The notes beneath the pieces were generated by a model. That model searched no databases and had not been told where the DNA came from. It saw nothing but the letters and a program-made list of their open reading frames with translations. Positions 1 through 64,000 of a DNA stretch of 64,000 nucleotides are shown here, in pieces. Within the stretch, counting starts at the first letter, position 1. Each line of letters opens with the position of its first letter. Where the stretch lies: sequence record PZ171033.1; one strand, given 5' to 3'. Both the position numbers and the translations under genes were made by a program. The stretch is from a phage.

Positions 1-374
1 ACTCTCATTGCAAACATCAACGAATTACTCGTGATGAACCAAGTGCTACAGAAGTGTATGGCTTACTTCTTAAAGTAAGTGCTGCTCGTTGTGCTCGTGC
101 TTCTTACAACAACTTCGAAGGACGTCTTTCTACTATTGAAGAGGACTTAGGGTTGTTTACTAAGCTGGTTGAAGACCAACCTATTCATGCTTCACCTACT
201 GAACACCAGGCAACTCCTATGCTGTTCGGTGATAAGTTCATTAACAACCAGAACCCAGCAACCTGGGAACAGGGTGTTACATCAATGGACCGTGCAGGTA
301 ATCTGTATTCAGGTAACCTGTTAGATTTCATCCAATTTCGCAAGTTAATCCCTGGTGAAACCATTACAGAATAA
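1..374 (+). CDS. hypothetical protein, 5' partial
   Basis: Reading frame open from nt 3 to stop at 374; no recognisable motif. Confidence 0.35.
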   Translation, partial: SHCKHQRITRDEPSATEVYGLLLKVSAARCARASYNNFEGRLSTIEEDLGLFTKLVEDQPIHASPTEHQATPMLFGDKFINNQNPATWEQGVTSMDRAGNLYSGNLLDFIQFRKLIPGETITE

Positions 375-383
375 GGTAATTAA

Positions 384-512
384 ATGTCTCAAGAAGATGC
401 ACTGTTTATTATCCGTAATTTCCTAGATGCAAATTGGGAACAGTTTTCTGAGTTCTGTGAAGAACTCGGAGAATCTGCTGAGGAAACTTATGAAGCAACT
501 AGTGGGTAATCA
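384..512 (+). CDS. small acidic hypothetical protein (42 aa)
   Basis: ATG with AAGG 9 nt upstream; below ORF-track size cutoff. Confidence 0.3.
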
Positions 513-514
513 AA

Positions 515-751
515 ATGAAGCGTCTAGCTATCCAAGCAATGATTATAAGTATCATCCTGGTTCTGGAATTTGTATTTGCACTACATGGTGCACAGAGCCT
601 GGAAGAGTTGTTCTTCGTAGTAGCCCGTTTCTCTGCATGTGTTCTTGGCCTATGGTGTGTGTATTACTATGCACGCGATTATGTAGCCATTAAGGAACAT
701 GATGATGCTAAGGAACGCCTACGACAATTCGTAGAAGAGAATCGTAAGTAA
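515..751 (+). CDS. small membrane protein
   Basis: Hydrophobic helices; followed by intrinsic terminator. Confidence 0.5.
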   Translation: MKRLAIQAMIISIILVLEFVFALHGAQSLEELFFVVARFSACVLGLWCVYYYARDYVAIKEHDDAKERLRQFVEENRK

Positions 752-756
752 ACCTA

Positions 757-782
757 AGACCTCCTCCGGGAGGTCTTTTTTT
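757..782 (+). terminator. intrinsic terminator
   Basis: AGACCTCC-TCCG-GGAGGTCT hairpin followed by T7 tract. Confidence 0.65.
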
Positions 783-810
783 GATTCTATTAACTCTTTT
801 AGGAGGGCAT

Positions 811-1023
811 ATGCCTGCTAAATACCGTATCAAAGACACACCACTAATGTGTGAGGGTGAGAAGGGTGACATTGTATATGCCTGCATCCAAGACGATTTC
901 AATGCTGCTCTGATGTTAACCCAAATGACAAATACACTGCATGTATCAGTAACACTGGACCCTACCGGTGACTATCCATGCTTCCCTATTCCTGCCCATA
1001 ACCTGGAGCAAATTCATGATTAA
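811..1023 (+). CDS. hypothetical protein
   Basis: ATG at 811 preceded by AGGAGGG; ORF-track start at 781 is upstream extension. Confidence 0.5.
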   Translation: MPAKYRIKDTPLMCEGEKGDIVYACIQDDFNAALMLTQMTNTLHVSVTLDPTGDYPCFPIPAHNLEQIHD

Positions 1024-1330
1024 CCCTGAAGTAATTCATAGTAAAACCGGTAAGGCTGTCCCACTTAGTGAAATTGCAGTAACTGGGGATATTGCTGCTT
1101 GTCCAGCTAACATTGCCTCTCTATGTATGTGCATTGCTGCACTAGCAGAAGAACGTAAGTTATGGTTGGAACCAAGCAAGGAAATGGTACTGGCTGGTAT
1201 GGCTGAACTGAATGCACTTCTGAAAGAAATGTATGACGAAAATGGTCAATTAGTTGAACCAACTGATGACCAAATTTCAGACGCTGTAGTATTTGTCCTT
1301 CAAGCAATGGCAGGTAAACGCAATGGCTAA
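1016..1330 (+). CDS. hypothetical protein
   Basis: ATG at 1016 with GGAG upstream, overlapping previous stop. Confidence 0.5.
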   Translation: MINPEVIHSKTGKAVPLSEIAVTGDIAACPANIASLCMCIAALAEERKLWLEPSKEMVLAGMAELNALLKEMYDENGQLVEPTDDQISDAVVFVLQAMAGKRNG

Positions 1331-1514
1331 TGTAAATATCGCCTCAGAGAAAACGTATAGCATTCAGATTAACGGCTTAACCGAGTATCAGGTCTTATTC
1401 CTAATGAATGCTTTTCAAAACAGTCCACTGGGCCATCACCCTAATGATGAACCACGGGAAGAAGCTGAACTTCGTAAAGCTATTTTTGATAAGTGTAAAC
1501 AAATTCTAATGTAA
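1323..1514 (+). CDS. hypothetical protein
   Basis: ATG at 1323 overlapping previous stop. Confidence 0.45.
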   Translation: MANVNIASEKTYSIQINGLTEYQVLFLMNAFQNSPLGHHPNDEPREEAELRKAIFDKCKQILM

Positions 1515-1541
1515 GCAACATTTAATCTGGAGAGTAAATAA

Positions 1542-4109
1542 ATGTTAGTTGCAGATACCAATGAAGTAGCTACCTCAGCGACACTGGGTGGCAAAGAAAC
1601 AATTGCCTTTGGCATCTCTGATGACCCGGCATTCTTTCATGTATTAAGTACTTCCCTGTATAACAATCCTACTTTAGCAGTAGTTCGTGAGACTATCTGT
1701 AACAGTTGGGATGCTCATATTGAAGCAGGTAAGACTGATACTCCTATTCGTATCACTATTGATACAGACAACTTTATTACCTTCCGTGACTACGGTAATG
1801 GCATCCCAGATGAACTCATTGGTTCCATCTATGGTGTTTATGGTGCATCTACTAAGAAGTCCAACAGTAGTGTTACTGGTGGCTTTGGTCTGGGATGTAA
1901 ATCCCCATTCGCTTATACAGATAGCTTCCAGGTTACTTCATGGAACCAAGGAAAGATGTCGGTATATAACGTAGCTAAGGCTGCGATTGAGAATGATGGT
2001 AAACCAGGTATTGTTCCTATTGTTACTGGTATTCCTACTGAGGAATCAGGTCTGGAAGTTAAACTCCAGTTAGGCAAACATGATTTAAATACCTTTATTC
2101 ATTACATCACATCAATCGTATTTAACGGTGAGATTAAAGCCGAGCTTAGTATCCCTAAACTCGTTAAAACGGAAGAAGGTAATAGTATTCAACAAGGTGA
2201 CTACACCCTACTGAGTACACTAGGTATGTCATTTGAACCTGGTTCATATGATATGTCTGATAGCTGGTATAAAGGCTATATGGGCAACAGTAACATATTC
2301 GTTCGTTACGGTAACGTAATGTACCCAATTGTATCCAGCCCAGCTAGTGAAGAGGCTGTAGGTCTTATCCTCAATTTTATGAATATCATTGGTGCTAACA
2401 ATTTAGTAGTTCAGGCTGCACCAGATACGCTGGCTATTGCTCCTAGTCGAGAAACGCTGTCTAACCAGAAGTTAACCGACGATGGTATTACTACTCTATG
2501 CGTAGATTTAGTAGACCGTATGGAGAAAGAGATTAAGGCTAAGATTCCTGAAGCCATTAAGCAGGTTGAAGAATATGCCTCTAAATCCCCTACTCGCTTC
2601 TGGGAATATCCATCTTTCCTACTTGCTGTTACAGACAAAACTGTTCAACGCTATATGTCCTCTAGTTTGTGGGCTAAACAACGTAAGCATTACATCAAGC
2701 ACTGGCGTAACTTATCCAATAAAGCATTATTAGCTCGTCCTGAATATGCAGGTCTTAAGAAACTGTATGGTAAGGCTATGAGTGCTCTTAAAGAGACTCG
2801 TGAAGAAGGTACATATTATCCATTTCATGAATTAGTATATCGCCATCTACACTTACCACAGCTTGCTGCTTTGAAAACCTCTGGTATTAAGTGGTCTGGT
2901 TACATAATGAACCAAGGTAATCGTGTTGACCTGGTGAAGGGTAGACTTACTGACTACTTTAAGATGTATCATAACTCCCATCAGGGTATTGGCATATTTA
3001 CTACCAAAAACGTTGTAGTTACTCGCCGTTTATCTGATTGTGCAGACTCTTTTTCATACTTCCCTGAGTACAATCGAGGTGATCTGGAGCGTACAGCTTT
3101 TGTTCACGTCGTTGGTCCTAAGAAGGGTGCAGCAGAAGAAGCTGTAGCTAAATTCACTGCCATGGGTTATCGGGTAATTGACTTTACTCAATATAATGAG
3201 TGGGACAAACCAACTAACTACCGTAGAGAACAGGCTAAGATAGCTGCTGAGAAACGTGCTAAGACAATAGCTGCCAATAAAACCAAAGCAGGAGGTAAAA
3301 CTAATGCTCTGATTTCATTGAATGCAGTTCTTGGTACTACTCCTGCATGGGGTAAAAGTGGTGATTTGGTATCTAAACCATTCATTGACGGGGGATTTGC
3401 TGACCCAAGTCGTCATGAGAAATATGGTTTCATTGAGGTAGAACAGCCTAAGTACTACGTACTAGCCAACCAGGTTAGTTCGGGTAGTCCTGTAACTGCT
3501 CAGATTGGAACCATGTGGAAGTGGTATGAGTTATCTGATGAGATGAAAGCAGAGACTGTTGTCTGTCGCAATCAAATCGAGGCTAACAAAGCCAAACGAC
3601 GTGGTGCTATTCACATTGATGACGTTCGTTTTAGAGAACTGATGTCAGTTATTACCAGTAAGGGATTCAAGAAATACGTTACTGAACATCGTATTGATAT
3701 TCTGGAATATATAGAACTGGATGACAGGGAATACTGGGAAATTCTAGACATACTGGGTCTAACATTCAAACCATTACAGAATCTGATTTTTAAACCAGAG
3801 TATGAATGGGCATATGACTTTTTACGAAATCGACCACATGACAACAAAGAAAAACTTGTTGAAATGGGTTGTATTAAGTCAGTGGATGACTTAGAGCCAT
3901 ATACAATGATGGTTAATCCCTGTAACCATAAGTACTTTAAAATACTTAATGATTACAAAGGATTATTCAGTTATAGCTGGGGTAAGAATGACATTCTACA
4001 GACGCTGGACTTAGGTAGTTTGGTCAAACACCTTAAGAAGAATCCAGAGGATATTCCTGGGTTTAAGTCCCTCTACCGTAATCGTCTAAATAAACTGAAA
4101 GGTAACTAA
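1542..4109 (+). CDS. rIIA: rIIA-like protein with N-terminal GHKL (Bergerat-fold) ATPase domain
   Basis: N-terminal motifs ETICNSWDA (N box), DYGNGI (G1), GGFGLGCKS (G2); 855 aa; followed by large partner ORF as in rIIA/rIIB pairs. Confidence 0.65.
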   Translation: MLVADTNEVATSATLGGKETIAFGISDDPAFFHVLSTSLYNNPTLAVVRETICNSWDAHIEAGKTDTPIRITIDTDNFITFRDYGNGIPDELIGSIYGVYGASTKKSNSSVTGGFGLGCKSPFAYTDSFQVTSWNQGKMSVYNVAKAAIENDGKPGIVPIVTGIPTEESGLEVKLQLGKHDLNTFIHYITSIVFNGEIKAELSIPKLVKTEEGNSIQQGDYTLLSTLGMSFEPGSYDMSDSWYKGYMGNSNIFVRYGNVMYPIVSSPASEEAVGLILNFMNIIGANNLVVQAAPDTLAIAPSRETLSNQKLTDDGITTLCVDLVDRMEKEIKAKIPEAIKQVEEYASKSPTRFWEYPSFLLAVTDKTVQRYMSSSLWAKQRKHYIKHWRNLSNKALLARPEYAGLKKLYGKAMSALKETREEGTYYPFHELVYRHLHLPQLAALKTSGIKWSGYIMNQGNRVDLVKGRLTDYFKMYHNSHQGIGIFTTKNVVVTRRLSDCADSFSYFPEYNRGDLERTAFVHVVGPKKGAAEEAVAKFTAMGYRVIDFTQYNEWDKPTNYRREQAKIAAEKRAKTIAANKTKAGGKTNALISLNAVLGTTPAWGKSGDLVSKPFIDGGFADPSRHEKYGFIEVEQPKYYVLANQVSSGSPVTAQIGTMWKWYELSDEMKAETVVCRNQIEANKAKRRGAIHIDDVRFRELMSVITSKGFKKYVTEHRIDILEYIELDDREYWEILDILGLTFKPLQNLIFKPEYEWAYDFLRNRPHDNKEKLVEMGCIKSVDDLEPYTMMVNPCNHKYFKILNDYKGLFSYSWGKNDILQTLDLGSLVKHLKKNPEDIPGFKSLYRNRLNKLKGN

Positions 4110-4113
4110 TCTG

Positions 4114-6162
4114 ATGAAAATCGAACTGATTTCTATCATCGCACTGGCAGTTGACAGTCGTAACCTTACACTGTGGAAGCCTGATGGCTCCACAATTGTA
4201 TATCCACAGAGCGACCCACGGGTTGCTCGTATTGTATCTGAAGCACAAACCAAAGGTCTGGGAACTACCAAAGATCAAATAGAAGTAAACATTGCACCAG
4301 AAGTAAACCTGCGTACTGAATACCTGGAAGCAGAGAAGAACACTAACGGATTCGTCCGTTTCTTCAAGGTAGCTAAAGCTAAACTTAAAGAGTTCTTCCA
4401 GGATGGCACGGGTACTCAACCTAACCGTATTATTTCTGATATTAAGCTAGGCAACCCTACTAAAACATTAGTATCTAAAGCTATGGATACCTTCCTGGCT
4501 GTACAGGCTAATGAACCAGAAGTAACTGTAACAGATGGTTGTTATGACAGACGTGACAACCTGATGTGGGTTACTGGCTGGGACAAAGACCATAACCATC
4601 CTGCACTGGTTCGTTTTATCAATGACGTATTGCGTTGTGGTTATGACCATACCAACCGTACTCTTGCACAAGAATGGCCTATTGCAATTCGTGCGGTATC
4701 CGATGATGAAATGGGTGAGTTTGTTAAACAAGCTCAGCACATCAAAGGGGTACACGTTGTATTTACCAGTCGTGATGTAACGCCATTTCCTTACATAGAA
4801 GTGGCTAAAACTACGAACCAGGATAAGCTGGCTGCTGCTTCTGAGAAGTTAGCTGCATTGGGTGCTATTAGTACTGATGATGCTAACTTCCACACTGAAG
4901 TGAAAGAAGATGAAGTGGTTGTTGCTGTTACCAACAATGGGGTTATCCCCGGAGTTGAGAACCTACATCGTCACTTACGTCAGTCTGCCCAGCTGAAAGA
5001 CTACAAGGGCTTTACTAAGTTCCTTGAGCGTCTGGCTCCGGTTATTAAAGACCGTCTGCACTCAGTGGAAGACCTGATGAAGTTCATGGAGACTGCTGAA
5101 CTACCTATTGCTGATGATGGTTCAATCCTATTCCTTAAACGCTTGCAGTATAAAGGCAATGAGGATGGTAAACGTGTATTCGTTGACTGTCACTCAGGTA
5201 ACATCAAACAGTGGGTAGGTTGTAAAGTGCAGGTACGTGAAGACCTGGTAGACCCTGACCGTCGTCAGGATTGTTCTAACGGTCTGCACGTAGCTTCCAT
5301 GAGCTATCTACGTGGCTTCGGTGGTAACGTAACTATCCTTGGTAAAGTAGCACCGGAAGATGTATTTGCTGTTCCTGAGTACAGCACTAATAAGATGCGT
5401 GTATCTGCGTATCACATTATTGCTGAACTACCGGAAGAGGAACGTAATAACGTTAACAATGGTATCTACCTGTCTAAGACAGAAGTAGGTAAGAAATTGC
5501 TTAATGATGCCATCGTTGGGAACCATAGCTCACCTACCACACTTATTATGGTTGGTGGTCATCGTGGTACTAACCTCAAATACACCAATCTCACATCTGG
5601 TTCTGTAGAACAATTCCGTACAGTTGCTAGCAAAGAAGCACTGAACATGGAAGAGTCACTGAATGAAGCTGTAGCTGCTGAACCAGTGAAGGCTACTGAC
5701 CTTAAACCTGTTATTAAGAAGGCTCCTACTGTGAAAGAACAAATCCAGGAACTAGTAAAAGAGTTCCTTAATGCAACAACACCAGAAGATAAATTAGCTG
5801 CTGCTGACCTTCTGGTAGAACTGCGTGGTAAAGCTCGTAAGCCTTGGGCTTTATTCGATGTGGGTAATGATGTAGTAGCTAAGATTGCTGATGTACGTGC
5901 AACCTATACAGCTAAGCCTATTGGTAAACCTAAAGCTGTTAAGCAGGATAAGACAGTTAAACCTACTAAATCTAAGCCAGCTATTAATAGCACTAATGCC
6001 AACATCATCAGAGGTTACCTAGCAGATAGTGGTATGTCCGATTATCAGAAAGCCCACTCCATTCATGACCTGAAACGTGCAGCTAAAAAGTCATATGCTG
6101 CTATGGGTCTTACTGAAGAAGAGTGTAAAGCTATTGATAAGCTGAAGCACCACCTTAAGTAA
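4114..6162 (+). CDS. rIIB-like protein (positional inference)
   Basis: 682 aa ORF immediately downstream of rIIA-like gene; no motif recognised. Confidence 0.45.
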   Translation: MKIELISIIALAVDSRNLTLWKPDGSTIVYPQSDPRVARIVSEAQTKGLGTTKDQIEVNIAPEVNLRTEYLEAEKNTNGFVRFFKVAKAKLKEFFQDGTGTQPNRIISDIKLGNPTKTLVSKAMDTFLAVQANEPEVTVTDGCYDRRDNLMWVTGWDKDHNHPALVRFINDVLRCGYDHTNRTLAQEWPIAIRAVSDDEMGEFVKQAQHIKGVHVVFTSRDVTPFPYIEVAKTTNQDKLAAASEKLAALGAISTDDANFHTEVKEDEVVVAVTNNGVIPGVENLHRHLRQSAQLKDYKGFTKFLERLAPVIKDRLHSVEDLMKFMETAELPIADDGSILFLKRLQYKGNEDGKRVFVDCHSGNIKQWVGCKVQVREDLVDPDRRQDCSNGLHVASMSYLRGFGGNVTILGKVAPEDVFAVPEYSTNKMRVSAYHIIAELPEEERNNVNNGIYLSKTEVGKKLLNDAIVGNHSSPTTLIMVGGHRGTNLKYTNLTSGSVEQFRTVASKEALNMEESLNEAVAAEPVKATDLKPVIKKAPTVKEQIQELVKEFLNATTPEDKLAAADLLVELRGKARKPWALFDVGNDVVAKIADVRATYTAKPIGKPKAVKQDKTVKPTKSKPAINSTNANIIRGYLADSGMSDYQKAHSIHDLKRAAKKSYAAMGLTEEECKAIDKLKHHLK

Positions 6163-6176
6163 TAGCCTGTTCAAAT

Positions 6177-6209
6177 AGCCTCACTTATAATAAAGTGAGG
6201 CTATCTTTG
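6177..6209 (+). terminator. intrinsic terminator
   Basis: AGCCTCACTT-ATAATA-AAGTGAGGCT hairpin then ATCTTTG. Confidence 0.6.
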
Positions 6210-6224
6210 AAGAGGAAATAAGCT

Positions 6225-6620
6225 ATGTCTAAAGTATTCAGAAGTAATCGCAAAGCAACTGATGAAGACATCATTCGTATGAATGCTGTTGGTCTGTCCC
6301 TCGCAACTATCGCTAAGACGTTGGGGGTTCACCCCACTACGGTTACTTTGCGATTGCGTTCTCTAAACATCGAACCAGCCGATACACGTCGGACGTTCAT
6401 GGAAAACGTATTAAGACCTTTACCAACCCATGTGGCTGATTGGCTATCAGAACAAGTTGGTCCTGCTTATGAGATTCGTTCATATGTAAGAGACTTGATT
6501 CTGGAGGCATATAACAATCGCCACCTTAACCAAGAGAGTGAGCATGACAAGTTCATCCGTTTGTACGCTGGCAAATACGGAAGCCTGGTTCCGGAAAGCA
6601 GTACCAAATCCAACGAGTAA
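6225..6620 (+). CDS. putative DNA-binding protein with helix-turn-helix
   Basis: HTH-like segment GLSLATIAKTLGVHPTTV; RBS GAGGAAA. Confidence 0.5.
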   Translation: MSKVFRSNRKATDEDIIRMNAVGLSLATIAKTLGVHPTTVTLRLRSLNIEPADTRRTFMENVLRPLPTHVADWLSEQVGPAYEIRSYVRDLILEAYNNRHLNQESEHDKFIRLYAGKYGSLVPESSTKSNE

Positions 6621-6636
6621 GAACATTAGTACCCAG

Positions 6637-6999
6637 ATGGGTTGCCATCTGGAAGAAGTAGAAGAAATGCTTCAGACCATTTATCCAAATGGTAGTTACG
6701 ATGCAGAATTACTGCAACGTGCTCAAGATGCCATTACAAATCTAGCAAACCATATGAAACGTAATGACGATGCTTATCGCATTGACGCTAGTACCAGCCT
6801 GCTGGATGCACTGGCAGACCAGATTGTTACAGCAACTGGCGTCGGTACTTTCCTTGGGATGAATGTCCCTGGAGCATTGGCTGAGGTCAATCGCTCAAAC
6901 TATTCTAAGTTTGAGGATGGTGAACCCGTCTTCAATGAGAATATGAAAGTTATGAAAGGGAAAGACTATACTCCCCCAGATTTAACCCCATACATTTAA
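6637..6999 (+). CDS. hypothetical protein, possibly all-alpha NTP pyrophosphohydrolase-like
   Basis: Start moved to ATG 6637 to avoid overlap; acidic E/D-rich helical motifs; function guess is weak. Confidence 0.4.
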   Translation: MGCHLEEVEEMLQTIYPNGSYDAELLQRAQDAITNLANHMKRNDDAYRIDASTSLLDALADQIVTATGVGTFLGMNVPGALAEVNRSNYSKFEDGEPVFNENMKVMKGKDYTPPDLTPYI

Positions 7000-7019
7000 C
7001 CCTCTACGGAGGGTTTTTT
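7000..7019 (+). terminator. intrinsic terminator
   Basis: CCCTC-TACG-GAGGG then T6. Confidence 0.55.
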
Positions 7020-7032
7020 ACTGGAGATTTTA

Positions 7033-8343
7033 ATGTTTTCCAAACCTACCAAAGCCCCACTGAACAAGGGGCAAGAAGCGGTTGCGAAGGAGTTCTTCGA
7101 CTTCCTGCTCAACCCTAATGCTACCGAATTCAATATTAGTGGCCCAGGGGGAACTGGCAAGACATTCCTGATGTCGCATCTCATTGATGACACTATGCCT
7201 GCATATATGGAAACTTGCTCCCTTATGGGAACCAAGCCCCTGTATAACGAAGTTGTTATGACTGCGACCACGAACAAGGCTGCTGAAGTTCTGGCTCAGG
7301 CTACTGGACGTCCAACATCTACCTATCACTCCTTTCAGGGACTGATTGTTAAGAATGACTTTAAGACTGGTGAGGCTAATGTCGTACCTTCTAAATCATT
7401 CAATATTAAGAAGAACAAAATCATCTTCGTAGATGAAGCATCCATGATTGACCGTCAGTTACTTAAGTATGCTCGTGAAGGTACTCACCAGTGCAAACTG
7501 GTATTTGTAGGTGATGCTTCTCAGCTTCTGCCTGTTAAAGAGAATAAGTCTCCAGTGTATGCAGGTAATATCCCAACACACTATCTGACTGAACAGATGC
7601 GTACCGATGCACCGGAACTCAAAGCATTGCACCAGCAATTGCGTGATACGGTGGAGGGTAAGACGGGCTTCCTGCCTATTAAATGTATTCCAGGCATTAT
7701 TGACTGGGTACAAGAAGAAGAGATGGAGAAACTGGTTCTCAGTCACTTCACTCAACCTACCAACAGCCGTATTGTTGCTTATACGAATGACCAGGTTATT
7801 AATTACAATAACTACATTCGTGAAGCTAATGGCTACGTGGGTGAGTACTCCATTGGTGAGCAGCTAGTGTCTAACTCAGCTGTTCGCTTAGGTGTGGAAG
7901 ACCGTCTGTCTATCGAGCAGGATGTAAAACTCATTGACCAGGATAGTAGTACTCGCATGATTAAGGTTACAGGTGACCTGGAACTGGAAGTTCGTGATAG
8001 TACTCTGGACCTTGGTTATGGTGGTATTGTAAGTGAAGTTCCAGTACCTACTGATCCAGACTACTTCAACCGTTTGGTTAAGTGGCTGGGTAAAGAGAAG
8101 AACTGGGAACCTTACTTCCGTCTTAAAGAAACCATTCCAGACCTGCGTGCTACTCATGCATGTACTGTTCATAAATCACAAGGCTCTACCTACGACACAA
8201 TCTTCATTGATGCAAATGACCTCTCAAGCTGTCGCCAACCTGATATGGTTGCTCGCCTGCTTTACGTCGCTGTGTCTCGTGCCCGTAAGCGAGTAGTGTT
8301 CTATGGCAATCTTGCCAGTAAGTATGGTGGTCTAACTTTCTAA
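7033..8343 (+). CDS. Dda-like SF1 DNA helicase
   Basis: Walker A GPGGTGKT; C-terminal helicase motifs VHKSQGSTYD and VAVSRARKRV; 436 aa. Confidence 0.85.
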   Translation: MFSKPTKAPLNKGQEAVAKEFFDFLLNPNATEFNISGPGGTGKTFLMSHLIDDTMPAYMETCSLMGTKPLYNEVVMTATTNKAAEVLAQATGRPTSTYHSFQGLIVKNDFKTGEANVVPSKSFNIKKNKIIFVDEASMIDRQLLKYAREGTHQCKLVFVGDASQLLPVKENKSPVYAGNIPTHYLTEQMRTDAPELKALHQQLRDTVEGKTGFLPIKCIPGIIDWVQEEEMEKLVLSHFTQPTNSRIVAYTNDQVINYNNYIREANGYVGEYSIGEQLVSNSAVRLGVEDRLSIEQDVKLIDQDSSTRMIKVTGDLELEVRDSTLDLGYGGIVSEVPVPTDPDYFNRLVKWLGKEKNWEPYFRLKETIPDLRATHACTVHKSQGSTYDTIFIDANDLSSCRQPDMVARLLYVAVSRARKRVVFYGNLASKYGGLTF

Positions 8344-8353
8344 GGGAGGATAT

Positions 8354-8884
8354 ATGCCTCAGATTGGTTCAGCAACTATTGGTCAAGTTGCCAATAGCAG
8401 TGAGATAGTCAAACACCTGTTCTTAGCAGAACTGGTTCGTCTTGATAGTGTGTTAAACGGTATCATTGATAAAAACGACCGCATCAATGGTATTGATGTA
8501 TCGGCTGGATTCCTTTATCAGGGTGAGTTCTATCAGCGTTCTAATGCTGCCAGACCTCCAACCTACGGTGAACGATTAACACTTAATCCAGAACTTTGGC
8601 CTGCAATGGACAAGTATCTGAAAGCCTCCAGTCGTTTGATTATGGAAGTACACCTTGTGAACCAGACTGTATATCGCCTGGTTCGTGGTTGTATGTCCTA
8701 TCAGGATGTACGTGATGCTTTACCTGAATGCCTGGTAGCTCAAGACCAGACTGGTAAGTACAAGGAACTGCCACGTACTCGTGAAGCAGCCTGGACTCTT
8801 GCTGGTGATGCTATGGCAATTAAACAATATGAGAAGATTCTTCCCTCTATTGAGTATTATGCAGCTTCCCATCTGTTTTTCTAA
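8354..8884 (+). CDS. hypothetical protein
   Basis: 176 aa ORF in replication module. Confidence 0.5.
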   Translation: MPQIGSATIGQVANSSEIVKHLFLAELVRLDSVLNGIIDKNDRINGIDVSAGFLYQGEFYQRSNAARPPTYGERLTLNPELWPAMDKYLKASSRLIMEVHLVNQTVYRLVRGCMSYQDVRDALPECLVAQDQTGKYKELPRTREAAWTLAGDAMAIKQYEKILPSIEYYAASHLFF

Positions 8885-8893
8885 GGTAAAGCT

Positions 8894-10858
8894 ATGCGTT
8901 ACATCACCTCTCAAGATACGGGTAAGTATCCTATTGCTATCCTCGGTCATCAAATCCGAAGGGAGGAGATGATTAAAACCTACCTGCTGCCTAATGACCT
9001 AAGCATGGAAGACTTCATCTTCATTGAACTTCATTCTGCCCCCGGCAAGAAGAAGACTCCTGCAAGGGAAATTAAGGAGTTCATACAGCAGGAACTGCAA
9101 CAGGTACTGGATGATGCAGAAACTCAATACATTATCTGTACTGATTCTGATTACTTCAAAATACTGACTAAAGAAGCTAAAGCAGAGGCTAACCTCGGCT
9201 ATGTTTGCGATTCAGTATGGGGTAAGCAGAAGGTTATCTATGCACCTAGCTACAGGCAAGTATTTTATGACCCACCTGTAGTGAAATCCAAGATTGCTCA
9301 GGGTATGGATGCATTACTTAACCACATACGTGGACAGTATGCTGAACCAGGTCATGGAATCATTGAATTTGAAGCCTATCCAGATACACCAGAGAAGATT
9401 AAAGCCTGGCTAGACCAGTTGCTTGAGATGAATAAGCCACTGGCTATAGACATCGAAGCATTCGGTTTAAAGCACTATAACGCCGGTATAGGGACAATTA
9501 CATTCTGTTGGAGTAAGACACAAGGCATAGCCTTTAATGTGGACTATGAGCCAATTAAGGGGGCTACTGAAGCTCCCTATGGGCGTATTAACAGGAACGA
9601 TGTTGTTCGTAACCTGTTACGTGAGTTCTTCATTAAGTACACTCAACGGCAGATGTATCACAACATTAGCTATGACGTGTACATACTTATCTATCAGTTA
9701 TTCATGGATAACCTGATTGATACGGAAGGCTTGCTGCATGGCATGGAAATCATGCTACGTAATTGGGACTGTACTAAGTTAATCACCTACCTGGCTACTA
9801 ACAGTTGTGCTGGTAATCACCTTAGTCTGAAAGAACAGGCTCAGGAATATGCTGGTAACTATGCTCAGGATGACATTAAAGACATTCGTCTTATTCCTAA
9901 TGAGCAACTGTTACGCTACAACCTCATTGATGGTTTGTGTACGTGGTACACCTACGAGAAGCACTGGGATACTCTCATTGCTGATGACCAACTGGATGTT
10001 TACAACAACATCTTTAAACCAGCCTGTGAAGACATTATTCAGATGCAGTTAACCGGTATGCCCATGAATATGGAAACCGTTAACCAAGTAGCTGAGGAGA
10101 TGGAAACTGACAGGAACCAGGCTCTGAAAACTATTCGTGAGTCTAAGCTCATGAAGAACTTCACCCTGATGCTTCGTCAGGAATGGGTAGACGATAAGAA
10201 TGCTAAGCTTAAGAAGAAGCAAGTAACATTGGCTGATTGTGACATCGAGTTTAATCCTAACTCCGGTCCACAATTGCAGAAGTTGTTATTTGACTATATT
10301 GGCTTACCGGTTCTTGGTCTTACTAAGAGCAAGCAACCTGCTACTGACGGTGACACTATTAAAGCACTGCGTACACATACGCAGAGTGAAGATGTTAAGG
10401 AACTGCTCAATGCACTTATCGACTATAAACTCGTGGATAAGATTATCACTAGTTTTATACCAGCTTTCAGGAATGCCCAACCAGGGCCGGATGGCTGGCA
10501 CTACCTATTCGGCAACCTCAATCTGGGAGGCACAGTCTCCGGTAGGCTATCGGCTTCAGAGCCAAATCTACAAACAATTCCATCCGGTTCTAAATATGCC
10601 AAGAAGATTAAGAAATGCTTCGAAGCTCCTCCTGGCTGGATATTTTGCGGTTTGGACTTCGCCTCGCTGGAAGACAGAATCTCTGCACTAACTACTAAAG
10701 ACCCTCAGAAGCTTAAGGTGTACATGGGTGTGACTGTTTATACAGTTACTATAGAAGGAGTTGACCATCATATCCGAGATGATGATACAATCGTTTATGA
10801 TGGTAAAACTTATACCGGTGAGGAGTTCTATGACGCTTTTACCTGTGGCCTTCTATGA
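8894..10858 (+). CDS. DNA polymerase family A, N-terminal part (3'-5' exonuclease + start of polymerase domain)
   Basis: Exo motifs DIEAFG and YHNISYDVY; polymerase motifs SGRLSASEPNLQTIP and LDFASLEDRI (motif A); terminates just before HNH ORF. Confidence 0.8.
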   Translation: MRYITSQDTGKYPIAILGHQIRREEMIKTYLLPNDLSMEDFIFIELHSAPGKKKTPAREIKEFIQQELQQVLDDAETQYIICTDSDYFKILTKEAKAEANLGYVCDSVWGKQKVIYAPSYRQVFYDPPVVKSKIAQGMDALLNHIRGQYAEPGHGIIEFEAYPDTPEKIKAWLDQLLEMNKPLAIDIEAFGLKHYNAGIGTITFCWSKTQGIAFNVDYEPIKGATEAPYGRINRNDVVRNLLREFFIKYTQRQMYHNISYDVYILIYQLFMDNLIDTEGLLHGMEIMLRNWDCTKLITYLATNSCAGNHLSLKEQAQEYAGNYAQDDIKDIRLIPNEQLLRYNLIDGLCTWYTYEKHWDTLIADDQLDVYNNIFKPACEDIIQMQLTGMPMNMETVNQVAEEMETDRNQALKTIRESKLMKNFTLMLRQEWVDDKNAKLKKKQVTLADCDIEFNPNSGPQLQKLLFDYIGLPVLGLTKSKQPATDGDTIKALRTHTQSEDVKELLNALIDYKLVDKIITSFIPAFRNAQPGPDGWHYLFGNLNLGGTVSGRLSASEPNLQTIPSGSKYAKKIKKCFEAPPGWIFCGLDFASLEDRISALTTKDPQKLKVYMGVTVYTVTIEGVDHHIRDDDTIVYDGKTYTGEEFYDAFTCGLL

Positions 10859-11375
10859 ACAACGGTATAAGATTTCCGATGAAGGTTTCATCTTAAATCT
10901 TGCAAACAATCAACCCCTAAAACCGACTCTCAATCCTAACGGATACCTTAAGGTTGGGTTAGCTAATGGGGATGGTACACATCACCAAGAGCTACTTCAT
11001 ATTCTGGTAGCTAAACACTTCATCCCTAATCCTTATGGCTATGAACAGGTGAACCATAAAGATGGTAATAAACTGCATTGTCATAAGGATAATCTGGAAT
11101 GGTGCTCTGCTACTCAGAATGTTGAACATGCACTTAAAACAAGGCTACGTCCTGGTTACATGTCTGCTGACGATAAAGAAAAGTATCTCTTTGAGGTGCT
11201 GGCAGGTAAGCAAGTTAAAGACATTGCTTTTGAAATAGGTAGACGTTCTGAAACTTTGCATAAGATGCTCAGAACTACTGCTGACCGACTTGGTGTTCGA
11301 AATGAGTGGGATGATGTTATGAGGAGAAATAGAAAAGATGTTGCTTTACGACAGCTTGCCAAAATCAACTCATGA
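10830..11375 (+). CDS. HNH homing endonuclease inserted within DNA polymerase gene
   Basis: HNH motif VNHKDGNKLHCHKDNLEWCSATQNVEH; strong RBS AGGAG 5 nt before ATG 10830; different frame from polymerase. Confidence 0.75.
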   Translation: MTLLPVAFYEQRYKISDEGFILNLANNQPLKPTLNPNGYLKVGLANGDGTHHQELLHILVAKHFIPNPYGYEQVNHKDGNKLHCHKDNLEWCSATQNVEHALKTRLRPGYMSADDKEKYLFEVLAGKQVKDIAFEIGRRSETLHKMLRTTADRLGVRNEWDDVMRRNRKDVALRQLAKINS

Positions 11376-12168
11376 CTTCACTGGCAAGAAAATTGACAAC
11401 GTAGTCAAAGCCGGGAGTTCATCAGGTTATGATGGGCACAGTCTTCGTGCATATGCTTACTTCGGTGAGCAGATGCCAGACATAGAAGACACGGTAGAAT
11501 CCATTAACTCCATTCAGCATAAGTACAAATCATTACGTAGTGACTCGAAGGCTCCAACCTTCTTGCTTACCTATGGTGGTACGTATATGGGCTTAATGAA
11601 AAACTGTGGCTTCTCTGAAGAGAAGGCTAAAACTACAGAGAAGCGTTATCACGACCTCTATGTAGTTAGTGACAGGTGGGTTCAGGCTAAGCTAGACGAA
11701 GCTGCCAAAACTGGTTATGTTACTGCCGCATTCGGTTTGAGAGTGCGTACTCCTTTACTGGCTCAGGTTTTACGTGGGACATGCAAGACTCCGTATGAAG
11801 CAGAAGCAGAAGGCAGAACTGCTGGTAATGCTTTAGGACAAAGCTGGTGTCTACTGAATAACCGTGCTGGTTCAGAATTTATGCGTAAAGTCAGAGCCAG
11901 TGAGTTCAGGTTAGATATTCGTCCTAGTATTCACATTCATGATGCTCAGTACTTCATGATTCGTGACAACATGGATACCTTACAGTTTACGAACAAGCAC
12001 TTGGTTGAAGCCGTTAACTGGCAAGATCATCCTGATATTGCCCATCCAGAAGTTGGTTTGGGTGGGGAACTATCCTTGTTCTACCCAACGTGGGCTAATG
12101 AGATTGAAATTCCAAATCACGCTACCCCAGAAGAAGTTCATCAAATAATTCAAAAGGCATTCGCATGA
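11338..12168 (+). CDS. DNA polymerase family A, C-terminal part
   Basis: GYDGHSLRAYAYFG, RSDSKAPTFLLTYGGTYMG (motif B / O-helix-like), HIHDAQYF (motif C). Confidence 0.75.
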   Translation: MLLYDSLPKSTHDFTGKKIDNVVKAGSSSGYDGHSLRAYAYFGEQMPDIEDTVESINSIQHKYKSLRSDSKAPTFLLTYGGTYMGLMKNCGFSEEKAKTTEKRYHDLYVVSDRWVQAKLDEAAKTGYVTAAFGLRVRTPLLAQVLRGTCKTPYEAEAEGRTAGNALGQSWCLLNNRAGSEFMRKVRASEFRLDIRPSIHIHDAQYFMIRDNMDTLQFTNKHLVEAVNWQDHPDIAHPEVGLGGELSLFYPTWANEIEIPNHATPEEVHQIIQKAFA

Positions 12169-12470
12169 CCAAAAGTACTAAAGAAACTGTAGTCAGAAAA
12201 TATCATTGGATGGTAGCAGCACAGGTAGTATTCCAACTTCCTAAAGTGGATGATGGTTCCCTGCTTACCATGAACACAATGCTGCTCACTGATGAACCTT
12301 ATGTGACCTATAAAGATTTGGCACGTGCCAATCACTCCCTGAAGATTAGTCTGGACCAACGCTTTGATACCTCGGTTGACCTGAAAGACATCGTTTATCT
12401 GTCTCTCAGCAACCTGGGTCTGATGTCTGAACCAGAGTTCCAGGCAAATATGATTCCTAAGGAGAAATAA
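12165..12470 (+). CDS. hypothetical protein
   Basis: 101 aa ORF. Confidence 0.45.
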   Translation: MTKSTKETVVRKYHWMVAAQVVFQLPKVDDGSLLTMNTMLLTDEPYVTYKDLARANHSLKISLDQRFDTSVDLKDIVYLSLSNLGLMSEPEFQANMIPKEK

Positions 12471-12754
12471 TGGCTAAGCTCTCCGGTGGATTGAATAACT
12501 GGTATGTAGTACCAGTTAAACACCCTCAACGGAAAGAGCAAGAGCCATATCAAGCAGAATGTGAGGATATTATCCAAGCACTGGGCATGACCTTCGATGA
12601 AGGTTGTGCCTTTAAAGCTTTATGGCGAAATGCTGCTGCCCGTATGGGTAATGGTAAACCTGGAAACTCTTCGGTGTACGACTCAGAGAAGATTGTGCAC
12701 TATGCCAATCGCATATTGAAAAAGGCTTATAATGAAGATAACCAACAATCATGA
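12470..12754 (+). CDS. hypothetical protein
   Basis: 94 aa ORF. Confidence 0.45.
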   Translation: MAKLSGGLNNWYVVPVKHPQRKEQEPYQAECEDIIQALGMTFDEGCAFKALWRNAAARMGNGKPGNSSVYDSEKIVHYANRILKKAYNEDNQQS

Positions 12755-13712
12755 TGTCTCACTGGCTCTGGCTGTATGGCTATTACATGATGAGTACGAT
12801 TACGTAGACAATCCTAAGTATCTGTCTGTTACTACATTGCTTAAGCCCATTAAGCAAATCGTCATGAAGCATCGTGTAGATTTGAGTGACCAGTCAATTG
12901 ATGTTATGGATTTCGTCTCAACATCAATGGGTACTGGTTTACATGACTCTATCGAGAAAGCCTGGAAGTTAGGTCATAAGACTGCATTGAAGAAGCTAGG
13001 TTATCCTCAGCGTGTAATTGATGCAGTAGTCATTAATCCAACCAAAGCAGACTTTGATACTAACCCTGACCTTATCCCAATCTACATTGAACAACGTGGA
13101 ACCAGGGTAGTTAAGGGTTGGACTATCGGTGGTAAGTTCGACATCGTAACAGAAGGTCTATTACAGGACTTTAAGTCTACCTCAACCTATTCCTGGGTTG
13201 CTGGTTCCCGTGATGATGAACACAAGATGCAAGGCAGCTTGTATCGTTGGATTCACAACGACATCATTACTGAGGATGTAATTCGTATTAACTACATCTT
13301 CACTGACTTCATGAAGCACATGGCTAATAGCAATCCGAACTATCCTGCTAATCGTATTATGCATAAGGATATTCCACTGCTATCTGTCGATAAGACTGAA
13401 CGTTGGGTAGAAGAGAAGATTCACCTCATTGAGAAGTACTGGAATGCACCTGAAGAGGAAATTCCTGAGTGTACTGACGAGGAGTTGTGGCGAACAGAGC
13501 CACAGTTCAAATACTTCTCTGATGCTTCTAAGGTAGATGTACCTGGAGCCAGAAGTACCAAAAACTTTGACGATATGGCATCTGCTCGTATCTTCATGGC
13601 TGAAAAAGGTGGCAAGGGTGCTATCAAGGTCGTGGAGGGGCAGGTTAAGCGTTGTCTGTACTGCCCTGTCGCATCCATTTGCAAACAAAGAGAGAGATAT
13701 TTTCCATCATGA
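12732..13712 (+). CDS. PD-(D/E)XK nuclease, Cas4/RecB-like, with C-terminal cysteine cluster
   Basis: D...E-x-K-like segment FDIVTEGLLQDFK and C-terminal CLYCPVASIC. Confidence 0.5.
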   Translation: MKITNNHDVSLALAVWLLHDEYDYVDNPKYLSVTTLLKPIKQIVMKHRVDLSDQSIDVMDFVSTSMGTGLHDSIEKAWKLGHKTALKKLGYPQRVIDAVVINPTKADFDTNPDLIPIYIEQRGTRVVKGWTIGGKFDIVTEGLLQDFKSTSTYSWVAGSRDDEHKMQGSLYRWIHNDIITEDVIRINYIFTDFMKHMANSNPNYPANRIMHKDIPLLSVDKTERWVEEKIHLIEKYWNAPEEEIPECTDEELWRTEPQFKYFSDASKVDVPGARSTKNFDDMASARIFMAEKGGKGAIKVVEGQVKRCLYCPVASICKQRERYFPS

Positions 13713-15862
13713 GTATTGACCTTACCGGAGTAGTGCATCATCCGGCGATTGAAGAAATCGTAGATGTGCTCTGCAATAAAACCCAGAATAATGACCGGGG
13801 ATTTTTCCGTGTCGAAGTAGCCTACTTCTTGGCTAAAATGGCATCCTGCATGGGTGCAACCATCGTAACTAAAGATCGTGGTGACCTGCCGGTAAACATC
13901 TACGCTATAGCGTTGGCTACATCTGGTTTCGGTAAAGGTCACTCAGTAAATATCATTGAAGACGGGTTCATGACTGGCTTCCGTAAACGCTTTATGGAAG
14001 ACACCATGCCCGTCATTGCAAATGATCGTTTATGGAAGATTGCTAACGAACGTGCTGCTCGTCAAGGTACAGACCAGAATGATGAGTTTGATAAAGTCGA
14101 AGCAGAATATAAACGTGCTGGAGCATATCCGTTTACGTTTGACTCCGGTACTCCACCAGCAGTTAAGCAACTACGGCATAAACTGTTAATGGCTGGATGT
14201 GGTTCAATCAACCTTCAGATTGATGAAATTGGTTCAAACCTGTTGGCTAACACAGATGTATTAACCCTGTTCCTGGAGCTGTATGACCAGGGTAAGGTTA
14301 AGCAGAAACTAACCAAAAATACTGCTGAAAGTGTTCGTGGTGAAGAACTGGATGGTAAAACTCCAGCTAACCTGTTGCTGTTTGGTACACCAAGTAAGCT
14401 ACTAGATGGTGGTCAGACCGAAGATCAGTTCTATGACTTCCTTGATACAGGGTATGCACGTCGTTGTCTATTTGCCATTGGGCACTTAGACAAACGAGCA
14501 CATGCAACAATGTCTCCGGAAGAAATCTACCGTAACCTGATTAAGCAGGATAACGTACAGTCTCTGGGTAAGTGGGCTAACCACTTCCATAGTCTGGCTG
14601 ACCCAAACCTGTTTGGCTTTAAGATGGTTGTAGAAGATGCTGTGGGTATTGCTCTGATTACTTACAAAATTGATTGTGAGAAACAAGCAGAAGCTATGGC
14701 TGACCACGAAGAAATTCGTAAAGCTGAAATTTCCCACCGTTACTTCAAAGCACTTAAACTGGCTGGAGCACTGGCGTTTGTTGACCAGAGTTCATTCATT
14801 GAAATGTCCCACCTTAAACAAGCAATCTTGCTTGTAGAGGAATCCGGGGCAGCATTCCAGGGTATTCTCAATCGTGAGAAAGCCTATGTGAAGCTGGCTA
14901 AGTATATCGCTTCTGTAGGTAAAGAAGTGACTCATGCTGACTTGCTAGAGTCATTGCCGTTCTATAAGAGTGGCAATGCAGCTCGTAATGAGATGATGAC
15001 CCTTGCTACAGCATGGGGCTACAAACAGCACATCATCATTAAGAAAACCTTCAATGAAGGTATTGAGTTCTTCCGTGGTGAAACTCTGAAAGAAACTGAC
15101 ATCAATGAGATGATAGTGGCATATAGTGATAGCTTTGCTTATGACTACATTGGTGAACGTGTACCGTTCGACCAGTTGCATGTATTAACCCAAGCTCCCG
15201 GTATGCACTGGGTAAACCATCACATGAAGAATGGACATCGTTCTGAAGAGAACGTTATTCCAGGATTTAACATGATTGTTATCGACTGTGATGGTGGAGT
15301 ACCACTGCATACGTGCCATGAACTGATGAAGGAATATAAGTTCATGACTTATACCACTAAGCGTCATTCTGATGAACAGAATCGCTTCCGTCTGATTATT
15401 CCAATGAACTATGAGTTACACCTCGATACTGAGGAATACAAAGAGTTCATGAATAACGTTATGTCCTGGCTACCATTCGAAACGGATGAATCTGCTAACC
15501 AACGAGCCAAGAAGTGGATGTCCTGCGAGACTGGTTCCTATCATTACAATCTTGAAGCAAATCTGTTGGACGTGCGTGACTTTATTCCTCGTACTAGTAA
15601 GAACGAGCAGTTCCAGAACCAGATGAAGGAAGTACAGTCGTTGGATAATCTGGAGCGTTGGTTCGCTAGTCGTATTGCTACCGGTAATCGTAATAATCAA
15701 ATGATTAAGTACGCACTGGCATTGGTTGACAGTGGTTGGGATTTTGCCCAAGTACAGCAAGCCGTCCACTCATTCAATAAGAAACTGGCTAATCCATTGC
15801 CGGATGATGAATTGAATGCAACCGTAATGGTCACCGTGGCTAAACGCTTTGCTGGTAAGTAA
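13709..15862 (+). CDS. putative DNA primase (AEP/prim-pol-like DxD motif)
   Basis: MIVIDCDGG motif; size and position as N4-type primase; start set to ATG 13709. Confidence 0.45.
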   Translation: MSIDLTGVVHHPAIEEIVDVLCNKTQNNDRGFFRVEVAYFLAKMASCMGATIVTKDRGDLPVNIYAIALATSGFGKGHSVNIIEDGFMTGFRKRFMEDTMPVIANDRLWKIANERAARQGTDQNDEFDKVEAEYKRAGAYPFTFDSGTPPAVKQLRHKLLMAGCGSINLQIDEIGSNLLANTDVLTLFLELYDQGKVKQKLTKNTAESVRGEELDGKTPANLLLFGTPSKLLDGGQTEDQFYDFLDTGYARRCLFAIGHLDKRAHATMSPEEIYRNLIKQDNVQSLGKWANHFHSLADPNLFGFKMVVEDAVGIALITYKIDCEKQAEAMADHEEIRKAEISHRYFKALKLAGALAFVDQSSFIEMSHLKQAILLVEESGAAFQGILNREKAYVKLAKYIASVGKEVTHADLLESLPFYKSGNAARNEMMTLATAWGYKQHIIIKKTFNEGIEFFRGETLKETDINEMIVAYSDSFAYDYIGERVPFDQLHVLTQAPGMHWVNHHMKNGHRSEENVIPGFNMIVIDCDGGVPLHTCHELMKEYKFMTYTTKRHSDEQNRFRLIIPMNYELHLDTEEYKEFMNNVMSWLPFETDESANQRAKKWMSCETGSYHYNLEANLLDVRDFIPRTSKNEQFQNQMKEVQSLDNLERWFASRIATGNRNNQMIKYALALVDSGWDFAQVQQAVHSFNKKLANPLPDDELNATVMVTVAKRFAGK

Positions 15863-15867
15863 GCAAA

Positions 15868-15898
15868 CAGGAGTCTTTCTTTGGTTTGAAGGACTCCT
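15868..15898 (+). promoter_or_regulatory. stable hairpin without U tract
   Basis: GGAGTCTTTC/GAAGGACTCC 10-bp stem, 8-nt loop. Confidence 0.3.
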
Positions 15899-15918
15899 AA
15901 ATTAAATGAGGAAAAATA

Positions 15919-16671
15919 ATGTCCGAAGTAATTCCCAATGATATGAACACTCAGCTAATCCTGATTGCAGGATTCTCAGCGAGTGGTAAATCAGCATCAC
16001 TGCGTAACATCAGGAACCAGGAACGCTGGCTCTATCTGAACACCGAAGCAGGTAAACGTCTGCCTTTCCGTAACAAGTTCAATACTTACAACATCGAAGA
16101 CCCTTATCAAATCTGGGAAGCATTTGATGTTGCATCTCCTAGTGGAGAAATGGCAGATGATGTTGATGGTATCATTATTGACTCAGCAACCTTTATGATG
16201 GATATGCTGGAATCCCAGTACGTGTTGCCATCTGCAAACACGCAGAAGGCATGGGGAGATTTTGCACAGTTCTTTAAGATACTGCTGCAACAGAAAGTCG
16301 TTAAGTTTGGTAAGCCAGTAATTATTACTGCTCATGCTAAAGACGAACTTGATGAAGCTGCTGGTGTAATGAAAACATTCATCCCAGTGAAAGGCTCTCT
16401 GAAGAATAACGGGCTTGAAGCCTACTTCTCTACTGTGGTTTACGCAGAACGTGTAGACATTAAAGAGCTGGAGAAGTACGGAAACAAGATGTTAGAAATT
16501 ACGGAAGAAGAACGTGACTTAGGATATAAGCACGTATTCCAGACCCGTCCAACCAAGAAGTCAGTAGGTAAACGACTTCGTTCCCCAATGGGTATGTTCG
16601 ATAAGTCTGAGACTTATATCGACAACGATGCCCAGAAACTCTTAGACCACCTGGCTGAATACTACGCTTAA
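15919..16671 (+). CDS. P-loop ATPase (RecA/AAA-like)
   Basis: Walker A GFSASGKS near N-terminus; 250 aa. Confidence 0.55.
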   Translation: MSEVIPNDMNTQLILIAGFSASGKSASLRNIRNQERWLYLNTEAGKRLPFRNKFNTYNIEDPYQIWEAFDVASPSGEMADDVDGIIIDSATFMMDMLESQYVLPSANTQKAWGDFAQFFKILLQQKVVKFGKPVIITAHAKDELDEAAGVMKTFIPVKGSLKNNGLEAYFSTVVYAERVDIKELEKYGNKMLEITEEERDLGYKHVFQTRPTKKSVGKRLRSPMGMFDKSETYIDNDAQKLLDHLAEYYA

Positions 16672-16710
16672 GCGTTTGTCTGGTTGTTAATCACTTATTA
16701 GGAAAATCAT

Positions 16711-17514
16711 ATGTCATTGTTCAGTAATCTGAAAGAAAAAACCAAAAACGTTGAAGCTGCTAAAGACTCCCTGGGTGGGGGTGGTTTCGGTGCAAAAGAA
16801 ACCGATATCTACACCGGTAATGTAAAAGTAGCTTACGTAGGTAAAGCTGACTCTGGTGCAGACTGGATGCAGTTAATCATTGATGACTTGAAGAACTCTG
16901 ATGGCGTACCTGCCGGTGAGTTCCGTGCACAGGTGTACTTCACTTCTGGTAATGCTAAAGGCAACAAGCCGACTTACGAGAAGAACGGTAAAGAATACTT
17001 CCTGCCTGGCTACACTGTCATTAATGACATGATGCTGATGGCTACTGGTACTGAACTGCCTGAAGCAGACTTCGAAGAAAAGATTGTTAAAGTCTATGAC
17101 TTCGATGCTAAAGCGGAAGTTAATAAATCAGTCATGGTTCCAGTTGATCTGTTAAACCAGACTGTTACCTTCGCTCTGGAAAAAGTTCTGGAATCCAAGC
17201 AGGTTAAAGGCGACAACGGTTATGTTGACTCCGGTGAAACCCGTGAAGTAAACGAGATTCAGAAAGTGTTTCACCCGGAACTGCTGGTCACAGTCGTCGA
17301 GGCTCAGGAAGCAGAGAAGGCTGAAAAAGAACTGACCCCAGAACTGGCTGTATTCTATGCAGCATGGCTGGAAAAGAACAAAGGCAAGACTCGTGACAAG
17401 ACCAAGAGTTCTGCCGGTGGTAATGGTAAAGGTGGCTTGCCTCCTAAACCAGGTGCAGGTGCTGGCACGGGTACTGCTCCTGCTGGTGGTAAATCACTGT
17501 TCGGTAAACGTTAA
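16711..17514 (+). CDS. putative single-stranded DNA-binding protein (N4 SSB-like by size and position)
   Basis: 267 aa with glycine-rich C-terminal tail; located after primase/ATPase. Confidence 0.4.
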   Translation: MSLFSNLKEKTKNVEAAKDSLGGGGFGAKETDIYTGNVKVAYVGKADSGADWMQLIIDDLKNSDGVPAGEFRAQVYFTSGNAKGNKPTYEKNGKEYFLPGYTVINDMMLMATGTELPEADFEEKIVKVYDFDAKAEVNKSVMVPVDLLNQTVTFALEKVLESKQVKGDNGYVDSGETREVNEIQKVFHPELLVTVVEAQEAEKAEKELTPELAVFYAAWLEKNKGKTRDKTKSSAGGNGKGGLPPKPGAGAGTGTAPAGGKSLFGKR

Positions 17515-18068
17515 TGAAAATCCCAATTGTCGGTGCAGACATTAGTCTCCGCAATTGGGGTTTAGCTCGTGGGATGCTGGACATTGAGTCCGGCGTCTTC
17601 GAGCAGGTCGAACTTAAACTGGTTCAAACTGAAGTTGACCACAACAAACAAGTTCGAACCAACTCCAAAGATATACAAGCCGCTCACGATTTGTTTCTTG
17701 GTTGTGAGGAATGGTTACGGTCTGCTAAAGCAGTGTTCGTAGAAGTACCAGTAGGCTCTCAGTCTGCTAACGGTATGAAATCCTATGGTGTATGCATAGG
17801 ATTAATCGGTGCATTTCATGCATTGGGTTGTCCAATCTTTGAAGTATCCCCAATTGAAAACAAACTTGCACTGGTCGGTGATAAAACTGCATCCAAAGAC
17901 ACGATGATCCGTGCTGCTCATGCCATCTATCCCGAAGCCAACTGGCTCACGGATAAGAAAGGCAAACTTCTGAATAAGAATGAGCACTTAGCAGATGCAA
18001 TCGGTGCAATCCATGCTGGTGTAAATCTCCCAGCTTTCCAGAACCTCATTAAGTTATTAAAGGCGTAA
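17514..18068 (+). CDS. RuvC-like Holliday junction resolvase
   Basis: N-terminal KIPIVGADISLRNWGLA resembles RuvC/YqgF first motif. Confidence 0.5.
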   Translation: MKIPIVGADISLRNWGLARGMLDIESGVFEQVELKLVQTEVDHNKQVRTNSKDIQAAHDLFLGCEEWLRSAKAVFVEVPVGSQSANGMKSYGVCIGLIGAFHALGCPIFEVSPIENKLALVGDKTASKDTMIRAAHAIYPEANWLTDKKGKLLNKNEHLADAIGAIHAGVNLPAFQNLIKLLKA

Positions 18069-18069
18069 T

Positions 18070-18522
18070 ATGCAAATCATTTTGAACCAGTCCGAAGTAG
18101 AAGCTGCTGTACAGGCTTATGTTGATGATCAAATCAATCTTGCTGGTGACATTAATATTGTCATCAATGCAGATGGTACTGCCTCCGTTGGTATCAACGA
18201 AGAGGTGAGTCATGAAGATGACACTCCACCCTTGGTAGAGAAGAAAACTCGTCGTTCCCGTAAAAACCCCCAAGAAGCTAAGCATCGTCCGGTAGAACCG
18301 GAGCCAGAAGAAGTAGTTGAAGAGGCAAAGGTAGAAGAAACCCAGACCTCTACTGGTGGTCCGAACGGGAATTCTACGCCGGAACCTGAAGAAGCAGTAG
18401 CTGAACCAGAAGCACAAGAAGAAGTTGTGCAGGAAGAGGATATGAAAGAAGACCGTGAGCTTCCTCCGGAAGAACGACCGGTAACGAAGCCTTCACTGTT
18501 CGCTGGCCTTAAACGTAGTTAA
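18070..18522 (+). CDS. acidic E/P-rich hypothetical protein
   Basis: Highly acidic low-complexity C-terminal half. Confidence 0.45.
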   Translation: MQIILNQSEVEAAVQAYVDDQINLAGDINIVINADGTASVGINEEVSHEDDTPPLVEKKTRRSRKNPQEAKHRPVEPEPEEVVEEAKVEETQTSTGGPNGNSTPEPEEAVAEPEAQEEVVQEEDMKEDRELPPEERPVTKPSLFAGLKRS

Positions 18523-19225
18523 TCTGGTAGGTGGCTCAGAAGCTGCTGCTATTTGTGGTAGTGTTCGTAATTCTGATGCTATTGCTTATCAGGATTCTGG
18601 ACGTGTCGGCTCCATACATAGCATTTATCATCACTGTACTTATACTTTGGAAACTCAGTGATAAAAACGGTGGTGACAAGCCGCCAGAGTAACAACAACA
18701 ACCGAACCAGTGGACTTTAATACTCTCCGAAGTCCACAGGTTCAATCTAAACTAAGCGGAAAAGTTAGCTTTTTCTTGGGTGTAGAACCTGTTGAAGGAA
18801 ACAAAGAATTTCACATTGAATAGTTAATATCGTAAAGGGTTCTGTTAGAATCCTTTGAGATAGGAACTCCTATCATAACTATTCTTAACTTAATCTTTGC
18901 CGTATGGCACTGACGCTAGGGGTGGCCCCCCATCCGTCAGGTAGACTATTTTAAGAATGGGTTATCACAGCAAATGTAAAGCAACATTCGGGTTAATCAA
19001 TGGCCTCTCCCTATAGGGGCCATTTCTGAATCTTAGGCTATATCCCAAAGGTTAGTATCTTTGGGATAAGGCTTCAGATCTCTTATCAACTAACGCTCAT
19101 GTTGAGCATTCTACTCACACAAGCCCCTATATGGGCTGGGTTAAATGTCGGATAGCATAGCTACCTACAGCATCGAGATGTTAGGTCTTACATGTAATAT
19201 AGGGTATAAAGGGAGGACTCGTCCC

Positions 19226-19242
19226 CTCCCTCCTATTATAAT
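19226..19242 (+). promoter_or_regulatory. promoter-like motif copy 1 (CCTATTATAAT)
   Basis: C-rich tract + TATAAT directly upstream of tRNA-like element. Confidence 0.3.
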
Positions 19243-19243
19243 G

Positions 19244-19313
19244 GTCGGGGTAGCACGTAGGCATGTGCGGATGGTCGCTACTTCCCTCGCTGGTTCGAAT
19301 CCAGCCCCCGACT
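19244..19313 (+). tRNA. tRNA-like element (non-canonical anticodon arm)
   Basis: 7/7 acceptor stem GTCGGGG/CCCCGAC, D arm GCAC/GTGC, T arm GCTGG-TTCGAAT-CCAGC; anticodon arm does not pair canonically by hand. Confidence 0.35.
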
Positions 19314-19864
19314 TACTGACATCCTATCAATGAGTACATTAGGCTAACGTGCGGAGGTTTACACTGTAGCCGGTGTAGGTGGAGAAGACGGCAGGGTAGC
19401 TACCTGTGCTTAGTGTACTCTTTGATAGTTTTCGTAAGCGATTATGCGGTTTTTTAGAAACGAACCAATAACATAAATGCAAACGATGATGTTGTTCTGA
19501 TGGCGGCGTAATAGCCTGTAAGTCAGCAAGGTCTTCCGACTCCTTGTAAGCAAATTCGGCGCAGTGGCCCGCTGTGATTAATAATGGGCACACAACAGGT
19601 AAGAGCATTTAGGCTACTGAGAAATCATCCGAGGCAATCAGACCTATCTTCTGTTAAGTGCTCTTTCCGTTGTGGTGAATGCGCAGGCTGATGCGCAGTG
19701 GGACGTGGCTGACTCACGAGGATGGCTCAAGCGAATAAGCAAGCTCGACGCCGCCGAATAAGCGCCTTATGCCGGAGATCAGCACCGGCCACCACAACAA
19801 GTCCAGACGATATCTGAGTGACTATAAAAACAGATGGAGCCAGGTGGAATCCCTGGCAACTAAT

Positions 19865-19930
19865 TCCGGTGTAGGTACTAGTGTCGTGCACGGCATGAGC
19901 ATTCTGGTTCGAGTCCAGACGCCGGAACCA
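19865..19930 (+). ncRNA. short tRNA-like element with encoded CCA
   Basis: Acceptor TCCGGTG/CGCCGGA, T arm TCTGG-TTCGAGT-CCAGA, 3' ACCA; only 31 nt between acceptor and T stem. Confidence 0.3.
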
Positions 19931-19932
19931 AT

Positions 19933-20056
19933 TATCAGTTGCACGAGATGGCTTGACATGTTCAAGTTTGGACTAAGTGTGACACCGCTAGATTGGAGGG
20001 CTGCTGCGGTAAGCTATAGACTCCAACCGGAGGTTCGAATCCTTCACTGATAACCA
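19933..20056 (+). ncRNA. 124-nt tRNA-like RNA with encoded CCA
   Basis: T arm GGAGG-TTCGAAT-CCTTC, 3' ACTGATA-A-CCA; only complementary 5' strand TATCAGT is 122 nt upstream. Confidence 0.25.
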
Positions 20057-20414
20057 ATTCAAAGTAGCATTGCACTAACCCATCCCGGAGTTCAAAGGCC
20101 AAACATGGAGCAGTGCTACTCTGAATTAGAAGAATTATGGTGGGTCTGGTGAAGTAGATAGGGTTCGATTCCCTCCGGTAGAGTAATCTACTAGCGTGCT
20201 TGGTGCACGAATAAGACTTAATACTGGTGGTTCAATTCCATCCCCCACTGCCTATTTGAGGTGTAACAGTTAAATCCAGTTGCCGGAAGTGCTATTCTAG
20301 ATACGCTGCCAATGTGTGAACGGTAAGGCTGTACAGGACTCGGACTCCCACCTCAAACCAAAGTCGCCAGATACTTATGGCAAACGGGTAGTAACGAACT
20401 AGTCATTCGTCAAA

Positions 20415-20432
20415 CGCCCACCCTATTATGAG
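20415..20432 (+). promoter_or_regulatory. promoter-like motif copy 2 (CACCCTATTATG)
   Basis: Near-identical to copy 3. Confidence 0.3.
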
Positions 20433-20610
20433 TCAGCAAGAACGCCTTCATTTAAACTTAAACAAAAAAGCTTAACGCAATAATTATGTAGGGGTATGTA
20501 AGGATTGCGAAGAAGGAGCCAGTTAAAGTCTGGCATGACTCACCTAATTGAGGCTGTACTTATGTTCTACAGTAGGTGCACAACACTGGGCTGCTACACC
20601 CAGAGGTACA

Positions 20611-20628
20611 GCCTCACCCTATTATGGG
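20611..20628 (+). promoter_or_regulatory. promoter-like motif copy 3 (CACCCTATTATG)
   Basis: Near-identical to copy 2. Confidence 0.3.
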
Positions 20629-20693
20629 TAGCCTATACTAGTTATAGGGCAGATAATCTGTGGCAGTGTAAGGCTGCACTACCCTTTCATTAA

Positions 20694-20769
20694 TACCCGG
20701 TAGGCTTAGTGGTAAAGCCCCACTAGTAAACCAACTAGGACGCAGGTTCGAATCCTGTCCGGGTAGCCA
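20694..20769 (+). tRNA. tRNA-like gene with encoded CCA (6-nt anticodon loop)
   Basis: Acceptor TACCCGG/CCGGGTA, D arm GGCT/AGCC, T arm GCAGG-TTCGAAT-CCTGT, discriminator G + CCA; anticodon stem CTAGT/ACTAG with 6-nt loop. Confidence 0.4.
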
Positions 20770-20774
20770 TTTAT

Positions 20775-20859
20775 GCCCACTTAGCTCAGTGGTAGAGCGC
20801 AGGAAAGCTTCGAGAGAACAAGGTGTCTGTGGTCACTGGTTCAAATCCAGTAGTGGGTA
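20775..20859 (+). tRNA. tRNA-like gene, 85 nt, no pairable anticodon arm
   Basis: Acceptor GCCCACT/AGTGGGT, canonical D arm TAGCTCAGTGGTAGAGC, T arm ACTGG-TTCAAAT-CCAGT; 36 nt between D and T arms with no 5-bp/7-nt stem-loop. Confidence 0.4.
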
Positions 20860-21174
20860 CTTATTTGCTGCAATATTCCCATAGGGAATGGTGTCGTATA
20901 CGCCACCTAGTTTCTGGTGAAACTCCAGATGCAGCAATCCATTCAGCAGTAACATAGTCCTGATTGCATTGCACTCTAAAGACAACACTGGTAAGACAGT
21001 CCAGTGGCTGCTATTGTATTGTTATTCCCCTCGACGGGAATTTCGCTAGTGAAGGTAACACTTAAAAATCCAAACCCACGTCTTACTGCTATCGGGCTAT
21101 CAACCCACAGTCGCTTAACACACTAGTGGTAGTAGTTTGACGACCTAGCCTCGTTAGCTGCGTTAAAGCTACTA

Positions 21175-21210
21175 AGTCCCCTAGAGGGGCGGCTCTAGGG
21201 GACTTTTTTA
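21175..21210 (+). terminator. strong intrinsic terminator
   Basis: 12-bp stem AGTCCCCTAGAG/CTCTAGGGGACT then T6. Confidence 0.7.
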
Positions 21211-21238
21211 TTTGAGTATTAATAGCCGGATAATCAAT

Positions 21239-21397
21239 ATGATTGACCTAATCTCAACCCCGTATGCCTATGAGGTAACGGACAACCGAGGGCATAAGTA
21301 CTTGGTATTTGCAGGTAGCGTAGCCTATAACAACGCAGTCATGTTTAAGTACAAACTCAAACCACTCTATGAGGCTAATAATGGCAACAGTAAGTAA
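21239..21397 (+). CDS. hypothetical protein
   Basis: Short ORF, start taken at ATG 21239. Confidence 0.4.
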   Translation: MIDLISTPYAYEVTDNRGHKYLVFAGSVAYNNAVMFKYKLKPLYEANNGNSK

Positions 21398-21761
21398 AGA
21401 AGCAATCGAAGCTAAGATTAAGAGCGTCTACTATTTCAATGGAGCGGATGCAGTGAAGTCTGCATTCGTTGACCCATCTGCACTACCGGCAGATGATTTG
21501 GCTAACCTGGGTCTGGTAACCTATTGTGTAATCATTCTGGAAAACAACTTTAAAGTTGAAGGTGTATCTGCTTGCGTAGACCCAACTATCTATGATGAAC
21601 AGAAGGGTCGTCAATATGCATATGAAAATGCATTCAATAAGATTTGGGAATTAGAGGGTTACCTACTACGTCAGGCACTGCACGAGAAAGAAGAGACTGC
21701 TAAAGCTCTGGCTTCCTTTGCAGAAAACAATACCTGTGATGGTGGTGGTTGTACAATCTGA
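21381..21761 (+). CDS. hypothetical protein
   Basis: ATG 21381 with GAGG upstream. Confidence 0.5.
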   Translation: MATVSKEAIEAKIKSVYYFNGADAVKSAFVDPSALPADDLANLGLVTYCVIILENNFKVEGVSACVDPTIYDEQKGRQYAYENAFNKIWELEGYLLRQALHEKEETAKALASFAENNTCDGGGCTI

Positions 21762-21843
21762 TCCAAAGGTGTAAGGTAGTTTTTACCGAAAGGTACTGAA
21801 CTACCCGACAAAGTAGTAAGGCTCTAGAAGCCGAAACAAAACA

Positions 21844-21866
21844 AGCCCTCCTAGCGAGGGCTTTAT
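21844..21866 (+). terminator. terminator-like hairpin
   Basis: AGCCCTC-CTAGC-GAGGGCT then TTTAT. Confidence 0.45.
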
Positions 21867-21880
21867 CATTTGAGGTAGTT

Positions 21881-22372
21881 ATGTCAGAAGAAATTAAAGT
21901 CCATTTCACCAACTACATTGGAACCAAGTGTGTAAATGGATTCCGGATGAACAAGGAAACATATTGCAAACTCCGTGGCTGGGATGTGCCTGCTAATGAA
22001 GACCCATTAGAAGTAGGTTACTTAGTAGAATACCCAGATTCTAAACCTAACCATGAACAATTCCGTGGTTATATTAGCTGGTCACCAAGGGCTGCATTTG
22101 AAGCTGCATATTGTGATGTAGATAAGGGTTGTACTTTTGGTCACGCAGTAGAACTTATAAAACTGGGTCACAGACTGACCCGTAAAGGCTGGAACGGTAA
22201 GGGAATGTATATTACCCTAGTATCTGGTGAAAATTGGGCTATGGATAAACATGAGAATACCGTATGTGAGAAACGGGATTGGTTGGGCATCAAAACTGTT
22301 GATGACCAGTTTATGCCTTGGGTTCCTTCCCAATCGGATGTATTAGCTGAAGATTGGGTATTAGCTCAGTAA
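21881..22372 (+). CDS. DUF2829-domain protein (Tad2-like candidate)
   Basis: C-terminal FGHAVELIKLGHRLTRKGWNGKGMYITL ... SDVLAEDWVL matches DUF2829 signature from memory; RBS GAGGTAG. Confidence 0.5.
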   Translation: MSEEIKVHFTNYIGTKCVNGFRMNKETYCKLRGWDVPANEDPLEVGYLVEYPDSKPNHEQFRGYISWSPRAAFEAAYCDVDKGCTFGHAVELIKLGHRLTRKGWNGKGMYITLVSGENWAMDKHENTVCEKRDWLGIKTVDDQFMPWVPSQSDVLAEDWVLAQ

Positions 22373-22377
22373 GAATT

Positions 22378-22406
22378 AAAGCCCCTCATTTGAGGGGCTT
22401 TTTTAT
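22378..22406. terminator. bidirectional intrinsic terminator
   Basis: GCCCCTC-ATTT-GAGGGGC flanked by A and T tracts; lies between convergent genes. Confidence 0.65.
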
Positions 22407-22407
22407 T

Positions 22408-25400
22408 TTAGTTTATCAGGTTCATCCAAGGGTTCAGGTTGTGAGCACGTAAGCCTTGACCGAAACCGAAGGAGTAACCAAGATTGCCCTGTGCAGCAAT
22501 ACTAAAGATGTTGTCCTGAATAGGCAGGCCAACGTTACCAAACATGGTAGGGGTTGGGGCCAACATAGCCATAGCAGCATGAACTGGGTTATTACGAATC
22601 ATGGACACTGCAACTTTTGCAGAACGAATCTTAAAGTTGTAGAACCACATCAGACCAACACTTTCCATATACCCACGGAAACGACCTGGCAGACGATCAT
22701 AGTTAATAAACTCTTCCGTTACACGTCCTAGTGCTTCTTCGCGAGTCTTACCTTTACGCTGAGTTAATTCATCATAGATGATTGCTTTAGCAATAAAGTC
22801 AGAGTACTCAACCGTCTTCTGGATACCCTGGAACAAAGCAGTATCCTTAGTGATAAGTGCATAACGACCAGCATTACGTACAGACTTAGGCAGCTTATCA
22901 GCCAACTTATCCATGTACTCGTGAAGTTTACCTTCAGTAATCAGGATGTCGTCACGACCAATACCAGCGTCTGCAATTGAAGAGAACTCACCTGCTTCTA
23001 ACAGGGGCCAGATACTCAAACGCTTATGACTATCAGAGATGGACTGAATCTCAGCCTTAAGTTTACGAATCTGGTTCGGGTTAGTAGCTGCACGTAATTC
23101 TGCTTCTGCATCTACCTGACGCAGACGAGATTTCAGATACTGGTTAATCTCAGCAGTTTTCTGTGGAATGCTCTTAGCAATGTTCTTAACAGGTACACCA
23201 CGAGCAACCATCTGGTAAAGGTTAGCCAGGAAGTTAACAGCAGGTACGACTACTGACTTAACTACAATCAGGGTCTTAGCTTCTTTAACTAAATTCTGAA
23301 CCAGGTTCTCACCACCCATTACGTATTTATAGGCACGGTTACCGAAGACACCCAACATAGCTTTCTTGAAGGTATCCAGTGTTTCTTGGGACCAACGAGA
23401 GTTACCAGACCAGGCATCACCAACAGAAGCTGCACGATAGCCGAGAGCATCATTGAGCATGTCACGACGTACCCACAGCTCACCAGGACCAAACAGACTT
23501 TCTGCTTTCTGACGTGTTTCACTATTCATCAGCTTAAGTGCATCGGCAGTTACTGGGTCCAGTTTAGAACCAAGAAGGTTAACGTACTGGGACTTATTAG
23601 AAGCAGACATCTTAATGTCGTTCTCATACATGCTATGCAGGTTCTCAATTAGCATATCGTTGAAACGCTGAGCCTTAGCCTCTTCTACCTGACGACCACG
23701 CCATACACCGATTGCACGAGCAAGATGGTTCTCACCCTCAATGTGCTTCAGCATGTTAGGGTCAATGGATTGCTCATAAGCAACCACATTACCATTGGCA
23801 TCATATACAGGCAGAAGTGGTTCATTACCACGTTCACCACGAGCCAGTGCTTTAGTGATACGATCTACAGAAGGCTTGTCAGTAATACGACCAGCTACCA
23901 TGGTTCCCATAGTAAAGCCTGTACCAAGGTCCACACCACCAGCAGTATTGCGAACGTTCTGTAAGATACCCTGTGAGAATGGGGCCTGTGCCTGTACTGG
24001 TGCGAAGTAGTAGCTACGAGCAGGACCACGATTAGCAGAGCTACCCTGATATGTACCCAGTCGTACATAGGATTTCTCAATCAAATCAGCAAACTGACTA
24101 TCTTCAGCAACAATCAGATTAACACCCTGTTTAGTCTCACTAGGGATATGCCCTTTGTACTGGTTCAGGGTTGCACGCATATCAGATTTGGCTTTAGCCA
24201 TTTCATCTTTACGCTGACCAACCAGGTAAGAGGTGGCAAAGTCCATCCCATCAACTTCTGTCTGAGCCAGTGAAGATAACATCTCACGGTCGGACTTGTT
24301 CATTGCTTCCAGTGCATACAGGGTAATCAGTTTATCCAGTTGAGCTACATCTACAGTAGAGCGTGCAGCCTGACGTTCACCCAGCATACGGGAGATTGCA
24401 GTAGCATTACGCAGCAGGTTTTTACCGACAGTACCATTAATCATGTACTGAGCCAGTTGCTTAGATTTACGGTTAATCAGAGGCCAGTTACGACCAGCTT
24501 GTTTCTGCAAATCTGCTTCCAGCTTATTCACTTCACGGTCAACAATCTTCTGGTCAGTCAGTAAGTCACGGATTTCAGCCAGTGACATAGTGTCACGCAG
24601 GACAGCTAAATCTGTTTTACCCATACCAGTATGCATTACTTTCCACTCATCATTAGTCAGCTTACGGCTGAACTTAGATGCGATAGTAGTAGGCAGATGT
24701 TCACGGAACTGCTGACGGTCTGCCTGCACCTGTGCACGTACTGCTTTAATCAAATCGTATACAGAAGCATTGCTCTTAGTACGACCGGTTAAGTCATTAA
24801 CCAGGTCATGGAAAGGTTGCCATACCTTACCCTGGTTCATTGCAGCCATAACACCTTCAGCTACGATTGCACCATTCTTCTCTGTAGCAATAGCAGCTAC
24901 CAGTTGTGCAGCATGAGCAGCACCTTTAACCAATGGATTATTGGTATTGGCTGCAACTTCACGAGCACCTTCCAAAGCACGGGTAGATAGTACATCAATA
25001 GAATCCACCAGATACTGGTTAGCACGGTCAATAGCATTACCAGTAGGAGTAGCAACGGAATCATAGAAGGATTCTGCATTAAGACTGGTCTGCATAATCG
25101 TCTGAGCCAGTGCATCCATACCTTCCTGTACGTTAGTAGCTTTAGTATCACCTGCTACACGAGCATTCAGACTAGCCATTGCAGCAGTACCAATGTTAGT
25201 CAGCATTGCATCAACGGTATTACCTGATTTCTTATCTGCTTTCATGACAGGAATGTCAGCCAGTACTTTACGTACTTCTTCACTTACCATTGCCAGACCA
25301 ACAAAGGTAGGCAGTAAAGAAGATCGACCTTGTGCATCAAACTCAATGTTGTTAGCACCCATGATGGTATCGAACTTCTGCTGTGCATAATAACGATCAG

Positions 25401-28400
25401 CAGGGTTAGTACTATCTGGGTCAGCCATAAATGCTTCGACGGTCAGATTCTTAGTAACATGCGTGTAGTATTCCTGTGCACGAGCCATAGCAGCAGGGTT
25501 AACAGCAGCCTCGGTAGCCAGTGCAGCAACAATATTGGTAAAGAGACGCTGTTCCTGCATATTCATGGTGAAGCCATGAGCCTGAACATCACGAGTTACT
25601 TTAGTTGCATTTACTACTGCATCAGAGAACTTACCTTTGCGAATTACTTGCTGTACTGGTTCTGAACCAATGTAGTTAGTAATTAGCTTATCAAAGGTTT
25701 TCCCTAGCTCTTCCAGACGAGTATTTTCACCATACGCTTTGTTATGGAACAGAGTAGTATCTTTGGCTACAGCAGCAGTAGGAGCTTGCCCACGCATTAC
25801 TACAGCAGAGTTAAACAGTAAGCCAGAGAACATATCTTCTGCATTAGCAGGAGCTTTCTTACGTCCAAATACCAGACGTTTGATTGCTTCATATACAGCC
25901 TGAACCATAGTTTTAAGTGCAGTGGTTTTCTTCTGCTTACTAATCAGTTCTCGGTTGGTTAAACCCCAAGCCATGTACTCGTTCAGTGCAGCAGCTTTAG
26001 CCATTGCTGGTTCAATAAAGCCATTGGATAGGTGACCATTAATGGTATTCAGTGCATCAGCATATGCTTCTCGTACTGCCGGAGATTCATCCCTAACATC
26101 CAGAGCACGGAACTGATTCATCAGGTCTTCGATGTTCTGGACTGCTTCATTAGGAGTGCCTTCATAGTGAGCCAGTACAGATTCAAAAGTAGAAGCATGT
26201 ACCAATTCATGAACCAGAGTCTCTAAGGAAGGGGTAACTAAGTAGATGGTTTTATCTTCAAAGTTAGTCCAGCCGTATGCATTACCAGCTTCAGCAGCTT
26301 CAATATCTTCCGGTGCTGGGCGAGTAATGTTCTTCTCAATAGCATAGGCATCCAATTGAGCAGGTGTACCGTAAACAACTTTATAGTCTTTAGCAGCAAG
26401 GGATTTCTGTATTTCTTTCAATACTTCTTGCTGTTCAGGAGACATCTCTTTAGCCAGTTTAGTAATGGCAGTGTTAGACAGCAGACGTACACCAGACTTC
26501 AGTACACGACCAACCTGTTCCATCGCCGGTACTTCTTCCACTGGTTCTGCTTTAGTAGCACGTACTGCTTCACGACGCTTATTTAATTCAGCATCAAACA
26601 GTTCGTTCAGCTTAGCTACTTGCTGGTCTACAGTAAGACCTTCCAGAGAGATTTTACCGTTGTTCACATAAGGAGCACCTACGGCAGCCATCTGGTCAAC
26701 AGTGACTTGTACCTGGTCCATTACCTTGTGACGAATATCTACACCCAGAGCAATGTTACGCAGGTTACGTTCAATCTGCTCAGCACCGACACGTAACAGG
26801 TCATCAGTAGCACCCTCACGTTGGTCATACTCCAGAGCAGACTTAGCGATAGCCTGTTTGGTTTCATCAGACAGTTTACTGAAGTCTACGTTCTTCATGA
26901 ACTTAGCGTAGGAGTCATAAACATTCTTGATAGGGTTACCCTGCCAGGAAGTATATACAGCCTCATTAGCTTTGCGACTTGCATCAGTGATGTCATTGAT
27001 ACCAATGTTCATACCATCAAAGATTTTCAGGGTATTCTTCGGAGCACCTTTCATAGTAGAAAGTGTCTGCATCATCATGCCATCACCAGTACCGATGGTC
27101 ATAAATGGAATACCTGCAACACCTGCCTGTGAAGGAGCATAAATGCTCATTGGCACACGCATACGGTCATCTAAGTTAGTAGCCAGTACTTGGTTAGCAA
27201 CATCAGTATTCTCACTACCAGCAATGTAGAAAGTCTGTGAACCAGTCTCAATCATTGGAGCCAGTGAAGATAATGATTCCTGGATTTCATTCAGTTCTTT
27301 CTGCGTTAAGAAATCACCTTTCTTCCAGGTTGGGTCTTTTTCTTTTTCTGCCAGCTTAGCCTGTACTGCTTGCTGGAACATATCCTGCAATACCAGAGAT
27401 TGAATCTGGGTAGCCTTCTGCAAGTTCTCGGTAGAGTGCATCAGACCTTCACCAACAGTATTACGGATACCAGTACGCATTGGTTCAACGAACAGGTGGA
27501 GCATGTTCTCTTGTAAGTTCTTCAGGGCATTACCGGATACGGTAAATTTCTGGGGGTCTAACTTACCAGTCAGAGCACCATCTACTTGCTGAATAGACAA
27601 CTCACCTTTACGCATAACTGGAACATTACCAGTCAGTGCTTCCATAGAAGTAAGGAAAGTATCCAACATAGCCTGAGCATCAGCTTCAGACGCAGCCTCC
27701 TTACCAAACATTGCCATAGCTGGGGAAATGCTAGGGTCAGCAGCTCGTGCTTGCAGAACGTCACTGAAGCGTTCGTAGATGGTATCAGTAATTGCACTGA
27801 CCATCTTGCCAGCAATACCACGAGCACCAGAACCATAGATGGTAATGGTCAGTGGGTTTTTAGCAATACCACGTTTCAGGTCCAGAGTACCGTCTTCATT
27901 CAGGTTAAAGTCTTTAATGAACAAGTCCATTAACTTCTGGAGATGATTCATCTGGCTCATAACTGGAACGTTGTTACGGTAAGTAGTACGTAACTCATTC
28001 AGTGCTTGTTGAAGACCATTGGTAGATGCTTCATACAAGTCAACATTATCGTCGATAGAACAATGTTCGTTCATCGTTTTACCAGCACGACCAAAGAACA
28101 AACCACCTTTGGCAGTGTTCTTAATCCAGTCTGGAGTGAACTTACCACCAGTCATTAATACCATTGCGTTGATTGGGCCGTTGGTTACACCATCAGCTTC
28201 AACGTACAGTGGAGTAGTAAAATTAGCACGGTCATCACTGTTCAGGTAACGGGCATATTCCATCAGAGCCATGAGAGCTACGAAGGATTTATCACTACCC
28301 AGAGAGGTCTTCAGGATGTCTACTGCATCTGTCGGTAAGTGACCAGACTTATCAAACTCAACCATCATATCAACAGCAGGTTTCAGTTTACCTTCCAGAG

Positions 28401-31400
28401 CTTTAGTTAACTCTTCAGACATAACTTCACGGGACATTTTATGTACCTTGATGCCTAATGCCTGAGCCAGACCTAACTGGAAGTCAGAGAACGCTTGGCT
28501 GTTTTCATTACTCAAGTCGATAGTAGAGAAGGTTGGTAGGATTGCTTCACGAACCAGCTTACTGGATTGTGGGTTGTTCTTACCAAGCATCTGCATACGA
28601 CCTACACGGGTCATGTTATAACCGTAGTGGATAGGTGTATCCAGACCATTCTCTTGTTCTCGTATCTGATTAATTACACCGAACAGAGAATCATATGCCA
28701 TAGACACGGACAGGTTTTTACCTTCCAAAGATTTAGCAGTGTTCGCGTTCAGTAATTCTGGATTAAGAGTACCAGCACCCATCAGTTCCAGAATGTTGTC
28801 ACGCCCCAATGCTTCATAGAAGTTAACCATTGGCATATGTACACGGAACTCGGTAGCCTGTTCAGCTTTCAGTGCAGCCTTCTGTTCAGGGGTATTCTTA
28901 ACAGCAGGGTTACGCAACTGAGTCTGAGCCACAGAAGGAATGTCATCACCAAAGTACATTTTCTCTTCTGGTTCTAAGAGGACAGCTTCCTCAATAGCAG
29001 TAGGGAATTTATTAATGGCATCATTGTCATCCAACTTCTCAATGGTATACAGACCAACAGTCTTATTGGAGTCTGGGTCAATCTCAGACACATCCAACAT
29101 AGACTCTTTAACTTCACCCATCTCAATGAGAGAAGACAGAATCTCTGTAGCCATTGCCATTGGGATACCTTTGGTATAACCCAGCGGTGCATTAGGATTA
29201 CGATTCAAACCCCAGTAGGATTCAATCTTCTGAGCCAGTGAGTTAGTAGCTTCAACCAGGGTCTGGGCATTCTCGAACTCAGCCAGAATACCTTCTGGTA
29301 ACAGAGATGCTTCTACGCCTGTAATAGCAGCTACGTCTTTCATATCTTTAATGGCAGCATTCTGTGTAGTAGTCAGTCGCCATTGCAAACCAGCAAGCAC
29401 AGCAGTCTCTAACAACTGGTCGTTGAACTTAAAGGTATCCCCATCTTGTTCAACTATATTCAGCAGTTTGCCACCTACCCAACGGTTAGCTTCAGTACCT
29501 TCTGCAAAACGTTTACCAACGTTCTTATTAGCAAGGAACTTAGCCAGACGTTCAGACAAAGTAGTCTTCAGAGTTTCACCAAAGTCCATTAAGTCCTGAT
29601 AACGCTTAATCACATCACTAGTGAGAGCGTTATTTTCTTTTTGAGTGAATGCCTCAAAGCGAGCAGCAGAAGACAGTGCTTGCTTAATATCAGTCAAAGG
29701 AGATTCTGAACCAATGGTACGGGACTTAGGTTCTTCCGGTAAGGTAAATGCTTTCAGGAACTGGTTCGGTGTCTTTTCATTGTTATAGACAGGGAACACT
29801 GTTTCCATTTCTGTTTTGGTTTCAGCTACTTCCTGGATGGTATCCTCATTCTTGAGAATAGCATCTACTGTTTCAGGCTTAGTAGTAGAGACTTCTTCTG
29901 TTTTTGGACTAGTCTCCTTAGTAGGAGCAGTCTTATTTTCTACCACAGGTTTAGCTTTAGGCTGTACAGTAGTAGTGTCCTCTTGCACTGGTGCAGGAGA
30001 TTCATCAACCTGATTCACTGGTTCATTAGTCTGTTGAGACTGAGTGGCATCAAGACCACCTTGACGGAACTCTTTAACTACCTGGGCAGCAGGCTTGTTC
30101 AGACGTGAATCCAACGAGGTAACTTTCACATGAGAAACATTAAGCTCCGGGTAAGCCGTAGCAAGTGCATTAGCAATATCAGCTACGGTTTTGGCTTCCA
30201 GTCCTACTTGCTGGGCAAACTTAACAGACTTGGTATCGTAAGGATTGACACCGAGGCCAGTACGACTACGTACCCATTCACGGGAAGGCGAGAGAGCCTG
30301 ATAATGAACAGACTTATTCTTATCCGCATTCCCCGAAATCAGATGCTCATTCAACGCTCCGACCTTATTCTGCATGTGCTGGGCGAACTTCATAAAGTCG
30401 CTCAGATAAGCGGAGGCCAAATCGAAGTTACCAGAGTTATACGCAGAACGAATGCGTTTCGCATGTTGCAACGCAGAGTACTGTCCTTCATTAGAACGAG
30501 ACTCGTCGGTTTTAATCTGTTTACTAACAATGTCTTGAGGACGTAAGCCTAGTTCTTCTGCTTTAGCGTCGAACTCACGTGCACCCTGTAACAAGGCAGC
30601 AGCAGATTGCAGGGCAGCACGTTGACGATTCCCCAGTGTAATCTTACCTTCACTTGCGTGCTTCAGAACCATGTTCACTGAATCTGCATCCAGTACTTCT
30701 GGAGACACATCAGCAGCCATAGCAATGTTGTTTGCTTGGGCTTGATTAGCTTCTTCAGTAGCTTTCAGCTTACCTGCTTCAGCCTGTTCCTGAATCATGG
30801 AATGGATGGCACGGAATGCACGGAGTACTTTAGGGGTATTCTGTACGTTAGCCATCAAGCCAGAGAACTGGTCTACGATTGTAGCAGCAGGAGAACCTTG
30901 TTCCAGATTAGCCAGAGCACCTGGGTCACGGTTAATGAAGCTATCCATAGACATGATGTTGTCATACATCTGGATTGCAGCTTCCATTTGAACGTTAGGG
31001 TCTTCAGCAGTATTAACCAGGTCAGCCATCTTCTGAATAGCTTCAACACGGTTAGTGGAACCAGAAACAGCTTCACGGATTGCCGGGTTAGCTTGTTCCA
31101 ATTCTACCGGGTCAAACTTCATTGCCTGAGTTAAGTCAGCAGCATACTGGGTAGCAGCAGCTTTCTCTTCTGGAGTGATGTCCATTGCATCCACTGCTTC
31201 TTGTACAGTTGCCTGTGCTTGTTCTGCCTGAGCAGCAGCTTCCTGTGCAGCAGCATTAACCGTAGCATCAGCTACAGGGGATGCTTGTTCATTACGCTTA
31301 GCAACTTCTTCACCACGTTGAATCAGGATGTTAGTAAGAGGGGATGCAGCTTTTGCTAATGTTTTGCCAACCAGAGAAGCACCAGCCAGGGTAGTACGAA

Positions 31401-32760
31401 GAGCAGGGCCAGCAGAAGCACCAACTGCTTTAACAGTTGTACCAGGAGCTTGAGCAACCCCAGCACTACCGAATCCATAAAGTGCACCCAGACCTGCTTG
31501 CTCACCAACCCCTTTGAGGGTGTCACGGGATGCATCAACGTTTTCTTTGATTGCAGTATTCTGTGCGAACTGACCAAAGCCGGATTGAATACCTTCTTCG
31601 ACTGTTTCACGTAGCATATTAGAACCAGCACCTGCCAGTGAACCTACCTTAAGTGGGTTAAGTTCAAAGCGAGATACCAGTGGACCGGTAGCAGCAGCAA
31701 CTGGAGCAGTTAAGCCAGCAGCAATGATACCTGTTTCAGATGCAGTCTGACGTCGTGCTTCATCAGGAGATAAACCATCAGCAATATGTTGCTGGTAAAC
31801 AGGAGACTTACTTGCCAGTTCTTGGTGGGACATCTTCATGATTTCAGAAGCAGTCTGTTGGTATGCACCACCAGCTTCCATACCACCAATTGCAATAGCA
31901 GGTGCAGCAACACGACCAGCAGACAGTGCAACCTGTGCAGGACGTGAACCTAACCCAGCAGCTAAGGTAATACCTTTAACAGCTTTATCACCTCCTACCA
32001 TTACTTTACCTAATGCAGATACACCACGGATAAGTGGACCACCAGTAAAGAGGGAACCAACACCTTCACTCAGTCCGTCGGAAGCAGCCATACCATTATC
32101 AAGTGTATTAGCAACAGAATCAAAAGCGTCACGACCAATACGAGACAGGGAGGCAACCAAATCGCTCTCTCCGTTTTTTATATCTTGTTCATAGAGTTTC
32201 TGGTTCTTTTGGGCAGAAATCTGGTTCTGATTCTGAACAACTTTACGGGTAGCATTCAGTGCATCAGACTGTAGATTGTGTACACCTTCATTCAACCAAT
32301 CCATCCCGGAAGCAATGGATGCCCCGGCATTATCATTGACCAGACCTGTGCCAAGAGCAGCAATGCCCCCAAGGGTATTAGCAACACCAAGACCAACACC
32401 AGAAAGAGTATCGCCAAATGCTTCTGCGTTAGTACGTTGTTTAGATAAGCCCTGACGTACAACATCAGTAGCATTAGCTCGGCTATTAAGAATCTGTAAA
32501 CCTTGCTCATTACCATACTTATTAATGATTTCTAAGGGAGAGGCTTGAGTGAAATCTGCCTGAAGTGAACCGGGTTCGAATGCACCGATTCCAAGATTAC
32601 CTACTCGTCCAGTCTGGAGATTGTAAGCGTTCTCTGGGGTTAATTGGAAAGGGCTTTGCCCTTGTGCAGCTTGCTTCTGAGAGGTTGCAGTAGAGACATC
32701 GACTTGCTTAGCATTAGTGATGCTGTCTGCGAAACCTGCCAGACGGTCAAATGTTGACAT
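22408..32760 (-). CDS. giant virion-encapsidated RNA polymerase (N4 vRNAP-like)
   Basis: About 3450 aa; T7-like motif B KRGIAKNPLTITIYGSGARG; start set to ATG 32760 with AGGAAAC RBS (ORF track 32778 is TTG). Confidence 0.85.
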   Translation of the reverse strand: MSTFDRLAGFADSITNAKQVDVSTATSQKQAAQGQSPFQLTPENAYNLQTGRVGNLGIGAFEPGSLQADFTQASPLEIINKYGNEQGLQILNSRANATDVVRQGLSKQRTNAEAFGDTLSGVGLGVANTLGGIAALGTGLVNDNAGASIASGMDWLNEGVHNLQSDALNATRKVVQNQNQISAQKNQKLYEQDIKNGESDLVASLSRIGRDAFDSVANTLDNGMAASDGLSEGVGSLFTGGPLIRGVSALGKVMVGGDKAVKGITLAAGLGSRPAQVALSAGRVAAPAIAIGGMEAGGAYQQTASEIMKMSHQELASKSPVYQQHIADGLSPDEARRQTASETGIIAAGLTAPVAAATGPLVSRFELNPLKVGSLAGAGSNMLRETVEEGIQSGFGQFAQNTAIKENVDASRDTLKGVGEQAGLGALYGFGSAGVAQAPGTTVKAVGASAGPALRTTLAGASLVGKTLAKAASPLTNILIQRGEEVAKRNEQASPVADATVNAAAQEAAAQAEQAQATVQEAVDAMDITPEEKAAATQYAADLTQAMKFDPVELEQANPAIREAVSGSTNRVEAIQKMADLVNTAEDPNVQMEAAIQMYDNIMSMDSFINRDPGALANLEQGSPAATIVDQFSGLMANVQNTPKVLRAFRAIHSMIQEQAEAGKLKATEEANQAQANNIAMAADVSPEVLDADSVNMVLKHASEGKITLGNRQRAALQSAAALLQGAREFDAKAEELGLRPQDIVSKQIKTDESRSNEGQYSALQHAKRIRSAYNSGNFDLASAYLSDFMKFAQHMQNKVGALNEHLISGNADKNKSVHYQALSPSREWVRSRTGLGVNPYDTKSVKFAQQVGLEAKTVADIANALATAYPELNVSHVKVTSLDSRLNKPAAQVVKEFRQGGLDATQSQQTNEPVNQVDESPAPVQEDTTTVQPKAKPVVENKTAPTKETSPKTEEVSTTKPETVDAILKNEDTIQEVAETKTEMETVFPVYNNEKTPNQFLKAFTLPEEPKSRTIGSESPLTDIKQALSSAARFEAFTQKENNALTSDVIKRYQDLMDFGETLKTTLSERLAKFLANKNVGKRFAEGTEANRWVGGKLLNIVEQDGDTFKFNDQLLETAVLAGLQWRLTTTQNAAIKDMKDVAAITGVEASLLPEGILAEFENAQTLVEATNSLAQKIESYWGLNRNPNAPLGYTKGIPMAMATEILSSLIEMGEVKESMLDVSEIDPDSNKTVGLYTIEKLDDNDAINKFPTAIEEAVLLEPEEKMYFGDDIPSVAQTQLRNPAVKNTPEQKAALKAEQATEFRVHMPMVNFYEALGRDNILELMGAGTLNPELLNANTAKSLEGKNLSVSMAYDSLFGVINQIREQENGLDTPIHYGYNMTRVGRMQMLGKNNPQSSKLVREAILPTFSTIDLSNENSQAFSDFQLGLAQALGIKVHKMSREVMSEELTKALEGKLKPAVDMMVEFDKSGHLPTDAVDILKTSLGSDKSFVALMALMEYARYLNSDDRANFTTPLYVEADGVTNGPINAMVLMTGGKFTPDWIKNTAKGGLFFGRAGKTMNEHCSIDDNVDLYEASTNGLQQALNELRTTYRNNVPVMSQMNHLQKLMDLFIKDFNLNEDGTLDLKRGIAKNPLTITIYGSGARGIAGKMVSAITDTIYERFSDVLQARAADPSISPAMAMFGKEAASEADAQAMLDTFLTSMEALTGNVPVMRKGELSIQQVDGALTGKLDPQKFTVSGNALKNLQENMLHLFVEPMRTGIRNTVGEGLMHSTENLQKATQIQSLVLQDMFQQAVQAKLAEKEKDPTWKKGDFLTQKELNEIQESLSSLAPMIETGSQTFYIAGSENTDVANQVLATNLDDRMRVPMSIYAPSQAGVAGIPFMTIGTGDGMMMQTLSTMKGAPKNTLKIFDGMNIGINDITDASRKANEAVYTSWQGNPIKNVYDSYAKFMKNVDFSKLSDETKQAIAKSALEYDQREGATDDLLRVGAEQIERNLRNIALGVDIRHKVMDQVQVTVDQMAAVGAPYVNNGKISLEGLTVDQQVAKLNELFDAELNKRREAVRATKAEPVEEVPAMEQVGRVLKSGVRLLSNTAITKLAKEMSPEQQEVLKEIQKSLAAKDYKVVYGTPAQLDAYAIEKNITRPAPEDIEAAEAGNAYGWTNFEDKTIYLVTPSLETLVHELVHASTFESVLAHYEGTPNEAVQNIEDLMNQFRALDVRDESPAVREAYADALNTINGHLSNGFIEPAMAKAAALNEYMAWGLTNRELISKQKKTTALKTMVQAVYEAIKRLVFGRKKAPANAEDMFSGLLFNSAVVMRGQAPTAAVAKDTTLFHNKAYGENTRLEELGKTFDKLITNYIGSEPVQQVIRKGKFSDAVVNATKVTRDVQAHGFTMNMQEQRLFTNIVAALATEAAVNPAAMARAQEYYTHVTKNLTVEAFMADPDSTNPADRYYAQQKFDTIMGANNIEFDAQGRSSLLPTFVGLAMVSEEVRKVLADIPVMKADKKSGNTVDAMLTNIGTAAMASLNARVAGDTKATNVQEGMDALAQTIMQTSLNAESFYDSVATPTGNAIDRANQYLVDSIDVLSTRALEGAREVAANTNNPLVKGAAHAAQLVAAIATEKNGAIVAEGVMAAMNQGKVWQPFHDLVNDLTGRTKSNASVYDLIKAVRAQVQADRQQFREHLPTTIASKFSRKLTNDEWKVMHTGMGKTDLAVLRDTMSLAEIRDLLTDQKIVDREVNKLEADLQKQAGRNWPLINRKSKQLAQYMINGTVGKNLLRNATAISRMLGERQAARSTVDVAQLDKLITLYALEAMNKSDREMLSSLAQTEVDGMDFATSYLVGQRKDEMAKAKSDMRATLNQYKGHIPSETKQGVNLIVAEDSQFADLIEKSYVRLGTYQGSSANRGPARSYYFAPVQAQAPFSQGILQNVRNTAGGVDLGTGFTMGTMVAGRITDKPSVDRITKALARGERGNEPLLPVYDANGNVVAYEQSIDPNMLKHIEGENHLARAIGVWRGRQVEEAKAQRFNDMLIENLHSMYENDIKMSASNKSQYVNLLGSKLDPVTADALKLMNSETRQKAESLFGPGELWVRRDMLNDALGYRAASVGDAWSGNSRWSQETLDTFKKAMLGVFGNRAYKYVMGGENLVQNLVKEAKTLIVVKSVVVPAVNFLANLYQMVARGVPVKNIAKSIPQKTAEINQYLKSRLRQVDAEAELRAATNPNQIRKLKAEIQSISDSHKRLSIWPLLEAGEFSSIADAGIGRDDILITEGKLHEYMDKLADKLPKSVRNAGRYALITKDTALFQGIQKTVEYSDFIAKAIIYDELTQRKGKTREEALGRVTEEFINYDRLPGRFRGYMESVGLMWFYNFKIRSAKVAVSMIRNNPVHAAMAMLAPTPTMFGNVGLPIQDNIFSIAAQGNLGYSFGFGQGLRAHNLNPWMNLIN

Positions 32761-32823
32761 AGCATGTTTCCTGTTCAAACTTATATCGTATATAGGTAAC
32801 TTACTCTACAGTAAGCCAGTTAA

Positions 32824-32851
32824 AGAAAAAAGCCCCGTAGGGCTTTTATTA
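32824..32851 (-). terminator. intrinsic terminator upstream of vRNAP
   Basis: AGCCC-CGTA-GGGCT with T-rich flanks on both strands. Confidence 0.5.
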
Positions 32852-32854
32852 GTA

Positions 32855-34819
32855 TTACCGATTTTGTCTTGGTTGCATATACTCAGGCAGTCCTTGTGCC
32901 TGACGTAAGTACCGTGCAGCACGTTCTTCATCTTCCTTGGCTCGTGCCCTGTCCACACTAGCCTGTGACTGAAAACCTCTTGGAGCCAGGTTAGCTGGGT
33001 CAGCTTGTACTTGTGCCTGTGCAGCTTGGAGCATTGCAGCAGCTTTAGTAACAGCCTCCTGTCGTGCAGGTAACAGTGCAGTAAGACCACTTTGTCCGGT
33101 GTTAATCTTATTCTGGGTATTTGCCAGTGCAGCTACAGCAGCATCATATGCAGTCTGTGCTGCCTGAATGTTCTGCATAGCCTGAGCACGACCTAGGTTA
33201 CGAACACTACCTTCTAATGGTTCACCTCGTTTTACACCCTCAATTAACTGTTCTACCTGACGGTCATTAAGACGCATACCATTACCGGCTTCATTGGTAA
33301 TGAATGGGTTAACTGCATCAATAGCACGACTAATATAACCTTCCGGTACACCAGTCTGTGCACGTTGCATAACAGCAGCAGCCATAGCTGGTGACATATT
33401 CCCACGTTGGGAAATATCATTCAGTCGGTTCAGTACCCAGTTACGGTCAGCACCTTTAAAGTCACCCTCCAACAGACGGTTAGCAATCTCACCTACTGGG
33501 GTATTATCGGTGACAGTACCAAGGAAGTCAGTGTTAAGACTACCGGTGTTATCCTGCATAGAACGAGTACCAATCATACCAGTAGCCAGAGTAGATACTG
33601 CCTGATTACCTTGGTTATTCTGAACCATAGCTAGTGGGTCAGCCCCCACTTCTGCTTGAGCAATAACAGGTTTAATCTGTTCCCAAGTCATATCCTTATA
33701 AGCACCTGGAGCAGAGTTAGGGAGTGCAGCCCAAGTATCTTTAAGGTTACCGTTCTTACGGGCCTCGAAGATAGCCTTACCAATCTTATCCTGGTTCTCA
33801 GGAGAAAGAGGCTGGCTTTGCCAATCTGAACCAAGAACTTTAGGAGCGAAGTCTTTCAGAGTAGCTTGGTTAATCTGGAATGCACCAACAGGTGAAGCAC
33901 CTTGGTTCTTCTTCATACCATCCTGGTGTTTAATTACATCACCAATACTCATTTGAGTAATAGGAGTAGATGTACTGGCAAACTGGTAAGTAACATCATA
34001 AGGAGAACCCTGACGAGTACCAGCAGTACCTGGAGCAGATGTAGCACCAACATTATTACCGTAAACACCCGGGTATGCTCGTGCAAGCATTTCCTGCAAA
34101 CGTGCCTGTGCAACCGGGGACAGGTTCTTACTATATGCTTCTGCCAACAGACGGGCATCATTAGGGTTCTCAGCACCACGAGTAATCTGTGACATTACAC
34201 CCATAGCTGCCTGACTATCAGCATCATTACGTTGGGCAACACCTAAATCAAAACGGTTCTGTGCCTGATTAATAGCCTGACCACCCTGACCTTGAAGACG
34301 ACCCAACATGTCCAATTGTTGGTCAGCAGGGAGTGCAGACAGTGCATCACGGGTCTGACTTAATGCAGCATTAATACGGTTCTGGTCGCCGGACTGATAA
34401 GCCTCAGACAGCAAACGAATAGCTGGGGAAGCATTATCTAATGCAGTGTTAGTATCCTGTAAACGACCAAAGCGATATGCATTGTAGTCATTGGTTCCCT
34501 GCTGACCTTGTTGGGTCAGTAATGTACCTGCTCGCTCATCCAGATTCTGGAGAGTACGTTGGTTTACCAATGAGGGGTCAACCCCCTGAAACAGTGCACC
34601 GGATGCTAAAGCATTACGGTACTCATTCGGGTCTTGATACTGCATAGCATTCATCATGACGGCATTGCCAGCCTCCTGCTTGGCAGCGTTCTGGAAATTA
34701 CCCAGTGCATCACTTAAGCCGGAGGTGGCGTTACCAATCATGCTGCCAAATGTGCGAATGCTGTCACCAACTCCAGAGAAGTTAGGTGCATCAACATTTC
34801 TCCACGTTATCTGAGCCAT
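32855..34819 (-). CDS. virion protein, likely co-injected with vRNAP
   Basis: 654 aa, Q/A-rich; first gene upstream of vRNAP in late operon. Confidence 0.55.
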   Translation of the reverse strand: MAQITWRNVDAPNFSGVGDSIRTFGSMIGNATSGLSDALGNFQNAAKQEAGNAVMMNAMQYQDPNEYRNALASGALFQGVDPSLVNQRTLQNLDERAGTLLTQQGQQGTNDYNAYRFGRLQDTNTALDNASPAIRLLSEAYQSGDQNRINAALSQTRDALSALPADQQLDMLGRLQGQGGQAINQAQNRFDLGVAQRNDADSQAAMGVMSQITRGAENPNDARLLAEAYSKNLSPVAQARLQEMLARAYPGVYGNNVGATSAPGTAGTRQGSPYDVTYQFASTSTPITQMSIGDVIKHQDGMKKNQGASPVGAFQINQATLKDFAPKVLGSDWQSQPLSPENQDKIGKAIFEARKNGNLKDTWAALPNSAPGAYKDMTWEQIKPVIAQAEVGADPLAMVQNNQGNQAVSTLATGMIGTRSMQDNTGSLNTDFLGTVTDNTPVGEIANRLLEGDFKGADRNWVLNRLNDISQRGNMSPAMAAAVMQRAQTGVPEGYISRAIDAVNPFITNEAGNGMRLNDRQVEQLIEGVKRGEPLEGSVRNLGRAQAMQNIQAAQTAYDAAVAALANTQNKINTGQSGLTALLPARQEAVTKAAAMLQAAQAQVQADPANLAPRGFQSQASVDRARAKEDEERAARYLRQAQGLPEYMQPRQNR

Positions 34820-34831
34820 GATGGTTTCCTA

Positions 34832-35275
34832 TTAACGAGTTAGTTTATTAGCAGCAATGTAAGCATCAGCCGAAGACTGGTCACGGTTCTCTGCTGTAGC
34901 ACGGCTACGAGCACGGTCTTCCAGTGCAGTGTTATAAGACTTAATCTGGTTATTCAGGTTAGTGTTAGTAACACTCTTAGTAAAGTTCAACTGGTCTTTG
35001 GCTAACTTGTTAGCCTGGAAACCACTATAGATACCAGCTAAGGAACCAAGTGCACCAAGTCCTAGTTGAAAGGTGGGTACGTTCATACCCAACTGATTAG
35101 CTGAACCAGATAAGAAGGAAGTTGGGGAAGCCACTCCTGTACCTGCATTCATACCAATAGCTGCACCAGGGGTATAGTTCATAGCTGGGGTATTAAAGTT
35201 CTGATTGTTATTAGACATCCAAGACATAGCAGCTGGCTGTGGGGTTTGGTTGCCTGTTAAGAATGACAAATCCAT
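34832..35275 (-). CDS. virion protein
   Basis: ATG 35275 with AGGAGA RBS. Confidence 0.5.
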   Translation of the reverse strand: MDLSFLTGNQTPQPAAMSWMSNNNQNFNTPAMNYTPGAAIGMNAGTGVASPTSFLSGSANQLGMNVPTFQLGLGALGSLAGIYSGFQANKLAKDQLNFTKSVTNTNLNNQIKSYNTALEDRARSRATAENRDQSSADAYIAANKLTR

Positions 35276-35288
35276 GAGGATTCTCCTG

Positions 35289-37943
35289 TTAAACAAGGTC
35301 TGTATTAAGAGTCATATCAGAGTAGCTTCCAATCATGTTTAAAGACATGTCAGCTATATCTGAACCAGTCATGAGAGTACGTGAGAGGAAAGAATCCATC
35401 GACTCCATTGACACAAATTGCATAGGGTCAATTACACCCTGCCCAGCAGTACCAAACATTTCTTCATACTGCTTATTGATTGCCATCATATCAGTATTGT
35501 ACTGCTGCATTACATTCTCTGCTTTCTGAATAGTAGCAGCCGTAGATGCATTAATATACTGACTAATACCATTACCCACTGAACTGGTAAGTTGCATTAT
35601 GTTCTGAGCATTCATCATTTCACTGGCTAAGGTAGATAAAGATGTACCAGTAGATAAAGCAGTACCAACATTCATAGCTACCATTGAAGCAACAGCAGCA
35701 ATGATAAAACCTAGCTTATCACCAAACAGTGAAGTAGATACTTTAGTGACAATAGATATCATAATCATTGCAGCAATGGCGTTTGCTACAGCACCCACTA
35801 TTACAGCAGCTAATCCAACAAAACCAAGTGATGCGCCAACTGCACTGTAAGCCCCAAGAATACCTGCACCACCAGCACCCATAGTGAATACAGATACAAC
35901 GACAGCAACTACAACGACCACTATCTTAAAGACAGAAGTTTGATACCACTTCTTCTTAACCTTCTTATACGAGTTCATTACTAAGTAGGAACAGGCAGTA
36001 GACAGTTGAGTACTACGAGTCAGTGACATTGAACGGTAGATGTTAGTGTGTAGTGGAATAATGAATCCACTCTCTTCTGCATCACCCATTGCTTCAGCAA
36101 CATCAATGTTCACTGATTTATTTTTATATACTCTATTGTTGTGGTTTAGGCCCAATACCCTAAGTTTACGATAAGTGTTATTACCATCCTGCCAAAGCAA
36201 CTCATACTCCTGCATGGAATAAAACGTAGTGGTAACTTCCAGTTTCTTAGTAGAACCAGAGTTACTGGCAGTACGTATGTTCTTACGGGTAAGAGTTATA
36301 TCCCCTGCATATCTGGCTCGAAGTTGTCCTTGTTTAGCACCAGTCCATGCTTCACCTGAATGGGTAGTTTCAGACACATAGTTCCAACCAATAGTCATGT
36401 CATACTTATATTGCTTATTACTATGTACCCTAAACTCTCGCTTAGGTATGACAGGGTATTCTGGCAAGGGTGGAGGTGTTCCAACAGTTTGTCCTTCATA
36501 CCTGTTCCACCATTCCACATATGCATCAACTGCATCATTTGCTGCCTGATAACCTGCAATCACTGCTTCCAGTGTAGGGTAGGTTGGATCAGGTGGGAAT
36601 GCTTCAGTAGCCATCTGAAAGAAACGGTAGATGTATTCCTTAGCAGTATCTTCTGGAGTATTAAGAGATACACCGAATGTGCCATAGATGTATTGAATAT
36701 CACCTATGTCGTCATTCTTCTTAAGCTCAGTCACTACTTTATCAAGCTTACCACCAGTAGCTTTATAGAGTGCCTTCTTACAGTGAGGGTAGATTGGGTC
36801 ATTCTCTACCCATTGTTTATCATTCCTGATTGGAATGAATGGATAGAATCGGTTATCGGTAGCTTCAGTCTCAAACAGTGAATCAAGTACAACGTTACCT
36901 GAGTTATGCTTATAGATAAGCATCTTAGGTGTACCAACAGCAGTCATCTCAGTATCAGTGCGAGTAGTCTGGGATGAGTACTTACGAACCAGTGTCTCTG
37001 TAGTTGTAGTGATTGTATCTGTGCGAGTAACACCACCACCTAAATCAACAACATTGGTAGTTACAGTAGTACTGGATTGAACTTCACCAAACTTTGTATG
37101 AGTCATTACCCTATCAGATACAACCACAGTTACATCATCAGGTTTCTCAGTAAATCCTCTACGGTAAACCTTAACGTAAGAGTTCCAGTTATCCACACTT
37201 GGTTCAGTAACAGTACTGTCTTCATCCGGCCTACCATCAGAGTAAACAGAATGAGTCTGTATAGTCTTAGTAAGATTGGTTGTATTAGCTGTCGTATCAC
37301 TTGAGATGGTAGTCCATAGCAGGGTAGATGGTAAGTCATCCTCGTCATCGTAGACAGTAGTCGGTCCTACTACCGGTGGATTGGTAGTAGGGGACTTATA
37401 GAATGAGTAATCAGCATAGAGATACAAAGCACCTGGTTCAAAGTTAGTAGGTGTGAATGTAATAGTGGAACCTCCATCCAGAGAGGTCATAGTAATTTCA
37501 TTGGTATCTTCATCAATGTCTACGTCGAATCGTTCCATGATTCGACTTGGGGCATTATCATAAAGATATTGATCACACCATTGCTCAAAATCAGCAAAGC
37601 CAATCTCTGCTGCCTGAACATAGACAGATTCTCCAGCAGGTGGAGTAATTTGACCCTCTATAACAGTAGGGTCAATCTTAGCCAGTACGCCTAATGAAGA
37701 ACCTGCCATGCCAACTTCTGAATCATAGTGGTTCTTGCTCCAGCTGGAGAACAGTCGCATACGAATACCGGGTCCATTCAGATAACTATCGGAGATAGTG
37801 TCTGCCATAGTGAATCCTGTATTGGAAACAATGTTACCAATGACTACAGTCTTCATATAGTTTGGGCGTTTATGGATATCCCCTGCCATGTTATAGACAG
37901 AGGATGCTACGTATACTTTGGTCTTCCCACTGAATAAGCCCAT
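35289..37943 (-). CDS. large virion protein with hydrophobic transmembrane-like segments
   Basis: 884 aa; long hydrophobic stretch VVVVVAVVVSVFTMGAGG... Confidence 0.6.
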   Translation of the reverse strand: MGLFSGKTKVYVASSVYNMAGDIHKRPNYMKTVVIGNIVSNTGFTMADTISDSYLNGPGIRMRLFSSWSKNHYDSEVGMAGSSLGVLAKIDPTVIEGQITPPAGESVYVQAAEIGFADFEQWCDQYLYDNAPSRIMERFDVDIDEDTNEITMTSLDGGSTITFTPTNFEPGALYLYADYSFYKSPTTNPPVVGPTTVYDDEDDLPSTLLWTTISSDTTANTTNLTKTIQTHSVYSDGRPDEDSTVTEPSVDNWNSYVKVYRRGFTEKPDDVTVVVSDRVMTHTKFGEVQSSTTVTTNVVDLGGGVTRTDTITTTTETLVRKYSSQTTRTDTEMTAVGTPKMLIYKHNSGNVVLDSLFETEATDNRFYPFIPIRNDKQWVENDPIYPHCKKALYKATGGKLDKVVTELKKNDDIGDIQYIYGTFGVSLNTPEDTAKEYIYRFFQMATEAFPPDPTYPTLEAVIAGYQAANDAVDAYVEWWNRYEGQTVGTPPPLPEYPVIPKREFRVHSNKQYKYDMTIGWNYVSETTHSGEAWTGAKQGQLRARYAGDITLTRKNIRTASNSGSTKKLEVTTTFYSMQEYELLWQDGNNTYRKLRVLGLNHNNRVYKNKSVNIDVAEAMGDAEESGFIIPLHTNIYRSMSLTRSTQLSTACSYLVMNSYKKVKKKWYQTSVFKIVVVVVAVVVSVFTMGAGGAGILGAYSAVGASLGFVGLAAVIVGAVANAIAAMIMISIVTKVSTSLFGDKLGFIIAAVASMVAMNVGTALSTGTSLSTLASEMMNAQNIMQLTSSVGNGISQYINASTAATIQKAENVMQQYNTDMMAINKQYEEMFGTAGQGVIDPMQFVSMESMDSFLSRTLMTGSDIADMSLNMIGSYSDMTLNTDLV

Positions 37944-37944
37944 A

Positions 37945-38787
37945 TTAGTTCAGCCCGTTGTTAGACTTCAGCTTGGTCAGAATGGTATCAATACTTGAGT
38001 TAGTGAAACCATTAGGTGGGTTCAAGCCTTCATCAATAGTCTTCTGTGTAATCCATGCATCGGTAAACAGCTTAGCTGCTTTAACTTCTGCATCTCGTTG
38101 GTAAGAAGTAATCTGTTGTGAATACAACTCTTTCTGTTTGCCAATAGAACCAAGAATAGGTAATGCATCAGAACGGGTTTCTTGGGTCTGTGCACGTTGT
38201 ACTTCATATTGTTCCTGTATCAAACGTTCTTGTGCAGGAAGAATTTTTTCTGAAGTATACAGTGCAGCACAGTACGTTTCAGACTCAGTAGCAATCTTCA
38301 TCTTAGTAAGAGCATACTCACTCTTAGCAGACAGTGCCTGAATCTTAGCCAGTACAAACTGTGCCTTAGACGTTGCCAGTTGAACACGTGCAGTAACTGC
38401 CTGAATCTGTGCCATAGCAGCAGCCCAGTATGCTTGGTCACGACCAAGTAAGAACTGAACAGCATTACTCATGCACGATTCCATCATAGCAATGTATGCT
38501 TTGGTGTATTCACCACCGGTAATACGGTTAGCTTTAAACTCAGCTTTAAGGTGATTGTGTGCAGATTCCATTAATGCATCAAACGTACCACTACCACCTA
38601 CTTCACGCGTAGTAAGTGATTCATTTGTTACTTTAGTAATAGCATCAAAGATTAGGGAATTATCACCACCAGGGATATCCCATTCAGGGCCAGACATATC
38701 AATGTCAGGAAGGGTAAAGTCATCACCCTTAGTTAACTCTTCTAGGAGTCGGTTAGCTTCTACCTCAGCAGAACAAGACATAATCAT
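37945..38787 (-). CDS. virion protein
   Basis: 280 aa in structural operon. Confidence 0.55.
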
Positions 38788-38857
38788 TCCTCTTGGTTCA
38801 AAAAGAAACGGCCCACGGAGTTACCCCAGTGAGCCGTGTTGAACTGTAGCTTATACG

Positions 38858-39496
38858 TTAATCGTTAAGGCTACCAGCAGCAATCTGTGCTTGAGCCAGT
38901 TGAGCCAATTCAGCTTCCGTCAACGGAGGCAGTACTTCAATGGAGAACTCACGTGCTTCTGTTGCACGGATGTCTGGTAAGCCATTCTTACCTTTACGAG
39001 TCGTAATGTTGATGAACTTACGCTCTTTAAGAAACTCATAGATACAATACGGAATATGATAACCATTGTCGGTTACTTCACCGAACGGAACAAACTTACG
39101 TACAGTACCCATATATTCGTTAGCTACGGTGATAATCTCACCCGGCAGGTCTTTCTTCTTAGGGTCAAGGTTCTGGATACGTACACGAATCAGTCGAGTC
39201 TGTTCTGCACGAATCTTCTGACCCAGGGTCATCTTCTTAACACCAGCTTCTTGTTTTTCACCAAGCGGGTTAACAGTAGCTTCTACTACTGGTTCATCTT
39301 TTACTTGTGCAGCTTCAATCTTCTCACGAAGCTTCTCAACGGAAATGTTGTTAGAGAACTTGATATTCATCAACGTTGCACGTTGCTTAAGAACTTCAAG
39401 TTCGCTAGGCATTGCAATATCGTTAACGGTATCTTCGTTGCCCTGTACGTTCACTTCTACGTCAGTGGTCGGTTTATCGTTAATGCTCATGTTCAT
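38858..39496 (-). CDS. structural protein downstream of capsid gene
   Basis: 212 aa. Confidence 0.55.
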   Translation of the reverse strand: MNMSINDKPTTDVEVNVQGNEDTVNDIAMPSELEVLKQRATLMNIKFSNNISVEKLREKIEAAQVKDEPVVEATVNPLGEKQEAGVKKMTLGQKIRAEQTRLIRVRIQNLDPKKKDLPGEIITVANEYMGTVRKFVPFGEVTDNGYHIPYCIYEFLKERKFINITTRKGKNGLPDIRATEAREFSIEVLPPLTEAELAQLAQAQIAAGSLND

Positions 39497-39527
39497 ATTT
39501 CCTGTGGTTCATTTAGTTTTATTAAGA

Positions 39528-39556
39528 GGGGGACTTATGTCCCCCTTGTTTTATTT
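39528..39556. terminator. hairpin terminator between capsid gene and next gene
   Basis: GGGGGAC-TTAT-GTCCCCC; U tract stronger on plus strand (TTGTTTTATTT). Confidence 0.4.
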
Positions 39557-39563
39557 CGGACTA

Positions 39564-40766
39564 TTACAGAGGAGCAACAGTCTTAATCAGAGCCAGACGT
39601 TCTGGGCGTTTAACCAGGATACCATAGTACCACTTGATAGAACTGAAGCCAGTTTCACCATACGGGTCATTACGGTCAGCAGTTTCTTTACCCGGCATCT
39701 TAGTCATGATGGTGAACTTAACAGACTTACCATCAGTCTGGAAGCCAATGGTAGAGAAGGAATCATCACCAACTACCAGCATCGGGAATACGTCGTAGTG
39801 CTCCTGACCAGATACCATAGAAGTACGGTAACCCGGGTTAGAACTAACCTGTGCACCAGCACCTGCCCAATGCAGCATCTCAGGAACCTGGATGATACGG
39901 AACTTATCAATACAACCGATTTCACCATTCATCAGTGTACCAGCATCAGCATAGTGCTGAACTTCGATGAATGCTTTGTTACCGAACAGGTCTTTCATCG
40001 CTTTCAGTTCTGGAACCAGTTCAGAACCAACGTACATTACACGAGTACCACCAAGTACTTTGGTATCTGTCAGTTTAGAACCAGTGATGATAGTAGTCTG
40101 GGTCGGAGTACGGTTCTCAGTAAGAATCTGGTCAAGACGCATCAGGTTCTTATAAGAAACTACAGACGGGGTAGAACCTTCACCGGTGATGGTAGCGTCA
40201 GAGACAGCAGCACCTGCATACAGTACAGTACCAGCAGCAGCCAGCAGGTCTTTCTGGAGAACAGCTTCAGTCAACTGTACAGCACCGTTCATCAGTTCAC
40301 GAGACAGGTGTTCTTTCAGTTGGTCATCAGAATCAAAGTCCAGGGACTCTTGAGTAAATTCGTAGAAGAAGCCGAACTTATGAATAGAACCTTCTCGAGC
40401 CAGACGAGTAAAGCCTACACGGTTAACACGACCACCATTCTCTGACAGCAGAGGCAGTTTAGAGGTGATATTACCAACGTCTTTAGAAGAACCATACAGG
40501 TTACCATTAACGATGGTAGCACCATTAGCATCAATACCCTGGTCGTTAATGTTCTTATCGTCGAGCAGAGGAACGTACTCATACACCTTAACAGTCTTAC
40601 CGTAGTTCTTCGGCATGTTAACGGTGTTAGCCAGAGGCATGAAATACTGATCTTTACGGGACTGAATAATAGCTTTCTTCAGCCAGTAATAGGTATTCAT
40701 CTGGTCGGAACCAGCACCATCAATGCTAGATTTCTGACCGTCAATTGGAGCGTTATAGTTTAACAT
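39564..40766 (-). CDS. major capsid protein
   Basis: 400 aa, position between scaffold-like and portal genes as in N4. Confidence 0.65.
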
Positions 40767-40782
40767 ATCATCTCATTCCTGT

Positions 40783-42003
40783 TTAAAGACTACCCGGTAC
40801 TGGGAGTTTAGCGAAATCTTCATCACTCATAGCGAGTGGGTTTACAATAGGTGTTGCTTTACGTGTAGCAGCCCGATTAAGGGAAGCTGCTTTAGCTTGC
40901 TCATTGTTAGCCAGAGTCTGCTTAGGTTGTGCCACACGCACTACCGGCTGAACTGCTGGTTTAACTGCTTGTACCGGTTCAGGCTTAGCCACTTGGTTAA
41001 ATGCTCCTTGTTGTGCAAGGAGGTTACCAACATAGTTATAAGCCTGAATGAACGGAGTACCTACCGGAATCTGACCTAACACCTGAAGACGGTTCACTTC
41101 ATTAGCAATGGTGTCATAAATACCATTCTCACGCTGTTCGTGAATGGTGTGGAGTAAGCCACGATTCTGATAAAGAGCATCTTTACTGGCAGCATCCCAT
41201 GTCGAGCTAATAACACCTAATGTAGCTTGTCCTTCTTGAGTAGACTTTAAGTCGTCAATTTCGGTTGCAAAATCTGCTTCGGTGTCTGTAACACGGTGTT
41301 TGCCACCCTGGTAGTTAATTTCCTCTTCCGGATTAAAGTCCAGAGGATCTGTACCAGAGTCTTTCAACAACTTTTTAATGGCTTCAGGATTCTTCTTATC
41401 CAGGTCAATCAGGAAAGAAAGTTTTTCCTCATCCATTAAACCGTTGTTCTGTAACATCAGCATTACCTTACGATACGGCTGAAGTTCTTGCATCTTACGA
41501 GTATAGTTAGCACCCATCTGCATCAGGCTAATGGCCTCCTCCGGAGAACGGGGAGTAATCATTTTGCCGTTAGCTTTAAAAGGAGCCATCAACTTCTCAT
41601 AACCTTCCTTATAGTTGAAGTCAGCAGGCAGACCTTCAGACTGTTTGCCTTCTTCTTTCTGTTCCTGGCCTGGTTCAGCAGTAGAAGGTTCAGCTTCAGT
41701 AATCGGCTTACCGTTACTATCAACTTCTGTGTCAACAACTTTATCATCAACTTTATCAGAAGTTAAAGAATTTGCTGAATCATCTTCAACTGGTTCAGTC
41801 TCAGGGGAGGTTTCTTCGGTTGGTAGGTCTTCAACAGCAGGGGTGACAACTTCTTCATCAGGAGTCTGTACGCCGTTGGTTTCTGGGTTGTTCTGAGTGG
41901 AAGTATCTTCCTCAGCAATAATAGCTGGGGCTTCCATATTCAGAATCTCATCATCCGACATTGCGAGAATGTCGGAAGCTGTGGTTGCAGCTTCCGTAGT
42001 CAT
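40783..42003 (-). CDS. putative scaffolding / head assembly protein
   Basis: Acidic N-terminus, directly upstream of capsid gene. Confidence 0.4.
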   Translation of the reverse strand: MTTEAATTASDILAMSDDEILNMEAPAIIAEEDTSTQNNPETNGVQTPDEEVVTPAVEDLPTEETSPETEPVEDDSANSLTSDKVDDKVVDTEVDSNGKPITEAEPSTAEPGQEQKEEGKQSEGLPADFNYKEGYEKLMAPFKANGKMITPRSPEEAISLMQMGANYTRKMQELQPYRKVMLMLQNNGLMDEEKLSFLIDLDKKNPEAIKKLLKDSGTDPLDFNPEEEINYQGGKHRVTDTEADFATEIDDLKSTQEGQATLGVISSTWDAASKDALYQNRGLLHTIHEQRENGIYDTIANEVNRLQVLGQIPVGTPFIQAYNYVGNLLAQQGAFNQVAKPEPVQAVKPAVQPVVRVAQPKQTLANNEQAKAASLNRAATRKATPIVNPLAMSDEDFAKLPVPGSL

Positions 42004-42022
42004 AGGAAATATCTCCGGTTAA

Positions 42023-42367
42023 TTATTCGTCTTCAGGTTCAGCACGAACTGCGTCGAGTTCTTCTTCCACCTGTAGAATAACGTCAGCTTCGTTTTCGCC
42101 CATACGAATAGCGAGATCGAGCCAACGACGTAAGTGACCAGCAGCTTGAGCCATGTTCAATGCATCTGCACGGTTATTGGCTTCAAGCAGTGGGTCACCA
42201 GACTCCTGCACGTAACGTGCACAATCTTCCGTACAGAACTGGCGAAGGATTACTTTACGGAACAGTGGATTCTCCAGAAGTTTACGTACATCTTCTGCGT
42301 GTGCAACTGCACCTTTAGCAGCTTCCAGTCGATGTTCCAGTCCAGCGATTGTTGATTCTTTACTCAT
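42023..42367 (-). CDS. hypothetical head-associated protein
   Basis: 114 aa between portal and scaffold-like genes. Confidence 0.5.
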   Translation of the reverse strand: MSKESTIAGLEHRLEAAKGAVAHAEDVRKLLENPLFRKVILRQFCTEDCARYVQESGDPLLEANNRADALNMAQAAGHLRRWLDLAIRMGENEADVILQVEEELDAVRAEPEDE

Positions 42368-42380
42368 GTGAAGGTCTGCC

Positions 42381-44651
42381 TTACAGGTTCATGCCAAGAG
42401 CCGATGCTGGGTCTTGGCTAGGGTCATAGTATTGAGAACTGAGTGAATAAGCCGGGTCTTGCTGAGCAGCTAAATCACGTTCTGGTATAGAGTTCCCGTT
42501 AGTCAAAGTATTATATCCAACAGCTGCAGATATGTTGGGGGTAGTTTCCCCTTCTTTAATAGGTGTTGTCAATGCCTTAGTTATCTGAAGGTTCTGGTTT
42601 CCTTGAGATTGTGCTTTTTGTTTTTCCATATCACGAGCATGTTTAGTACCAGATTCCTGTTCCAGATAATCCAGGTCTTTAAGGTCACCAGCAGAAGCAG
42701 CCTCTTTAGCCTTAGCCATATTGAGTGTAATCTTGCTTTGTAACTCTTCATTCTCAAGCTGTGCTTTCTGAATCGCCAATTGTTTAAGCTGTTCTTCCAT
42801 AGGGTCCGGTTGTGGTTGCCAAGTACGTAACTCATGAGCCAGGTCAGGCATACGTTTAAGTTCTGCAATTTTAGCTACGAGAGATAACGTAATAGTCTGG
42901 TCAACCGTATTACCAAGTGTTTGAACCATGAAGCTCAAGTCCTGAGACTTCTGGTTATCAATTTCAGCAGTGTTAATATCAACCTCAATATCGAAGTTAC
43001 CTTTAAGGTCTTCTCGGTTAATTTCTACATACTGCTCGTTAGTAATACGTACTACTTCCTTCTCAGATAAGAACACAGCATTCATTGCACAAATCTTAGT
43101 ACCAATGTCTGCCATGCCTTTAGCTAATCGACGAAGGATTGCCATCTCACGTTTGGATGCTGCATCAAGTGCACCACGAATACCAGCAGCCACATCTCCA
43201 TAAGCTGAACCAGTTACACCACCTGAGAATGCTTTAACACCAGTTAGTGATTCTGCTTCCTGGTTTTGCATCTGGGTCATTACTATTGCCGACTGAGGTA
43301 ATTCAGGGAACTTATGTTCCATAATGGCCTGACTAGGATTGCCCTGCATTGGGTTGTATTCATAGTCCTGCCCATCATCGTATCGACGACGGTTCAGTGT
43401 ATCCAGCATTCCTTTAGGATAACCACGTTGACCATTTGCACTTCGACCCAACAGGTCAATCATCCCACGCATAGTTGCACCAAGAATTGCTTGGTTATCC
43501 CCTAACAGTTCAGCATCAGCTTCACCAAAGAGTTCACGTTTACGTGGCATGTAAGGAACAACTACCAAAGGCAACTTACCATCCGGGAATGGGTTCTTCT
43601 CCATACGAATAAGGGTAGAACCAATCCAGGTAGCAACAATTGGTTCCAGAGAACCATCATCATTGATGTCGTAAAATCCCCAGTATTCATAGGCAACAAC
43701 TTTCTTACGAAGTGCATCCTTAAACTGGAAGTCACTTGGAGTTTTACTTTCATGGTCTGGGTCAGTCATAGGACTGGAACTTTCCCAGTCAATCTTATCT
43801 AAATTGTGATAACGGTCCTTGTTCTTCATGAGGTCTGCTTTACATGTCTCAAAGGAGATAACTGCATACAGAGCCTTATCCAAATCACCATTACAACTTG
43901 GGTCAATGACTACGTTATTAGGGTTAAGCATTTCAACAGTAGGTCTGTTAACCAGTGCTTTCTCTACTTCTACTTCTGTAACTCCAGTCTGGATTGCATA
44001 GGTAGCTTCTCCAGTTTCATTGAAGTAGTTAACAGCTTCCTTAATATCTTCCGGCATTGTTTCATCGTACTCACGAGGATTCTCTGCCTGAAGCTGTAAA
44101 GCTTGTTGGAGAACATCTGCCTGTTCCTGGTTCTCAATTGGATACAACTGGAAGACTGGTGTTTCTGTTTTAATCTTAACAGTCTTACGTTCCCAACCAA
44201 TACGAGCGATACCAGTACCGTCATCTACGACACTGTGTACGTAATCATCTATCAGTTTCACTTTATTAAGCTGGGTACGGAATTGGTAGTTAAGAACTAA
44301 TTCATTCTGACGTGCAGCTAACTCATCTTCATAAGTAACAGGAGTTACTTTAAAGAGCTTATTAGACGATAGGAATGGTTCAGACAATGGAGCATATCGC
44401 CACTCTGCCTGACGGCGAACCAGTCTGGGTTGGACTTGTGAACGTCCCTTAACCTTTGGGGGTTTAGCCTTACCTTTGACTTCCATCAGGTCATTCCACT
44501 CACGAATCTGAGCCATGATTGCATCATGAGCAGGTTTAGCTGATTCCAAATCACCTTTCAGTAATTGGATACTTGGTTCCTTCTTCCAGTCCGTTAATTT
44601 CTCTGATTGAGCCGGGTCTGGTAAAGGCTTAAAAGTGTCTTGGTGTTCCAT
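42381..44651 (-). CDS. portal protein
   Basis: 756 aa, size and position as N4 portal. Confidence 0.6.
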
Positions 44652-44653
44652 AG

Positions 44654-45160
44654 TTATTCCTGTTCAAAAAGTTTACGGTCAGCCTGAATCTGTTTACCCA
44701 ACTCAATTAGTTGGCTGTCACGGAGTCTAACAGTTGCCCGGAGTTCTTCAACCAAACGTCTGCCTTCTTCAAGACTGTTGTCGAGTCTGGCTGCATGGCT
44801 TGCAAGACTTCTGCACTCAAAGGTTCCGGCTTCGGCTTGACGTTTATATACCGATGCTCGTCTTTCAGACTGTTGCATCCGGCTGTCGTAATCACTGCTA
44901 ACGCGAGCAAGCTCGCTTGCGTAATTACTCTCAGCCGTCTGCAACCGGGAAGTGAGTAACCCGACTTCATAACTATGGTTTCTTTGGAGAGCATTGTATT
45001 TGTCCTGTAATTTTTGTGTTGCCTTTTGGTCTTCAATCTTTTGGTCATCCCATTTCTTTTGAACAGTAGACTGTCCATTGGAGTTACCCCAAAAGTAAAT
45101 GGTGGCCCCGAGGACCACCACCAGAAGATAAGGCCAACCTTTAGAGATTAGCATCTTCAT
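44654..45160 (-). CDS. i-spanin (Rz-like)
   Basis: N-terminal TM helix then coiled coil; GGAGG RBS before ATG 45160. Confidence 0.55.
44707..44970 (-). CDS. o-spanin (Rz1-like) embedded in i-spanin gene
   Basis: Alternate frame inside Rz-like gene; lipobox LAVITTAGC; proline-rich mature part. Confidence 0.55.
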   Translation of the reverse strand: MKSGYSLPGCRRLRVITQASLLALAVITTAGCNSLKDEHRYINVKPKPEPLSAEVLQAMQPDSTTVLKKADVWLKNSGQLLDSVTAN

Positions 45161-45776
45161 TACATGCCTCCAGTGGCACATTGCCTATTCGGTTAGCTAC
45201 CCAACCATACGTAAAGTCTGGCATGTTTAATGAGGTGTAGTGGTTCAGTTGTTTGGCATCAAGTAGCTTAATCATTACCTGACATGCTGCAACTTTGCCT
45301 CGTTTTTTCTGTAATGCTTTATATGCATTAACAGTACTTACACCGACTTTACCATCAACCTGTATTTTAGGGTAGTCTTTGCCATTGCGGGACATTTCAT
45401 TAAGAGACATCTGCAACCACTTAGCCGGGCGAGTTACACCAGTGTTAACACCAGCGTCAACCAGCTTATGTGTTACAGCAGGAGATATATCAGCGAAGGC
45501 TACGAAGTTAGGCTTAAGAACGTAGTCATCAATGTATATCTCAGCAGCCATCTCTTTGGATAAACCTTTCATAGAACCATCCCAACCATACTCAGTAGCC
45601 AAAACTTCTTTATGAGATTTAGCTACCGATTGGGTAATACCATGATTGGTTTCGCCACCTGGGTCACGGGGATTGTTTACATAACCCCCTTCCATATAGA
45701 ACACTGCCCCCAGGATAGCAGCGATAACCCCTCCCACTGCACCACCTTTCGCAGCAAGTTTCTGTTTAGCTTTCAT
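45141..45776 (-). CDS. GH108-type N-acetylmuramidase endolysin with putative SAR domain
   Basis: EGGYVNNPRDPGGETNHGIT motif; N-terminal GGAVGGVIAAILGAVF. Confidence 0.7.
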   Translation of the reverse strand: MKAKQKLAAKGGAVGGVIAAILGAVFYMEGGYVNNPRDPGGETNHGITQSVAKSHKEVLATEYGWDGSMKGLSKEMAAEIYIDDYVLKPNFVAFADISPAVTHKLVDAGVNTGVTRPAKWLQMSLNEMSRNGKDYPKIQVDGKVGVSTVNAYKALQKKRGKVAACQVMIKLLDAKQLNHYTSLNMPDFTYGWVANRIGNVPLEACNEDANL

Positions 45777-46026
45777 GTGAATCTTCCTTTGGTCGGAATC
45801 GTACCAATCTGCCTACGATGTTTAAGGCAAACAGTGCAATTGCAATATTGGAACCATGGGGAATATCTTCCAGGATGTGACGGGGTAATCCTGTCAGCAT
45901 TGGTTGGATAATATCTATAGCAGAAAACAAAATTAAACCTAATGTACTAATCTGAACGGATGCCCACTTCCAGCATCTTTTCCAGTTAGGTACTAACTCT
46001 ACTTTTCTTTTTAGCCTGCGAACCAT
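45766..46026 (-). CDS. holin-like two-TM protein
   Basis: Two hydrophobic helices; GGGAGA RBS before ATG 46026. Confidence 0.4.
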   Translation of the reverse strand: MVRRLKRKVELVPNWKRCWKWASVQISTLGLILFSAIDIIQPMLTGLPRHILEDIPHGSNIAIALFALNIVGRLVRFRPKEDSHES

Positions 46027-46340
46027 GCGAATATCTCCCGTCTTGCAGCAGCTAATACACCAATAATTGCACCTGTCCCAGCCCACACCCACTTACCGAA
46101 AATTCCAGCACCAACAACTTTATGCTTAATGGTGATGAACTCTTCAATAGTAGGTTCATTCTTAGCTAAGCTATCCTCCACATTTTTTAGTCTATTACCT
46201 ATGTCATTGATTGAATCCCGTAGTTCTGACAGAGTCTCCTCCAGTTTCTCACGGTCTTGTCTGTCTCTTGTCTGGTTCTCAAACAGAGTCTTCAATCGTT
46301 CCTCCAGTCTGACTAGGAGCAGTTCACCCGATTCATTCAT
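46011..46340 (-). CDS. membrane protein (coiled coil + C-terminal TM)
   Basis: 109 aa. Confidence 0.4.
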   Translation of the reverse strand: MNESGELLLVRLEERLKTLFENQTRDRQDREKLEETLSELRDSINDIGNRLKNVEDSLAKNEPTIEEFITIKHKVVGAGIFGKWVWAGTGAIIGVLAAARREIFAWFAG

Positions 46341-46557
46341 AATATTACCGTAGTTGTGTAGTTAGAATCCCCAATAGGGTCATATCATAAGATGACTCTT
46401 AGATAATACTTAGTAAGATGAGGTACATCCAGACATAGTGTCTGATATCAGCTCATGGTGGGTGGTATTCAGTTGGGTATGTTTAATATATCCGAGTAAG
46501 TAATTACCCTAACAGCAGTATCAATTAGGGTAATGCAAACAGTAAACTCTATATAAG

Positions 46558-46585
46558 AAAAGGCCCGTTCGGGCCTTTGTTTTAG
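46558..46585 (-). terminator. intrinsic terminator
   Basis: AAAGGCCC-GTTC-GGGCCTTT, U-rich on minus strand. Confidence 0.55.
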
Positions 46586-48492
46586 TTAGAAATCTGATAC
46601 GGAATGGTAACCCGCACACCAAACGTTGCTGCCTGGCTCCATGTGTTCGTCAAATGGACTCGCAGTTTATTGCTAGATATTTGTTCTAATTGTATCTGGC
46701 ATTGAGCTGTAGCAGCACTTCTTGTTGTAACAAAGGCCAGTGCTTCTGATATTTTTACAGGGTCAGTATACGTTATATCTTGGTAGGTATTCACACCAGC
46801 TACTACCGATGAAAACGTCAATGTATCGTTTTTAACGTTATTAAACGCCACAGACCGCTTACCCGGAACCACCATAAACCCGGATGCCACGGTAGACGTT
46901 ATTTCAGTGTTATTTGGAGTCAGAAAAGGGCAGCTCAATACACCGGAACTAGCAGTAGTATTATAATGAGTATCTATGATCGAAATCGTAGTTATACGAA
47001 GAACAGATAATGGAACTTGATGTGATAACCAGTCAGACTCCATCAGCTTCGCTTTGAACTCAAGGTGATTAACAGCCCACGCATCAATGGCGATGACGAC
47101 GTTTTCTAAACCTTTCAGGTATATAGTACATGACGAATCGAAAAGTAAAGACCAGGCTGTTCCGGATACGATACGAGCGTAAGCGTACTTATTGTAATAC
47201 GGATCACTTGGGGTTGCAGCATTTCCGCGTGGAGTTAAACCGTCGTATATTGACTGCGTATCAAAGTTCTCAAAGTAACACCCGTGGAACCCAAAGTTCT
47301 GATACCGCATATATGCAGCAGTATCTGAACCTACAATATAGTTCGTGAAGTTCTCGAAAGCGCAACCAAAGAAATTAATTGGCCCATTACCAGCAGAGCC
47401 AGTCATCGGGAAAAATCTATTAAACGCTGCGGCACGACAACCAAAGAAGGAGGCGTTATAAGCTTGGTCAATTCCAACACAATCTTTACATGCCAGCCAT
47501 TCCGTCTGATGGAATTTACTATAAAAACCTCCTGCGACAGAAAATGGTAGGGCCAACCCCATAAATGTTACAAACGACGTCTGGATTGAACCGCCTGCAC
47601 TGTATAACCCTTTTTGGGTTCCTATAACCCCCATAGAATAGGCTGGGATGCCTTTTACCAGTACATCCTTAAGGACAATATCCGCCTGTGTGCAAGAGAT
47701 AGCATAATCATCGGCAACGTTACAGTATAATTGACTATGCGTGCTGGTGGGCACTTTGTTTGTCATGATTCCGGAATAACCACGTATCTCTAACCGACGC
47801 CCTGTGAATGTGACTTGATTGTCAAGGCGCACAATACTTCCTGGTGGTATGGTTATGATAACGTGGGTAGCATCCGAGTTTAGTATTTGCTGGATGGCGG
47901 CGGAATCGTCTGCCACCCCGTCGCAAACTGCCCCGTACATTTGCGGGGTAACGGTAAAAATTCCATCCTGAACCGTTCCGCCCTGCGAAATACTAACCAT
48001 AGACGCACCGGTGGAGGAAGCCAATTCATCTCTCAAATTGGGGTCGGTCTGTGGCTTCCAGTCCACATTACCAACAGGGTTGATTCCTGTGGTAATTGTT
48101 ACAGGTAAAGAACCTAAGTAGGTGTAACCTATGCCATTATGGAACAATAACTCATTTCGTGTATTCACTACCAAACCAGTAGCAAACGAGTCGGATAGGC
48201 TCACGAACTCTCTACGTGTAGCAGCCAGTTCACCCAAATCAATTGTGCCTGCTGAATGATCCAGGACTGCATGTTCATTGAGGCTTACAGCAGTAGTTCC
48301 TGCCGGAAGTACAGGTAATGAGTAAGCACGCTGGGTAGATTTATCATAGATTACTTTGTAACCACCTAAGTCTACACCTACAGAAAAGTAGACCACCTCA
48401 TTCTGCTTAACACCAAACTTACGGGCAATTGCTTGCTTGTTGGTAAGAATACCAGTAGAGCCTTTACCACCTTGTGAGAATAACTCGTTCAT
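46582..48492 (-). CDS. tail spike with pectate-lyase-like beta-helix (candidate depolymerase)
   Basis: MYGAVCDGVADDSAAIQQIL signature. Confidence 0.6.
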   Translation of the reverse strand: MNELFSQGGKGSTGILTNKQAIARKFGVKQNEVVYFSVGVDLGGYKVIYDKSTQRAYSLPVLPAGTTAVSLNEHAVLDHSAGTIDLGELAATRREFVSLSDSFATGLVVNTRNELLFHNGIGYTYLGSLPVTITTGINPVGNVDWKPQTDPNLRDELASSTGASMVSISQGGTVQDGIFTVTPQMYGAVCDGVADDSAAIQQILNSDATHVIITIPPGSIVRLDNQVTFTGRRLEIRGYSGIMTNKVPTSTHSQLYCNVADDYAISCTQADIVLKDVLVKGIPAYSMGVIGTQKGLYSAGGSIQTSFVTFMGLALPFSVAGGFYSKFHQTEWLACKDCVGIDQAYNASFFGCRAAAFNRFFPMTGSAGNGPINFFGCAFENFTNYIVGSDTAAYMRYQNFGFHGCYFENFDTQSIYDGLTPRGNAATPSDPYYNKYAYARIVSGTAWSLLFDSSCTIYLKGLENVVIAIDAWAVNHLEFKAKLMESDWLSHQVPLSVLRITTISIIDTHYNTTASSGVLSCPFLTPNNTEITSTVASGFMVVPGKRSVAFNNVKNDTLTFSSVVAGVNTYQDITYTDPVKISEALAFVTTRSAATAQCQIQLEQISSNKLRVHLTNTWSQAATFGVRVTIPYQISN

Positions 48493-48515
48493 AAATACCT
48501 CTTTGTTTTTCTAGT

Positions 48516-48537
48516 AAAAACCCCTCCGGAGAGGGGA
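48516..48537 (-). terminator. intrinsic terminator
   Basis: CCCCTC-CGGA-GAGGGG then TTTTTAC on minus strand. Confidence 0.55.
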
Positions 48538-48545
48538 ATATTTAA

Positions 48546-51500
48546 TTAGCTTGCAATATACACGCCTGCATTAGTATATCCACTCAGTACTCTTGTTTTG
48601 AAAGTTGTATCAACAGTACTCGATGCAGGAGTAGTTCCAAGAACACAGGATTGAATTCGACCGACAACCTGAACACCGGAACCAAAGTCAGTACCCATAG
48701 TAGTATCAGGGGAAGCGATAGGTTTATCAGAATGCGAGTCCCAACGAAAAACACATCCAACAAAGTCAAACAAACCAGATCGGTATGTAGCCCCTGATCC
48801 TCCCACACCAAATAACTCACAAGATGTGAATGTTATTTTATTGTACGAGGTGTTACCTGTACGTGTAACAGCATTATCAAAAAAACCCTTGTTCATACGT
48901 TGGTTACTAACAGCAATAGTCATATCAGTCCAAGCAGAAGTACATGGAATTACATGAGCACTGCGTTCAATATGAATTTCCTGTTTAGTACCATACGAAG
49001 TAAACTTGAATCCATCCACACGAGCAGCATTCAACGAATCCTGGTTAATACGTCCAAGACGTTCCAGCTCAATATTACTGACCTTCACAATATACCGGGA
49101 ACCTGAACGGTTAATTGCGTTCATTTGAGCAGAAGTAATGCTGGTATAGTTGCGTTCGTTGTAGACAACACGATAATTAGTATTACCTAAATAGCGATTA
49201 CTACCACCACCAAAAGTGACACCATCTACGGTATGGAACTGAGGAAGAACCTGATACTGCTCAAAATTACTTCCCCCAGACACACCAAGGTTAATGGTGC
49301 GAATGTCCATGTTGGGATTGGTATTCGCAATATCGTACTCTACATTGTTTATAAAGATGTCCGGGCAATATCCCAGCATTGCATGGTCTGCCTTAGGCTC
49401 CATGGCAGTAACAACACTGTGACCAGTACAACCAGAGTGTAGAGTTACCTTAAGGTTTTTAACAATAACCTTACCATCCCAGGAGTTATTATAATCATAC
49501 TTAGTAGACCAGAAATCTTCCGATGCCTTATCTAAACTAAGGTTATGATGACAATCCAGGGCAGTCCATGTTCCCCAGCCCATACCATTACAATGGTTGG
49601 TTATAGTGCATCCTTGGATAAATACATCAGATACACCGCAGTGACCACCAACACTACGCAGTTTACTATCGCGTACGGTAAGCCCACGATAATAATTACC
49701 ATCTATACCGGACCAACCAGACAGTGAGTTTATGCGTTCAGCTGTTACACTAGAGGCTTGGGTAAGCATTACGGTATAGCCTCCCCCATACGTTTCAGGG
49801 AAGTTTGCATCCAAACTATAATCAGTAATATAAGACCGAGCACAACGGTTAAATTCAATAAAGCTCATAGCAAAGCCATTATTCTTAGAAGCAACATTAT
49901 TACCAAGAATATTAACGTTATTGCGTTCGCAGAATATAACCCAACCAATACCAGCACCATCCAGGATAATGTTTGGAGCTTTAAATGTAAGTTCTTTAAC
50001 AAATGGTTTGTAACTTACAGTTGGTGCAGAAGTAAAAGAATGGTAATGATTATAGCTTAATGCCCCTTTCTGGTCAGTCTCGTTAACCTCAATTTTGTAT
50101 TGAGGTGAACCTGCTGCTGACGCATTTGCCTTACGCTGCAACCAAACATCTGTGGATTCAAAAGAAAGCCACCCGGATAGCCCAGTTACATCTATAGATT
50201 TTTTACCACGAGAAAAAGTTTCAGATGCAAACTGTGCGGTTACATCCCGAGATTCCTGAGGAATACGGAAAAGAATACTGGTATTGTTCCAGTTCTCACT
50301 ATTGCCATCATTGGTAGTACAGATAATGGTTGCTGCACTAAAGTCAGCAGGTACTTCTATATCAATAGGGTCAGTAGGATGAGCATCCAGTACATAAGTA
50401 CCAGAGGCGCTAACGGAAAGTCCTTTGGCCTTAGCCTCTGCAAGCATAGCCTTAAAAACTGCTGTGTGGTTGGTTTCTGTACCATTACTAAACATTTCAG
50501 GGGTAAGAATAACACCCTTATTATTTAATAATTCATCGACTGAACCAGGTAACGGAACCAGGTCTACGGTGATGCTACCCGGATTGTAAGTAAGTTTCCC
50601 ATTGGATACCGAACCAATGTAAATGTTGGTTGGTAATGGTGGCAAACCATAAGCCTTCTGGGCAGCTACGTCATAAATAATCTTCTTGTCATTAAGGTAC
50701 TGGGTAGTGTTAGTACTCAGAATGACGTCAGTATCTTTGACATTAGACGAGCGTGCCACTTCCTGAATGGTTCGGTCTGACATAATTAATGTCTCAGACT
50801 CGCCACCAATAGTAATAATAAGACGATCATTGGTTGCCAATGGCTCGGTCAACATAATACGTTGGTTATCAGCATCAACGGTATAAGAGTTTTCTGACAG
50901 ACCAGCATAGTAACGAGCACCATTCTTATAAATAGCAGGTATAGACTGGAAGATATAAGGAATCTGAATTACCTGTTCGCCCCCGGAAGCATAACCACCA
51001 TTGTATAACCAGTTAATCTGAACCCAGTCATTAACATTAGGATTATCAGGTACAGCAGGAGTTCCAGTTAAAAGGATTATTACTTCATCACCTTCCTCAA
51101 GAGGTTGAGCCAGGGTTACTGACAGACTATCCACGTTAAACTCAAAACCACGCCCTACATACTGCATATTGCCGTTAATGACGATAAAAGGTACACCTAC
51201 TGTTCCATCCGGTACGTTAATGGAAGTTTCACCACCAGTAGCAGAACCGTTTGCGTATACCCAAGGAATATAAGCACCCCCACCAGAGGAAGTATCACCA
51301 CTATTGGAACCAGATGTAGCAACAGTGATCCATGAACCAGTTGCAGTAGTATCGTTAGGTATAATGCCGGTACGGTCATCTTCTACATAAAGATAGTCAG
51401 TTACCTGACGGTCACTCGCACGGGAGAACCCGTAGATACGAGCATACTTAGCATTAGTAGTGAGGGCTTTAAGTTCTGTCTCAGACTGTACACCAATAAC

Positions 51501-51686
51501 CATTCCATACTGATTCAGAAGATCATACAGAAGTTTAAGGTTACCCAAGTTACAGTAAACAGTACGAACCACATGGTAAGCATTACCAAGCAGTGCATCT
51601 ACCATTGGATCATTAGAACTGTTCTGACAGTAAGGATTGGACCAATCCTGACTTGCATCAAAGGGGGTATGTGCGTTCATCGCCAT
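48546..51686 (-). CDS. large tail fiber / tail sheath-like protein
   Basis: 1046 aa, repetitive beta-rich sequence. Confidence 0.55.
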   Translation of the reverse strand: MAMNAHTPFDASQDWSNPYCQNSSNDPMVDALLGNAYHVVRTVYCNLGNLKLLYDLLNQYGMVIGVQSETELKALTTNAKYARIYGFSRASDRQVTDYLYVEDDRTGIIPNDTTATGSWITVATSGSNSGDTSSGGGAYIPWVYANGSATGGETSINVPDGTVGVPFIVINGNMQYVGRGFEFNVDSLSVTLAQPLEEGDEVIILLTGTPAVPDNPNVNDWVQINWLYNGGYASGGEQVIQIPYIFQSIPAIYKNGARYYAGLSENSYTVDADNQRIMLTEPLATNDRLIITIGGESETLIMSDRTIQEVARSSNVKDTDVILSTNTTQYLNDKKIIYDVAAQKAYGLPPLPTNIYIGSVSNGKLTYNPGSITVDLVPLPGSVDELLNNKGVILTPEMFSNGTETNHTAVFKAMLAEAKAKGLSVSASGTYVLDAHPTDPIDIEVPADFSAATIICTTNDGNSENWNNTSILFRIPQESRDVTAQFASETFSRGKKSIDVTGLSGWLSFESTDVWLQRKANASAAGSPQYKIEVNETDQKGALSYNHYHSFTSAPTVSYKPFVKELTFKAPNIILDGAGIGWVIFCERNNVNILGNNVASKNNGFAMSFIEFNRCARSYITDYSLDANFPETYGGGYTVMLTQASSVTAERINSLSGWSGIDGNYYRGLTVRDSKLRSVGGHCGVSDVFIQGCTITNHCNGMGWGTWTALDCHHNLSLDKASEDFWSTKYDYNNSWDGKVIVKNLKVTLHSGCTGHSVVTAMEPKADHAMLGYCPDIFINNVEYDIANTNPNMDIRTINLGVSGGSNFEQYQVLPQFHTVDGVTFGGGSNRYLGNTNYRVVYNERNYTSITSAQMNAINRSGSRYIVKVSNIELERLGRINQDSLNAARVDGFKFTSYGTKQEIHIERSAHVIPCTSAWTDMTIAVSNQRMNKGFFDNAVTRTGNTSYNKITFTSCELFGVGGSGATYRSGLFDFVGCVFRWDSHSDKPIASPDTTMGTDFGSGVQVVGRIQSCVLGTTPASSTVDTTFKTRVLSGYTNAGVYIAS

Positions 51687-52387
51687 CCTCGTTGTTCAAA
51701 TTTAGTTTCGGTAATTGAAATACTTCCATTAGCCAGGTCGTAATCAACAACCTCACCACAGATGCTTTCATATGTTTGCAGATACTCTGCTGCTTTAGCG
51801 TTAGCTTCGGGAGTATTCAAACCAGTGTGGTAACGGTAACCCACCCAGTTATGAAGTGCCGTCATTAGCGTATCAGCTAAATCAACTTCCTGTTCTTCAT
51901 CACCCGTAAGAACTGGGTGCTTAGCTTGATACGTTACGTTAAGTGCCTCAAAGTGTCGAGGTCGCATACACTGAATAGTATCAGGCCGTGGAGTGAAAAT
52001 AGCACGAGGGTCTGAGTCGTCGTTCAGTCTACGTCGATTCCCAGAGTTATCAAACACATTTAGGATTTTAATAACATCATCCTGGAAAGGCTTCATGAAC
52101 CCATCCATGATGTACGGATATTGAACCTCAAGGGTAGGCTTAGTAAATCTGGAGTAAGCATATTTGGATTGAAGAGGATAATCAGTACGACCTTCCTTCA
52201 TCTCCACAATGCAGCTATTTGTCTTAAGAGGGAAACGACTATACAGTCGTACCAGTCCTTCATTAATAGCTGCCAGTATCTCCGGCTTACTATCTGGTTC
52301 AATATCCAGTCTGTCATCCGTGACTGAACCAGTACCTTTTAAGGTACTTAGTGCCAAGCCACGGTATACTTCCGATAATTTCTGCAT
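51677..52387 (-). CDS. structural/assembly protein
   Basis: 236 aa between terminase and tail genes. Confidence 0.5.
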   Translation of the reverse strand: MQKLSEVYRGLALSTLKGTGSVTDDRLDIEPDSKPEILAAINEGLVRLYSRFPLKTNSCIVEMKEGRTDYPLQSKYAYSRFTKPTLEVQYPYIMDGFMKPFQDDVIKILNVFDNSGNRRRLNDDSDPRAIFTPRPDTIQCMRPRHFEALNVTYQAKHPVLTGDEEQEVDLADTLMTALHNWVGYRYHTGLNTPEANAKAAEYLQTYESICGEVVDYDLANGSISITETKFEQRGWR

Positions 52388-52393
52388 GGTTCC

Positions 52394-54004
52394 TCACACA
52401 ATGTATGAACGTAGTGGATTAACACTATCTTCTTCTTCCTCATCCCACATTGGGTCACCCTTGTTATCCACCAAAGTCATACCTGCTTGTGGTTTCCAAG
52501 GATTGAGATAACCCAGCATGGAGATAGTATCAATACAGTCATCCTTACCTTTAATCCCATTAATGGTAGCTAGTTTAATCTGGCCCATGAACAGACCCAT
52601 AATAGTCGTATCTCTCAACTCTTCTGGGAAGTACATCTTACCAGCTTTGAACCATGGAACTACCAGGTTAAAGCGTGACAGTTTAGAGGTTACAGGACGG
52701 ATGCCTGGCTTACCACCCTCAGAGGATGCAAAGTTAAAGAAGACATTACGGTTAATCATTTCTTTCTGAAGGAGTGAGATAAATCCATTTTGTTGTCCTG
52801 TAATTTCGACACCAACGTTTTGTGGTTGGTATTCCTGAACCAGACGGAAGAGGTCGTCAAAGTTCTTATCCATAAGCTGACGATTAGCCACACCATCAAC
52901 CCAGAACCAATCTCCATTAGAACTATAAGCCCAAACTGATATGACACTGTAGTCACTGGTCTGTTTCTCCGAAGTAGCAAAGTCAGTTGTAATATAATAG
53001 TTGTAGCAGGACTTCATCCTTAACAGTTGCTGTCTGCTGTACCATTTAATCTCACTATCCTGAACAAGGCGTTCATCTTCAGAACTAATACGAAGCATAA
53101 GTTCCTGGTAGAAGCCAGCCAGCTTACCAGTCTTAACTGCCATGTCATATTGGGCTTTGATGTAGTCGTAGGAGAAACGGTCATCCCATGCACCCTGAAA
53201 TTCTTCTCTACTACAGGGGAACTTCTCACATACAGGCCATACGTTTACATCCCATGCACCAGACTCTACTGCTTCAATGATAATGTCTTCCTTATTAAAG
53301 GGAGTACCATTGAAGATTACTTTACGACGAGTAGGGTCAAGAGCATGGTTCACACCTTTATAAACAGTATCTTTAATAGCTTCCATGCTAGTCTTAGAGT
53401 TAGCATCACCATCACTAATCAAGTCATCCAGTACACAGAGTGTTGGACGTTTACCATATATCTTCGTACCACGAAGACCTGTCTTAGCACCAAACAACTT
53501 AACACCAAGTCGATGTCCTTCTACATTACGGAACTCCAGTAGGTTATCCGTAAAGGTAGCTTCAGGTATCCATTGCTGAAGGAACTCACTATTCTTGTAA
53601 CGAAATTCAATGTTCTTACGTGCAGACTTAGCACCGTTATCCATTGAGTCAGATACGTAAATCATTCCTTCTACTTTACCCAGGCTAGGTAAGTGACCAA
53701 ACACTGCCAGAAACAAAGTAAAGTATTCCATGAATACAGCAGTCTTACCTGCACCACGGAAGCACAGGTTAACTACATACTGGTTCGGACTAATCATCTT
53801 ATCCAGCATCTTCAGGTGAACTGGAGGTGTTTTGTTGGATTCACCTTCTTTGCCATTAACCAACTTAATAAAGTTGGCAAAGGTAAGAGCAAACTGACTA
53901 GGAACATAGTTAGATGAATTAAGGTGGGAGTAATCCACCTGGTCCAGCCATTCATCTAGTTCCTGTTTAATTAACTCAGACATCTGTAATGTCCTCATCT
54001 GCAC
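52394..54004 (-). CDS. terL: terminase large subunit
   Basis: Walker A CFRGAGKTAV, Walker B LCVLDDLISD, nuclease-domain YYITTDFATS. Confidence 0.85.
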   Translation of the reverse strand: MQMRTLQMSELIKQELDEWLDQVDYSHLNSSNYVPSQFALTFANFIKLVNGKEGESNKTPPVHLKMLDKMISPNQYVVNLCFRGAGKTAVFMEYFTLFLAVFGHLPSLGKVEGMIYVSDSMDNGAKSARKNIEFRYKNSEFLQQWIPEATFTDNLLEFRNVEGHRLGVKLFGAKTGLRGTKIYGKRPTLCVLDDLISDGDANSKTSMEAIKDTVYKGVNHALDPTRRKVIFNGTPFNKEDIIIEAVESGAWDVNVWPVCEKFPCSREEFQGAWDDRFSYDYIKAQYDMAVKTGKLAGFYQELMLRISSEDERLVQDSEIKWYSRQQLLRMKSCYNYYITTDFATSEKQTSDYSVISVWAYSSNGDWFWVDGVANRQLMDKNFDDLFRLVQEYQPQNVGVEITGQQNGFISLLQKEMINRNVFFNFASSEGGKPGIRPVTSKLSRFNLVVPWFKAGKMYFPEELRDTTIMGLFMGQIKLATINGIKGKDDCIDTISMLGYLNPWKPQAGMTLVDNKGDPMWDEEEEDSVNPLRSYIV

Positions 54005-54665
54005 GAACTAGTTTAGAACCAGCAACCTCTTTGGTAGGTACACCACTATTGATTGCATTGATTTGCTGCTCAGCTAATGCAGCAAGTGTTGCCTTGAGGT
54101 CAGTTAATCCAGAGTTCTCTCTCAAGTCCAGATTGATATTTGTTACCTGGTCTTTCGGTTTAGCTAAGTGAGTAAGGATAGAGTTAGCTGCATCACATCT
54201 TACTTTCTCACTCGCTGCTGTAGTCATTAGTTCAACCTGAACGTTGATAGCCTTCTGATAATTATCTTGGTTCACAATCCACACTGGAACCAAACTTTGT
54301 TCCATGATGAGGTTAACTAGCTTACCCCTGTGGTAAGCAGATACATAAGCACTAATATCTTTCTCACTGGTTCCTCGTGCTACGAGTTCTGCTTGTCGGT
54401 TGGGGAATGTCTTGAAGTAGGCTTCCTTATTTGAGTAGCCCATGTGCTTGTAAGTCACATACTGAACTGCATTCATGTAGTCCTGTGTCTTAAACTTACC
54501 TTCCTTCATTACACCAGAGTAGGAGATAAAGTTTTCACGGAAGGACTCAGCAACCAGTTGGTCTTGGGTTATGTTGTTAATCGTGTCTACCAACTCCTGG
54601 GTCACACTGTTTTTGAAGTTAGCAGGTAGTGCATTAATAATCTGCTGCTTAGTTAGTTCACTCAT
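53976..54665 (-). CDS. putative terminase small subunit
   Basis: 229 aa immediately upstream of and overlapping terL. Confidence 0.35.
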   Translation of the reverse strand: MSELTKQQIINALPANFKNSVTQELVDTINNITQDQLVAESFRENFISYSGVMKEGKFKTQDYMNAVQYVTYKHMGYSNKEAYFKTFPNRQAELVARGTSEKDISAYVSAYHRGKLVNLIMEQSLVPVWIVNQDNYQKAINVQVELMTTAASEKVRCDAANSILTHLAKPKDQVTNINLDLRENSGLTDLKATLAALAEQQINAINSGVPTKEVAGSKLVRADEDITDV

Positions 54666-54836
54666 ACTTATCTCGCTACAAAGTTATGTCTATTAAAGAA
54701 GATTCTTTTCTTGGGGTGAGTTACCCCTTGAAGAAACGATACCATACAGTTACACTTTAGTCATGATATAGAAAAAGTTCATGATACTAAATAGTATGTA
54801 ATGTTCCGATGACCCTATTCCCAAAAGGAGTAACAT

Positions 54837-55127
54837 TTGAGAATCTATATGAGAGTCCATGACTCTAAAGATGAATACGCAGAGGTAGACCACACCGAAG
54901 CTGGTATTCTTTCAGATGATATTATCATCACACATGATGAAGATACCTATCATGAATTAGCTGGGATGATGCTTTTAGAGAATCGTCCGGGCATTAACAT
55001 CCTGGAACCAAGAGAAACTTACTCTTTAGAAAAACGTTTTTCAGCTCTCGTGTTCTTCACAAAATTACCTCATAGTGTCTCCGTCAGGCGAAGCAAAGAC
55101 AGTGTTCGGATGACGGTGACGATGTGA
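54837..55127 (+). CDS. small protein, member of paralogous family
   Basis: Probable TTG start with AAAGGAG 7 nt upstream; motif IIITHDEDTYHELAGMMLL. Confidence 0.4.
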   Translation: MRIYMRVHDSKDEYAEVDHTEAGILSDDIIITHDEDTYHELAGMMLLENRPGINILEPRETYSLEKRFSALVFFTKLPHSVSVRRSKDSVRMTVTM

Positions 55128-55275
55128 TTAGTCATGCCGCCTAGTAGACAGTGGCGGTACTCGTAAAGAGTTAATAACTTCTACAGTCAGGGTTGCCCGG
55201 CTCCTTTCCTACCTAGTAGGCTAACGATACACATGTATCTAGGGTGATGAACTGGCCCGTGATAGAAAACGGTAA

Positions 55276-55312
55276 GGGGTAGAGTCGAGAGGCTCTACCC
55301 CATTTCTTTTTT
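55276..55312 (+). terminator. intrinsic terminator
   Basis: GGGGTAGAG/CTCTACCCC stem then TTTCTTTTTT. Confidence 0.6.
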
Positions 55313-55327
55313 AGGAGGTATGCAAAT

Positions 55328-55723
55328 ATGAGCATCTACGCTTTTGATATTGATATTACCGGTGTACTTCGTAAGCAGGAACCCTACTACCTAGGGGAAC
55401 CAGAGATGGTAAGTAAGTTCTTATCTAAACATGCAGTCTTCCTACCAGACTGTGAAGAATCCCATGAGATAGTTGGTTCATTCTTCTTAAGTAACCTGCA
55501 AATCAATACACGTATACTTACTGAACCAGTTGTGTATGACCTTACTGAGTATGCAGACTTCGAAACATTCTTCCCAGGAGTTAGGTTCTATAAAGTACCT
55601 GGCTGGGAAATGATTGTTGAACATAACCTCTTTAATAAAACACTTTCCATTTACTTCAGACCTATCCCTAAAGGAAGGAAAATCCATCATGAAATTCATA
55701 CTGACCGCCCCCAGTTTTATTAA
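55328..55723 (+). CDS. small protein, paralogous family
   Basis: AGGAGGT RBS; motif HEIVGSFFL. Confidence 0.5.
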   Translation: MSIYAFDIDITGVLRKQEPYYLGEPEMVSKFLSKHAVFLPDCEESHEIVGSFFLSNLQINTRILTEPVVYDLTEYADFETFFPGVRFYKVPGWEMIVEHNLFNKTLSIYFRPIPKGRKIHHEIHTDRPQFY

Positions 55724-56003
55724 AGGGGAATCCTTATACACAACAGACTTTACTTTAGAAGAAGTCATAGACAGCAACCCTCAGCATGTAATTCTGGTTC
55801 CTACCCTAGAGGACTACCATGAAGTAAGGGGTCAACTCTTCTTAGCAGGTAATGATCGTAAGGTTGTGTGTATCATTCCTCCTTCTGTCTATACCAATAG
55901 TGGTGCGTATGATGCTCTACCTTTTATGTTGGTATCCGAGGACTACCAATGGGATAGTCGCTACGAGAATGAGGAATACCGCTACTACTATGTAAGGAAG
56001 TAA
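55689..56003 (+). CDS. small protein, paralogous family
   Basis: AAGGAAGG RBS before ATG 55689; motif HVILVPTLEDYHEVRGQLFL. Confidence 0.45.
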   Translation: MKFILTAPSFIKGESLYTTDFTLEEVIDSNPQHVILVPTLEDYHEVRGQLFLAGNDRKVVCIIPPSVYTNSGAYDALPFMLVSEDYQWDSRYENEEYRYYYVRK

Positions 56004-56006
56004 GAT

Positions 56007-56324
56007 ATGCACTTCTATGGTTTGAGCTATCGTAGTACCAACCCCCTTAATCTGGGGGTAGGTAAATCCCATTGGATGAGAATAAGCACGCCTATGACCA
56101 TGTACTACGAACAATGTGAAAAAGCGGATGAGTTCATCGGAACCTGTCTATTATTAGGCGTACCTATTACCTTTATTAAAATAGATACTTCCATTGAAGT
56201 TCCAGAGAATGTAGTTGTATACATCTACTCTTCCTGTGAACCTCTGATAGAAACTACCCTTACGGGTAGACTTATTACCCTCTACCCTTCTACCTCATAT
56301 TTATCTAGCGACGAGAGTCTCTAA
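56007..56324 (+). CDS. small hypothetical protein
   Basis: 105 aa. Confidence 0.5.
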   Translation: MHFYGLSYRSTNPLNLGVGKSHWMRISTPMTMYYEQCEKADEFIGTCLLLGVPITFIKIDTSIEVPENVVVYIYSSCEPLIETTLTGRLITLYPSTSYLSSDESL

Positions 56325-56608
56325 TGGTTATCAGTAAAATTTATCCAGAGCCTAATGAGGAAAATTACATCCTCCATAAAGAAATAGCTGACCCGAATGC
56401 TGATGTACTTATCCTGGTTCCAGATGAACAGTCTCTACATGTGATACAAGGATTACTCTTCCTATACAATAAGAATTCGGTAGTACATCTACTTGAACCA
56501 GAAACACCTATGTCCTGGCAGGGTAGCTTTAGTCCTTGGCATCTTAATACAGACAAGTACATCCTTTCATTCGAGGGTAACACTCCCATCTATAAGGAAA
56601 GGAACTAA
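56324..56608 (+). CDS. small protein, paralogous family
   Basis: Motif VLILVPDEQSLHVIQGLLFL. Confidence 0.5.
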   Translation: MVISKIYPEPNEENYILHKEIADPNADVLILVPDEQSLHVIQGLLFLYNKNSVVHLLEPETPMSWQGSFSPWHLNTDKYILSFEGNTPIYKERN

Positions 56609-56611
56609 AAC

Positions 56612-56950
56612 ATGAACGTTAAGCTCTTGGGAATGAGTGGTACTGACTTACTGCATTATTCCTCTGTACCAGAAAAAGCAATCATCCATATTATGACCTA
56701 TGGGAGTTCTACACTAATAATGGAACCAGGAGAGTTAGCAGACTTTGCACAGGGGCATAAACTTATTACTAACAGTAATGCAGAGATAGTTATCCTGCAA
56801 AACGGTGAGTCAGTCTCCATACCATTGGGAGATTATGCTCATGTGTTTATCAAAGATGCTACCGTAAGGAATAGTAGTGGTAACCCTAACCATCCTGACT
56901 ATTACTCTGGCATAGCACGTATCATCACCAGAACCTCCCCTCCTATTTAA
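56612..56950 (+). CDS. small hypothetical protein
   Basis: 112 aa. Confidence 0.5.
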   Translation: MNVKLLGMSGTDLLHYSSVPEKAIIHIMTYGSSTLIMEPGELADFAQGHKLITNSNAEIVILQNGESVSIPLGDYAHVFIKDATVRNSSGNPNHPDYYSGIARIITRTSPPI

Positions 56951-57108
56951 CTGCTTATAAGTGAGATAGCTATGATATTTTTGCATGTCAAAATGTTGAT
57001 AGCTATGTATGGCTACAGTGGTGTGGCTGGGGCTACACCCTTACACTCAACCATCCCCCCCGGTATGTTGACCGTGTAGCCACTACCCTACCCCACCTTA
57101 CACGTTAC

Positions 57109-57123
57109 ACATGCTCCGCATGT
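57109..57123 (+). promoter_or_regulatory. 3-nt-loop hairpin, candidate vRNAP early promoter
   Basis: ACATGC-TCC-GCATGT, then NNNGG; intergenic upstream of gene at 57166. Confidence 0.35.
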
Positions 57124-57165
57124 TATGGACATGTCGTCCTATCATCAACTATTGGAGCTATCATC

Positions 57166-57489
57166 ATGACCACTACCGCTACTGTACGTATGACTGCAGG
57201 AACTTTACTTGGTACTGTTAACTCAGCTGCTACTACTGTTGCAGATACATTTGGTACAGCAACTAAAGCAGTAGGTATGCTTAATTCATATGTAAGTACT
57301 ATGGCAGAGAAACAAGCCATCCGTACTAAATTAGAAATGCATACCTTTGTTAATAAACTGGCAGAGGAAACAGCTATGACTGAGACTCTGCGTAAGAAAA
57401 GTATCGAGGAATTCTGCAAGGATTCAGAGAACGCTCGTATCTATAACGCAGAATATTCCAAAGTAATTGACATCCTGACTAAAGACTAA
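57166..57489 (+). CDS. early protein
   Basis: 107 aa. Confidence 0.5.
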   Translation: MTTTATVRMTAGTLLGTVNSAATTVADTFGTATKAVGMLNSYVSTMAEKQAIRTKLEMHTFVNKLAEETAMTETLRKKSIEEFCKDSENARIYNAEYSKVIDILTKD

Positions 57490-57496
57490 GTCACAT

Positions 57497-57524
57497 AGGA
57501 GACTCTTCGGAGTCTCCTGTTTTG
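57497..57524 (+). terminator. intrinsic terminator
   Basis: GGAGACTC-TTCG-GAGTCTCC then TGTTTTG. Confidence 0.6.
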
Positions 57525-57597
57525 AACATTAGATAGATAGTCAAAAGTAGATAACTATCTACTTTAAGTTAACTAACTCGCACTATCTTTAAAAGAA

Positions 57598-57612
57598 AGA
57601 CGCTCCGCGTCT
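57598..57612 (+). promoter_or_regulatory. 3-nt-loop hairpin, candidate vRNAP early promoter
   Basis: AGACGC-TCC-GCGTCT then AAAGG. Confidence 0.35.
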
Positions 57613-57722
57613 AAAGGATAAGAATGAATCCACTTCTTATCGAAATCTTAAGTCTTTTCTTGGGTTTAGTCACCGACAGACAAACCCATAAATCAAAAAA
57701 TCATTTATCTGGAGAGTACAAA

Positions 57723-58103
57723 ATGTCTATTCAAAAATTCACTTTCGGTCAATCTAACACTGCTGCTTCTACTGCTAAAGCTGATAAACCAAAAGCTCAG
57801 TTCTGGCTGAACATTGGTTATGTGGCTAATGAAGGCTCTGATGATGAGAAATTCATCTCACTGCCTACTGGTATTCCATTGGATACTCAGGAACCGCTGC
57901 CTACTAACAGCAGCAATGCTGACTTCCGTGCTATGCGTTGTGCACAGAACGATTTGCTGGAACAGTTAATCGAATATGCTCAGAACCTGGAACCAGGTGA
58001 AGAGGGTATCATTAACCTGCAAGTTCAACTTCGTCGTGTGAAAGCAGAGGCTGCTGACATCCCAGCAGACGAGAATAAATATGCTCGTAAACTGACTTTC
58101 TAA
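57723..58103 (+). CDS. early protein
   Basis: ATG 57723 with GGAGAG RBS. Confidence 0.5.
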
Positions 58104-58112
58104 TCAACCAAT

Positions 58113-58141
58113 AGACTCCCTTCAGGGAGTCTTTTATTTTT
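58113..58141 (+). terminator. intrinsic terminator
   Basis: AGACTCCC-TTCA-GGGAGTCT then TTTATTTTT. Confidence 0.65.
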
Positions 58142-58246
58142 AACTAGACGATAAGCTATTTCTACTTTTTGAGTATCTTTAGACGAAGGGTACTGAAACA
58201 GTAACCAGATAGATATAGATTTATATTAGATGAAGGAGTAACCATT

Positions 58247-58543
58247 ATGCGTACAATTTGTAACCGTTATAACTCACAGAAGTTGATTGAAATGTTACAA
58301 CCTTGGGGTAGTAAGATGGCACTGAATGCACGTTGGCAGGTATCTGTAGAAGGTGCAAATGGTCAGTGTTATGACCACTTCTTTGTAGCTAAGCCTACTC
58401 GTAAACAAATCCGTAAACTCCATAAAGTACGTAAGCATTACTTACTAAGCAAATGCTACGAATGCGGAAAAAGGATAGAACTGGGTAAAGAATTTACCTG
58501 GGATGGCTTAAACTATGCACACACTGACTGCCTGAAAGGATAA
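58247..58543 (+). CDS. Cys/His-rich putative zinc-binding protein
   Basis: CYECG and HTDC motifs. Confidence 0.5.
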   Translation: MRTICNRYNSQKLIEMLQPWGSKMALNARWQVSVEGANGQCYDHFFVAKPTRKQIRKLHKVRKHYLLSKCYECGKRIELGKEFTWDGLNYAHTDCLKG

Positions 58544-58547
58544 GACT

Positions 58548-58766
58548 ATGTTGGACTTCATTGCGTTTGTAATACTCTGTTATGTGCTGTATCGCCTGCG
58601 TGGTTACATTCTCAATGGAGCCAAGTGGGTAAGAACTAAGCTGGTACTTATCTGTAAGTTACCAGTTGTATTCGTTAAGTGTCTGTTTGCTTCCATAGTA
58701 GCTAAAGAAGTTCGTAAGCAACTCTGGGCTAAAGAAGCAGAAGAGTTTGCAAAGAGGAACCAGTGA
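58548..58766 (+). CDS. small membrane protein
   Basis: Hydrophobic N-terminus. Confidence 0.45.
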   Translation: MLDFIAFVILCYVLYRLRGYILNGAKWVRTKLVLICKLPVVFVKCLFASIVAKEVRKQLWAKEAEEFAKRNQ

Positions 58767-58928
58767 TATTCACTAACATTGAGGATGCCATTGAAGAATG
58801 TATCTTCCGTAGATATCACACTGGAGTACAGAAAAGACACTATGGTGTTGTACAGCTCAATGGCTATCAAATGGCTGTAAGAATTGTACGTAACAATAAA
58901 CCTTTTAACTTTATGTGGAGTACTAAAC

Positions 58929-59111
58929 ATGCGTAAGTCATTAATCATGGGAACCAGAGAAGATGTGTCACGTTTACGTAATCGTAATGCAGCAAGCAAA
59001 CGGGCACTCAGCATGACCAATGAACAACTGAAAGAATTCATTGATTCAGGACTTAAGCAAAGTAAAGCTCGTATCGTAACCTTTAATCACCCTGCAATCT
59101 TAGGAGAATAA
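58929..59111 (+). CDS. small hypothetical protein
   Basis: ATG 58929 with GGAG RBS. Confidence 0.45.
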   Translation: MRKSLIMGTREDVSRLRNRNAASKRALSMTNEQLKEFIDSGLKQSKARIVTFNHPAILGE

Positions 59112-59112
59112 A

Positions 59113-59328
59113 ATGTATTTCACTATCTTAATCACCTTAACCTACTTAAGCGTATGGCTTACCTCAGAAGCAGCTAATATCACTAAAATGTTTCGTATTA
59201 AAGGAGATGTCAGGGGATTTGCTGTATTCGGGTATGTCACTGTACTAAGTAAGGGAGCCAGTGTTGGATATGTAATATGGTACATTTGGTACTGCTTCGG
59301 TGATTTACTTACGAATCTGTTCAAATGA
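59113..59328 (+). CDS. small membrane protein
   Basis: Hydrophobic helices. Confidence 0.45.
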   Translation: MYFTILITLTYLSVWLTSEAANITKMFRIKGDVRGFAVFGYVTVLSKGASVGYVIWYIWYCFGDLLTNLFK

Positions 59329-59388
59329 ACTGGCCTATCTCAATAATCATGCTTGCACTGTTAACCTATGGTGCATTAGTAGAACTGG

Positions 59389-59423
59389 GAGTCCTCCATT
59401 AGGGGGACTTCTATTTTTTATTT
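59389..59423 (+). terminator. intrinsic terminator
   Basis: 9-bp stem GAGTCCTCC/GGGGGACTT, loop ATTA, then TATTTTTTATTT. Confidence 0.55.
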
Positions 59424-59448
59424 AGATAAATAGACTCAGGAGATAACC

Positions 59449-59667
59449 ATGCAACAAGAACATATCGAATCATTAGAGTATATGTGCCGTATGTACGGTG
59501 TTTATGAAGTAGCTAAAACAATAAAGAATTATGCTAAGAAAACCAGTAAAGAGTATAAGAAAGCTGGTAATGAAGGTGCAATAATCCACCAGGATGCTGA
59601 AATCTTAGATACTGCATGCAATGCAATGGCTATTGCCCATCCACTAAGGAGTAAAGATGTTAAATGA
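59449..59667 (+). CDS. small hypothetical protein
   Basis: 72 aa. Confidence 0.45.
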   Translation: MQQEHIESLEYMCRMYGVYEVAKTIKNYAKKTSKEYKKAGNEGAIIHQDAEILDTACNAMAIAHPLRSKDVK

Positions 59668-59968
59668 AATTGTTTGTATACTTCCTCATTCAGCTAAGAT
59701 AGCTGACCGGAATATACGTATACACTTACCATTCCCATTAAGCAATCCATTCACTCGTAATGAAAGAACCACAGTAGAAGATGTAGAGGTAGCTTATGAA
59801 GCTTACCTTCGTAATCGTCTTATTAGTGGTGACAAGTTAATTACAGCAGAGATGGAAAGGATTGCATCCTTTGTAACAGATAGTACAGGTAAGCCTGTTG
59901 GCTTAATTGGTACTGAATCTGATGTTAACGTTATTCGTAAAATATTAATGGAGGCTTTAAGCCAATGA
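59657..59968 (+). CDS. small hypothetical protein
   Basis: 103 aa. Confidence 0.45.
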   Translation: MLNEIVCILPHSAKIADRNIRIHLPFPLSNPFTRNERTTVEDVEVAYEAYLRNRLISGDKLITAEMERIASFVTDSTGKPVGLIGTESDVNVIRKILMEALSQ

Positions 59969-60186
59969 TGTACACGAGCGATTATGGTATTTGCCCAGTC
60001 TGTAAGAAAGGACGTGGAGTTGCCAATCATAAACGTTGTAGTCGTATATTACAGAAACAACGGAACCAGGAAGAATGGGATAAGTTGTTAAATAATCAGC
60101 ACAAAGAAGAAAATCAACAGATGGCTGTTAAAGCATCTACTCAACGTATTCGCCGTATTAACTATATACAAGGATACCAAAAGTGA
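59965..60186 (+). CDS. zinc-ribbon protein
   Basis: CPVCKK ... HKRC. Confidence 0.45.
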   Translation: MMYTSDYGICPVCKKGRGVANHKRCSRILQKQRNQEEWDKLLNNQHKEENQQMAVKASTQRIRRINYIQGYQK

Positions 60187-60440
60187 TTATTACCTATCCT
60201 ACTCACAAGATGGTTGAATATATGGGAAGCACTGTCGATGTCCCTTTATGGGTTAATTACATTGCTTTGCTTCCTAATGTATTTACTAAGAGTTCAACCT
60301 TAATTGGATTCAGTCATAAACCTAAACTAACTGACCAAGGAATATGGGTTAGTAAGAAAGGTAAGCAAGAAGATATAGGCGTTATGACACGCTTTAAACC
60401 CACTAAAGATTTAATCTACGGTACTTTAAGGAAAGTATGA
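60183..60440 (+). CDS. small hypothetical protein
   Basis: 85 aa. Confidence 0.45.
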   Translation: MIITYPTHKMVEYMGSTVDVPLWVNYIALLPNVFTKSSTLIGFSHKPKLTDQGIWVSKKGKQEDIGVMTRFKPTKDLIYGTLRKV

Positions 60441-60751
60441 ATAACATAATAGTAGTACACGATAATACATTTACTGATGTAGATAAGATGATGCGTAATA
60501 TTGATTATGTATCTCAGACTAGTAAAGCATTCAATGAAGAGTTTACTCTGTACTGTAATGCTGAATCTCCACTGGTTCCTATTCTTAAGGAATCAGGACT
60601 ACCATTCTCTACAGAGAACTTCCCGGAAGAACCAGACTATGTAATTTCATTTATCTATGACTTACATGATGGTTCTGAAACTAGTGAATTAGCTATGAAC
60701 CAGTGGCGTAGTAAACGTCCTGTATTCCCATTCCAGGTACTTAAACCATGA
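60437..60751 (+). CDS. small hypothetical protein
   Basis: 104 aa. Confidence 0.45.
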   Translation: MNNIIVVHDNTFTDVDKMMRNIDYVSQTSKAFNEEFTLYCNAESPLVPILKESGLPFSTENFPEEPDYVISFIYDLHDGSETSELAMNQWRSKRPVFPFQVLKP

Positions 60752-61128
60752 AGATTATGTCATTAGGTGACGATACCAATGCTTTACTTGGTGTATCTGC
60801 ACGTCCAATTATTATTGTTAATAAACATCGTGGTAAATCCGGTGAGTATATTGGACGTGGTTCACCGTTAGGCAATCCATTTGTCATTGGTAAACATGGA
60901 ACCAGAGAGCAAGTAATTGCTAAGTATAAAGTCTGGTTACAAGAACAGATTGATAAAGGTAATCCAGTTGTATTGGATGAACTTAATCGTCTGGGTAATA
61001 AAGCCATTGATGAGAAAGGGCTAGCCTTACAATGCTTCTGTTATCCGAAACCGTGTCATGGTGAGGTTATTAAAGAGAAGCTAGTGAAAGCTATGTATAA
61101 CTATTTTGTGGAGAATCCTAATGGATAA
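60748..61128 (+). CDS. DUF4326-like protein
   Basis: IVNKHRGKSGEYIGRGSPLGNPF and C-terminal CFCYPKPCHG. Confidence 0.5.
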   Translation: MKIMSLGDDTNALLGVSARPIIIVNKHRGKSGEYIGRGSPLGNPFVIGKHGTREQVIAKYKVWLQEQIDKGNPVVLDELNRLGNKAIDEKGLALQCFCYPKPCHGEVIKEKLVKAMYNYFVENPNG

Positions 61129-61306
61129 GCAATGCAAATGTGGTAAAGGCCATGTATCCCAATGGGATGGTAAATGTGGTCATTGCCGAACCAAGAAAGA
61201 ACAGCGTGACCATGAATATGCTCTTACTTACTTAGAAGTAACTCGTAAATACAACAATATGACCACACACGATGCTTATACTTACAACAGAGAGGCATGT
61301 AAATGA
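61121..61306 (+). CDS. zinc-ribbon protein
   Basis: CKCGKGH ... CGHC. Confidence 0.4.
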   Translation: MDKQCKCGKGHVSQWDGKCGHCRTKKEQRDHEYALTYLEVTRKYNNMTTHDAYTYNREACK

Positions 61307-61683
61307 AAGAAATCTTAGTATTCGGAAGTAATTTAGCAGGCCGTCATGGTGCTGGTGCAGCAAAAGTTGCATATAAGAAGCATGGTGCTCGTTGGGGTAT
61401 GGGCGTAGGCCATTATGGTTGCAGCTATGCAATCCCAACCAAAGACCAGAACATCAAATCTATGAAACTGGATGACATCAAAGTATTCGTAGATGCTTTC
61501 ATCCTATACGCAGCATCACACCCAGAGTGGGACTTTAAAGTAACACGCATTGGTTGTGGTTTAGCTGGATATAAGGATGAAGAAATTGCTCCTATGTTTG
61601 CCAATGCTACAGGCAATGTCATGTTTGACGAAGCCTGGAAGCCTATTCTGGGAAATGATTATATCTACTGGGGAACCTTCTAA
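61303..61683 (+). CDS. hypothetical protein, glycine-rich Rossmann-like N-terminus
   Basis: ILVFGSNLAGRHGAGAAKVA; family not recognised. Confidence 0.5.
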   Translation: MKEILVFGSNLAGRHGAGAAKVAYKKHGARWGMGVGHYGCSYAIPTKDQNIKSMKLDDIKVFVDAFILYAASHPEWDFKVTRIGCGLAGYKDEEIAPMFANATGNVMFDEAWKPILGNDYIYWGTF

Positions 61684-61943
61684 TGACATATGAAGAACTA
61701 TGGGCTGCTCAGGTCAGAGCCAGAGCACTCACACGGCATGACATCTATTGTGCATTACAGAACGAATTAAAGGGACGTACTAAGCTAGGTCACATATCAG
61801 GTTTCATTAAAATACCTATGCGTAGTCTAGTATGGCCTTATAAAGAAAAAAGTAATGAATTTAGCGGTAATGGTTTATATGTACGTATCAACTACCTTGG
61901 TCAAGAGAACAATATTCGTATTGCCTTTTGGACTAAGCGTTAG
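61683..61943 (+). CDS. small hypothetical protein
   Basis: 86 aa. Confidence 0.45.
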   Translation: MTYEELWAAQVRARALTRHDIYCALQNELKGRTKLGHISGFIKIPMRSLVWPYKEKSNEFSGNGLYVRINYLGQENNIRIAFWTKR

Positions 61944-61948
61944 GTAAT

Positions 61949-61963
61949 AGCTGCTCCGCAGCT
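61949..61963 (+). promoter_or_regulatory. 3-nt-loop hairpin, candidate vRNAP early promoter (or short terminator)
   Basis: AGCTGC-TCC-GCAGCT then TTTGG; upstream of RNAPII gene. Confidence 0.35.
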
Positions 61964-61996
61964 TTTGGTTATTAATAACATTTAGGAGAATATGCG

Positions 61997-62815
61997 ATGT
62001 ACTCATCTATTGAACATCAGAAGCAGCTTGAAGTCCTTTTTAACAAAAACCAATTACTGCCTCGCATGAGGAAGGAATTCGAGGACTCCAAAGAAATTGA
62101 CTTTAAGGCATTCGCTGCCTATTTAGAAATTGATTATAAGCTGCTCATTGATGCAATGGTGCAGATTGCCCTACATAAACGTGCTGACATCCAGACTATG
62201 ATTGGCTCTCTCATGAGTCACTCAGATGATGCTCAGTACATCGCTGACTGTCTGTATAAGATGGCAGAGAATGACTGCTTCAACTATGACCCTACCATCG
62301 ACAAGTTCGGTGTTATCTATGAGATTAGTGAAGATGTTCAGATGGAACTGGAAGCATTCCAGTATCCATTACCAATCGTCAGTAAACCTAAGCCTGTCCT
62401 GACTAACCGGGACACTGGTTACTATGAGTCTAAAGGCTCAATCATCCTCAAGAAGAACCATCATGAGATGGACGTCTGCCTTGACCACATTAACCGCATG
62501 AACAACCAACGTCTCTGTATTAACTGGGACGTTGCTAACTATGTAAAAGACTCTCGTCCTAACATGGATAAACCCAAAGAGGGTGAAACCCGTCAGGATT
62601 ATGAGAAACGTGTTAAAGCCTTTGAGAAGTACAGTCGTACTGCTAAGGAAGTAATGGAGTTAGTAACCAAAGAGGGCAATAACTTCTCGCTAGCGCATAA
62701 GTATGACAAGAGGGGCAGAACCTATGCCTGTGGATACCACATTAACTATGCGGGGACTTCATATAACAAGGCAGTGATTGAATTTGCAGATAAAGAACTA
62801 GTAAACGAGGATTAG
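61997..62815 (+). CDS. T7-like RNA polymerase N-terminal-half subunit (N4 RNAPII small subunit-like)
   Basis: YDKRGRTYACGYHINYAGTSYNKAVIEFA resembles T7 RNAP DWRGRVYAVS...; 272 aa. Confidence 0.7.
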   Translation: MYSSIEHQKQLEVLFNKNQLLPRMRKEFEDSKEIDFKAFAAYLEIDYKLLIDAMVQIALHKRADIQTMIGSLMSHSDDAQYIADCLYKMAENDCFNYDPTIDKFGVIYEISEDVQMELEAFQYPLPIVSKPKPVLTNRDTGYYESKGSIILKKNHHEMDVCLDHINRMNNQRLCINWDVANYVKDSRPNMDKPKEGETRQDYEKRVKAFEKYSRTAKEVMELVTKEGNNFSLAHKYDKRGRTYACGYHINYAGTSYNKAVIEFADKELVNED

Positions 62816-62816
62816 T

Positions 62817-63398
62817 ATGAAGACATGTTCAGTATGTAAGAAGAACTTGCCTCTGGACATGTTCAATAAACAGTCCACTGGCAAACAGGGTGTTAGGGCA
62901 GACTGTAAAGACTGCCTTAAACGCTTTATCCGTTCAAAACACGGAGTCATTAATCAGATGTACTCCGGTTGTATCAGTAGAACCAAGAAGAAGGGATTTA
63001 CTTCCGTATCCTTCACTAGGGAGGAGCTAGAGAAATGGGTATATTCATGCAAAGAATTTCACACATTGTATGACAAGTGGGTATTGGAAGATTATCCAAC
63101 TGCCTTGAAACCTAGCTTAGACAGACTGGATGATTACAAAGGTTATTCCCTGGATAACATTCGTATTGTTACAGCCAATACCAACGTAAAGAGGTACTAC
63201 TCTGATGCAATCAACGGCATCAATACTAAATCAGCTAAGCCCGTTGAGCAGTACTCACTAGATGGTGAATACATTAGGACATTCCATTCACTTAGTGCTG
63301 CTGCACGAAGTGTTAATGGTATACCTTCTAATATTAATCAAGTAATTAATGGTACGTATGCGCAAGCATATGGCTATAAGTGGAAACTAGGAGCCTAA
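62817..63398 (+). CDS. putative HNH-family homing endonuclease between RNAPII subunit genes
   Basis: N-terminal Cys4 (CSVC ... CKDC), PSLDRLDDYKGYSLDNIRIV core, C-terminal HTH ending GYKWK. Confidence 0.55.
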   Translation: MKTCSVCKKNLPLDMFNKQSTGKQGVRADCKDCLKRFIRSKHGVINQMYSGCISRTKKKGFTSVSFTREELEKWVYSCKEFHTLYDKWVLEDYPTALKPSLDRLDDYKGYSLDNIRIVTANTNVKRYYSDAINGINTKSAKPVEQYSLDGEYIRTFHSLSAAARSVNGIPSNINQVINGTYAQAYGYKWKLGA

Positions 63399-63399
63399 G

Positions 63400-64000
63400 A
63401 TGCAGATTTTCACAGCTAAAGAATATTTAAAAATTGATATTGCCAATTCTTACGGGCTGGATAAGAAGACATGGGATGAACGTATTAGCTGGTTCGATGA
63501 GAACGAAGCTAACCTGCTTAATCTGGTAGATGAAGCAGAAGAATCCGCACTGTTCTATGCAGGTGTAAACGCATGGAAAGATATGAAAGCCGGTAAGCCT
63601 ATCGGTTATGCCGTAGCTCTGGATGCTACATCATCAGGCTTACAGTTACTGGCTTGCCTGACTGGTGACCGTTCTGCTGCTGAACTGTGTAACGTAGTTA
63701 ACTACATGGGCGAGAATGGTAAGCCATTACGTCGTGATGCTTATACAGTTATCTATCACAAGATGCTGGACATCCTTGGTGAAGCATCACGTATTAAACG
63801 TAGTGACACTAAGCAAGCAGTTATGACTGCATTCTACGGTTCAGAAGCCAAACCTAAAGAAGTATTCGGTGAGGGTATCCGTCTCAAGACTTTTGAGAAT
63901 GTAATGGAAACGGTTGCTAGTGGTCCTTGGGCATTGAACAAGTTCTTACTGCAATGTGGTAACCCGGATGCTAACCGTTACGTATGGGTACTGCCTGACA
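63400..64000 (+). CDS. T7-like RNA polymerase C-terminal-half subunit (N4 RNAPII large subunit-like), 3' partial
   Basis: ALDATSSGLQLLACLTGD resembles T7 RNAP DGSCSGIQHFSAMLRD; AGGAG RBS; ORF runs off window end. Confidence 0.7.
   Translation, partial: MQIFTAKEYLKIDIANSYGLDKKTWDERISWFDENEANLLNLVDEAEESALFYAGVNAWKDMKAGKPIGYAVALDATSSGLQLLACLTGDRSAAELCNVVNYMGENGKPLRRDAYTVIYHKMLDILGEASRIKRSDTKQAVMTAFYGSEAKPKEVFGEGIRLKTFENVMETVASGPWALNKFLLQCGNPDANRYVWVLPD

Follow-up and report, generated by a model that had tools for sequence, protein, structure and literature searches.

A homing endonuclease cassette that probably divides the family A DNA polymerase of an N4-like phage into two separately translated polypeptides

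The DNA polymerase gene of the phage in sequence record PZ171033.1 is interrupted by the ORF of an HNH homing endonuclease, which raises the question of whether a single polymerase chain is restored by RNA or protein splicing, or whether the enzyme is made in two parts. The window analysed here, a stretch of 64,000 nucleotides, belongs to a G7C-like coliphage (Gamaleyavirus), and all features described below lie on its + strand. Based on comparative analysis of the locus, we propose, with high though not complete confidence, that the polymerase is made as two polypeptides, without RNA or protein splicing, by way of a homing endonuclease cassette inserted between codons 610 and 611.

The interrupted gene belongs to the family A DNA polymerases of the N4 gp39 type, as given by the Pfam DNA_pol_A matches of both pieces, the intact motifs A, B and C, and the 91-95% nucleotide identity of the two halves to the intact gp39 of phage G7C. 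The gene of the N-terminal fragment (8894-10858, 654 aa; DNA_pol_A E 1.6e-23) is 95% identical in nucleotides to G7C gp39 up to 10722, and its residues 1-610 are homologous to N4 gp39 and G7C gp39, comprising the 3′-5′ exonuclease, the thumb and the palm motif A (DFASLEDR, 10655-10678, read from the translation), while residues 611-654 form an extension that we call ext1. The gene of the C-terminal fragment (11338-12168, 276 aa), 91% identical to G7C gp39 from 11425, begins with a second extension, ext2, followed by the fingers with motif B (11536-11580) and the palm motif C (11929-11949). The initial annotation gave the ORF coordinates exactly (N-fragment to 10858, HNH ORF 10830-11375, C-fragment from 11338), but its placing of the end of motif A at 10858 and the resumption of motif B at 11338 took ORF ends for motifs. 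Near the junction the polymerase exons have a dN/dS of 0.07-0.10, that is, strong purifying selection. Additionally, the AlphaFold2 model of a related polymerase, P0179, matches Klenow, Bst and G20c Pol I, and Foldseek returned Pol I structures only.

Alignment to an uninterrupted polymerase, a check that had been proposed for this locus, located the junction. The window is collinear with G7C gp39 (859 aa) through 10722/10723 and again from about 11419/11425/11428, so that the net insertion, with G7C gp39 as the reference, is 695 nt between codons 610 and 611 (KVY | TDG-YDGH). This insert consists of three overlapping reading frames, namely the ext1 tail, a NUMOD4/HNH gene and the ext2 start; the three ORFs lie in frames 2, 0 and 1, each different, and overlap by 29 nt (N-fragment/HNH) and 38 nt (HNH/C-fragment). 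From the boundaries of polymerase homology to the HNH ORF there are ~106-107 nt on the 5′ side and ~50-52 nt on the 3′ side, both of them coding extensions, and the small non-coding flanks of ~25-85 nt described earlier, on which the first argument for a split had been built, are thus replaced by coding, overlapping ORFs. Nineteen phage records share this site and architecture, as do more than 10 contigs of IMG/VR, and a sequencing artefact, including the previously considered error whose correction would restore a single ORF, is therefore ruled out.

The tail of the N-fragment, ext1 (10724-10855, 44 codons, MGVTVYTVTIEGVDHHIRDDDTIVYDGKTYTGEEFYDAFTCGLL), ends at a TGA at 10856-10858 and is missing from uninterrupted polymerases. 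Among eight diverse copies, the differences at the three codon positions are 0.22/0.24/0.49 and the dN/dS is 0.21, a pattern by which ext1 evolves as coding sequence and is evidently translated and under selection. The first residue of ext1 varies among relatives (M/Q/T/L/I/S/A/E), which indicates a continuation of the polymerase and no separate ORF, and its stop codon is equidistant from YDGH in nine out of nine copies examined. An exhaustive phmmer search of cluster representatives placed ext1 right at the C-terminal end of proteins with 620-690 aa, in dozens of clusters defined at 50% identity; a homologue search with motif A plus ext1 as query returned only short fragments (at most 147 aa), in which the terminal position is not decidable. 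Moreover, a second split site of the gene has a tail that shares homology with ext1 (hhalign of profiles, 98.4% probability, E 8e-15).

Within the end of ext1 lie the signals of the middle gene. A Shine-Dalgarno sequence GAGGAG (10820-10825), contained in the ext1 codons for G-E-E, precedes by four bases the ATG at 10830 of a free-standing 181-aa ORF (10830-11375), and the earlier description of an HNH ORF with its own ribosome-binding site and a different frame is thus borne out. Both Pfam domains exceed their gathering cut-offs (NUMOD4 23.8 bits against 23.4, HNH_3 26.1 bits against 24.8), phmmer aligns residues 6-103 with I-HmuI (PDB 1U3E) at E 8e-10, the codon-position pattern is 0.30/0.19/0.57, and the motif NHKDGN...DNLEW...QNVEH is intact, with the HNH motif at 11049-11129. 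By these comparisons the product classifies as an I-HmuI-like HNH homing endonuclease, with predicted cutting activity.

The start of the C-fragment is likewise marked by conserved signals. Its Shine-Dalgarno sequence GAGGAG (11322-11327) falls within the three HNH codons that specify M-R-R, and ext2 (11338-11427, ~27-30 codons, MLLYDSLPKSTHDFTGKKIDNVVKAGSSSG) overlaps the 3′ end of the HNH gene with its codons 1-12. The position of the start codon is identical in all 11 copies compared (ATG, except GTG in locus L017), and every copy has the purine-rich SD-like run before it, with variable HNH residues in the overlap (MRR, MKE, MRG or MRE; D/N/R). Since the start codon and the Shine-Dalgarno sequence are kept while the overlapping HNH residues change, the second fragment appears to start independently. 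The last three codons of ext2 (11419-11427, SSG) are the counterpart of the native TDG. The part of ext2 outside the HNH overlap has a dN/dS of 0.50 and is weakly constrained, and the ext2 sequences of the two split sites can also be aligned with each other.

Splits also occur in relatives without the endonuclease. One locus (L106) has the same split site, ext1 and ext2 and no endonuclease, with a 17-nt spacer from TGA to ATG, and its C-fragment begins at the same Met as ext2; another (L051) is split at the second site, ~25 residues downstream, with the arrangement TAA-GGAG-6 nt-ATG. In such endonuclease-free homologous splits the spacer is 10-17 nt, and at other loci 0.7-2 kb of unrelated sequence separates the polymerase halves. 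The split state is retained in many divergent lineages, and two-subunit family A replicative polymerases would accordingly be common in the Schitoviridae, with and without the endonuclease gene. A tblastn search with the tail of a third split site as query gave no clear example of that split among isolated phages.

Could the insertion instead be a group I intron whose removal from the mRNA allows the full-length polymerase to be made as one chain? In favour of this, the endonuclease resembles I-HmuI, which is itself encoded within an intron, the polymerase gene of sister phages contains, at a different site, a true group I intron with an HNH ORF, and the Rfam group I model is known to miss some introns. 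An in-frame U...G pair can also be drawn by eye (after U10725 and after G11417), a kind of pair that easily arises by chance. Additionally, the GenBank records of AlfredRasser and Pylas give joined, that is spliced, coding sequences from comparative annotation and no experiment, the Pollock genome note called its insertion intron-encoded, and an intron was assumed for Vibrio N4-like phages (Fouts et al., 2013); our literature searches turned up no experimental work on the splicing of this cassette or on its proteins. However, Rfam searches found no group I core between 10000 and 12200 of the window (E≤10), nor at the split site in 12-13 related loci, 12 of which carry the split (E≤1), whereas the same search detected Intron_gpI (RF00028) with 33-38 bits and E ~3e-6 in the other insertion, at codon ~559, 157 nt upstream, in PhAPEC5 and L009, where P3-P9 and a 480-nt ORF loop are recognisable. 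The ~106 and ~52 nt outside the HNH ORF show polymerase-frame codon periodicity and no pattern of compensatory changes: RNAalifold on the 5′ flank gave a weak hairpin of -6.6 kcal/mol with a positive, that is unfavourable, covariation term, in which one of the 11 pairs was compensatory. An intron is also at odds with the conserved start codon and Shine-Dalgarno sequence of the second fragment and with the homologous splits in which 10-17 nt, or 2 kb of other genes, lie between the halves. We hence consider an intron at this site improbable, and the preference for a split polymerase over a group I intron in the initial annotation is supported by the codon constraint of the flanks, the conserved start signals, the internally controlled intron search and the short-spacer splits. 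The records of N4-like phages with an "intron-encoded HNH" or a joined coding sequence have no supporting RNA signature, so that a recurrent annotation would be corrected, and protein sets derived from joined coding sequences contain polymerase sequences that were probably never made.

Rejoining at the protein level, with ext1 and ext2 as the halves of a degenerate split intein and the fragments linked by trans-splicing, would fit the similar layout of peptides at both break ends with an endonuclease gene between them, and where the gene is split at the second site, Cys is often the first residue of ext1 and S-E-H-N the end of ext2. In the window, however, ext1 begins with Met, a position variable in relatives, ext2 ends with Gly, and the +1 residue is Tyr, hence no nucleophile; at the other split site the +1 residue is Val. 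Together ext1 and ext2 have ~65-75 residues, about half the length of the smallest inteins. An ordinary intein had already been excluded by the out-of-frame HNH ORF, an exclusion now strengthened by the intervening stop codon and by the lack of intein termini and of Hint homology, and we judge trans-splicing very unlikely as well. As for an intein relic, neither a Pfam search with ext1 and ext2 (E≤10) nor a comparison of the ext1 profile with PDB sequences gave a Hint or intein match, and the best E-value, 0.11, belonged to unrelated proteins. Equally slight is the chance that the gene is a pseudogene in a phage that uses another polymerase, or that one chain is made by two programmed +1 frameshifts or ribosome hopping. 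Frames 2, 0 and 1 could in principle be connected by two +1 shifts, but conserved slippery or hop signals are lacking, and a read-through product would embed the whole endonuclease in the fingers domain, while decay of the gene is contradicted by the purifying selection on both halves, their closeness to G7C gp39, their intact motifs and the retention of the split across lineages.

For the two-polypeptide polymerase, we propose that the cassette turns the gene into a compact three-gene unit. The upstream fragment would read 44 codons into the cassette, through ext1, and then stop; the HNH gene would start from its own ribosome-binding site within the end of ext1; and a ribosome-binding site and ATG in the last HNH codons would start the downstream fragment with ~27-30 extra residues, those of ext2. 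The predicted first chain, of ~75 kDa, would carry the exonuclease, the thumb and motif A, and the second, of ~31 kDa, motifs B and C, and the two may reassemble non-covalently, with ext1 (predicted four beta-strands and a helix) and ext2 (a beta-strand) jointly building a small domain that would keep the halves attached to each other. In mixed infections, by analogy with the I-HmuI family, the endonuclease would nick or cut cassette-free alleles at the KVY-TDG-YDGH site (presumed G7C-type target, AAGGTGTATACCGATGGCTATGATGG), and recombinational repair would then transfer the cassette in full, with ext1 and ext2, to the recipient.

The proposed role of ext1 and ext2 in reassembly draws on their conservation and on a single-chain model. 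Two relatives, P0179 and P0207, are contiguous polymerases that carry an ext1-linker-ext2 insert. In the AlphaFold2 model of P0179 (mean pLDDT 94), strands at 619-646 and a helix at 647-654 (pLDDT ~85) are followed by a loop at 655-680, where the split of other phages lies, with a pLDDT of 54-72, and by a strand at 684-690 (~83), so that a joint domain may be formed in this way. More tentatively, and at somewhat less than even confidence, we suggest that, next to introns and inteins, the cassette is a third means by which an endonuclease can reside in an essential gene, namely by bringing its own adaptor peptides that rejoin the halves non-covalently, and that this pair of peptides colonised two sites ~25 residues apart in the Schitoviridae and persists after loss of the endonuclease, giving permanent two-subunit polymerases in many environmental N4-like phages. 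If ext1 and ext2 do mediate reassembly, they would be a small, naturally occurring split-protein tag that travels together with a selfish gene, of relevance to the way in which essential genes are invaded by homing endonucleases while the host survives, and a possible part for protein engineering. Alternatively, given the contiguous P0179 and P0207, ext1 and ext2 may together represent an ancient accessory domain in which a split is simply tolerated.

Genes divided by an endonuclease are known. Friedrich and colleagues are said to have described, in PNAS in 2007, the nrdA-a / mobE / nrdA-b "genes in pieces" of Aeromonas phage Aeh1, whose fragments reportedly reassemble into an active enzyme. 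The present locus has the features of this type, namely an ORF with its own signals between the halves, a conserved stop and start, and a patchy distribution with lateral movement, and, as in Aeh1, a free-standing HNH-family homing endonuclease sits in an essential gene, whose two fragments would be translated separately and without splicing. The Aeh1 system is summarised in PMC7344957. Unlike Aeh1 nrdA, the gene here encodes a family A polymerase, and the cassette adds conserved end peptides (44 and ~27 residues) that are mobile with the endonuclease and kept after its loss. To our knowledge, terminal peptide extensions of this kind have not been described for NrdA, and the conserved, portable ext1/ext2 pair looks new within a known kind of arrangement. 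The polymerase gene of the Bacillus phage SPO1 contains a group I intron with I-HmuI, and this intron and the codon ~559 intron of PhAPEC5 and PhAPEC7 resemble the present cassette in placing an I-HmuI-like NUMOD4/HNH protein in a conserved region of a family A polymerase, patchily among relatives; in contrast to both, the cassette has no ribozyme core, its flanks are translated, and the rescue would occur at the protein rather than the RNA level. As in split inteins such as the cyanobacterial DnaE, an essential replication enzyme comes from two genes with complementary peptides at the break point, but splicing residues and Hint homology are missing, the peptides are about half the size, and the association is presumably non-covalent. 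Replicative polymerases of two polypeptides are also known in family B, in the gp43A/gp43B of T4-like phages (the Aeh1 group) and in archaeal split PolB, from which the present case differs in the polymerase family and break point and in a split that is carried by a recently mobile cassette.

Mobility is indicated by the distribution and the sequence of the cassette. The same site and three-ORF layout occur in SP5M and PD205 (Gamaleyavirus), in AlfredRasser, PMBT57, VEc25, Jura, SPSP and the BEU phages (Enquatrovirus), in Pollock and in Pylas, while most Gamaleyaviruses have no cassette, and the combination of Gamaleyavirus exons with an Enquatrovirus-type cassette, as in the window, was absent from the phage collection searched. 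The cassette is ~75% identical to that of SP5M/PD205, whose exons are 90-100% identical to the window, and shares 99.6% identity with its counterpart in N4-species phages. In a pairwise mismatch map, supported by blastn of the insert, the tract 10715-11429 has only three mismatches to Escherichia phage AlfredRasser, of the Enquatrovirus N4 species, with which the polymerase exons share 55-85% identity in each 100-nt bin. Since the cassette is 99.6% identical between exons so diverged, it must be mobile, and these alignments in effect show a recent lateral transfer between genera, with E. coli as the common host, a clean and datable case of inter-genus homing. The initial annotation had not noticed that the flanks of the HNH ORF belong to the mobile cassette.

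The window comes from a Gamaleyavirus, a G7C-like, N4-like coliphage: it shares 91-95% identity across the polymerase region with G7C, IME11 and relatives and, over 24.8 kb downstream, 92-93% with phages such as PD38 and Bp4. The family A DNA polymerase is encoded in an N-fragment ORF at 8894-10858 (654 aa) and a C-fragment ORF at 11338-12168 (276 aa), both matching Pfam DNA_pol_A, with an HNH endonuclease ORF between them at 10830-11375 (181 aa counted from the ATG; Pfam NUMOD4 and HNH_3, both above gathering scores), confirming the interruption exactly as delimited in the initial annotation. Each of the three ORFs is in a different frame, and neighbours overlap by 29 and 38 nt; one GAGGAG precedes the HNH ATG by 4 nt and a second precedes the C-fragment ATG by 10 nt. 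The alignment to an uninterrupted N4-like polymerase that had been proposed for finding the junction was run with the 859-aa G7C gp39 (...KDPQKLKVY-TDG-YDGHSLRAY... at the site), and the window is collinear with it as far as KVY (10723) and regains the match at (SSG)YDGH (11419/11428), so that an extra 695 bases separate codons 610 and 611. The first fragment runs 44 codons beyond KVY to its stop (MGVTVY...CGLL, termed ext1), and the second begins 27-30 codons ahead of the resumed homology (MLLYDSL...AGSSSG, termed ext2). Because ext1 and ext2 read across both flanks, the small non-coding flanks initially described are absent, and the positions given for the end of motif A (10858) and the start of motif B (11338) are ORF ends; motif A lies at 10655-10678 in the first fragment, and motifs B (11536-11580) and C (11929-11949) in the second.

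It is very probable that the polymerase is produced as two polypeptides without splicing, and this earlier interpretation is supported by codon-like flanks, kept start signals, the lack of a ribozyme match, endonuclease-free versions and a large split family. In pairwise comparisons of eight diverse copies in the polymerase frame, the part of ext1 outside the HNH overlap showed codon-position differences of 0.22/0.24/0.49, compared with 0.30/0.19/0.57 for the HNH ORF and about 0.2/0.07-0.14/0.53 for the adjoining exons, and NG86 dN/dS was 0.21 for ext1 and 0.50 for ext2 where it does not overlap the HNH ORF, as against 0.07-0.10 for the exons. The ext1 pattern xG.xVY.V.I.G..HHIRDD.TI.YDGK.YTGEEFY is kept across polymerases only ~45% identical, and, because its first residue is variable, ext1 is to be read as extending the polymerase and not as a small ORF of its own. 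The C-fragment ATG (GTG in the related locus L017) occupies the identical position in all 11 compared copies, each with a purine run (AGGAG, AAGGAG or similar) about 10 nt upstream, and the HNH residues encoded by those overlapping bases vary (MRRNRKDV, MKENRRNA or MKENRRRA); the start signals are thus kept despite change in the overlapping endonuclease gene.

Introns have been invoked for such interruptions: the Pollock genome note terms the endonuclease intron-encoded, Fouts et al. put introns forward to account for comparable splits in Vibrio N4-like phages, and the BASEL paper placed intron boundaries by comparative genomics; our literature search found no experiment on the intron-versus-split question for this element. 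A group I intron at the cassette site is considered very unlikely, since Rfam gave no ribozyme match there, either in window 10000-12200 (E<=10) or at the equivalent site of 12 related loci (E<=1), while it did detect Intron_gpI in the positive control, another insertion 157 nt upstream at polymerase codon ~559. This upstream intron occurs in the sister phages PhAPEC5 (2175-2877 of its locus L003; 38 bits, E 3e-6) and in the IMG/VR locus L009 (~2022-2675), at the equivalent of window ~10566, where the window is uninterrupted, and its scores of 33-38 bits (E about 3e-6) lie below the Rfam gathering score of 50. In the L009 alignment the core elements P3, P4-P6, P7, P8 and P9 are all present and a 480-nt ORF occupies a loop; the HNH ORF of this intron, 177 aa in L009, is in a peripheral loop. 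L009 carries both elements, and therefore two insertions within one gene behave differently; in L009-L012, which combine the intron with the cassette, the polymerase is thus encoded in three DNA pieces. RNAalifold folded the 5′ flank of the cassette into a single weak hairpin, for which the covariation term was slightly unfavourable. This evidence against an intron appears to be new.

The same break point is found without an endonuclease in the IMG/VR locus L106, wherein a 641-aa N-fragment ends in TGA and the ATG of a 277-aa C-fragment (MQEFEDLETSTITIDKNDAFFIKKAGKTEG-YDGH...) follows 17 nt on, with ext1 and ext2 present; a spacer of 17 nt cannot be an intron. An exhaustive phmmer search with motif A plus ext1 showed that, in dozens of clusters built at 50% identity, proteins of 620-690 aa have ext1 at their very C-terminal end, and it also found a second family with the homologous tail CYKA.VG...IYFH..E.IEY.G..MTG.ELY after ...YDGH.LRA..YF...MPDI, about 25 residues downstream; in profile-profile comparison the tails of the two split sites matched with 98.4% probability (E 8e-15). 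Splits at this second site (IMG/VR loci L021-L062; proteins P0127, P0140, P0143 and others) are common in environmental N4-like phages, and no clear case was found among the isolated phages in the collection searched. Between the halves there may be nothing (L051, TAA-GGAG-ACCGT-ATG, a 10-nt spacer), an HNH gene ~30% identical to that of the window, or 0.7 kb or ~2 kb without a detectable relative of it, and the C-fragments all start with a fixed-length ext2 (ML.I....I..V..VS.SEH[ND]) alignable to that of the window. The split family is large, and that two-subunit family A polymerases are so widespread in Schitoviridae appears to be new.

Neither extension matched Pfam, and an ext1 profile searched against PDB sequences returned nothing (best E 0.11, no inteins). 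The initial exclusion of an intein holds, as the HNH ORF is in another frame and the window's copy lacks Cys...HN termini altogether. At the second site (e.g. L051, L039), ext1 is often Cys-first and ext2 ends in S-E-H-N/D right before the polymerase resumes with Val, and these termini resemble intein ends, although a +1 nucleophile and Hint homology are missing and the segments are too short. Two contiguous polymerases, P0179 (947 aa) and P0207, carry at the window's cassette position an in-frame insert of 78-79 residues without endonuclease, composed of an ext1-like part, a linker of ~30-40 residues and an ext2-like part, which is either the accessory domain in its ancestral state or the product of a split gene that re-fused. 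The AlphaFold2 model of P0179 (85-row alignment, mean pLDDT 94), which as a whole matches Klenow, Bst and G20c Pol I, has four strands (residues 619-646) followed by a helix (647-654) in the ext1-like part at pLDDT ~85 and one strand (684-690) in the ext2-like part at ~83, and pLDDT drops to 54-72 in the linker (655-680); thus the split versions break within a loop modelled at low confidence, which belongs to a small beta-rich insert at the fingers base. We infer that ext1 and ext2 may co-fold and aid fragment association. The pair may be an old accessory domain with a loop tolerant of the endonuclease, dragged along in homing, or may have arisen as adaptors together with the cassette. A conserved, portable ext1/ext2 pair, present at two sites and kept after endonuclease loss, appears to be new.

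The insertion itself is already present in database relatives and is annotated inconsistently, as two polymerase CDS plus an HNH CDS in SP5M and Pollock and as a joined CDS in AlfredRasser and Pylas. It lies at exactly the window's site in 19 phage records, and its identity to the window's insert is 98-99% in a dozen Enquatrovirus N4-species phages (AlfredRasser, PMBT57, VEc25, Jura, SPSP, BEU phages), 90% in Pollock, ~77% in the Gamaleyaviruses SP5M and PD205, and 70% in Pylas; most Gamaleyaviruses lack it, and IMG/VR holds more divergent copies (endonuclease down to 44-62%, polymerase about 44-54% identical). Between the window and AlfredRasser there are 3 mismatches in 10715-11429, with flanking exons 55-85% identical per 100 nt and sharp boundaries (nearest outside mismatches at 10714 and 11430), and the pattern is reversed against SP5M/PD205 (exons 90-100%, cassette ~75%). 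Therefore, the moved unit comprises ext1, the endonuclease gene and ext2. No co-conversion tract beside the cassette was detectable in the pairwise mismatch comparison. Donor and recipient lineages both infect E. coli, the HNH motif of the window's endonuclease is intact, and its nearest solved relative is I-HmuI (1U3E, E 8e-10); by analogy with that family, homing would proceed through nicking of the cassette-free allele. The system is of a known kind, in which a free-standing homing endonuclease breaks up its host gene, as in Aeh1 nrdA/mobE. The downstream exon at 11494-11800 is mosaic, with 84-93% identity to SP5M but, bin for bin, 95-97% to PD205, a pattern suggestive of further recombination adjoining the cassette.

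In the endonuclease of Pollock, the equivalent of window 11090-11130 reads DNLELCSATQNVKH versus DNLEWCSATQNVEH in the window, and these substitutions within the HNH motif may reflect decay of that copy. Elsewhere in the window, ARAGORN predicted a tRNA-Ala(cgc) at 19243-19314 and, at 20694-20769, an odd tRNA whose anticodon was called as two bases.

Follow-up and report, generated by a model that had tools for sequence, protein, structure and literature searches.

Acceptor/T-arm modules are attached to non-tRNA RNAs in MALAT1/mascRNA, in the bacterial Y RNA YrlA and in engineered tRNA scaffolds. Such tRNA-like modules are recognised by RNase P or RNase Z together with the CCA-adding enzyme, define RNA ends and stabilise the cargo. 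In EHEC, the prophage-encoded anti-sRNAs AgvB and AsxR pair with host RNAs. Phage tRNAs with changed anticodon loops have been documented to evade tRNA-cleaving nucleases (PMC10264068, PMC11464382, PMC11555353, PMC12445682), and the function of the T4 stable RNAs species 1 and 2 (RNAC, RNAD) is still unknown (PMC9697503).

We analysed a 64,000-nt window, the whole of a stretch of phage DNA from record PZ171033.1. Positions 18693-21205 form an RNA-gene island at the end of a rightward gene cluster in this N4-like (Gamaleyavirus) coliphage, with a counterpart in both N4 and KP8. The island carries seven tRNA-shaped modules (E1-E6 and TLS-X), all of which lack a standard anticodon arm. Modules of the tRNA-like and long-hairpin kinds flank a tmRNA-derived RNA, the most widespread component of the island. 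The features of the block are as follows.

18531-18692, + strand: coding 53-aa ORF with two hydrophobic helices, outside the RNA island
18693-19242, + strand: conserved non-coding island leader, final motif CCTCCTATTAT
19244-19315, + strand: E1, near-canonical tRNA-like acceptor/T-arm element with CGC at the anticodon position, pair C3-G70 and no encoded CCA
19324-19428, + strand: hairpin X, long and irregular, with a conserved U.U mismatch
19426-19467, + strand: conserved 5' segment of the tmRNA-derived RNA, complementary to E. coli ssrA nt 57-106
19473-19514, + strand: resume context AUAAAU, start-less tag ORF and stops UAA UAG, with sub-threshold Rfam tmRNA matches
19527-19589, + strand: two H-type pseudoknots 3' of the tag, PK2 (19527-19559) and PK3 (19560-19589)
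19591-19674, + strand: hairpin Y (GGUAAGAGCA...UGCUCUUUCC), of the same type as hairpin X, closing the 3' side of the core
19671-19796, + strand: TLS-X, cryptic tRNA-like module, architecture from the MFE structure
19797-19930, + strand: leader (19797-19864) and acceptor/T-arm element E2 (19865-19930), conserved in N4, KP8 and Gamaleyaviruses
19933-20056, + strand: E3, 124-nt tRNA-shaped RNA with a 7-bp acceptor stem, T arm and encoded CCA
20138-20251, + strand: E4, five-helix tRNA-shaped acceptor/T-arm RNA with two T-loop hairpins and two other hairpins, ending in CCU, not CCA
20262-20350, + strand: 89-nt element near-identical to an N4 stretch
20415-20640, + strand: two more copies of the CCCACCCTATTATG-type motif (20421, 20617), AUGUAGGGGUAUGUA module and long hairpin 20550-20616
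20694-20769, + strand: E5, tRNA-like acceptor/T-arm element with D and T arms and encoded CCA
20775-20860, + strand: E6, tRNA frame with acceptor and T arm, the anticodon arm swapped for a 30-nt element, CAGGAAAGCUUCGAGAGAACAAGGUGUCUG
21174-21205, + strand: intrinsic terminator closing the island, a 13-bp G+C-rich stem followed by TTTTTATTT

The original prediction had described a 2.7-kb non-coding block, which holds for most of its length and fails at 18531-18692, where the conserved ORF encodes a predicted membrane protein of 53 aa. The peptide shows conservative substitutions across eight Gamaleyavirus/KP8 loci and N4, and the ORF is an annotated CDS in KP8 and nithesis and unannotated in N4. 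The island leader, within which no ORF is conserved, is 83-94% identical in ~56 Gamaleyavirus records; its part at 19059-19237 is common to Kuravirus-type phages, with 78% identity in 75-78 kb phages (Bas87/88, IME267, EK010). Further downstream, the 89-nt element is 98.9% identical to N4 33231-33319, in the N4 gp47-gp48 non-coding gap, and 84% identical in 150-kb Enterobacter/Pantoea phages. Positions 20428-20546 are 97% conserved in Gamaleyaviruses, the AUGUAGGGGUAUGUA module is found too in Bas80 and N4, hairpin 20550-20616 has a z of -2.05, and the terminator has an equivalent in N4 and KP8. The block is a mosaic of modules that also occur in unrelated phages.

A scan with the T-arm pattern G[GT]TC[AGT]ANT[CT] located seven stem-flanked motifs on the + strand (19293, 19907, 20033, 20163, 20230, 20746 and 20839); the eighth match, at 19960, lacks a T stem. 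The same scan found no such cluster at other places in the 64 kb. The five elements proposed earlier were too few, as six can be delimited in addition to the cryptic module at 19671-19796. The three encoded CCA ends (E2, E3 and E5) and the two tandem pairs were borne out, with spacings of 2 nt for E2/E3 and 5 nt for E5/E6. The claim that a canonical anticodon arm is missing also stood, since by the ARAGORN and Rfam outcomes none of the elements has the standard 5-bp/7-nt arm. ARAGORN matched only E1, as tRNA-Ala (cgc), and E5, as tRNA-??? whose 'anticodon' is 2 nt long, and the Rfam tRNA model scored above threshold only for E5 (39.3 bits) and E6 (53.9 bits), leaving three elements accepted by either program.

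Comparison with relatives revealed compensatory changes in N4, KP8, pSb-1 and a T4-like phage, which show that the elements are real structured RNAs rather than decay products. In most of the seven modules the acceptor and T helices and the internal hairpins are preserved by compensatory substitutions. For E2, E3, E4 and E6, compared among N4-like phages of E. coli, Shigella and Klebsiella and, for E4, also with a T4-like phage, acceptor stems, T stems and internal hairpins all stay paired in this way; these elements are therefore evolving as structured RNAs whose cores are not cloverleaves. E2 is a 66-nt RNA without a D arm, in which a 4-bp stem covaries (UGUC/GGCA to CGUU/AACG) and a 6-nt loop changes from GUGCAC to GUGCACA; KP8 annotates it as 'tRNA-OTHER'. 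E3 has an 80-nt core with two hairpins. Its acceptor pair 3-70 is U-A or C-G, three more pairs are compensated in KP8, and both a hairpin (CUUGA/UCAAG to CCUGG/UCAGG) and the T stem (GGAGG/CCUUC to GGGGG/CCCUC) change. Across nine homologues of E4, 99.1% of cells are paired and 14 of 25 pairs show changes on both sides, with covariation in every helix and no shuffle as good (0/500); the T4-like phage VR5 has a homologue with tRNA-Met on one side and tRNA-Arg on the other. E6 is a tRNA-Ile(AAU) frame with exchanged D and anticodon arms. Rfam places a 24-nt insertion at its expected anticodon-loop position, relatives carry a 74-nt tRNA-Ile(AAU) with identical acceptor and T arms, the insertion form is common to pSb-1 and Bas96, and the 30-nt element is also present in the HK620 TLS-X module.

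The two remaining elements lie closer to tRNAs. E1 comes nearest to a canonical anticodon arm, with a 7-nt loop and 4/5 stem pairs (5/5 in the St11Ph5 copy); its sole Rfam match is tRNA-Sec (28.3 bits, under the gathering score of 47), its MFE is -30.1 kcal/mol (z -2.2), and it is missing in IME11 and PhAPEC5. The anticodon arm of E5 can be drawn with a 6-nt loop on 5 bp or an 8-nt loop on 4 bp (UAAACCAA). In five Gamaleyaviruses its central region is invariant and an acceptor change is compensated (CCGG/CCGG to CCAG/CUGG); its MFE z is -2.3. The original prediction, which offered unusual tRNAs, pseudo-tRNAs or a different class of tRNA-shaped RNA, is supported in part: unusual tRNAs comes closer for E1 and E5, a different class describes E2, E3, E4 and E6, whose helices are kept, and simple decay found no support. 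Its observations were likewise confirmed in part. It overlooked the tmRNA-like RNA at 19425-19610, and with it the context that best explains the block, an RNA-gene island, found also in N4, with a widespread tmRNA-derived RNA.

This RNA belongs to an unannotated, undescribed family that is spread over many unrelated enterobacterial phages and prophages. A wider query containing the core (19315-19935) matched 553 phage records, and the core lies unannotated between Q and holin in 145/5426 E. coli genomes. Judged by its sequence, the RNA looks like the message part of bacterial tmRNA minus the tRNA part: it has a resume context, two pseudoknots that covary and a tag ORF of 10 codons on which selection acts at the codon level. 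The tag ORF reads GCA AAC GAU GAU GUU GUU CUG AUG GCG GCG (ANDDVVLMAA), and the sub-threshold Rfam matches are to tmRNA_permuted (31.2 bits, E 7e-4) and beta_tmRNA (E 0.005). Across the family, 24 nucleotide versions of the tag keep a constant length of 10 codons plus stop; variability at codon positions 1/2/3 is 10/8/21, the final codon is GCN in four synonymous forms, and U(-5)A(-4) of the resume context is kept. The pseudoknots, of which PK3 has the conserved loop GAUUAAUAA, are paired in 88.7% of cells across 25 family members, with both-side changes in 15/21 pairs, against 30-49% in slid controls and no shuffle as good (0/500); a second independent count was made. An alanine-accepting tRNA-like domain is absent from the RNA, and ARAGORN reported zero tmRNAs in the family loci while recovering true tmRNAs in control contigs.

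Long hairpins flank the core. Hairpin X (MFE -43.3 kcal/mol, z -3.66, shuffles as stable 0/200) has a covarying stem, CUAUCAAUGAGUACA/UGUACUCUUUGAUAG in the window, CCAUCGGGGAGUACA/UGUACUCCCCGAUGG in PhAPEC5 and GGUAAGAGCA/UGUUCUUUCC in HK620, and its apical insert holds a copy of the E2 5' half (CCGGUGUAGGU, 19370-19380). Hairpin Y (MFE -27.8 kcal/mol, z -3.09) is conserved across family members, with a variable apical insert. In every case a tRNA or tRNA-like element lies 3' of the core. FelixO1-type phages have an ordinary tRNA-Arg(UCU) there, L098 has tRNA-Gly, L010 has a tRNA-like element whose loop is 11 nt long, and the window, HK620 and Bas80 have TLS-X. TLS-X combines a terminal stem of 7 bp (UGUGGUG/CACCACA) with two hairpins, one D-like and one T-like (GCCGG-9 nt-CCGGC), and a variable middle between them. 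It recurs with differing middles in HK620, Bas80, L003, L017, L019 and L030, and in HK620 the stem is followed by G+CCA. Because it varies little, its covariation support is weak, with one compensatory change in the D-like stem (GCGCA/UGCGC to GCGUA/UACGU).

The conserved 5' segment of the tmRNA-derived RNA is complementary to host tmRNA. RNAduplex pairs it with ssrA nt 57-106, which span pseudoknot 1, the box upstream of the resume codon, the resume codon and tag codons 1-6, through 36 bp at -41.5 kcal/mol, and six subfamilies reach -41 to -44 kcal/mol at ssrA 54-107. Mononucleotide shuffles of the segment gave -22.6 +/- 2.7 (as low in 0/200), and GC-matched natural windows (n = 1818) had a minimum of -34.1, with 0 below -35. 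The GC-corrected z is ~ -5, and in a positional scan of 19300-19940 no other region stood out in this way. Shuffling the 5' segment reduces the cofold gain from -15.5 to -3.2, and nhmmer returned a reverse-strand match. Block 1 (GUUUUCGU) stays constant, in contrast to codons 4-7 of the RNA itself, which vary. In FelixO1-type and Bas80-type phages, predicted sigma-70 promoters put the motif at the 5' end of the RNA. Several G+C-rich windows give similar duplex energies when composition is not matched, and the plain local-alignment score for the segment is not unique within the window. Pairing is weaker in FelixO1-type, L010 and L047 members (-23 to -27 kcal/mol, no significant difference from shuffles), and L113 lacks the motif. 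By reading of the sequences, the segment is also somewhat similar, in the sense direction, to tmRNA nt 14-40, and ancestry may therefore account for part of the resemblance.

We propose, with a probability of roughly 0.45, that the island releases stable RNAs and that the tmRNA-derived RNA anneals to host tmRNA, masking and possibly replacing its tag template. The island would be transcribed as long precursors and cut by host RNase P and RNase Z at the tRNA-shaped modules and by RNase III in hairpins X and Y. Cleavage would free stable small RNAs, and the tRNA frames would both signal processing and, as scaffolds, protect the non-tRNA cargo. Once free, the tmRNA-derived RNA would use its 5' end to anneal to the message region of host tmRNA, which is single-stranded, and would invade pseudoknot 1, masking the host tag template. 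In the most speculative step, the phage template may be read in place of the host's, since it has its own resume context and a selected tag ORF ~23 nt from the duplex end; host tmRNA would contribute the charged tRNA-like domain and SmpB. Against such a swap, we know of no precedent for a branched host-phage hybrid in the ribosomal mRNA channel.

The identical complementarity evidence would fit a pure antisense inhibitor or sponge of host tmRNA, perhaps acting through RNase III cleavage of the 36-bp duplex, with the tag ORF and pseudoknots as inherited, untranslated mimicry aiding stability or co-localisation. Such an RNA has precedent in AgvB and AsxR and requires no unprecedented ribosomal event, but the invariant tag length, the excess of third-position and synonymous variation and the kept resume context are hard to explain without translation, and we regard it as somewhat unlikely. 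Intact permuted tmRNAs with the same AUAAAUGCAAACGA context do occur in phage tRNA islands (L110, for example), which, with the mosaic block and the sense similarity to nt 14-40, could suggest that a phage-borne tmRNA, whether one-piece or permuted, lost its tRNA-like domain and survives as a degenerate remnant spread by recombination among phage tRNA clusters, its ssrA complementarity being coincidental or a by-product of ancestry. This is very improbable given that four pseudoknot stems keep compensatory pairing across 25 diverged members, that a fixed-length, synonymously varying tag would be unexpected and that the RNA's own predicted promoter is kept in several phage groups; ancestry also predicts complementarity only to tmRNA's own helix partners, not to single-stranded tag codons. 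Less probable still is a complete, unconventional tmRNA in which a linked module (TLS-X, E2 or a flanking tRNA) is aminoacylated and provides the acceptor domain, whether it is fused to the 3' side of the message part or held by base pairing as a separate piece. A module does invariably follow the core, the HK620 TLS-X ends in G-CCA, and E2 encodes CCA and has its 5' half copied within hairpin X; yet G3.U70 occurs in none of the elements, the FelixO1-type neighbour is an ordinary tRNA, and complementarity able to join two pieces was not found. The modules are moreover closed folds of tRNA-like type, which would make the message part a 5' leader for RNase P to remove.

The tRNA-shaped elements could alternatively be decoys or nuclease-resistant tRNA variants whose altered anticodon arms absorb or escape host tRNA-cleaving defence nucleases, with PrrC, PARIS AriB, retron effectors, OLD and Schlafen-type enzymes as candidates, and be unrelated to RNA processing or to the tmRNA-like RNA. 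The precedent of nuclease-evading phage tRNAs, the full cloverleaf frames with odd loops in E1, E5 and the relatives' tRNA-Ile(AAU), and the encoded CCA of E2, E3 and E5 are consistent with this. We nevertheless consider it unlikely: an anticodon-like loop is wholly absent from E2, E3, E4 and E6, which, unable to decode, would be decoys at best; the conserved internal hairpins exceed the needs of a nuclease decoy; the 30-nt insert of E6 recurs in a non-tRNA context in HK620; and no defence system is implicated. Already disfavoured, and barely credible, is the view that the elements are pseudo-tRNAs in decay and scars of recombination that have no function themselves. E6 is chimeric on its face, E1 varies in presence among close relatives and hairpin X holds the E2 half-copy, but covariation marks every E4 helix and the stems of E2 and E3, E2 and its leader are kept from N4 to KP8, and E5 is unchanged in five phages despite differing flanks.

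Read as tRNA-shaped processing modules around a tmRNA-derived RNA, the island can be set against known systems. With tmRNA (SsrA, including two-piece permuted and phage-borne forms) the phage RNA shares the resume context (AUAAAU-GCA; U at -5, A at -4), a short ORF that lacks a start codon (AN[DE]...[AV]A) and is followed by stops in or beside a small hairpin, downstream H-type pseudoknots and partial matches to Rfam tmRNA models; the AUAAAUGCAAACGA word is shared with genuine permuted tmRNAs in viral contigs. It differs in having no G3.U70 acceptor stem, no D-loop analogue with T arm and no CCA end joined to the message part, in lacking pseudoknot 1, and in Rfam scores under gathering thresholds. 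Its 5' end is also antisense to host tmRNA, to our knowledge a feature of no tmRNA. The T4 RNAs RNAC and RNAD likewise lie in a phage tRNA cluster and have, at ~120-140 nt, a T arm and an acceptor-type 3' end as in the island elements. In T4-like VR5 the E4 homologue sits in the tRNA region adjoining rnaD-like sequence; T4 rnaC and E4 have only a short motif in common (CUUAAUA, then the T arm), so homology to T4 itself is not established, and no T4 counterpart of E2, E3 or E6 was detectable. As in MALAT1/mascRNA, YrlA and tRNA scaffolds, the acceptor/T-arm module is attached to non-tRNA RNA, and would here be processed similarly; unlike YrlA, there is no Ro-binding helix, and the Rfam YrlA match scores 18.7 bits against a gathering score of 69. 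Defence-evading phage tRNAs are also tRNA frames in virulent phages with changes concentrated in the anticodon arm (PMC10264068, PMC11464382, PMC11555353). Those tRNAs are functional and decoding, with 7-nt loops, whereas here E2 has a truncated arm and E5 a loop of 6 or 8 nt, and in E3, E4 and E6 other structure, 30-80 nt long, takes the place of the arm. Like anti-sRNAs of the AgvB/AsxR type, the tmRNA-derived RNA is a phage RNA from downstream of a late promoter, proposed to pair with an abundant host non-coding RNA. Its proposed target is tmRNA rather than an Hfq-dependent sRNA, the 36-bp duplex is far longer, and the RNA also carries a tag template and pseudoknots.

The region at 18500-21250 matches Gamaleyavirus N4-like coliphages (24-32N, nithesis, St11Ph5, Bp4, ECBP1, IME11 and pSb-1) at 84-94% identity over 60-82% of its length, and is thus conserved but mosaic. 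The last rightward protein genes (ORF 18070-18522) lie to its left and ORFs at 21212 and 21369 to its right, followed by the virion RNA polymerase gene (22408-32778) on the opposite strand. The original prediction described 18540-21210 as non-coding, which holds from about 18693 onwards. Because 18531-18692 codes for a conserved 53-aa protein, a hydrophobic two-helix membrane-protein ORF with a GTG start that is kept in Gamaleyaviruses, KP8 and N4, the non-coding part begins only there. The N4 record and several Gamaleyavirus records leave this ORF unannotated, and others start it at an internal ATG. The first gene after the island, the ORF at ~21369-21761 (130 aa), is annotated as 'anti-CRISPR protein' (Gp52) in the record of 24-32N and as 'N4 Gp49/Sf6 gene 66 family' in that of KP8. 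In nithesis and Bas96, automated annotation places 10-13 short 'hypothetical protein' CDSs (30-70 aa) on both strands of the island; these overlap covarying RNA structures and are likely spurious.

Equivalent islands occur in other phages. In phage N4, the equivalent site between gp47 and gp48 is a gene-free gap of 1.5 kb (383-1901 of the N4 comparison sequence), for which the reference record annotates no RNA genes. ARAGORN finds tRNA-Asn, -Ser, -Thr and -Pro in this gap, which also holds a homologue of element E2 (described below) with its leader, other modules common to the window, and a long hairpin around a T-arm-like motif. Klebsiella phage KP8 carries an equivalent island as well, covered in its paper only by a list of six tRNA genes, two of them unassigned. 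An 89-nt element at 20262-20350 is 98.9% identical to N4 (1501-1589) despite differing flanks, and recurs at 84% identity in 150-kb Enterobacter/Pantoea phages. Another exchanged non-coding module, 19059-19237, is ~78% identical to 75-78 kb Kuravirus-type coliphages (Bas87/88, IME267, EK010). The motif C(C/A)CC(C)TATTAT(A/G) is found only within the island, in three copies (19226-19241, 20415-20430 and 20611-20627), each right after a hairpin, with variants in KP8 (CCACCTTATTATG, CACCTATTATGGG) and N4. It could be a phage RNA polymerase promoter, a processing site or an RNA 3′ end. We rejected CCCTATTAT as a general promoter, as it is confined to the island and is a poor sigma-70 site.

A T-loop pattern scan of all 64 kb returned seven stem-flanked T-arm motifs, all on the + strand between 19293 and 20839, and an eighth match at 19960 that has no T stem; no comparable cluster lies elsewhere in the 64 kb. 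Six elements that combine an acceptor stem with a T arm could be delimited, one more than originally counted.

Acceptor/T-arm elements of the island
E1, 19244-19315, + strand, acceptor/T-arm element
E2, 19865-19930, + strand, acceptor/T-arm element with encoded CCA, in tandem with E3
E3, 19933-20056, + strand, acceptor/T-arm element with encoded CCA, in tandem with E2
E4, 20138-20251, + strand, acceptor/T-arm element
E5, 20694-20769, + strand, acceptor/T-arm element with encoded CCA, in tandem with E6
E6, 20775-20860, + strand, acceptor/T-arm element, in tandem with E5

The three encoded CCA ends (E2, E3, E5) and two tandem pairs (E2/E3, E5/E6) agree with the original prediction, as do its good acceptor stems and textbook T arms: terminal stems in E1-E6 are 6-7 bp long, with compensatory changes in E3, E4 and E5, and the seven T-arm motifs combine a 5-bp stem, which covaries, with a 7-nt GTTCRANYC-type loop. 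A canonical anticodon arm (5-bp stem, 7-nt loop, U33, purine 37) had been reported missing and is indeed absent from all six elements, with E1 nearly canonical (four of five stem pairs in the window, five of five in St11Ph5, and U at position 37). E2 has a 4-bp arm with a 6-nt loop at the anticodon position, E3 and E4 have no anticodon-type arm, the E5 loop is 6 or 8 nt, and the E6 arm is swapped for a 30-nt element. Database tools recognise only some of these RNAs. ARAGORN calls E1 (tRNA-Ala cgc) and E5 ('tRNA-???', with a 2-nt anticodon), and the Rfam tRNA model RF00005 (gathering 29 bits) is passed only by E5 (39.3) and by E6 (53.9), the latter with a 24-nt insertion in the anticodon-loop position. 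E1 matches only tRNA-Sec in Rfam, at 28.3 bits against a threshold of 47, and E2-E4 give no Rfam match even at E <= 10. Given these calls, the central observation stands: good acceptor and T arms, with the canonical anticodon arm absent.

Folding of single elements gave modest z-scores (-0.3 to -2.3); the case for the elements as real structured RNAs rests on covariation. Alignment with relatives revealed compensatory changes in E2, E3 and E4. In E3, acceptor pair 3-70 is U-A or C-G among relatives and KP8 alters three further acceptor pairs on both sides, and two further helices change, the inner hairpin from CUUGA/UCAAG to CCUGG/UCAGG and the T stem from GGAGG/CCUUC to GGGGG/CCCUC. E2 and its 68-nt leader are kept from N4 to KP8; in relatives its short central stem changes from UGUC/GGCA to CGUU/AACG and the loop from 6 to 7 nt. 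For E4, we counted a five-helix structure over nine homologues, two of them from Klebsiella N4-like phages and one from the T4-like phage VR5. Paired cells amount to 99.1%, both sides have changed in 14 of 25 pairs and every helix covaries; none of 500 shuffles is as good, and slid controls reach 42-61%. The E4 fold contains two T-loop hairpins and two more hairpins, one with a UUGG loop.

E6 is a chimera. Related phages carry a 74-nt tRNA-Ile(AAU) with the same acceptor and T arms as E6; in the window, pSb-1 and Bas96, the D arm differs and the 30-nt element CAGGAAAGCUUCGAGAGAACAAGGUGUCUG is present instead. The 30-nt sequence, CAGGARAGCUUCGRRAGAACAAGGUGYCUG, both replaces the anticodon arm of E6 (20797-20826) and forms the middle of a cryptic tRNA-like module, TLS-X, in HK620-type prophages (2812-2841 of the HK620 sequence). 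It looks like a portable RNA module.

When Rfam was searched permissively, the stretch between E1 and E2 matched two models below threshold, permuted tmRNA at 31.2 bits (E 7e-4) and beta-proteobacterial tmRNA (E 0.005). The centre of both matches is CAUAAAU GCA AAC GAU GAU GUU GUU CUG AUG GCG GCG UAA UAG, which encodes the tag ANDDVVLMAA. All tmRNA models score below gathering (RF04321, 31.2 versus 47; RF01850, 18.5 versus 84; RF00023, 15.9 versus 47 (L004)). BLAST with 19315-19935 matches 553 phage records, among them N4-like, FelixO1-like, Vi1-like (Ackermannviridae), P22-like (HK620) and several siphovirus groups as well as Erwinia phages. The core common to family members is 19424-19610. 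Of 5426 complete E. coli genomes, 145 carry it and none annotates it; in HK620 and E. coli prophages it is flanked on one side by the late promoter/qut site and on the other by the terminator that precedes the holin gene. In one member, a Vi1-like Klebsiella phage (L003), the region 3928-4141, ~1.3 kb downstream of the tmRNA-like RNA, matches the STnc100 sRNA of Rfam at 48.7 bits (gathering 47).

Scanning viral contigs for AUAAAUGCAAACGA, followed by filtering, yielded 47 distinct members. In every one the tag ORF consists of 10 sense codons and a stop, in 24 nucleotide versions that encode 18 peptides fitting AN[DE]x x x[LRK][AMV][AV]A. Third codon positions are the most variable (extra states: 10 at position 1, 8 at position 2 and 21 at position 3). 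The final sense codon is GCG, GCU, GCC or GCA, and stops in the other frames are variable. The resume codon is GCA, and the 8 codons back to an in-frame UAG include no AUG, GUG or UUG. The alternative frame MQTMMLF was rejected as a real small protein, since its length varies across the family. Downstream of the tag are two H-type pseudoknots, for which 88.7% of cells are paired among 25 diverged members and 15 of 21 pairs have changed on both sides. None of 500 shuffles is as good, slid controls reach 30-49%, and a second independent count was made. The upstream pseudoknot 1 of tmRNA is absent, as GCGG has no internal partner.

A canonical or permuted tmRNA was rejected because ARAGORN, run on the window and on more than 15 family loci, found none and searches at Rfam gathering thresholds were empty, while ARAGORN recovered true tmRNAs, mostly permuted, from 10 of 12 control contigs with the same sequence word. 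One of these, the IMG/VR contig L110, holds an intact permuted two-piece tmRNA gene (6036-6433, tag ANDSEYLVAA) in an island of 24 phage tRNAs, and many other viral contigs contain permuted tmRNAs. The L110 gene carries GGGGCUG...CAGCUCCACCA, which is absent from the window; the local tRNA-like elements are all C3-G70 or U3-A70, without G3.U70. A one-piece 563-nt tmRNA, with the CCGGUGUAGGU copy at 19370 as 5′ acceptor half and the 3′ half of E2, was also rejected: the copy lies inside the closed, covarying hairpin X (described below), position 1-72 would be G.A, G3.U70 is absent and the insert is missing from most relatives. Nor do the apical inserts of this hairpin in HK620 and KP8 hide a tRNA-like domain, as a T arm is absent. 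The family is thus tmRNA-derived yet fails the defining test of tmRNA, since a tRNA-like domain was not found.

The surroundings of the core fall into a few arrangements. In FelixO1-type phages, a predicted near-consensus sigma-70 promoter (TTGACA-17-TATAGT) ends 7 nt before AGUUUUCG, and the core runs directly into tRNA-Arg(UCU); Bas80-type phages also have their own predicted promoter. Inside longer transcripts (the HK620 late leader and the N4-like island), the core is bracketed by GGUAAGAGCA...UGCUCUUUCC hairpins with a U.U mismatch. These long irregular hairpins, X (19324-19428) and Y (19591-19674) in the window, have z-scores of -3.7 and -3.1, and their stems covary. In every case a tRNA or tRNA-like element lies 3′ of the core.

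Elements 3′ of the core
FelixO1-type phages: tRNA-Arg
L098: tRNA-Gly
L010: tRNA-like element with an 11-nt loop
Window, HK620, Bas80, L003, L017, L019 and L030: cryptic TLS-X module (19671-19796 in the window)

TLS-X comprises a terminal stem of 7 bp and hairpins of D-like and T-like type with a variable middle between them; the 9-nt loop of the T-like hairpin places it outside the tRNA T-arm definition. The HK620 form has G-CCA after the stem and the 30-nt element of E6 as its middle. RNase P, RNase Z and RNase III may process the transcripts at the tRNA-shaped modules and at hairpins X and Y, and the tRNA frames could be scaffolds that carry other RNA modules.

An HMM of the family core matches E. 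coli ssrA twice: in sense orientation at the tag region, and as the reverse complement of nt 65-99. The second match runs through the conserved 5′ segment of the family. For window 19426-19467 and ssrA 57-106, RNAduplex predicts 36 bp (2 G.U) at -41.5 kcal/mol, with GUUUUCGU/ACGAAAAC and GCGAUUA/UAGUCGC among the pairing strands.

Predicted pairing blocks between the 5′ segment and host ssrA
Block 1: UAGUUUUCGU with ssrA nt 97-106, host tag codons Asp-Glu-Asn-Tyr, 10 bp perfect
Block 2: GCGAUUA with ssrA nt 85-91, upstream box and resume codon
Block 3: UGCGGUUUUUUA with ssrA nt 68-79, 3′ strand of pseudoknot 1

The same ssrA site is predicted at -38 to -44 kcal/mol for the HK620, Bas80, Vi1-like, L016, L019, KP8 and SP-058 types. 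Pairing at this site is weaker for FelixO1-type phages, L010 and L047 (-23 to -27 kcal/mol, 24-26 bp, with a 12-bp first block); in these and in L113, blocks 2 and 3 are weaker or different, and L113 is without the motif. GUUUUCG is found in nearly all members, at the RNA 5′ end in two groups as judged by predicted promoters, and the antisense motif is unchanged in Erwinia phages. If composition is not matched, G+C-rich windows give similar duplex energies, and a simple alignment score does not single the segment out; local alignment alone and unmatched duplex scans were therefore dropped as tests. Significance was assessed with mononucleotide shuffles and composition-matched natural windows.

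Controls for the predicted duplex (energies in kcal/mol)
Segment shuffled by mononucleotide: -22.6 +/- 2.7; observed energy reached in 0 of 200
ssrA target shuffled (100 versions): minimum -29.4
Pairing with the downstream region of the RNA itself: -16 to -28
Natural 44-mers of matching GC drawn from the window (n = 1818): mean -22.3, minimum -34.1
GC-corrected scan of 19300-19940: z ~ -5 for the 5′ segment only; background minimum -4.5 (2600 windows)
ssrA and core cofolded in full: duplex retained; gain -15.5, against -3.2 after shuffling the segment

By these controls, the predicted complementarity of the 5′ segment to ssrA exceeds chance. Targeting of a constant host sequence is favoured by the near invariance of block 1 family-wide, set against the RNA's own codons 4-7, which take many forms, none matching the host's. 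Intramolecular pairing of the segment with its own tag region was rejected as far weaker (-16 to -28 kcal/mol).

These comparisons establish a family of structured RNAs with a tag ORF under selection, no tRNA-like domain and complementarity to host tmRNA. We propose, at a probability of roughly one in four, that a widespread phage and prophage RNA family hijacks ribosome rescue. The RNA would be freed by host RNases or made from its own promoter; its single-stranded 5′ end would pair with the open message region of tmRNA and invade pseudoknot 1, sequestering the host resume codon. The base that pairs with U68 is 23 nt away from the phage resume codon, and U68 itself is 22 nt from that of the host, a spacing at which the ribosome might, speculatively, resume on the phage template. 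In such a hybrid 'two-piece' tmRNA, the host would give the alanine-charged tRNA-like domain and SmpB and the phage the tag template, so that rescued proteins would get a phage-specified tag (ANDDVVLMAA, ANEEMYLAVA and others). The nearby tRNA-shaped RNAs would be natural scaffolds that deliver and stabilise cargo RNAs.

The main rival is pure antisense inhibition of host tmRNA. It accounts for the pairing but leaves the codon-level selection on the tag ORF unexplained.

Trans-translation is the main bacterial ribosome-rescue pathway and a proposed antibiotic target. Pairing with host tmRNA, if it occurs, would make the RNA the first known phage factor that targets this pathway and the first tmRNA relative working without its own tRNA-like domain. 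The family is common, including in therapy phages and EHEC O26 prophages, and is without annotation in all records examined; annotation pipelines tag such loci as 'tRNA-OTHER', with a wrong tRNA identity or as spurious small 'hypothetical proteins'. Our literature search turned up neither a phage tmRNA-like RNA lacking a tRNA domain, nor pairing of a phage RNA with tmRNA, nor an account of the Gamaleyavirus/N4 (G7C/N4) RNA island.

Among known systems, the tRNA-shaped RNAs recall T4 RNAC and RNAD, whose function is still unknown (PMC9697503). E4 is 77% identical to a homologue in the tRNA region of T4-like VR5 and has only a short motif beside the T arm in common with rnaC. The homologue (VR5 1480-1590) is without annotation, lies between tRNA-Met and tRNA-Arg in Dhakavirus phages and is followed by rnaD-like sequence; tRNA regions of T4-like phages thus hold more stable-RNA genes than annotated. 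With the tRNA-shaped RNAs, a puzzle that the T4 'species 1 and 2' RNAs have posed for 50 years extends to other phage families, and covariation-supported structures become available for testing. Phage tRNAs with altered anticodon loops are also among the closest known systems (PMC10264068, PMC11464382, PMC11555353), together with tmRNA (permuted and phage-borne forms included), tRNA-like processing modules and prophage anti-sRNAs. The core family resembles tmRNA in its resume codon, start-less tag ORF and downstream pseudoknots, and differs from it in lacking the tRNA-like domain and pseudoknot 1. We rate the finding as an extension of two known kinds, a tmRNA-derived RNA and tRNA-like stable RNAs.

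Follow-up and report, generated by a model that had tools for sequence, protein, structure and literature searches.

On balance we favour the reading that three hairpins in a 64-kb window (the whole stretch of DNA analysed, from an N4-like Gamaleyavirus) are helices of one folded non-coding RNA, which would be read from the + strand and would belong to a family common to Gamaleyavirus, phiEco32-like and 7-11-like phages. A sequence-only reading had described the site as a cluster of long perfect hairpins, for which it proposed an origin, protein-binding sites or small RNAs. That description does not hold: two of the three hairpins contain wobbles, and all are parts of one larger element (18824-19239) instead of independent sites. 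This element is most likely one strongly conserved folded RNA containing all three hairpins, and small RNAs fit best among the three candidates; the folded RNA may also bind protein. The RNA family appears to be previously uncatalogued and is a candidate new phage ncRNA family.

The three hairpins and the conserved element around them

All of the inverted repeats first noted are present, and "perfect" applies to hairpin 3 only. Hairpin 1, AAAGGGTTCT-GTT-AGAATCCTTT, lies at 18834-18856, one base to the right of the 18833-18855 first given, and its supposedly perfect 10-bp stem sets G18839 opposite T18851, a G·T wobble; once wobbles are allowed, it extends to 11 pairs (18833-18857). Hairpin 2 has the perfect 7-mer arms claimed for it, AATGGCC (18999-19005) and GGCCATT (19018-19024), and its inner palindrome CCCTATAGGG is found at 19009-19018. 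Because one G is common to both, the palindrome and the outer arm cannot both form fully; energy and relatives favour a 10-pair stem, AATGGCCTCT/AGGGGCCATT, with one T·G wobble and the loop CCCTAT. Hairpin 3, TATCCCAAAG-GTTAGTAT-CTTTGGGATA (19041-19068), is the perfect 10-bp stem described, and no other hairpin in the region reaches 9 bp with Watson-Crick pairs alone. The three hairpins are real and beyond chance: a scan of 18821-19240 with G·T pairs allowed returned six records of at least 10 bp, all of them nested registers of these hairpins, against a mean of 0.2 such records in 500 dinucleotide shuffles, none of which reached six. The earlier remark that they are not simple terminators was borne out, as a U tract is missing after each of the three and they are absent from the list of the terminator scan. 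A T7-like promoter reading of CCCTATAGGG was dropped, the motif not being repeated upstream of other genes.

The sequence-only reading had counted lack of conservation among the findings that would speak against it, and the site is plainly conserved. Across 13 relatives, the 5' 266 nt of the element are 96.0% identical, compared with 85.5% for gp47 and 87.7% for the small ORF, a level that equals the best-conserved neighbouring gene. Homologues occur in two further phage families, where a short version of ~185-240 nt fills intergenic gaps in phiEco32-like (Gordonclarkvirinae) and 7-11-like (Grimontviridae) phages. A protein-coding gene was rejected: 18824-19144 holds no ORF of at least 30 aa, 1-nt indels occur in the relatives' element in the Gamaleyavirus alignment, and the central domain is swapped wholesale; the small CDSs annotated there in some relatives are not conserved. 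Inspection of the annotation of a dozen relatives showed most of the ~2.7-kb gp47-gp48 interval to be blank. For a 422-nt stretch, the fold z-scores of the + and - strands are -6.6 and -6.0, respectively; fold energy does not tell the strands apart.

Architecture of the putative RNA

The covariance model R1 was built from phiEco32-like and 7-11-like sequences only and contains no Gamaleyavirus sequence. Searched against the 64-kb window, it gave exactly two matches, 18827-18879 and 19040-19094, both on the + strand; the next match scored 15 bits, and the minus strand reached 14.6 bits with non-canonical pairs. From these two matches it follows that one two-hairpin module is present as two tandem copies, with hairpins 1 and 3 as their respective first stems. 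The features of the element, and one hairpin outside it, are as follows.

18704-18743, + strand: distinct hairpin that lies 5' of the element and is flanked by the small membrane ORF and the gp47.2 remnant (z = -4.5)
18824-19239, + strand: whole conserved non-coding element, ~416 nt in its Gamaleyavirus long form (18 distinct sequences of the genus aligned), made up of a two-hairpin module in two tandem copies, an insert specific to the genus, a variable central domain with a long-range closing helix, and a two-tier 3' stem
18827-18879, + strand: module copy 1, with UAUC, the P1 hairpin (hairpin 1, 18833-18857, loop GUU), P2 GAUAGG/CCUAUC (18859-18874) and AUAAC (R1 43.3 bits, E = 5e-12)
18875-18966, + strand: first part of the insert, a predicted three-way domain in which 18875-18888 pairs with 18951-18965 (MFE fold, z = -3.4)
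18898-18909 and 18910-18940, + strand: inner hairpins of that part, UGCC-GUAU-GGCA and CUGACG...CGUCAG, the latter with a variable tip; nearly invariant in the genus
18999-19024, + strand: hairpin 2 as RNA, a 10-pair stem AAUGGCCUCU/AGGGGCCAUU with one U·G and the loop CCCUAU, predicted from energy and relatives
19040-19094, + strand: module copy 2, in which P1 CCCAAAG/CUUUGGG and P1a UAUC/GAUA stack gap-free to give hairpin 3 (19041-19068) (R1 40.8 bits, E = 3.5e-11)
19065-19094, + strand: P2 of module copy 2, GAUAAGG (19065-19071), loop CUUCAGAUC (19072-19080) and UCUUAUC (19081-19087), followed by AACUAAC (19088-19094)
19090-19184, + strand: long-range helix P3, CUAAC (19090-19094) with GUUAG (19180-19184), predicted by MFE folds and enclosing the variable multi-hairpin domain 19095-19179
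19180-19194, + strand: near-invariant strand GUUAG(G/A)UCUUACAUG (GUUAGRUCUUACAUG), conserved in all three phage families
19199-19239, + strand: two-tier 3' stem, with P4 AUAGG (19199-19203)/CCUAU (19232-19236), P5 AGGGAGG (19210-19216)/CCUCCCU (19225-19231), loop ACUCGUCC and a U/A-rich tail

The module carries most of the covariation. P1 together with P1a is 99.6% paired with four pairs changed on both sides, whereas slid partners are only 37-56% paired, and across families P1a changes from UAUC/GAUA to CAAC/GUUG. P2 is 100% paired with three pairs changed on both sides (GAUAGGA/UCCUAUC, GAUAAGG/CCUUAUC and GUUGAGG/CCUUGAC across families). P1a and P2 compete for GAUA (19065-19068), or for GUUG in the 7-11-like phages, and both pairings covary. 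The same P1 positions alternate between G·U, A-U and G-C, and between U·G, U-A and C-G; the fixed G·U and U·G pairs of P1 belong to the + strand only, as the complementary strand would have A·C mismatches. In the short forms, the P1 loops are UNCG tetraloops (UACG, UUCG and UCCG). This cross-family covariation comes from few independent lineages, essentially three clades, and the shuffle statistics overstate its support. Within Gamaleyavirus the helices are nearly invariant, which makes covariation inside the genus uninformative; hairpin 3 shows only uncompensated mismatches there (6 of 180 cells), several of the A·C type, i.e., minus-strand wobbles. An imperfect 21-nt extension of hairpin 3 was rejected as a conserved structure, being broken in Bp4 and ECBP1.

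The insert that includes hairpin 2 sits between the module copies, and no homologue of it was found outside the genus. The 18910-18940 hairpin has a variable tip (among others, GGGG-UGGCC-CCCC and GGG-UUUAU-GCCC) in which GGG/CCC is retained. The U·G pair of hairpin 2 is replaced by U-A in pSb-1 and L141, a U·U mismatch occurs in one relative, and the loop is one base shorter in G7C, L140 and L141. Because it has no homologue outside the genus, hairpin 2 offers the weakest evidence for function. The segment UGCCGUAUGGCA (18898-18909) resembles a type I-F CRISPR repeat hairpin and is too short to judge.

In the 3' half, P3 also forms in independent MFE folds of phiEco32 and pSal-SNUABM-01, and it is longer elsewhere (8 pairs in pSal-SNUABM-01, 7 pairs in phage 7-11). 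The central domain that it encloses has at least three non-homologous versions among relatives, with GAAA and UUCG loops in 7-11-type members. Beside P3, RUCU (19185-19188) is able to pair with AGAY of the P2 loop (19076-19079). The loop:partner combinations are AGAU:GUCU (21), AGAU:AUCU (9) and AGAC:GUCU (1), and C opposite A never occurs; the changes are one-sided and thus no more than suggestive of an AGAY:RUCU pseudoknot. P4/P5 forms in 27 of 27 distinct variants despite their differing sequence (P5 as GGGAGG/CCUCCC, GGCGG/CCGCC or GAGGGA/UCCCUC; P4 as AAUAGG/CCUAUU or UAGGGA/UCCCUA), with a P5 loop conserved across families (UCGYCC), and this stem marks the end of the homology block and also of the tRNA-like insertion point. 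The short-form tail ranges from UUUAU to UUUUAAAA; in the window, the U tract after P4/P5 is poor (CCUAUUAUAAU). P4/P5 and its tail are like Rho-independent terminators, more so in the short forms (UAUUUUAUU, UUUUAAAA), but the conserved P5 loop and the AU-rich P4, which absorbs part of the "U tract", are atypical. We read this segment as a putative terminator-like or processing boundary that matches a terminator only loosely. A second tertiary pairing, between the P5 loop and CGAG/CGGA just 5' of GUUAG, fits Gamaleyavirus and ECBP2-type phages and was rejected, as it fails in phiEco32 and pSal-SNUABM-01. Four short-form members, folded independently, gave the same architecture.

Distribution and genomic neighbourhood

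Judged by homology, the element is common to three families of E. coli and Salmonella phages. Its strand is always that of the downstream genes, which are tRNA and tmRNA-like RNA genes in Gamaleyavirus and protein genes in the other two groups, and which are unrelated among families. The short-form homologues begin 1-6 nt beyond the stop codons of upstream genes that are unrelated. tRNA genes are found within 1.5 kb of the element in each of the three families. A tmRNA-like gene adjoins or is near it in Gamaleyavirus and 7-11, and in some phiEco32-likes the element adjoins the first hairpin of the tmRNA-like module. The possibility that the element is itself part of the neighbouring tmRNA-like gene was rejected, given that the sub-threshold tmRNA_permuted match and the tag frame at 19408-19511 lie outside it. 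ECBP2-type phages have the element with no adjoining tag frame, and in phage 7-11 the tmRNA-like match lies ~1.2 kb upstream of the element with protein genes between.

No conserved promoter was found upstream of the element. A sigma-70 promoter inside hairpin 1 (TTAATA-16-TAGAAT with TG) was discarded, not being conserved in the short forms by eye. In the phiEco32-likes, inspection by eye shows a sigma-70-like promoter, TTGAAT-17-TTATAT, after the element. The upstream ORF as a conserved partner in a toxin-antitoxin-like cassette was likewise set aside: the three upstream proteins look unrelated by eye, and the deletion of gp47.2 in the window, which leaves the element intact, counts against such a partner. 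The separate hairpin at 18704-18743 has a covarying stem (GUGGACUU/AAGUCCAC, GUGGAUUGG/CCAGUCCA and GUCCCCUU/AAGGGGA) and a conserved loop, AAUACUCUCC. The motif CCTATTAT has three copies in the window (19232, 20422 and 20618), all of them + strand and clustered in a 1.4-kb span inside the RNA island, and a hairpin precedes the first and third of them.

Database searches returned no known counterpart. At the gathering threshold, Rfam 15 found only two tRNAs in the window; with E up to 5 over 18500-21500, the only match within the element was a 19-bit miRNA chance match (19029-19079), and with E up to 1 none fell on the element at the phiEco32, ECBP2, 7-11 and L151 loci. A BLAST search of 5,426 complete E. 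coli genomes with the element gave no match, which argues that it is not host- or prophage-derived, and a BLAST query with the most divergent member revealed no fourth family among 50,697 phage records. A 14-mer scan of IMG/VR, filtered with nhmmer, gave mostly chance matches, and a gapped two-hairpin pattern applied to IMG/VR, metagenomes and GTDB genomes recovered the same three phage groups and chance matches only. A search of the literature on non-coding RNAs and transcriptomes of N4-like phages, G7C and phiEco32, and on phage tmRNA-like genes, found nothing relevant.

Competing readings and a possible role

The case for a folded + strand RNA is drawn from the compensatory changes, + strand G·U pairs, tetraloops, possible pseudoknot, mutually exclusive helices, and 3' stem with a U-rich tail, and the same features are at odds with an origin, with a hairpin promoter for vRNAP and with plain terminators. 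The general marks of a structured ncRNA are present: P1/P1a, P2 and P4/P5 covary, G·U pairs are those of the + strand, and loops are of the UNCG/GNRA type, in few independent lineages. We consider it very improbable that the element acts at the DNA level, as a replication origin, an N4-type vRNAP ssDNA hairpin promoter, or a cruciform site for protein binding or recombination. The early promoters of N4 are DNA hairpins with a 3-nt loop, the present phage is N4-like and the loop of hairpin 1 is 3 nt; moreover, 18800-18899 is AT-rich (GC 0.29), and the surroundings are a mosaic shaped by recombination, where G7C and ZQ2 have an HNH endonuclease gene close by. However, in a DNA hairpin of the complementary strand the wobbles fixed on one strand would turn into A·C mismatches, features such as tetraloops, a pseudoknot or a terminator-like stem would be meaningless in DNA, and homologues occur in phiEco32-like and 7-11-like phages, where the P1 loops are 4-nt UNCG and which we take to lack a virion RNA polymerase. 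The N4 vRNAP promoters studied in the Rothman-Denes laboratory reportedly have a 5-7 bp stem, a 3-nt loop, a central template-strand purine and a conserved -8 G, and are said to occur in vRNAP-encoding phages only. Hairpin 1 shares with them a small 3-nt-loop hairpin in an N4-like genome, but its stem has 10-11 pairs with a wobble, its loop is GUU with U as the central base on the + strand, and it lies ~34 kb into the genome, as opposed to the early left end; read by eye, the minus-strand loop is AAC, but position -8 is C. A vRNAP hairpin promoter was rejected for stem length, loop and distribution. The origin proposed by the sequence-only reading fares no better, as the conserved features are RNA-type, there are no iterons or repeated boxes (only three chance-level 12-16-nt pairs), and the sole AT-rich 100-nt bin lies inside the conserved folded element; the cumulative GC-skew maximum falls at ~22 kb, where gene orientation flips, with no inflection at 19 kb.

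Two further readings also start from an RNA. In one, which we regard as doubtful, the element is a cis-acting riboswitch-like leader or attenuator whose core would respond to a ligand, protein or tRNA, with P1a/P2 switching and P4/P5 determining whether transcription continues downstream. Such leaders resemble the element in their exclusive helices (P1a and P2 both covary), possible loop-strand pseudoknot, and GC-rich terminator-like 3' stem with a U-rich tail, which sits ~12-15 nt before the next start codon in 7-11-like phages and ~60 nt before it in phiEco32-likes, always on the strand of the downstream genes. Yet these genes are unrelated in the three families and are RNA genes in Gamaleyavirus, and the element comes with no conserved downstream gene, identified antiterminator or known ligand; a conserved competitor of P4/P5 was not found, the AUAGGA/UCCUAU resemblance being confined to two families. 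The sigma-70-like promoter after the element in phiEco32-likes fits the end and start of units better than regulated readthrough, and a size of 185-416 nt with a replaceable central domain is unusual for an aptamer. The other, which seems quite unlikely, reduces the element to processing or stability signals (RNase III, RNase E or RNase P punctuation, or 3'-end protectors of a polycistronic transcript) with no separate RNA function, the T7 RNase III sites being the comparison. This would suit the start directly after stop codons without a promoter of its own, the possible extension of hairpin 3 to a 21-nt imperfect duplex, the clustering of the three + strand CCTATTAT copies in the RNA island, and the tRNA-like insert, a likely RNase P substrate, that abuts the 3' end. 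However, mere signals would need no 15-nt near-invariant strand, conserved P2 and P5 loops, long-range closing helix or duplicated module, the hairpin 3 extension is lost in Bp4 and ECBP1, and conservation is on a par with core proteins.

Other phages offer parallels to a folded + strand RNA. The species 1 and species 2 RNAs of T4 (rnaC/rnaD) are stable, ~120-140 nt long and located in the phage tRNA gene cluster; as described, they resemble the element in being non-coding, structured, beside phage tRNA genes on the same strand, without an evident promoter, and presumably cut from a common transcript. The element differs in its greater size (185-416 nt), duplicated 5' module, swappable central domain and presence in three unrelated podophage families. 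GOLLD and ROOL, phage and prophage RNAs often found beside tRNA genes, are likewise large multi-helix phage-borne RNAs, but their size exceeds that of the element and their hosts are mainly Gram-positive and other bacteria, whereas the element is confined to lytic enterobacterial podophages; it gave no match even at E up to 5 to the Rfam 15 models, among which we assume both families to be included.

As a plausible mechanism, the folded RNA, whose direction is that of the flanking replication genes and the downstream tRNA/tmRNA-like genes, would be part of a rightward transcript running into the RNA-gene island. Its 5' end may lie near UAUCGUGAAGG and its 3' end after P4/P5, which would set that end via termination or RNase cleavage (RNase P where the tRNA-like insert abuts). 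The module would switch between P1a and P2 folds, and in the P2 state the loop could dock on RUCU beside the closing helix, forming the pseudoknot; the stable RNA would accumulate and, acting in trans, bind a factor of the host or the phage. To judge from its neighbours, its role may lie in translation, RNA metabolism or anti-defence. A bolder version, which we hold to be unlikely, is a new class of bistable, pseudoknotted RNA swapped horizontally among unrelated lytic coliphages and working with co-travelling, unannotated tmRNA-like and tRNA-like genes, either as a ribosome-rescue or tagging cofactor or regulator, or as a decoy against tRNA-attacking host defence.

The element would represent a discrete, constrained RNA in an RNA island that annotation pipelines have left blank, and it gives a covariance-model seed for annotation. 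Since its hosts are well-studied, easily grown phages (G7C/Bas96, phiEco32/Bas86-88 and 7-11), the proposal is directly testable. Should the element turn out not to work together with the adjoining tmRNA-like gene, it would be one more orphan structured RNA; if it does, it would be relevant to the ways in which lytic phages manipulate translation in the host.

The hairpin locus and its conservation

The source phage is N4-like and belongs to the genus Gamaleyavirus (Schitoviridae), with St11Ph5, EC1-UPM, Bp4, G7C and others as its top matches (91-96% identity). The hairpins are located in a nearly ORF-free stretch of ~2.7 kb (window ~18700-21369), which carries tRNA genes and tRNA-like pieces and has next to no annotation in its equivalent in relatives. 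To its left are the replication genes (gp43-gp47 homologues, + strand) and to its right gp48/gp49, with the convergent gene for the virion RNA polymerase farther downstream. All three long hairpins described as perfect by the sequence-only reading are present, but hairpins 1 and 2 each contain a wobble. Hairpin 1 lies one base further right than proposed (18834-18856) and has one G·T pair; hairpin 2 is better drawn as a 10-pair stem, AATGGCCTCT/AGGGGCCATT, with one T·G pair, its inner palindrome and outer arm sharing one G. Hairpin 3 (19041-19068) has the perfect 10-bp stem claimed for it, and no other hairpin of 9 bp or more in the region is strictly Watson-Crick. Allowing wobbles, 240 nt hold three hairpins with stems of 10 bp or more, a count matched by none of 500 dinucleotide shuffles, and on both strands the fold of the 422-nt stretch is far more stable than those of shuffles (z = -6.6 and -6.0).

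Conservation in relatives, proposed earlier as a check, is found. Our Gamaleyavirus alignment (13 sequences at first, later 18 distinct ones) reveals a sharp conserved block whose left edge lies directly after the gp47.2 stop codon. Identity to relatives over 18821-19086 is 96.0%; on the same measure gp46 reaches 96.8%, the SSB gene 92.5%, the neighbouring small ORF with its spacer about 88%, and gp47 85.5%. No ORF of 30 aa or longer lies within the block, which also tolerates 1-nt indels among relatives; both points argue against a protein-coding reading. Window 19087-19175 comes in at least three versions that are not homologous to one another, the final 65 nt of the element are conserved again in two variant types, and homology stops at CCTATTAT (19232-19239). 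Exactly at this end, an 80-nt tRNA-like unit is inserted in the window and in at least five relatives (St11Ph5, Bp4, ECBP1, pSb-1 and the record L140).

Upstream, a 53-aa ORF with a GTG start (18531-18692, +), unannotated-looking and positioned between gp47 and the RNA region, encodes a very hydrophobic product (MAQKLLLFVVVFVILMLLLIRIL...), probably a small membrane protein. A hairpin at 18704-18743 (+; fold z = -4.5) has a covarying stem (GUGGACUU/AAGUCCAC, GUGGAUUGG/CCAGUCCA, GUCCCCUU/AAGGGGA) and a conserved 10-nt loop, AAUACUCUCC, and in relatives immediately precedes the gp47.2 start. The gp47.2 gene, an intact 56-aa frame in G7C, Bp4 and St11Ph5, survives in the window only as a remnant (18755-18823, +) after two deletions, one of 29 and one of about 71 nt, and likewise in 24-32N, EC1-UPM, IME11, AN24P2 and CU10EC, with the neighbouring non-coding element still intact.

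Homologues and common architecture

By BLAST, 19059-19237 matches phiEco32-like phages (Gordonclarkvirinae) at about 78% identity. There, an element of ~220-240 nt occupies an intergenic gap and opens with a near-identical counterpart of hairpin 1, which is followed by a GAUAGGA-CUUCAGAUC-UCCUAUC hairpin that runs straight into the equivalent of 19088-19239. A more divergent third set, Salmonella phage 7-11 with its relatives SE131 and pSal-SNUABM-01 (Grimontviridae), also has its intergenic gap exactly filled. Nothing similar was detected among 5,426 E. coli genomes or in further phage families, Rfam 15 gave no match, and metagenome and GTDB scans returned phiEco32-like phages alone. Minimum-energy folds made independently for four members of these short forms share one layout.

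Predicted common layout of the short forms (+ strand, 5' to 3')
P1: 5'-most hairpin
P2: hairpin after P1, with conserved loop CUUNAGAUN
Joiner: AACUAAC, after P2
P3: CUAAC with GUUAG, closing a variable multi-hairpin domain
Near-invariant strand: GUUAG(G/A)UCUUACAUG, shared by all three families
P4/P5: 3' stem in two tiers, P4 enclosing P5, with 3-7 bases left unpaired, all on the 5' side, then a U/A-rich tail

A P1-P2 covariance model built from phiEco32-like and 7-11-like sequences only, with no Gamaleyavirus member, finds exactly two sites in the 64-kb window, both on the + strand.

Copies of the P1-P2 module in the window
18827-18879 (+): module copy 1, 43.3 bits, E = 5e-12
19040-19094 (+): module copy 2, 40.8 bits, E = 3.5e-11

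The next-best match in the window reaches 15 bits; read on the opposite strand, 18827-18879 scores 14.6 bits and includes non-canonical pairs. It follows that hairpin 1 corresponds to P1 of copy 1 and hairpin 3 to P1 of copy 2 joined to a 4-bp extension, with hairpin 2 lying within a Gamaleyavirus-specific insert of ~155 nt separating the copies.

About three clades supply the covariation evidence; inside Gamaleyavirus the helices vary too little to be informative on pairing, and the mismatches in hairpin 3 are all uncompensated. Across families, P1 with its extension is 99.6% paired, with both sides changed in four pairs, and sliding the partners lowers pairing to 37-56%. Single P1 positions interchange G·U, A-U and G-C, or U·G, U-A and C-G, and in pSal-SNUABM-01 one A-U pair is replaced by G-C, a compensated change. 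Pairing is complete (100%) in P2, with both sides changed in three pairs, and P4/P5 adopts an identical fold in 27 distinct variants despite differing sequences. The P1 loops of the short forms (UACG, UUCG, UCCG) and the GAAA and UUCG loops of the 7-11-type central domain are RNA motifs. Pairing of AGAY in the P2 loop with RUCU beside P3 (U·G 21, U-A 9, C-G 1; C never opposite A) is possible from suggestive but one-sided evidence.

The four bases 3' of P1, GAUA (GUUG in 7-11-like phages), can pair either with the four bases 5' of P1 (UAUC/CAAC), lengthening it, or with the P2 3' arm (UAUC, or UGAC/UAAC). Both pairings covary between families and are mutually exclusive, a feature that, judged from sequence, appears switch-like. 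In module copy 2, the extension stacks straight onto P1, which is why a perfect 10-bp hairpin had been seen at 19041-19068; this hairpin and P2 (19065-19087) overlap by GAUA.

The neighbouring RNA island

Between CCTATTAT and GACATCC, the insertion of ~80 nt (19238-19317, +) includes an ARAGORN 'tRNA-Ala(cgc)' (19243-19314). Its acceptor stem GUCGGGG/CCCCGAC lacks G3:U70, the D stem has 6 bp, the T arm is normal and the anticodon region is odd; Rfam gives only a sub-threshold tRNA-Sec. Directly downstream of the element lies an unannotated tmRNA-like gene (19318-19800, +), sub-threshold against Rfam tmRNA_permuted (31.2 bits, threshold 47, E = 7e-4). Its tag-like frame (19478-19510, +; GCAAACGATGATGTTGTTCTGATGGCGGCGTAA) encodes ANDDVVLMAA-stop; PhAPEC5, PhAPEC7 and the relative L141 have ANEEAYLMVA-stop at the equivalent position. 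Over 500 phage records from many families match the module, as do lambdoid E. coli prophages (Q antiterminator-holin interval; L136 ~5930-6370) and ~110-kb Klebsiella plasmids, probably phage-plasmids; it is without annotation in every record inspected. Its first long hairpin (UAUCAAUGAGUACA...UGUACUCUUUGAUAG, then UUUU; window 19324-19431) occurs alone directly after the element in some phiEco32-likes (L015 2695-2790, L151 ~3375-3460), where it looks like a strong terminator. The prophage L136 also carries, near lysis genes (8179-9272), proteins named by annotation as DUF2829 and Gp49-family, the families annotated for the N4-like gp48/gp49 flanking the island (window ~21369-22372); this co-occurrence suggests that temperate and lytic phages have exchanged a larger module.

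Further tRNA-like pieces missed by ARAGORN and Rfam (19863-19931, 19936-20053, ~20160 and ~20228, all +) show T-arm motifs (GGTTCGAnTCC) together with acceptor-like stems, two ending in encoded ACCA (UCCGGUG...CGCCGGA-ACCA; UAUCAGU...ACUGAUA-ACCA, the latter with a long internal insert). Two adjacent tRNAs have abnormal anticodon regions: 20694-20769 (+), an ARAGORN 'tRNA-???' with a 2-nt anticodon, and 20775-20859 (+), found by Rfam alone, with a 24-nt insert in place of the anticodon loop. Their counterparts in relatives are labelled Ile, Cys, Thr, 'OTHER' or pseudo. Three copies of the 8-mer CCTATTAT are present in the window (19232, 20422, 20618), all with + orientation and clustered inside a 1.4-kb part of the island; copies 1 and 3 are preceded by a predicted hairpin, and folding around copy 2 does not exceed chance. 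The motif may serve the RNA genes as a signal for punctuation, processing or termination.

Alternative readings and a proposed mechanism

Among the roles first suggested for the hairpins, a small RNA is supported by the conserved folded element, the covariation and the strand-specific model matches, whereas an origin is unsupported: the locus has no iterons and one AT-rich bin only, inside the conserved fold, and the cumulative GC-skew extreme lies at ~22 kb, at the gene-orientation flip, instead of 19 kb. The argument against simple terminators is borne out, also in a terminator scan, as no U tract follows hairpins 1-3. Against the known features of N4 vRNAP hairpin promoters, such a promoter is opposed by the stem length, the loop and the occurrence in phages not known to have that polymerase, and a T7-like promoter reading of CCCTATAGGG by the lack of recurrence of the motif elsewhere.

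The most likely mechanism, which goes beyond the sequence evidence, is that the element would be transcribed rightward together with upstream genes, as no promoter of its own is conserved. The transcript would fold as a hairpin series toggling between the P1 extension and P2, the P2 state leading to a compact pseudoknotted core. Termination or RNase cleavage would set the 3' boundary at P4/P5, or RNase P where the tRNA-like insert abuts the element, and the product would persist as a stable, trans-acting RNA. Its rivals are a cis-acting attenuator, a set of processing and stability signals and nothing more, and a DNA-level element. The genes flanking the element on both sides are different in each of the three families; P1 has 2-3 wobble pairs fixed on the + strand, where the opposite strand would have A·C mismatches.

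For the proposed stable RNA, tRNAs lie within 1.5 kb of the element in all three families, and the tmRNA-like gene immediately follows the element in Gamaleyavirus and precedes it by about 1.2 kb in phage 7-11; as speculation, these neighbours hint at a role in translation, RNA metabolism or anti-defence. The closest known kinds are the stable orphan RNAs encoded in phage tRNA clusters (T4 species 1 and 2) and the large phage-associated RNAs GOLLD and ROOL, to which the element has no Rfam match. The element looks like a new family of an already known kind of RNA, in tractable host phages, and is worth a specialist's annotation and testing.
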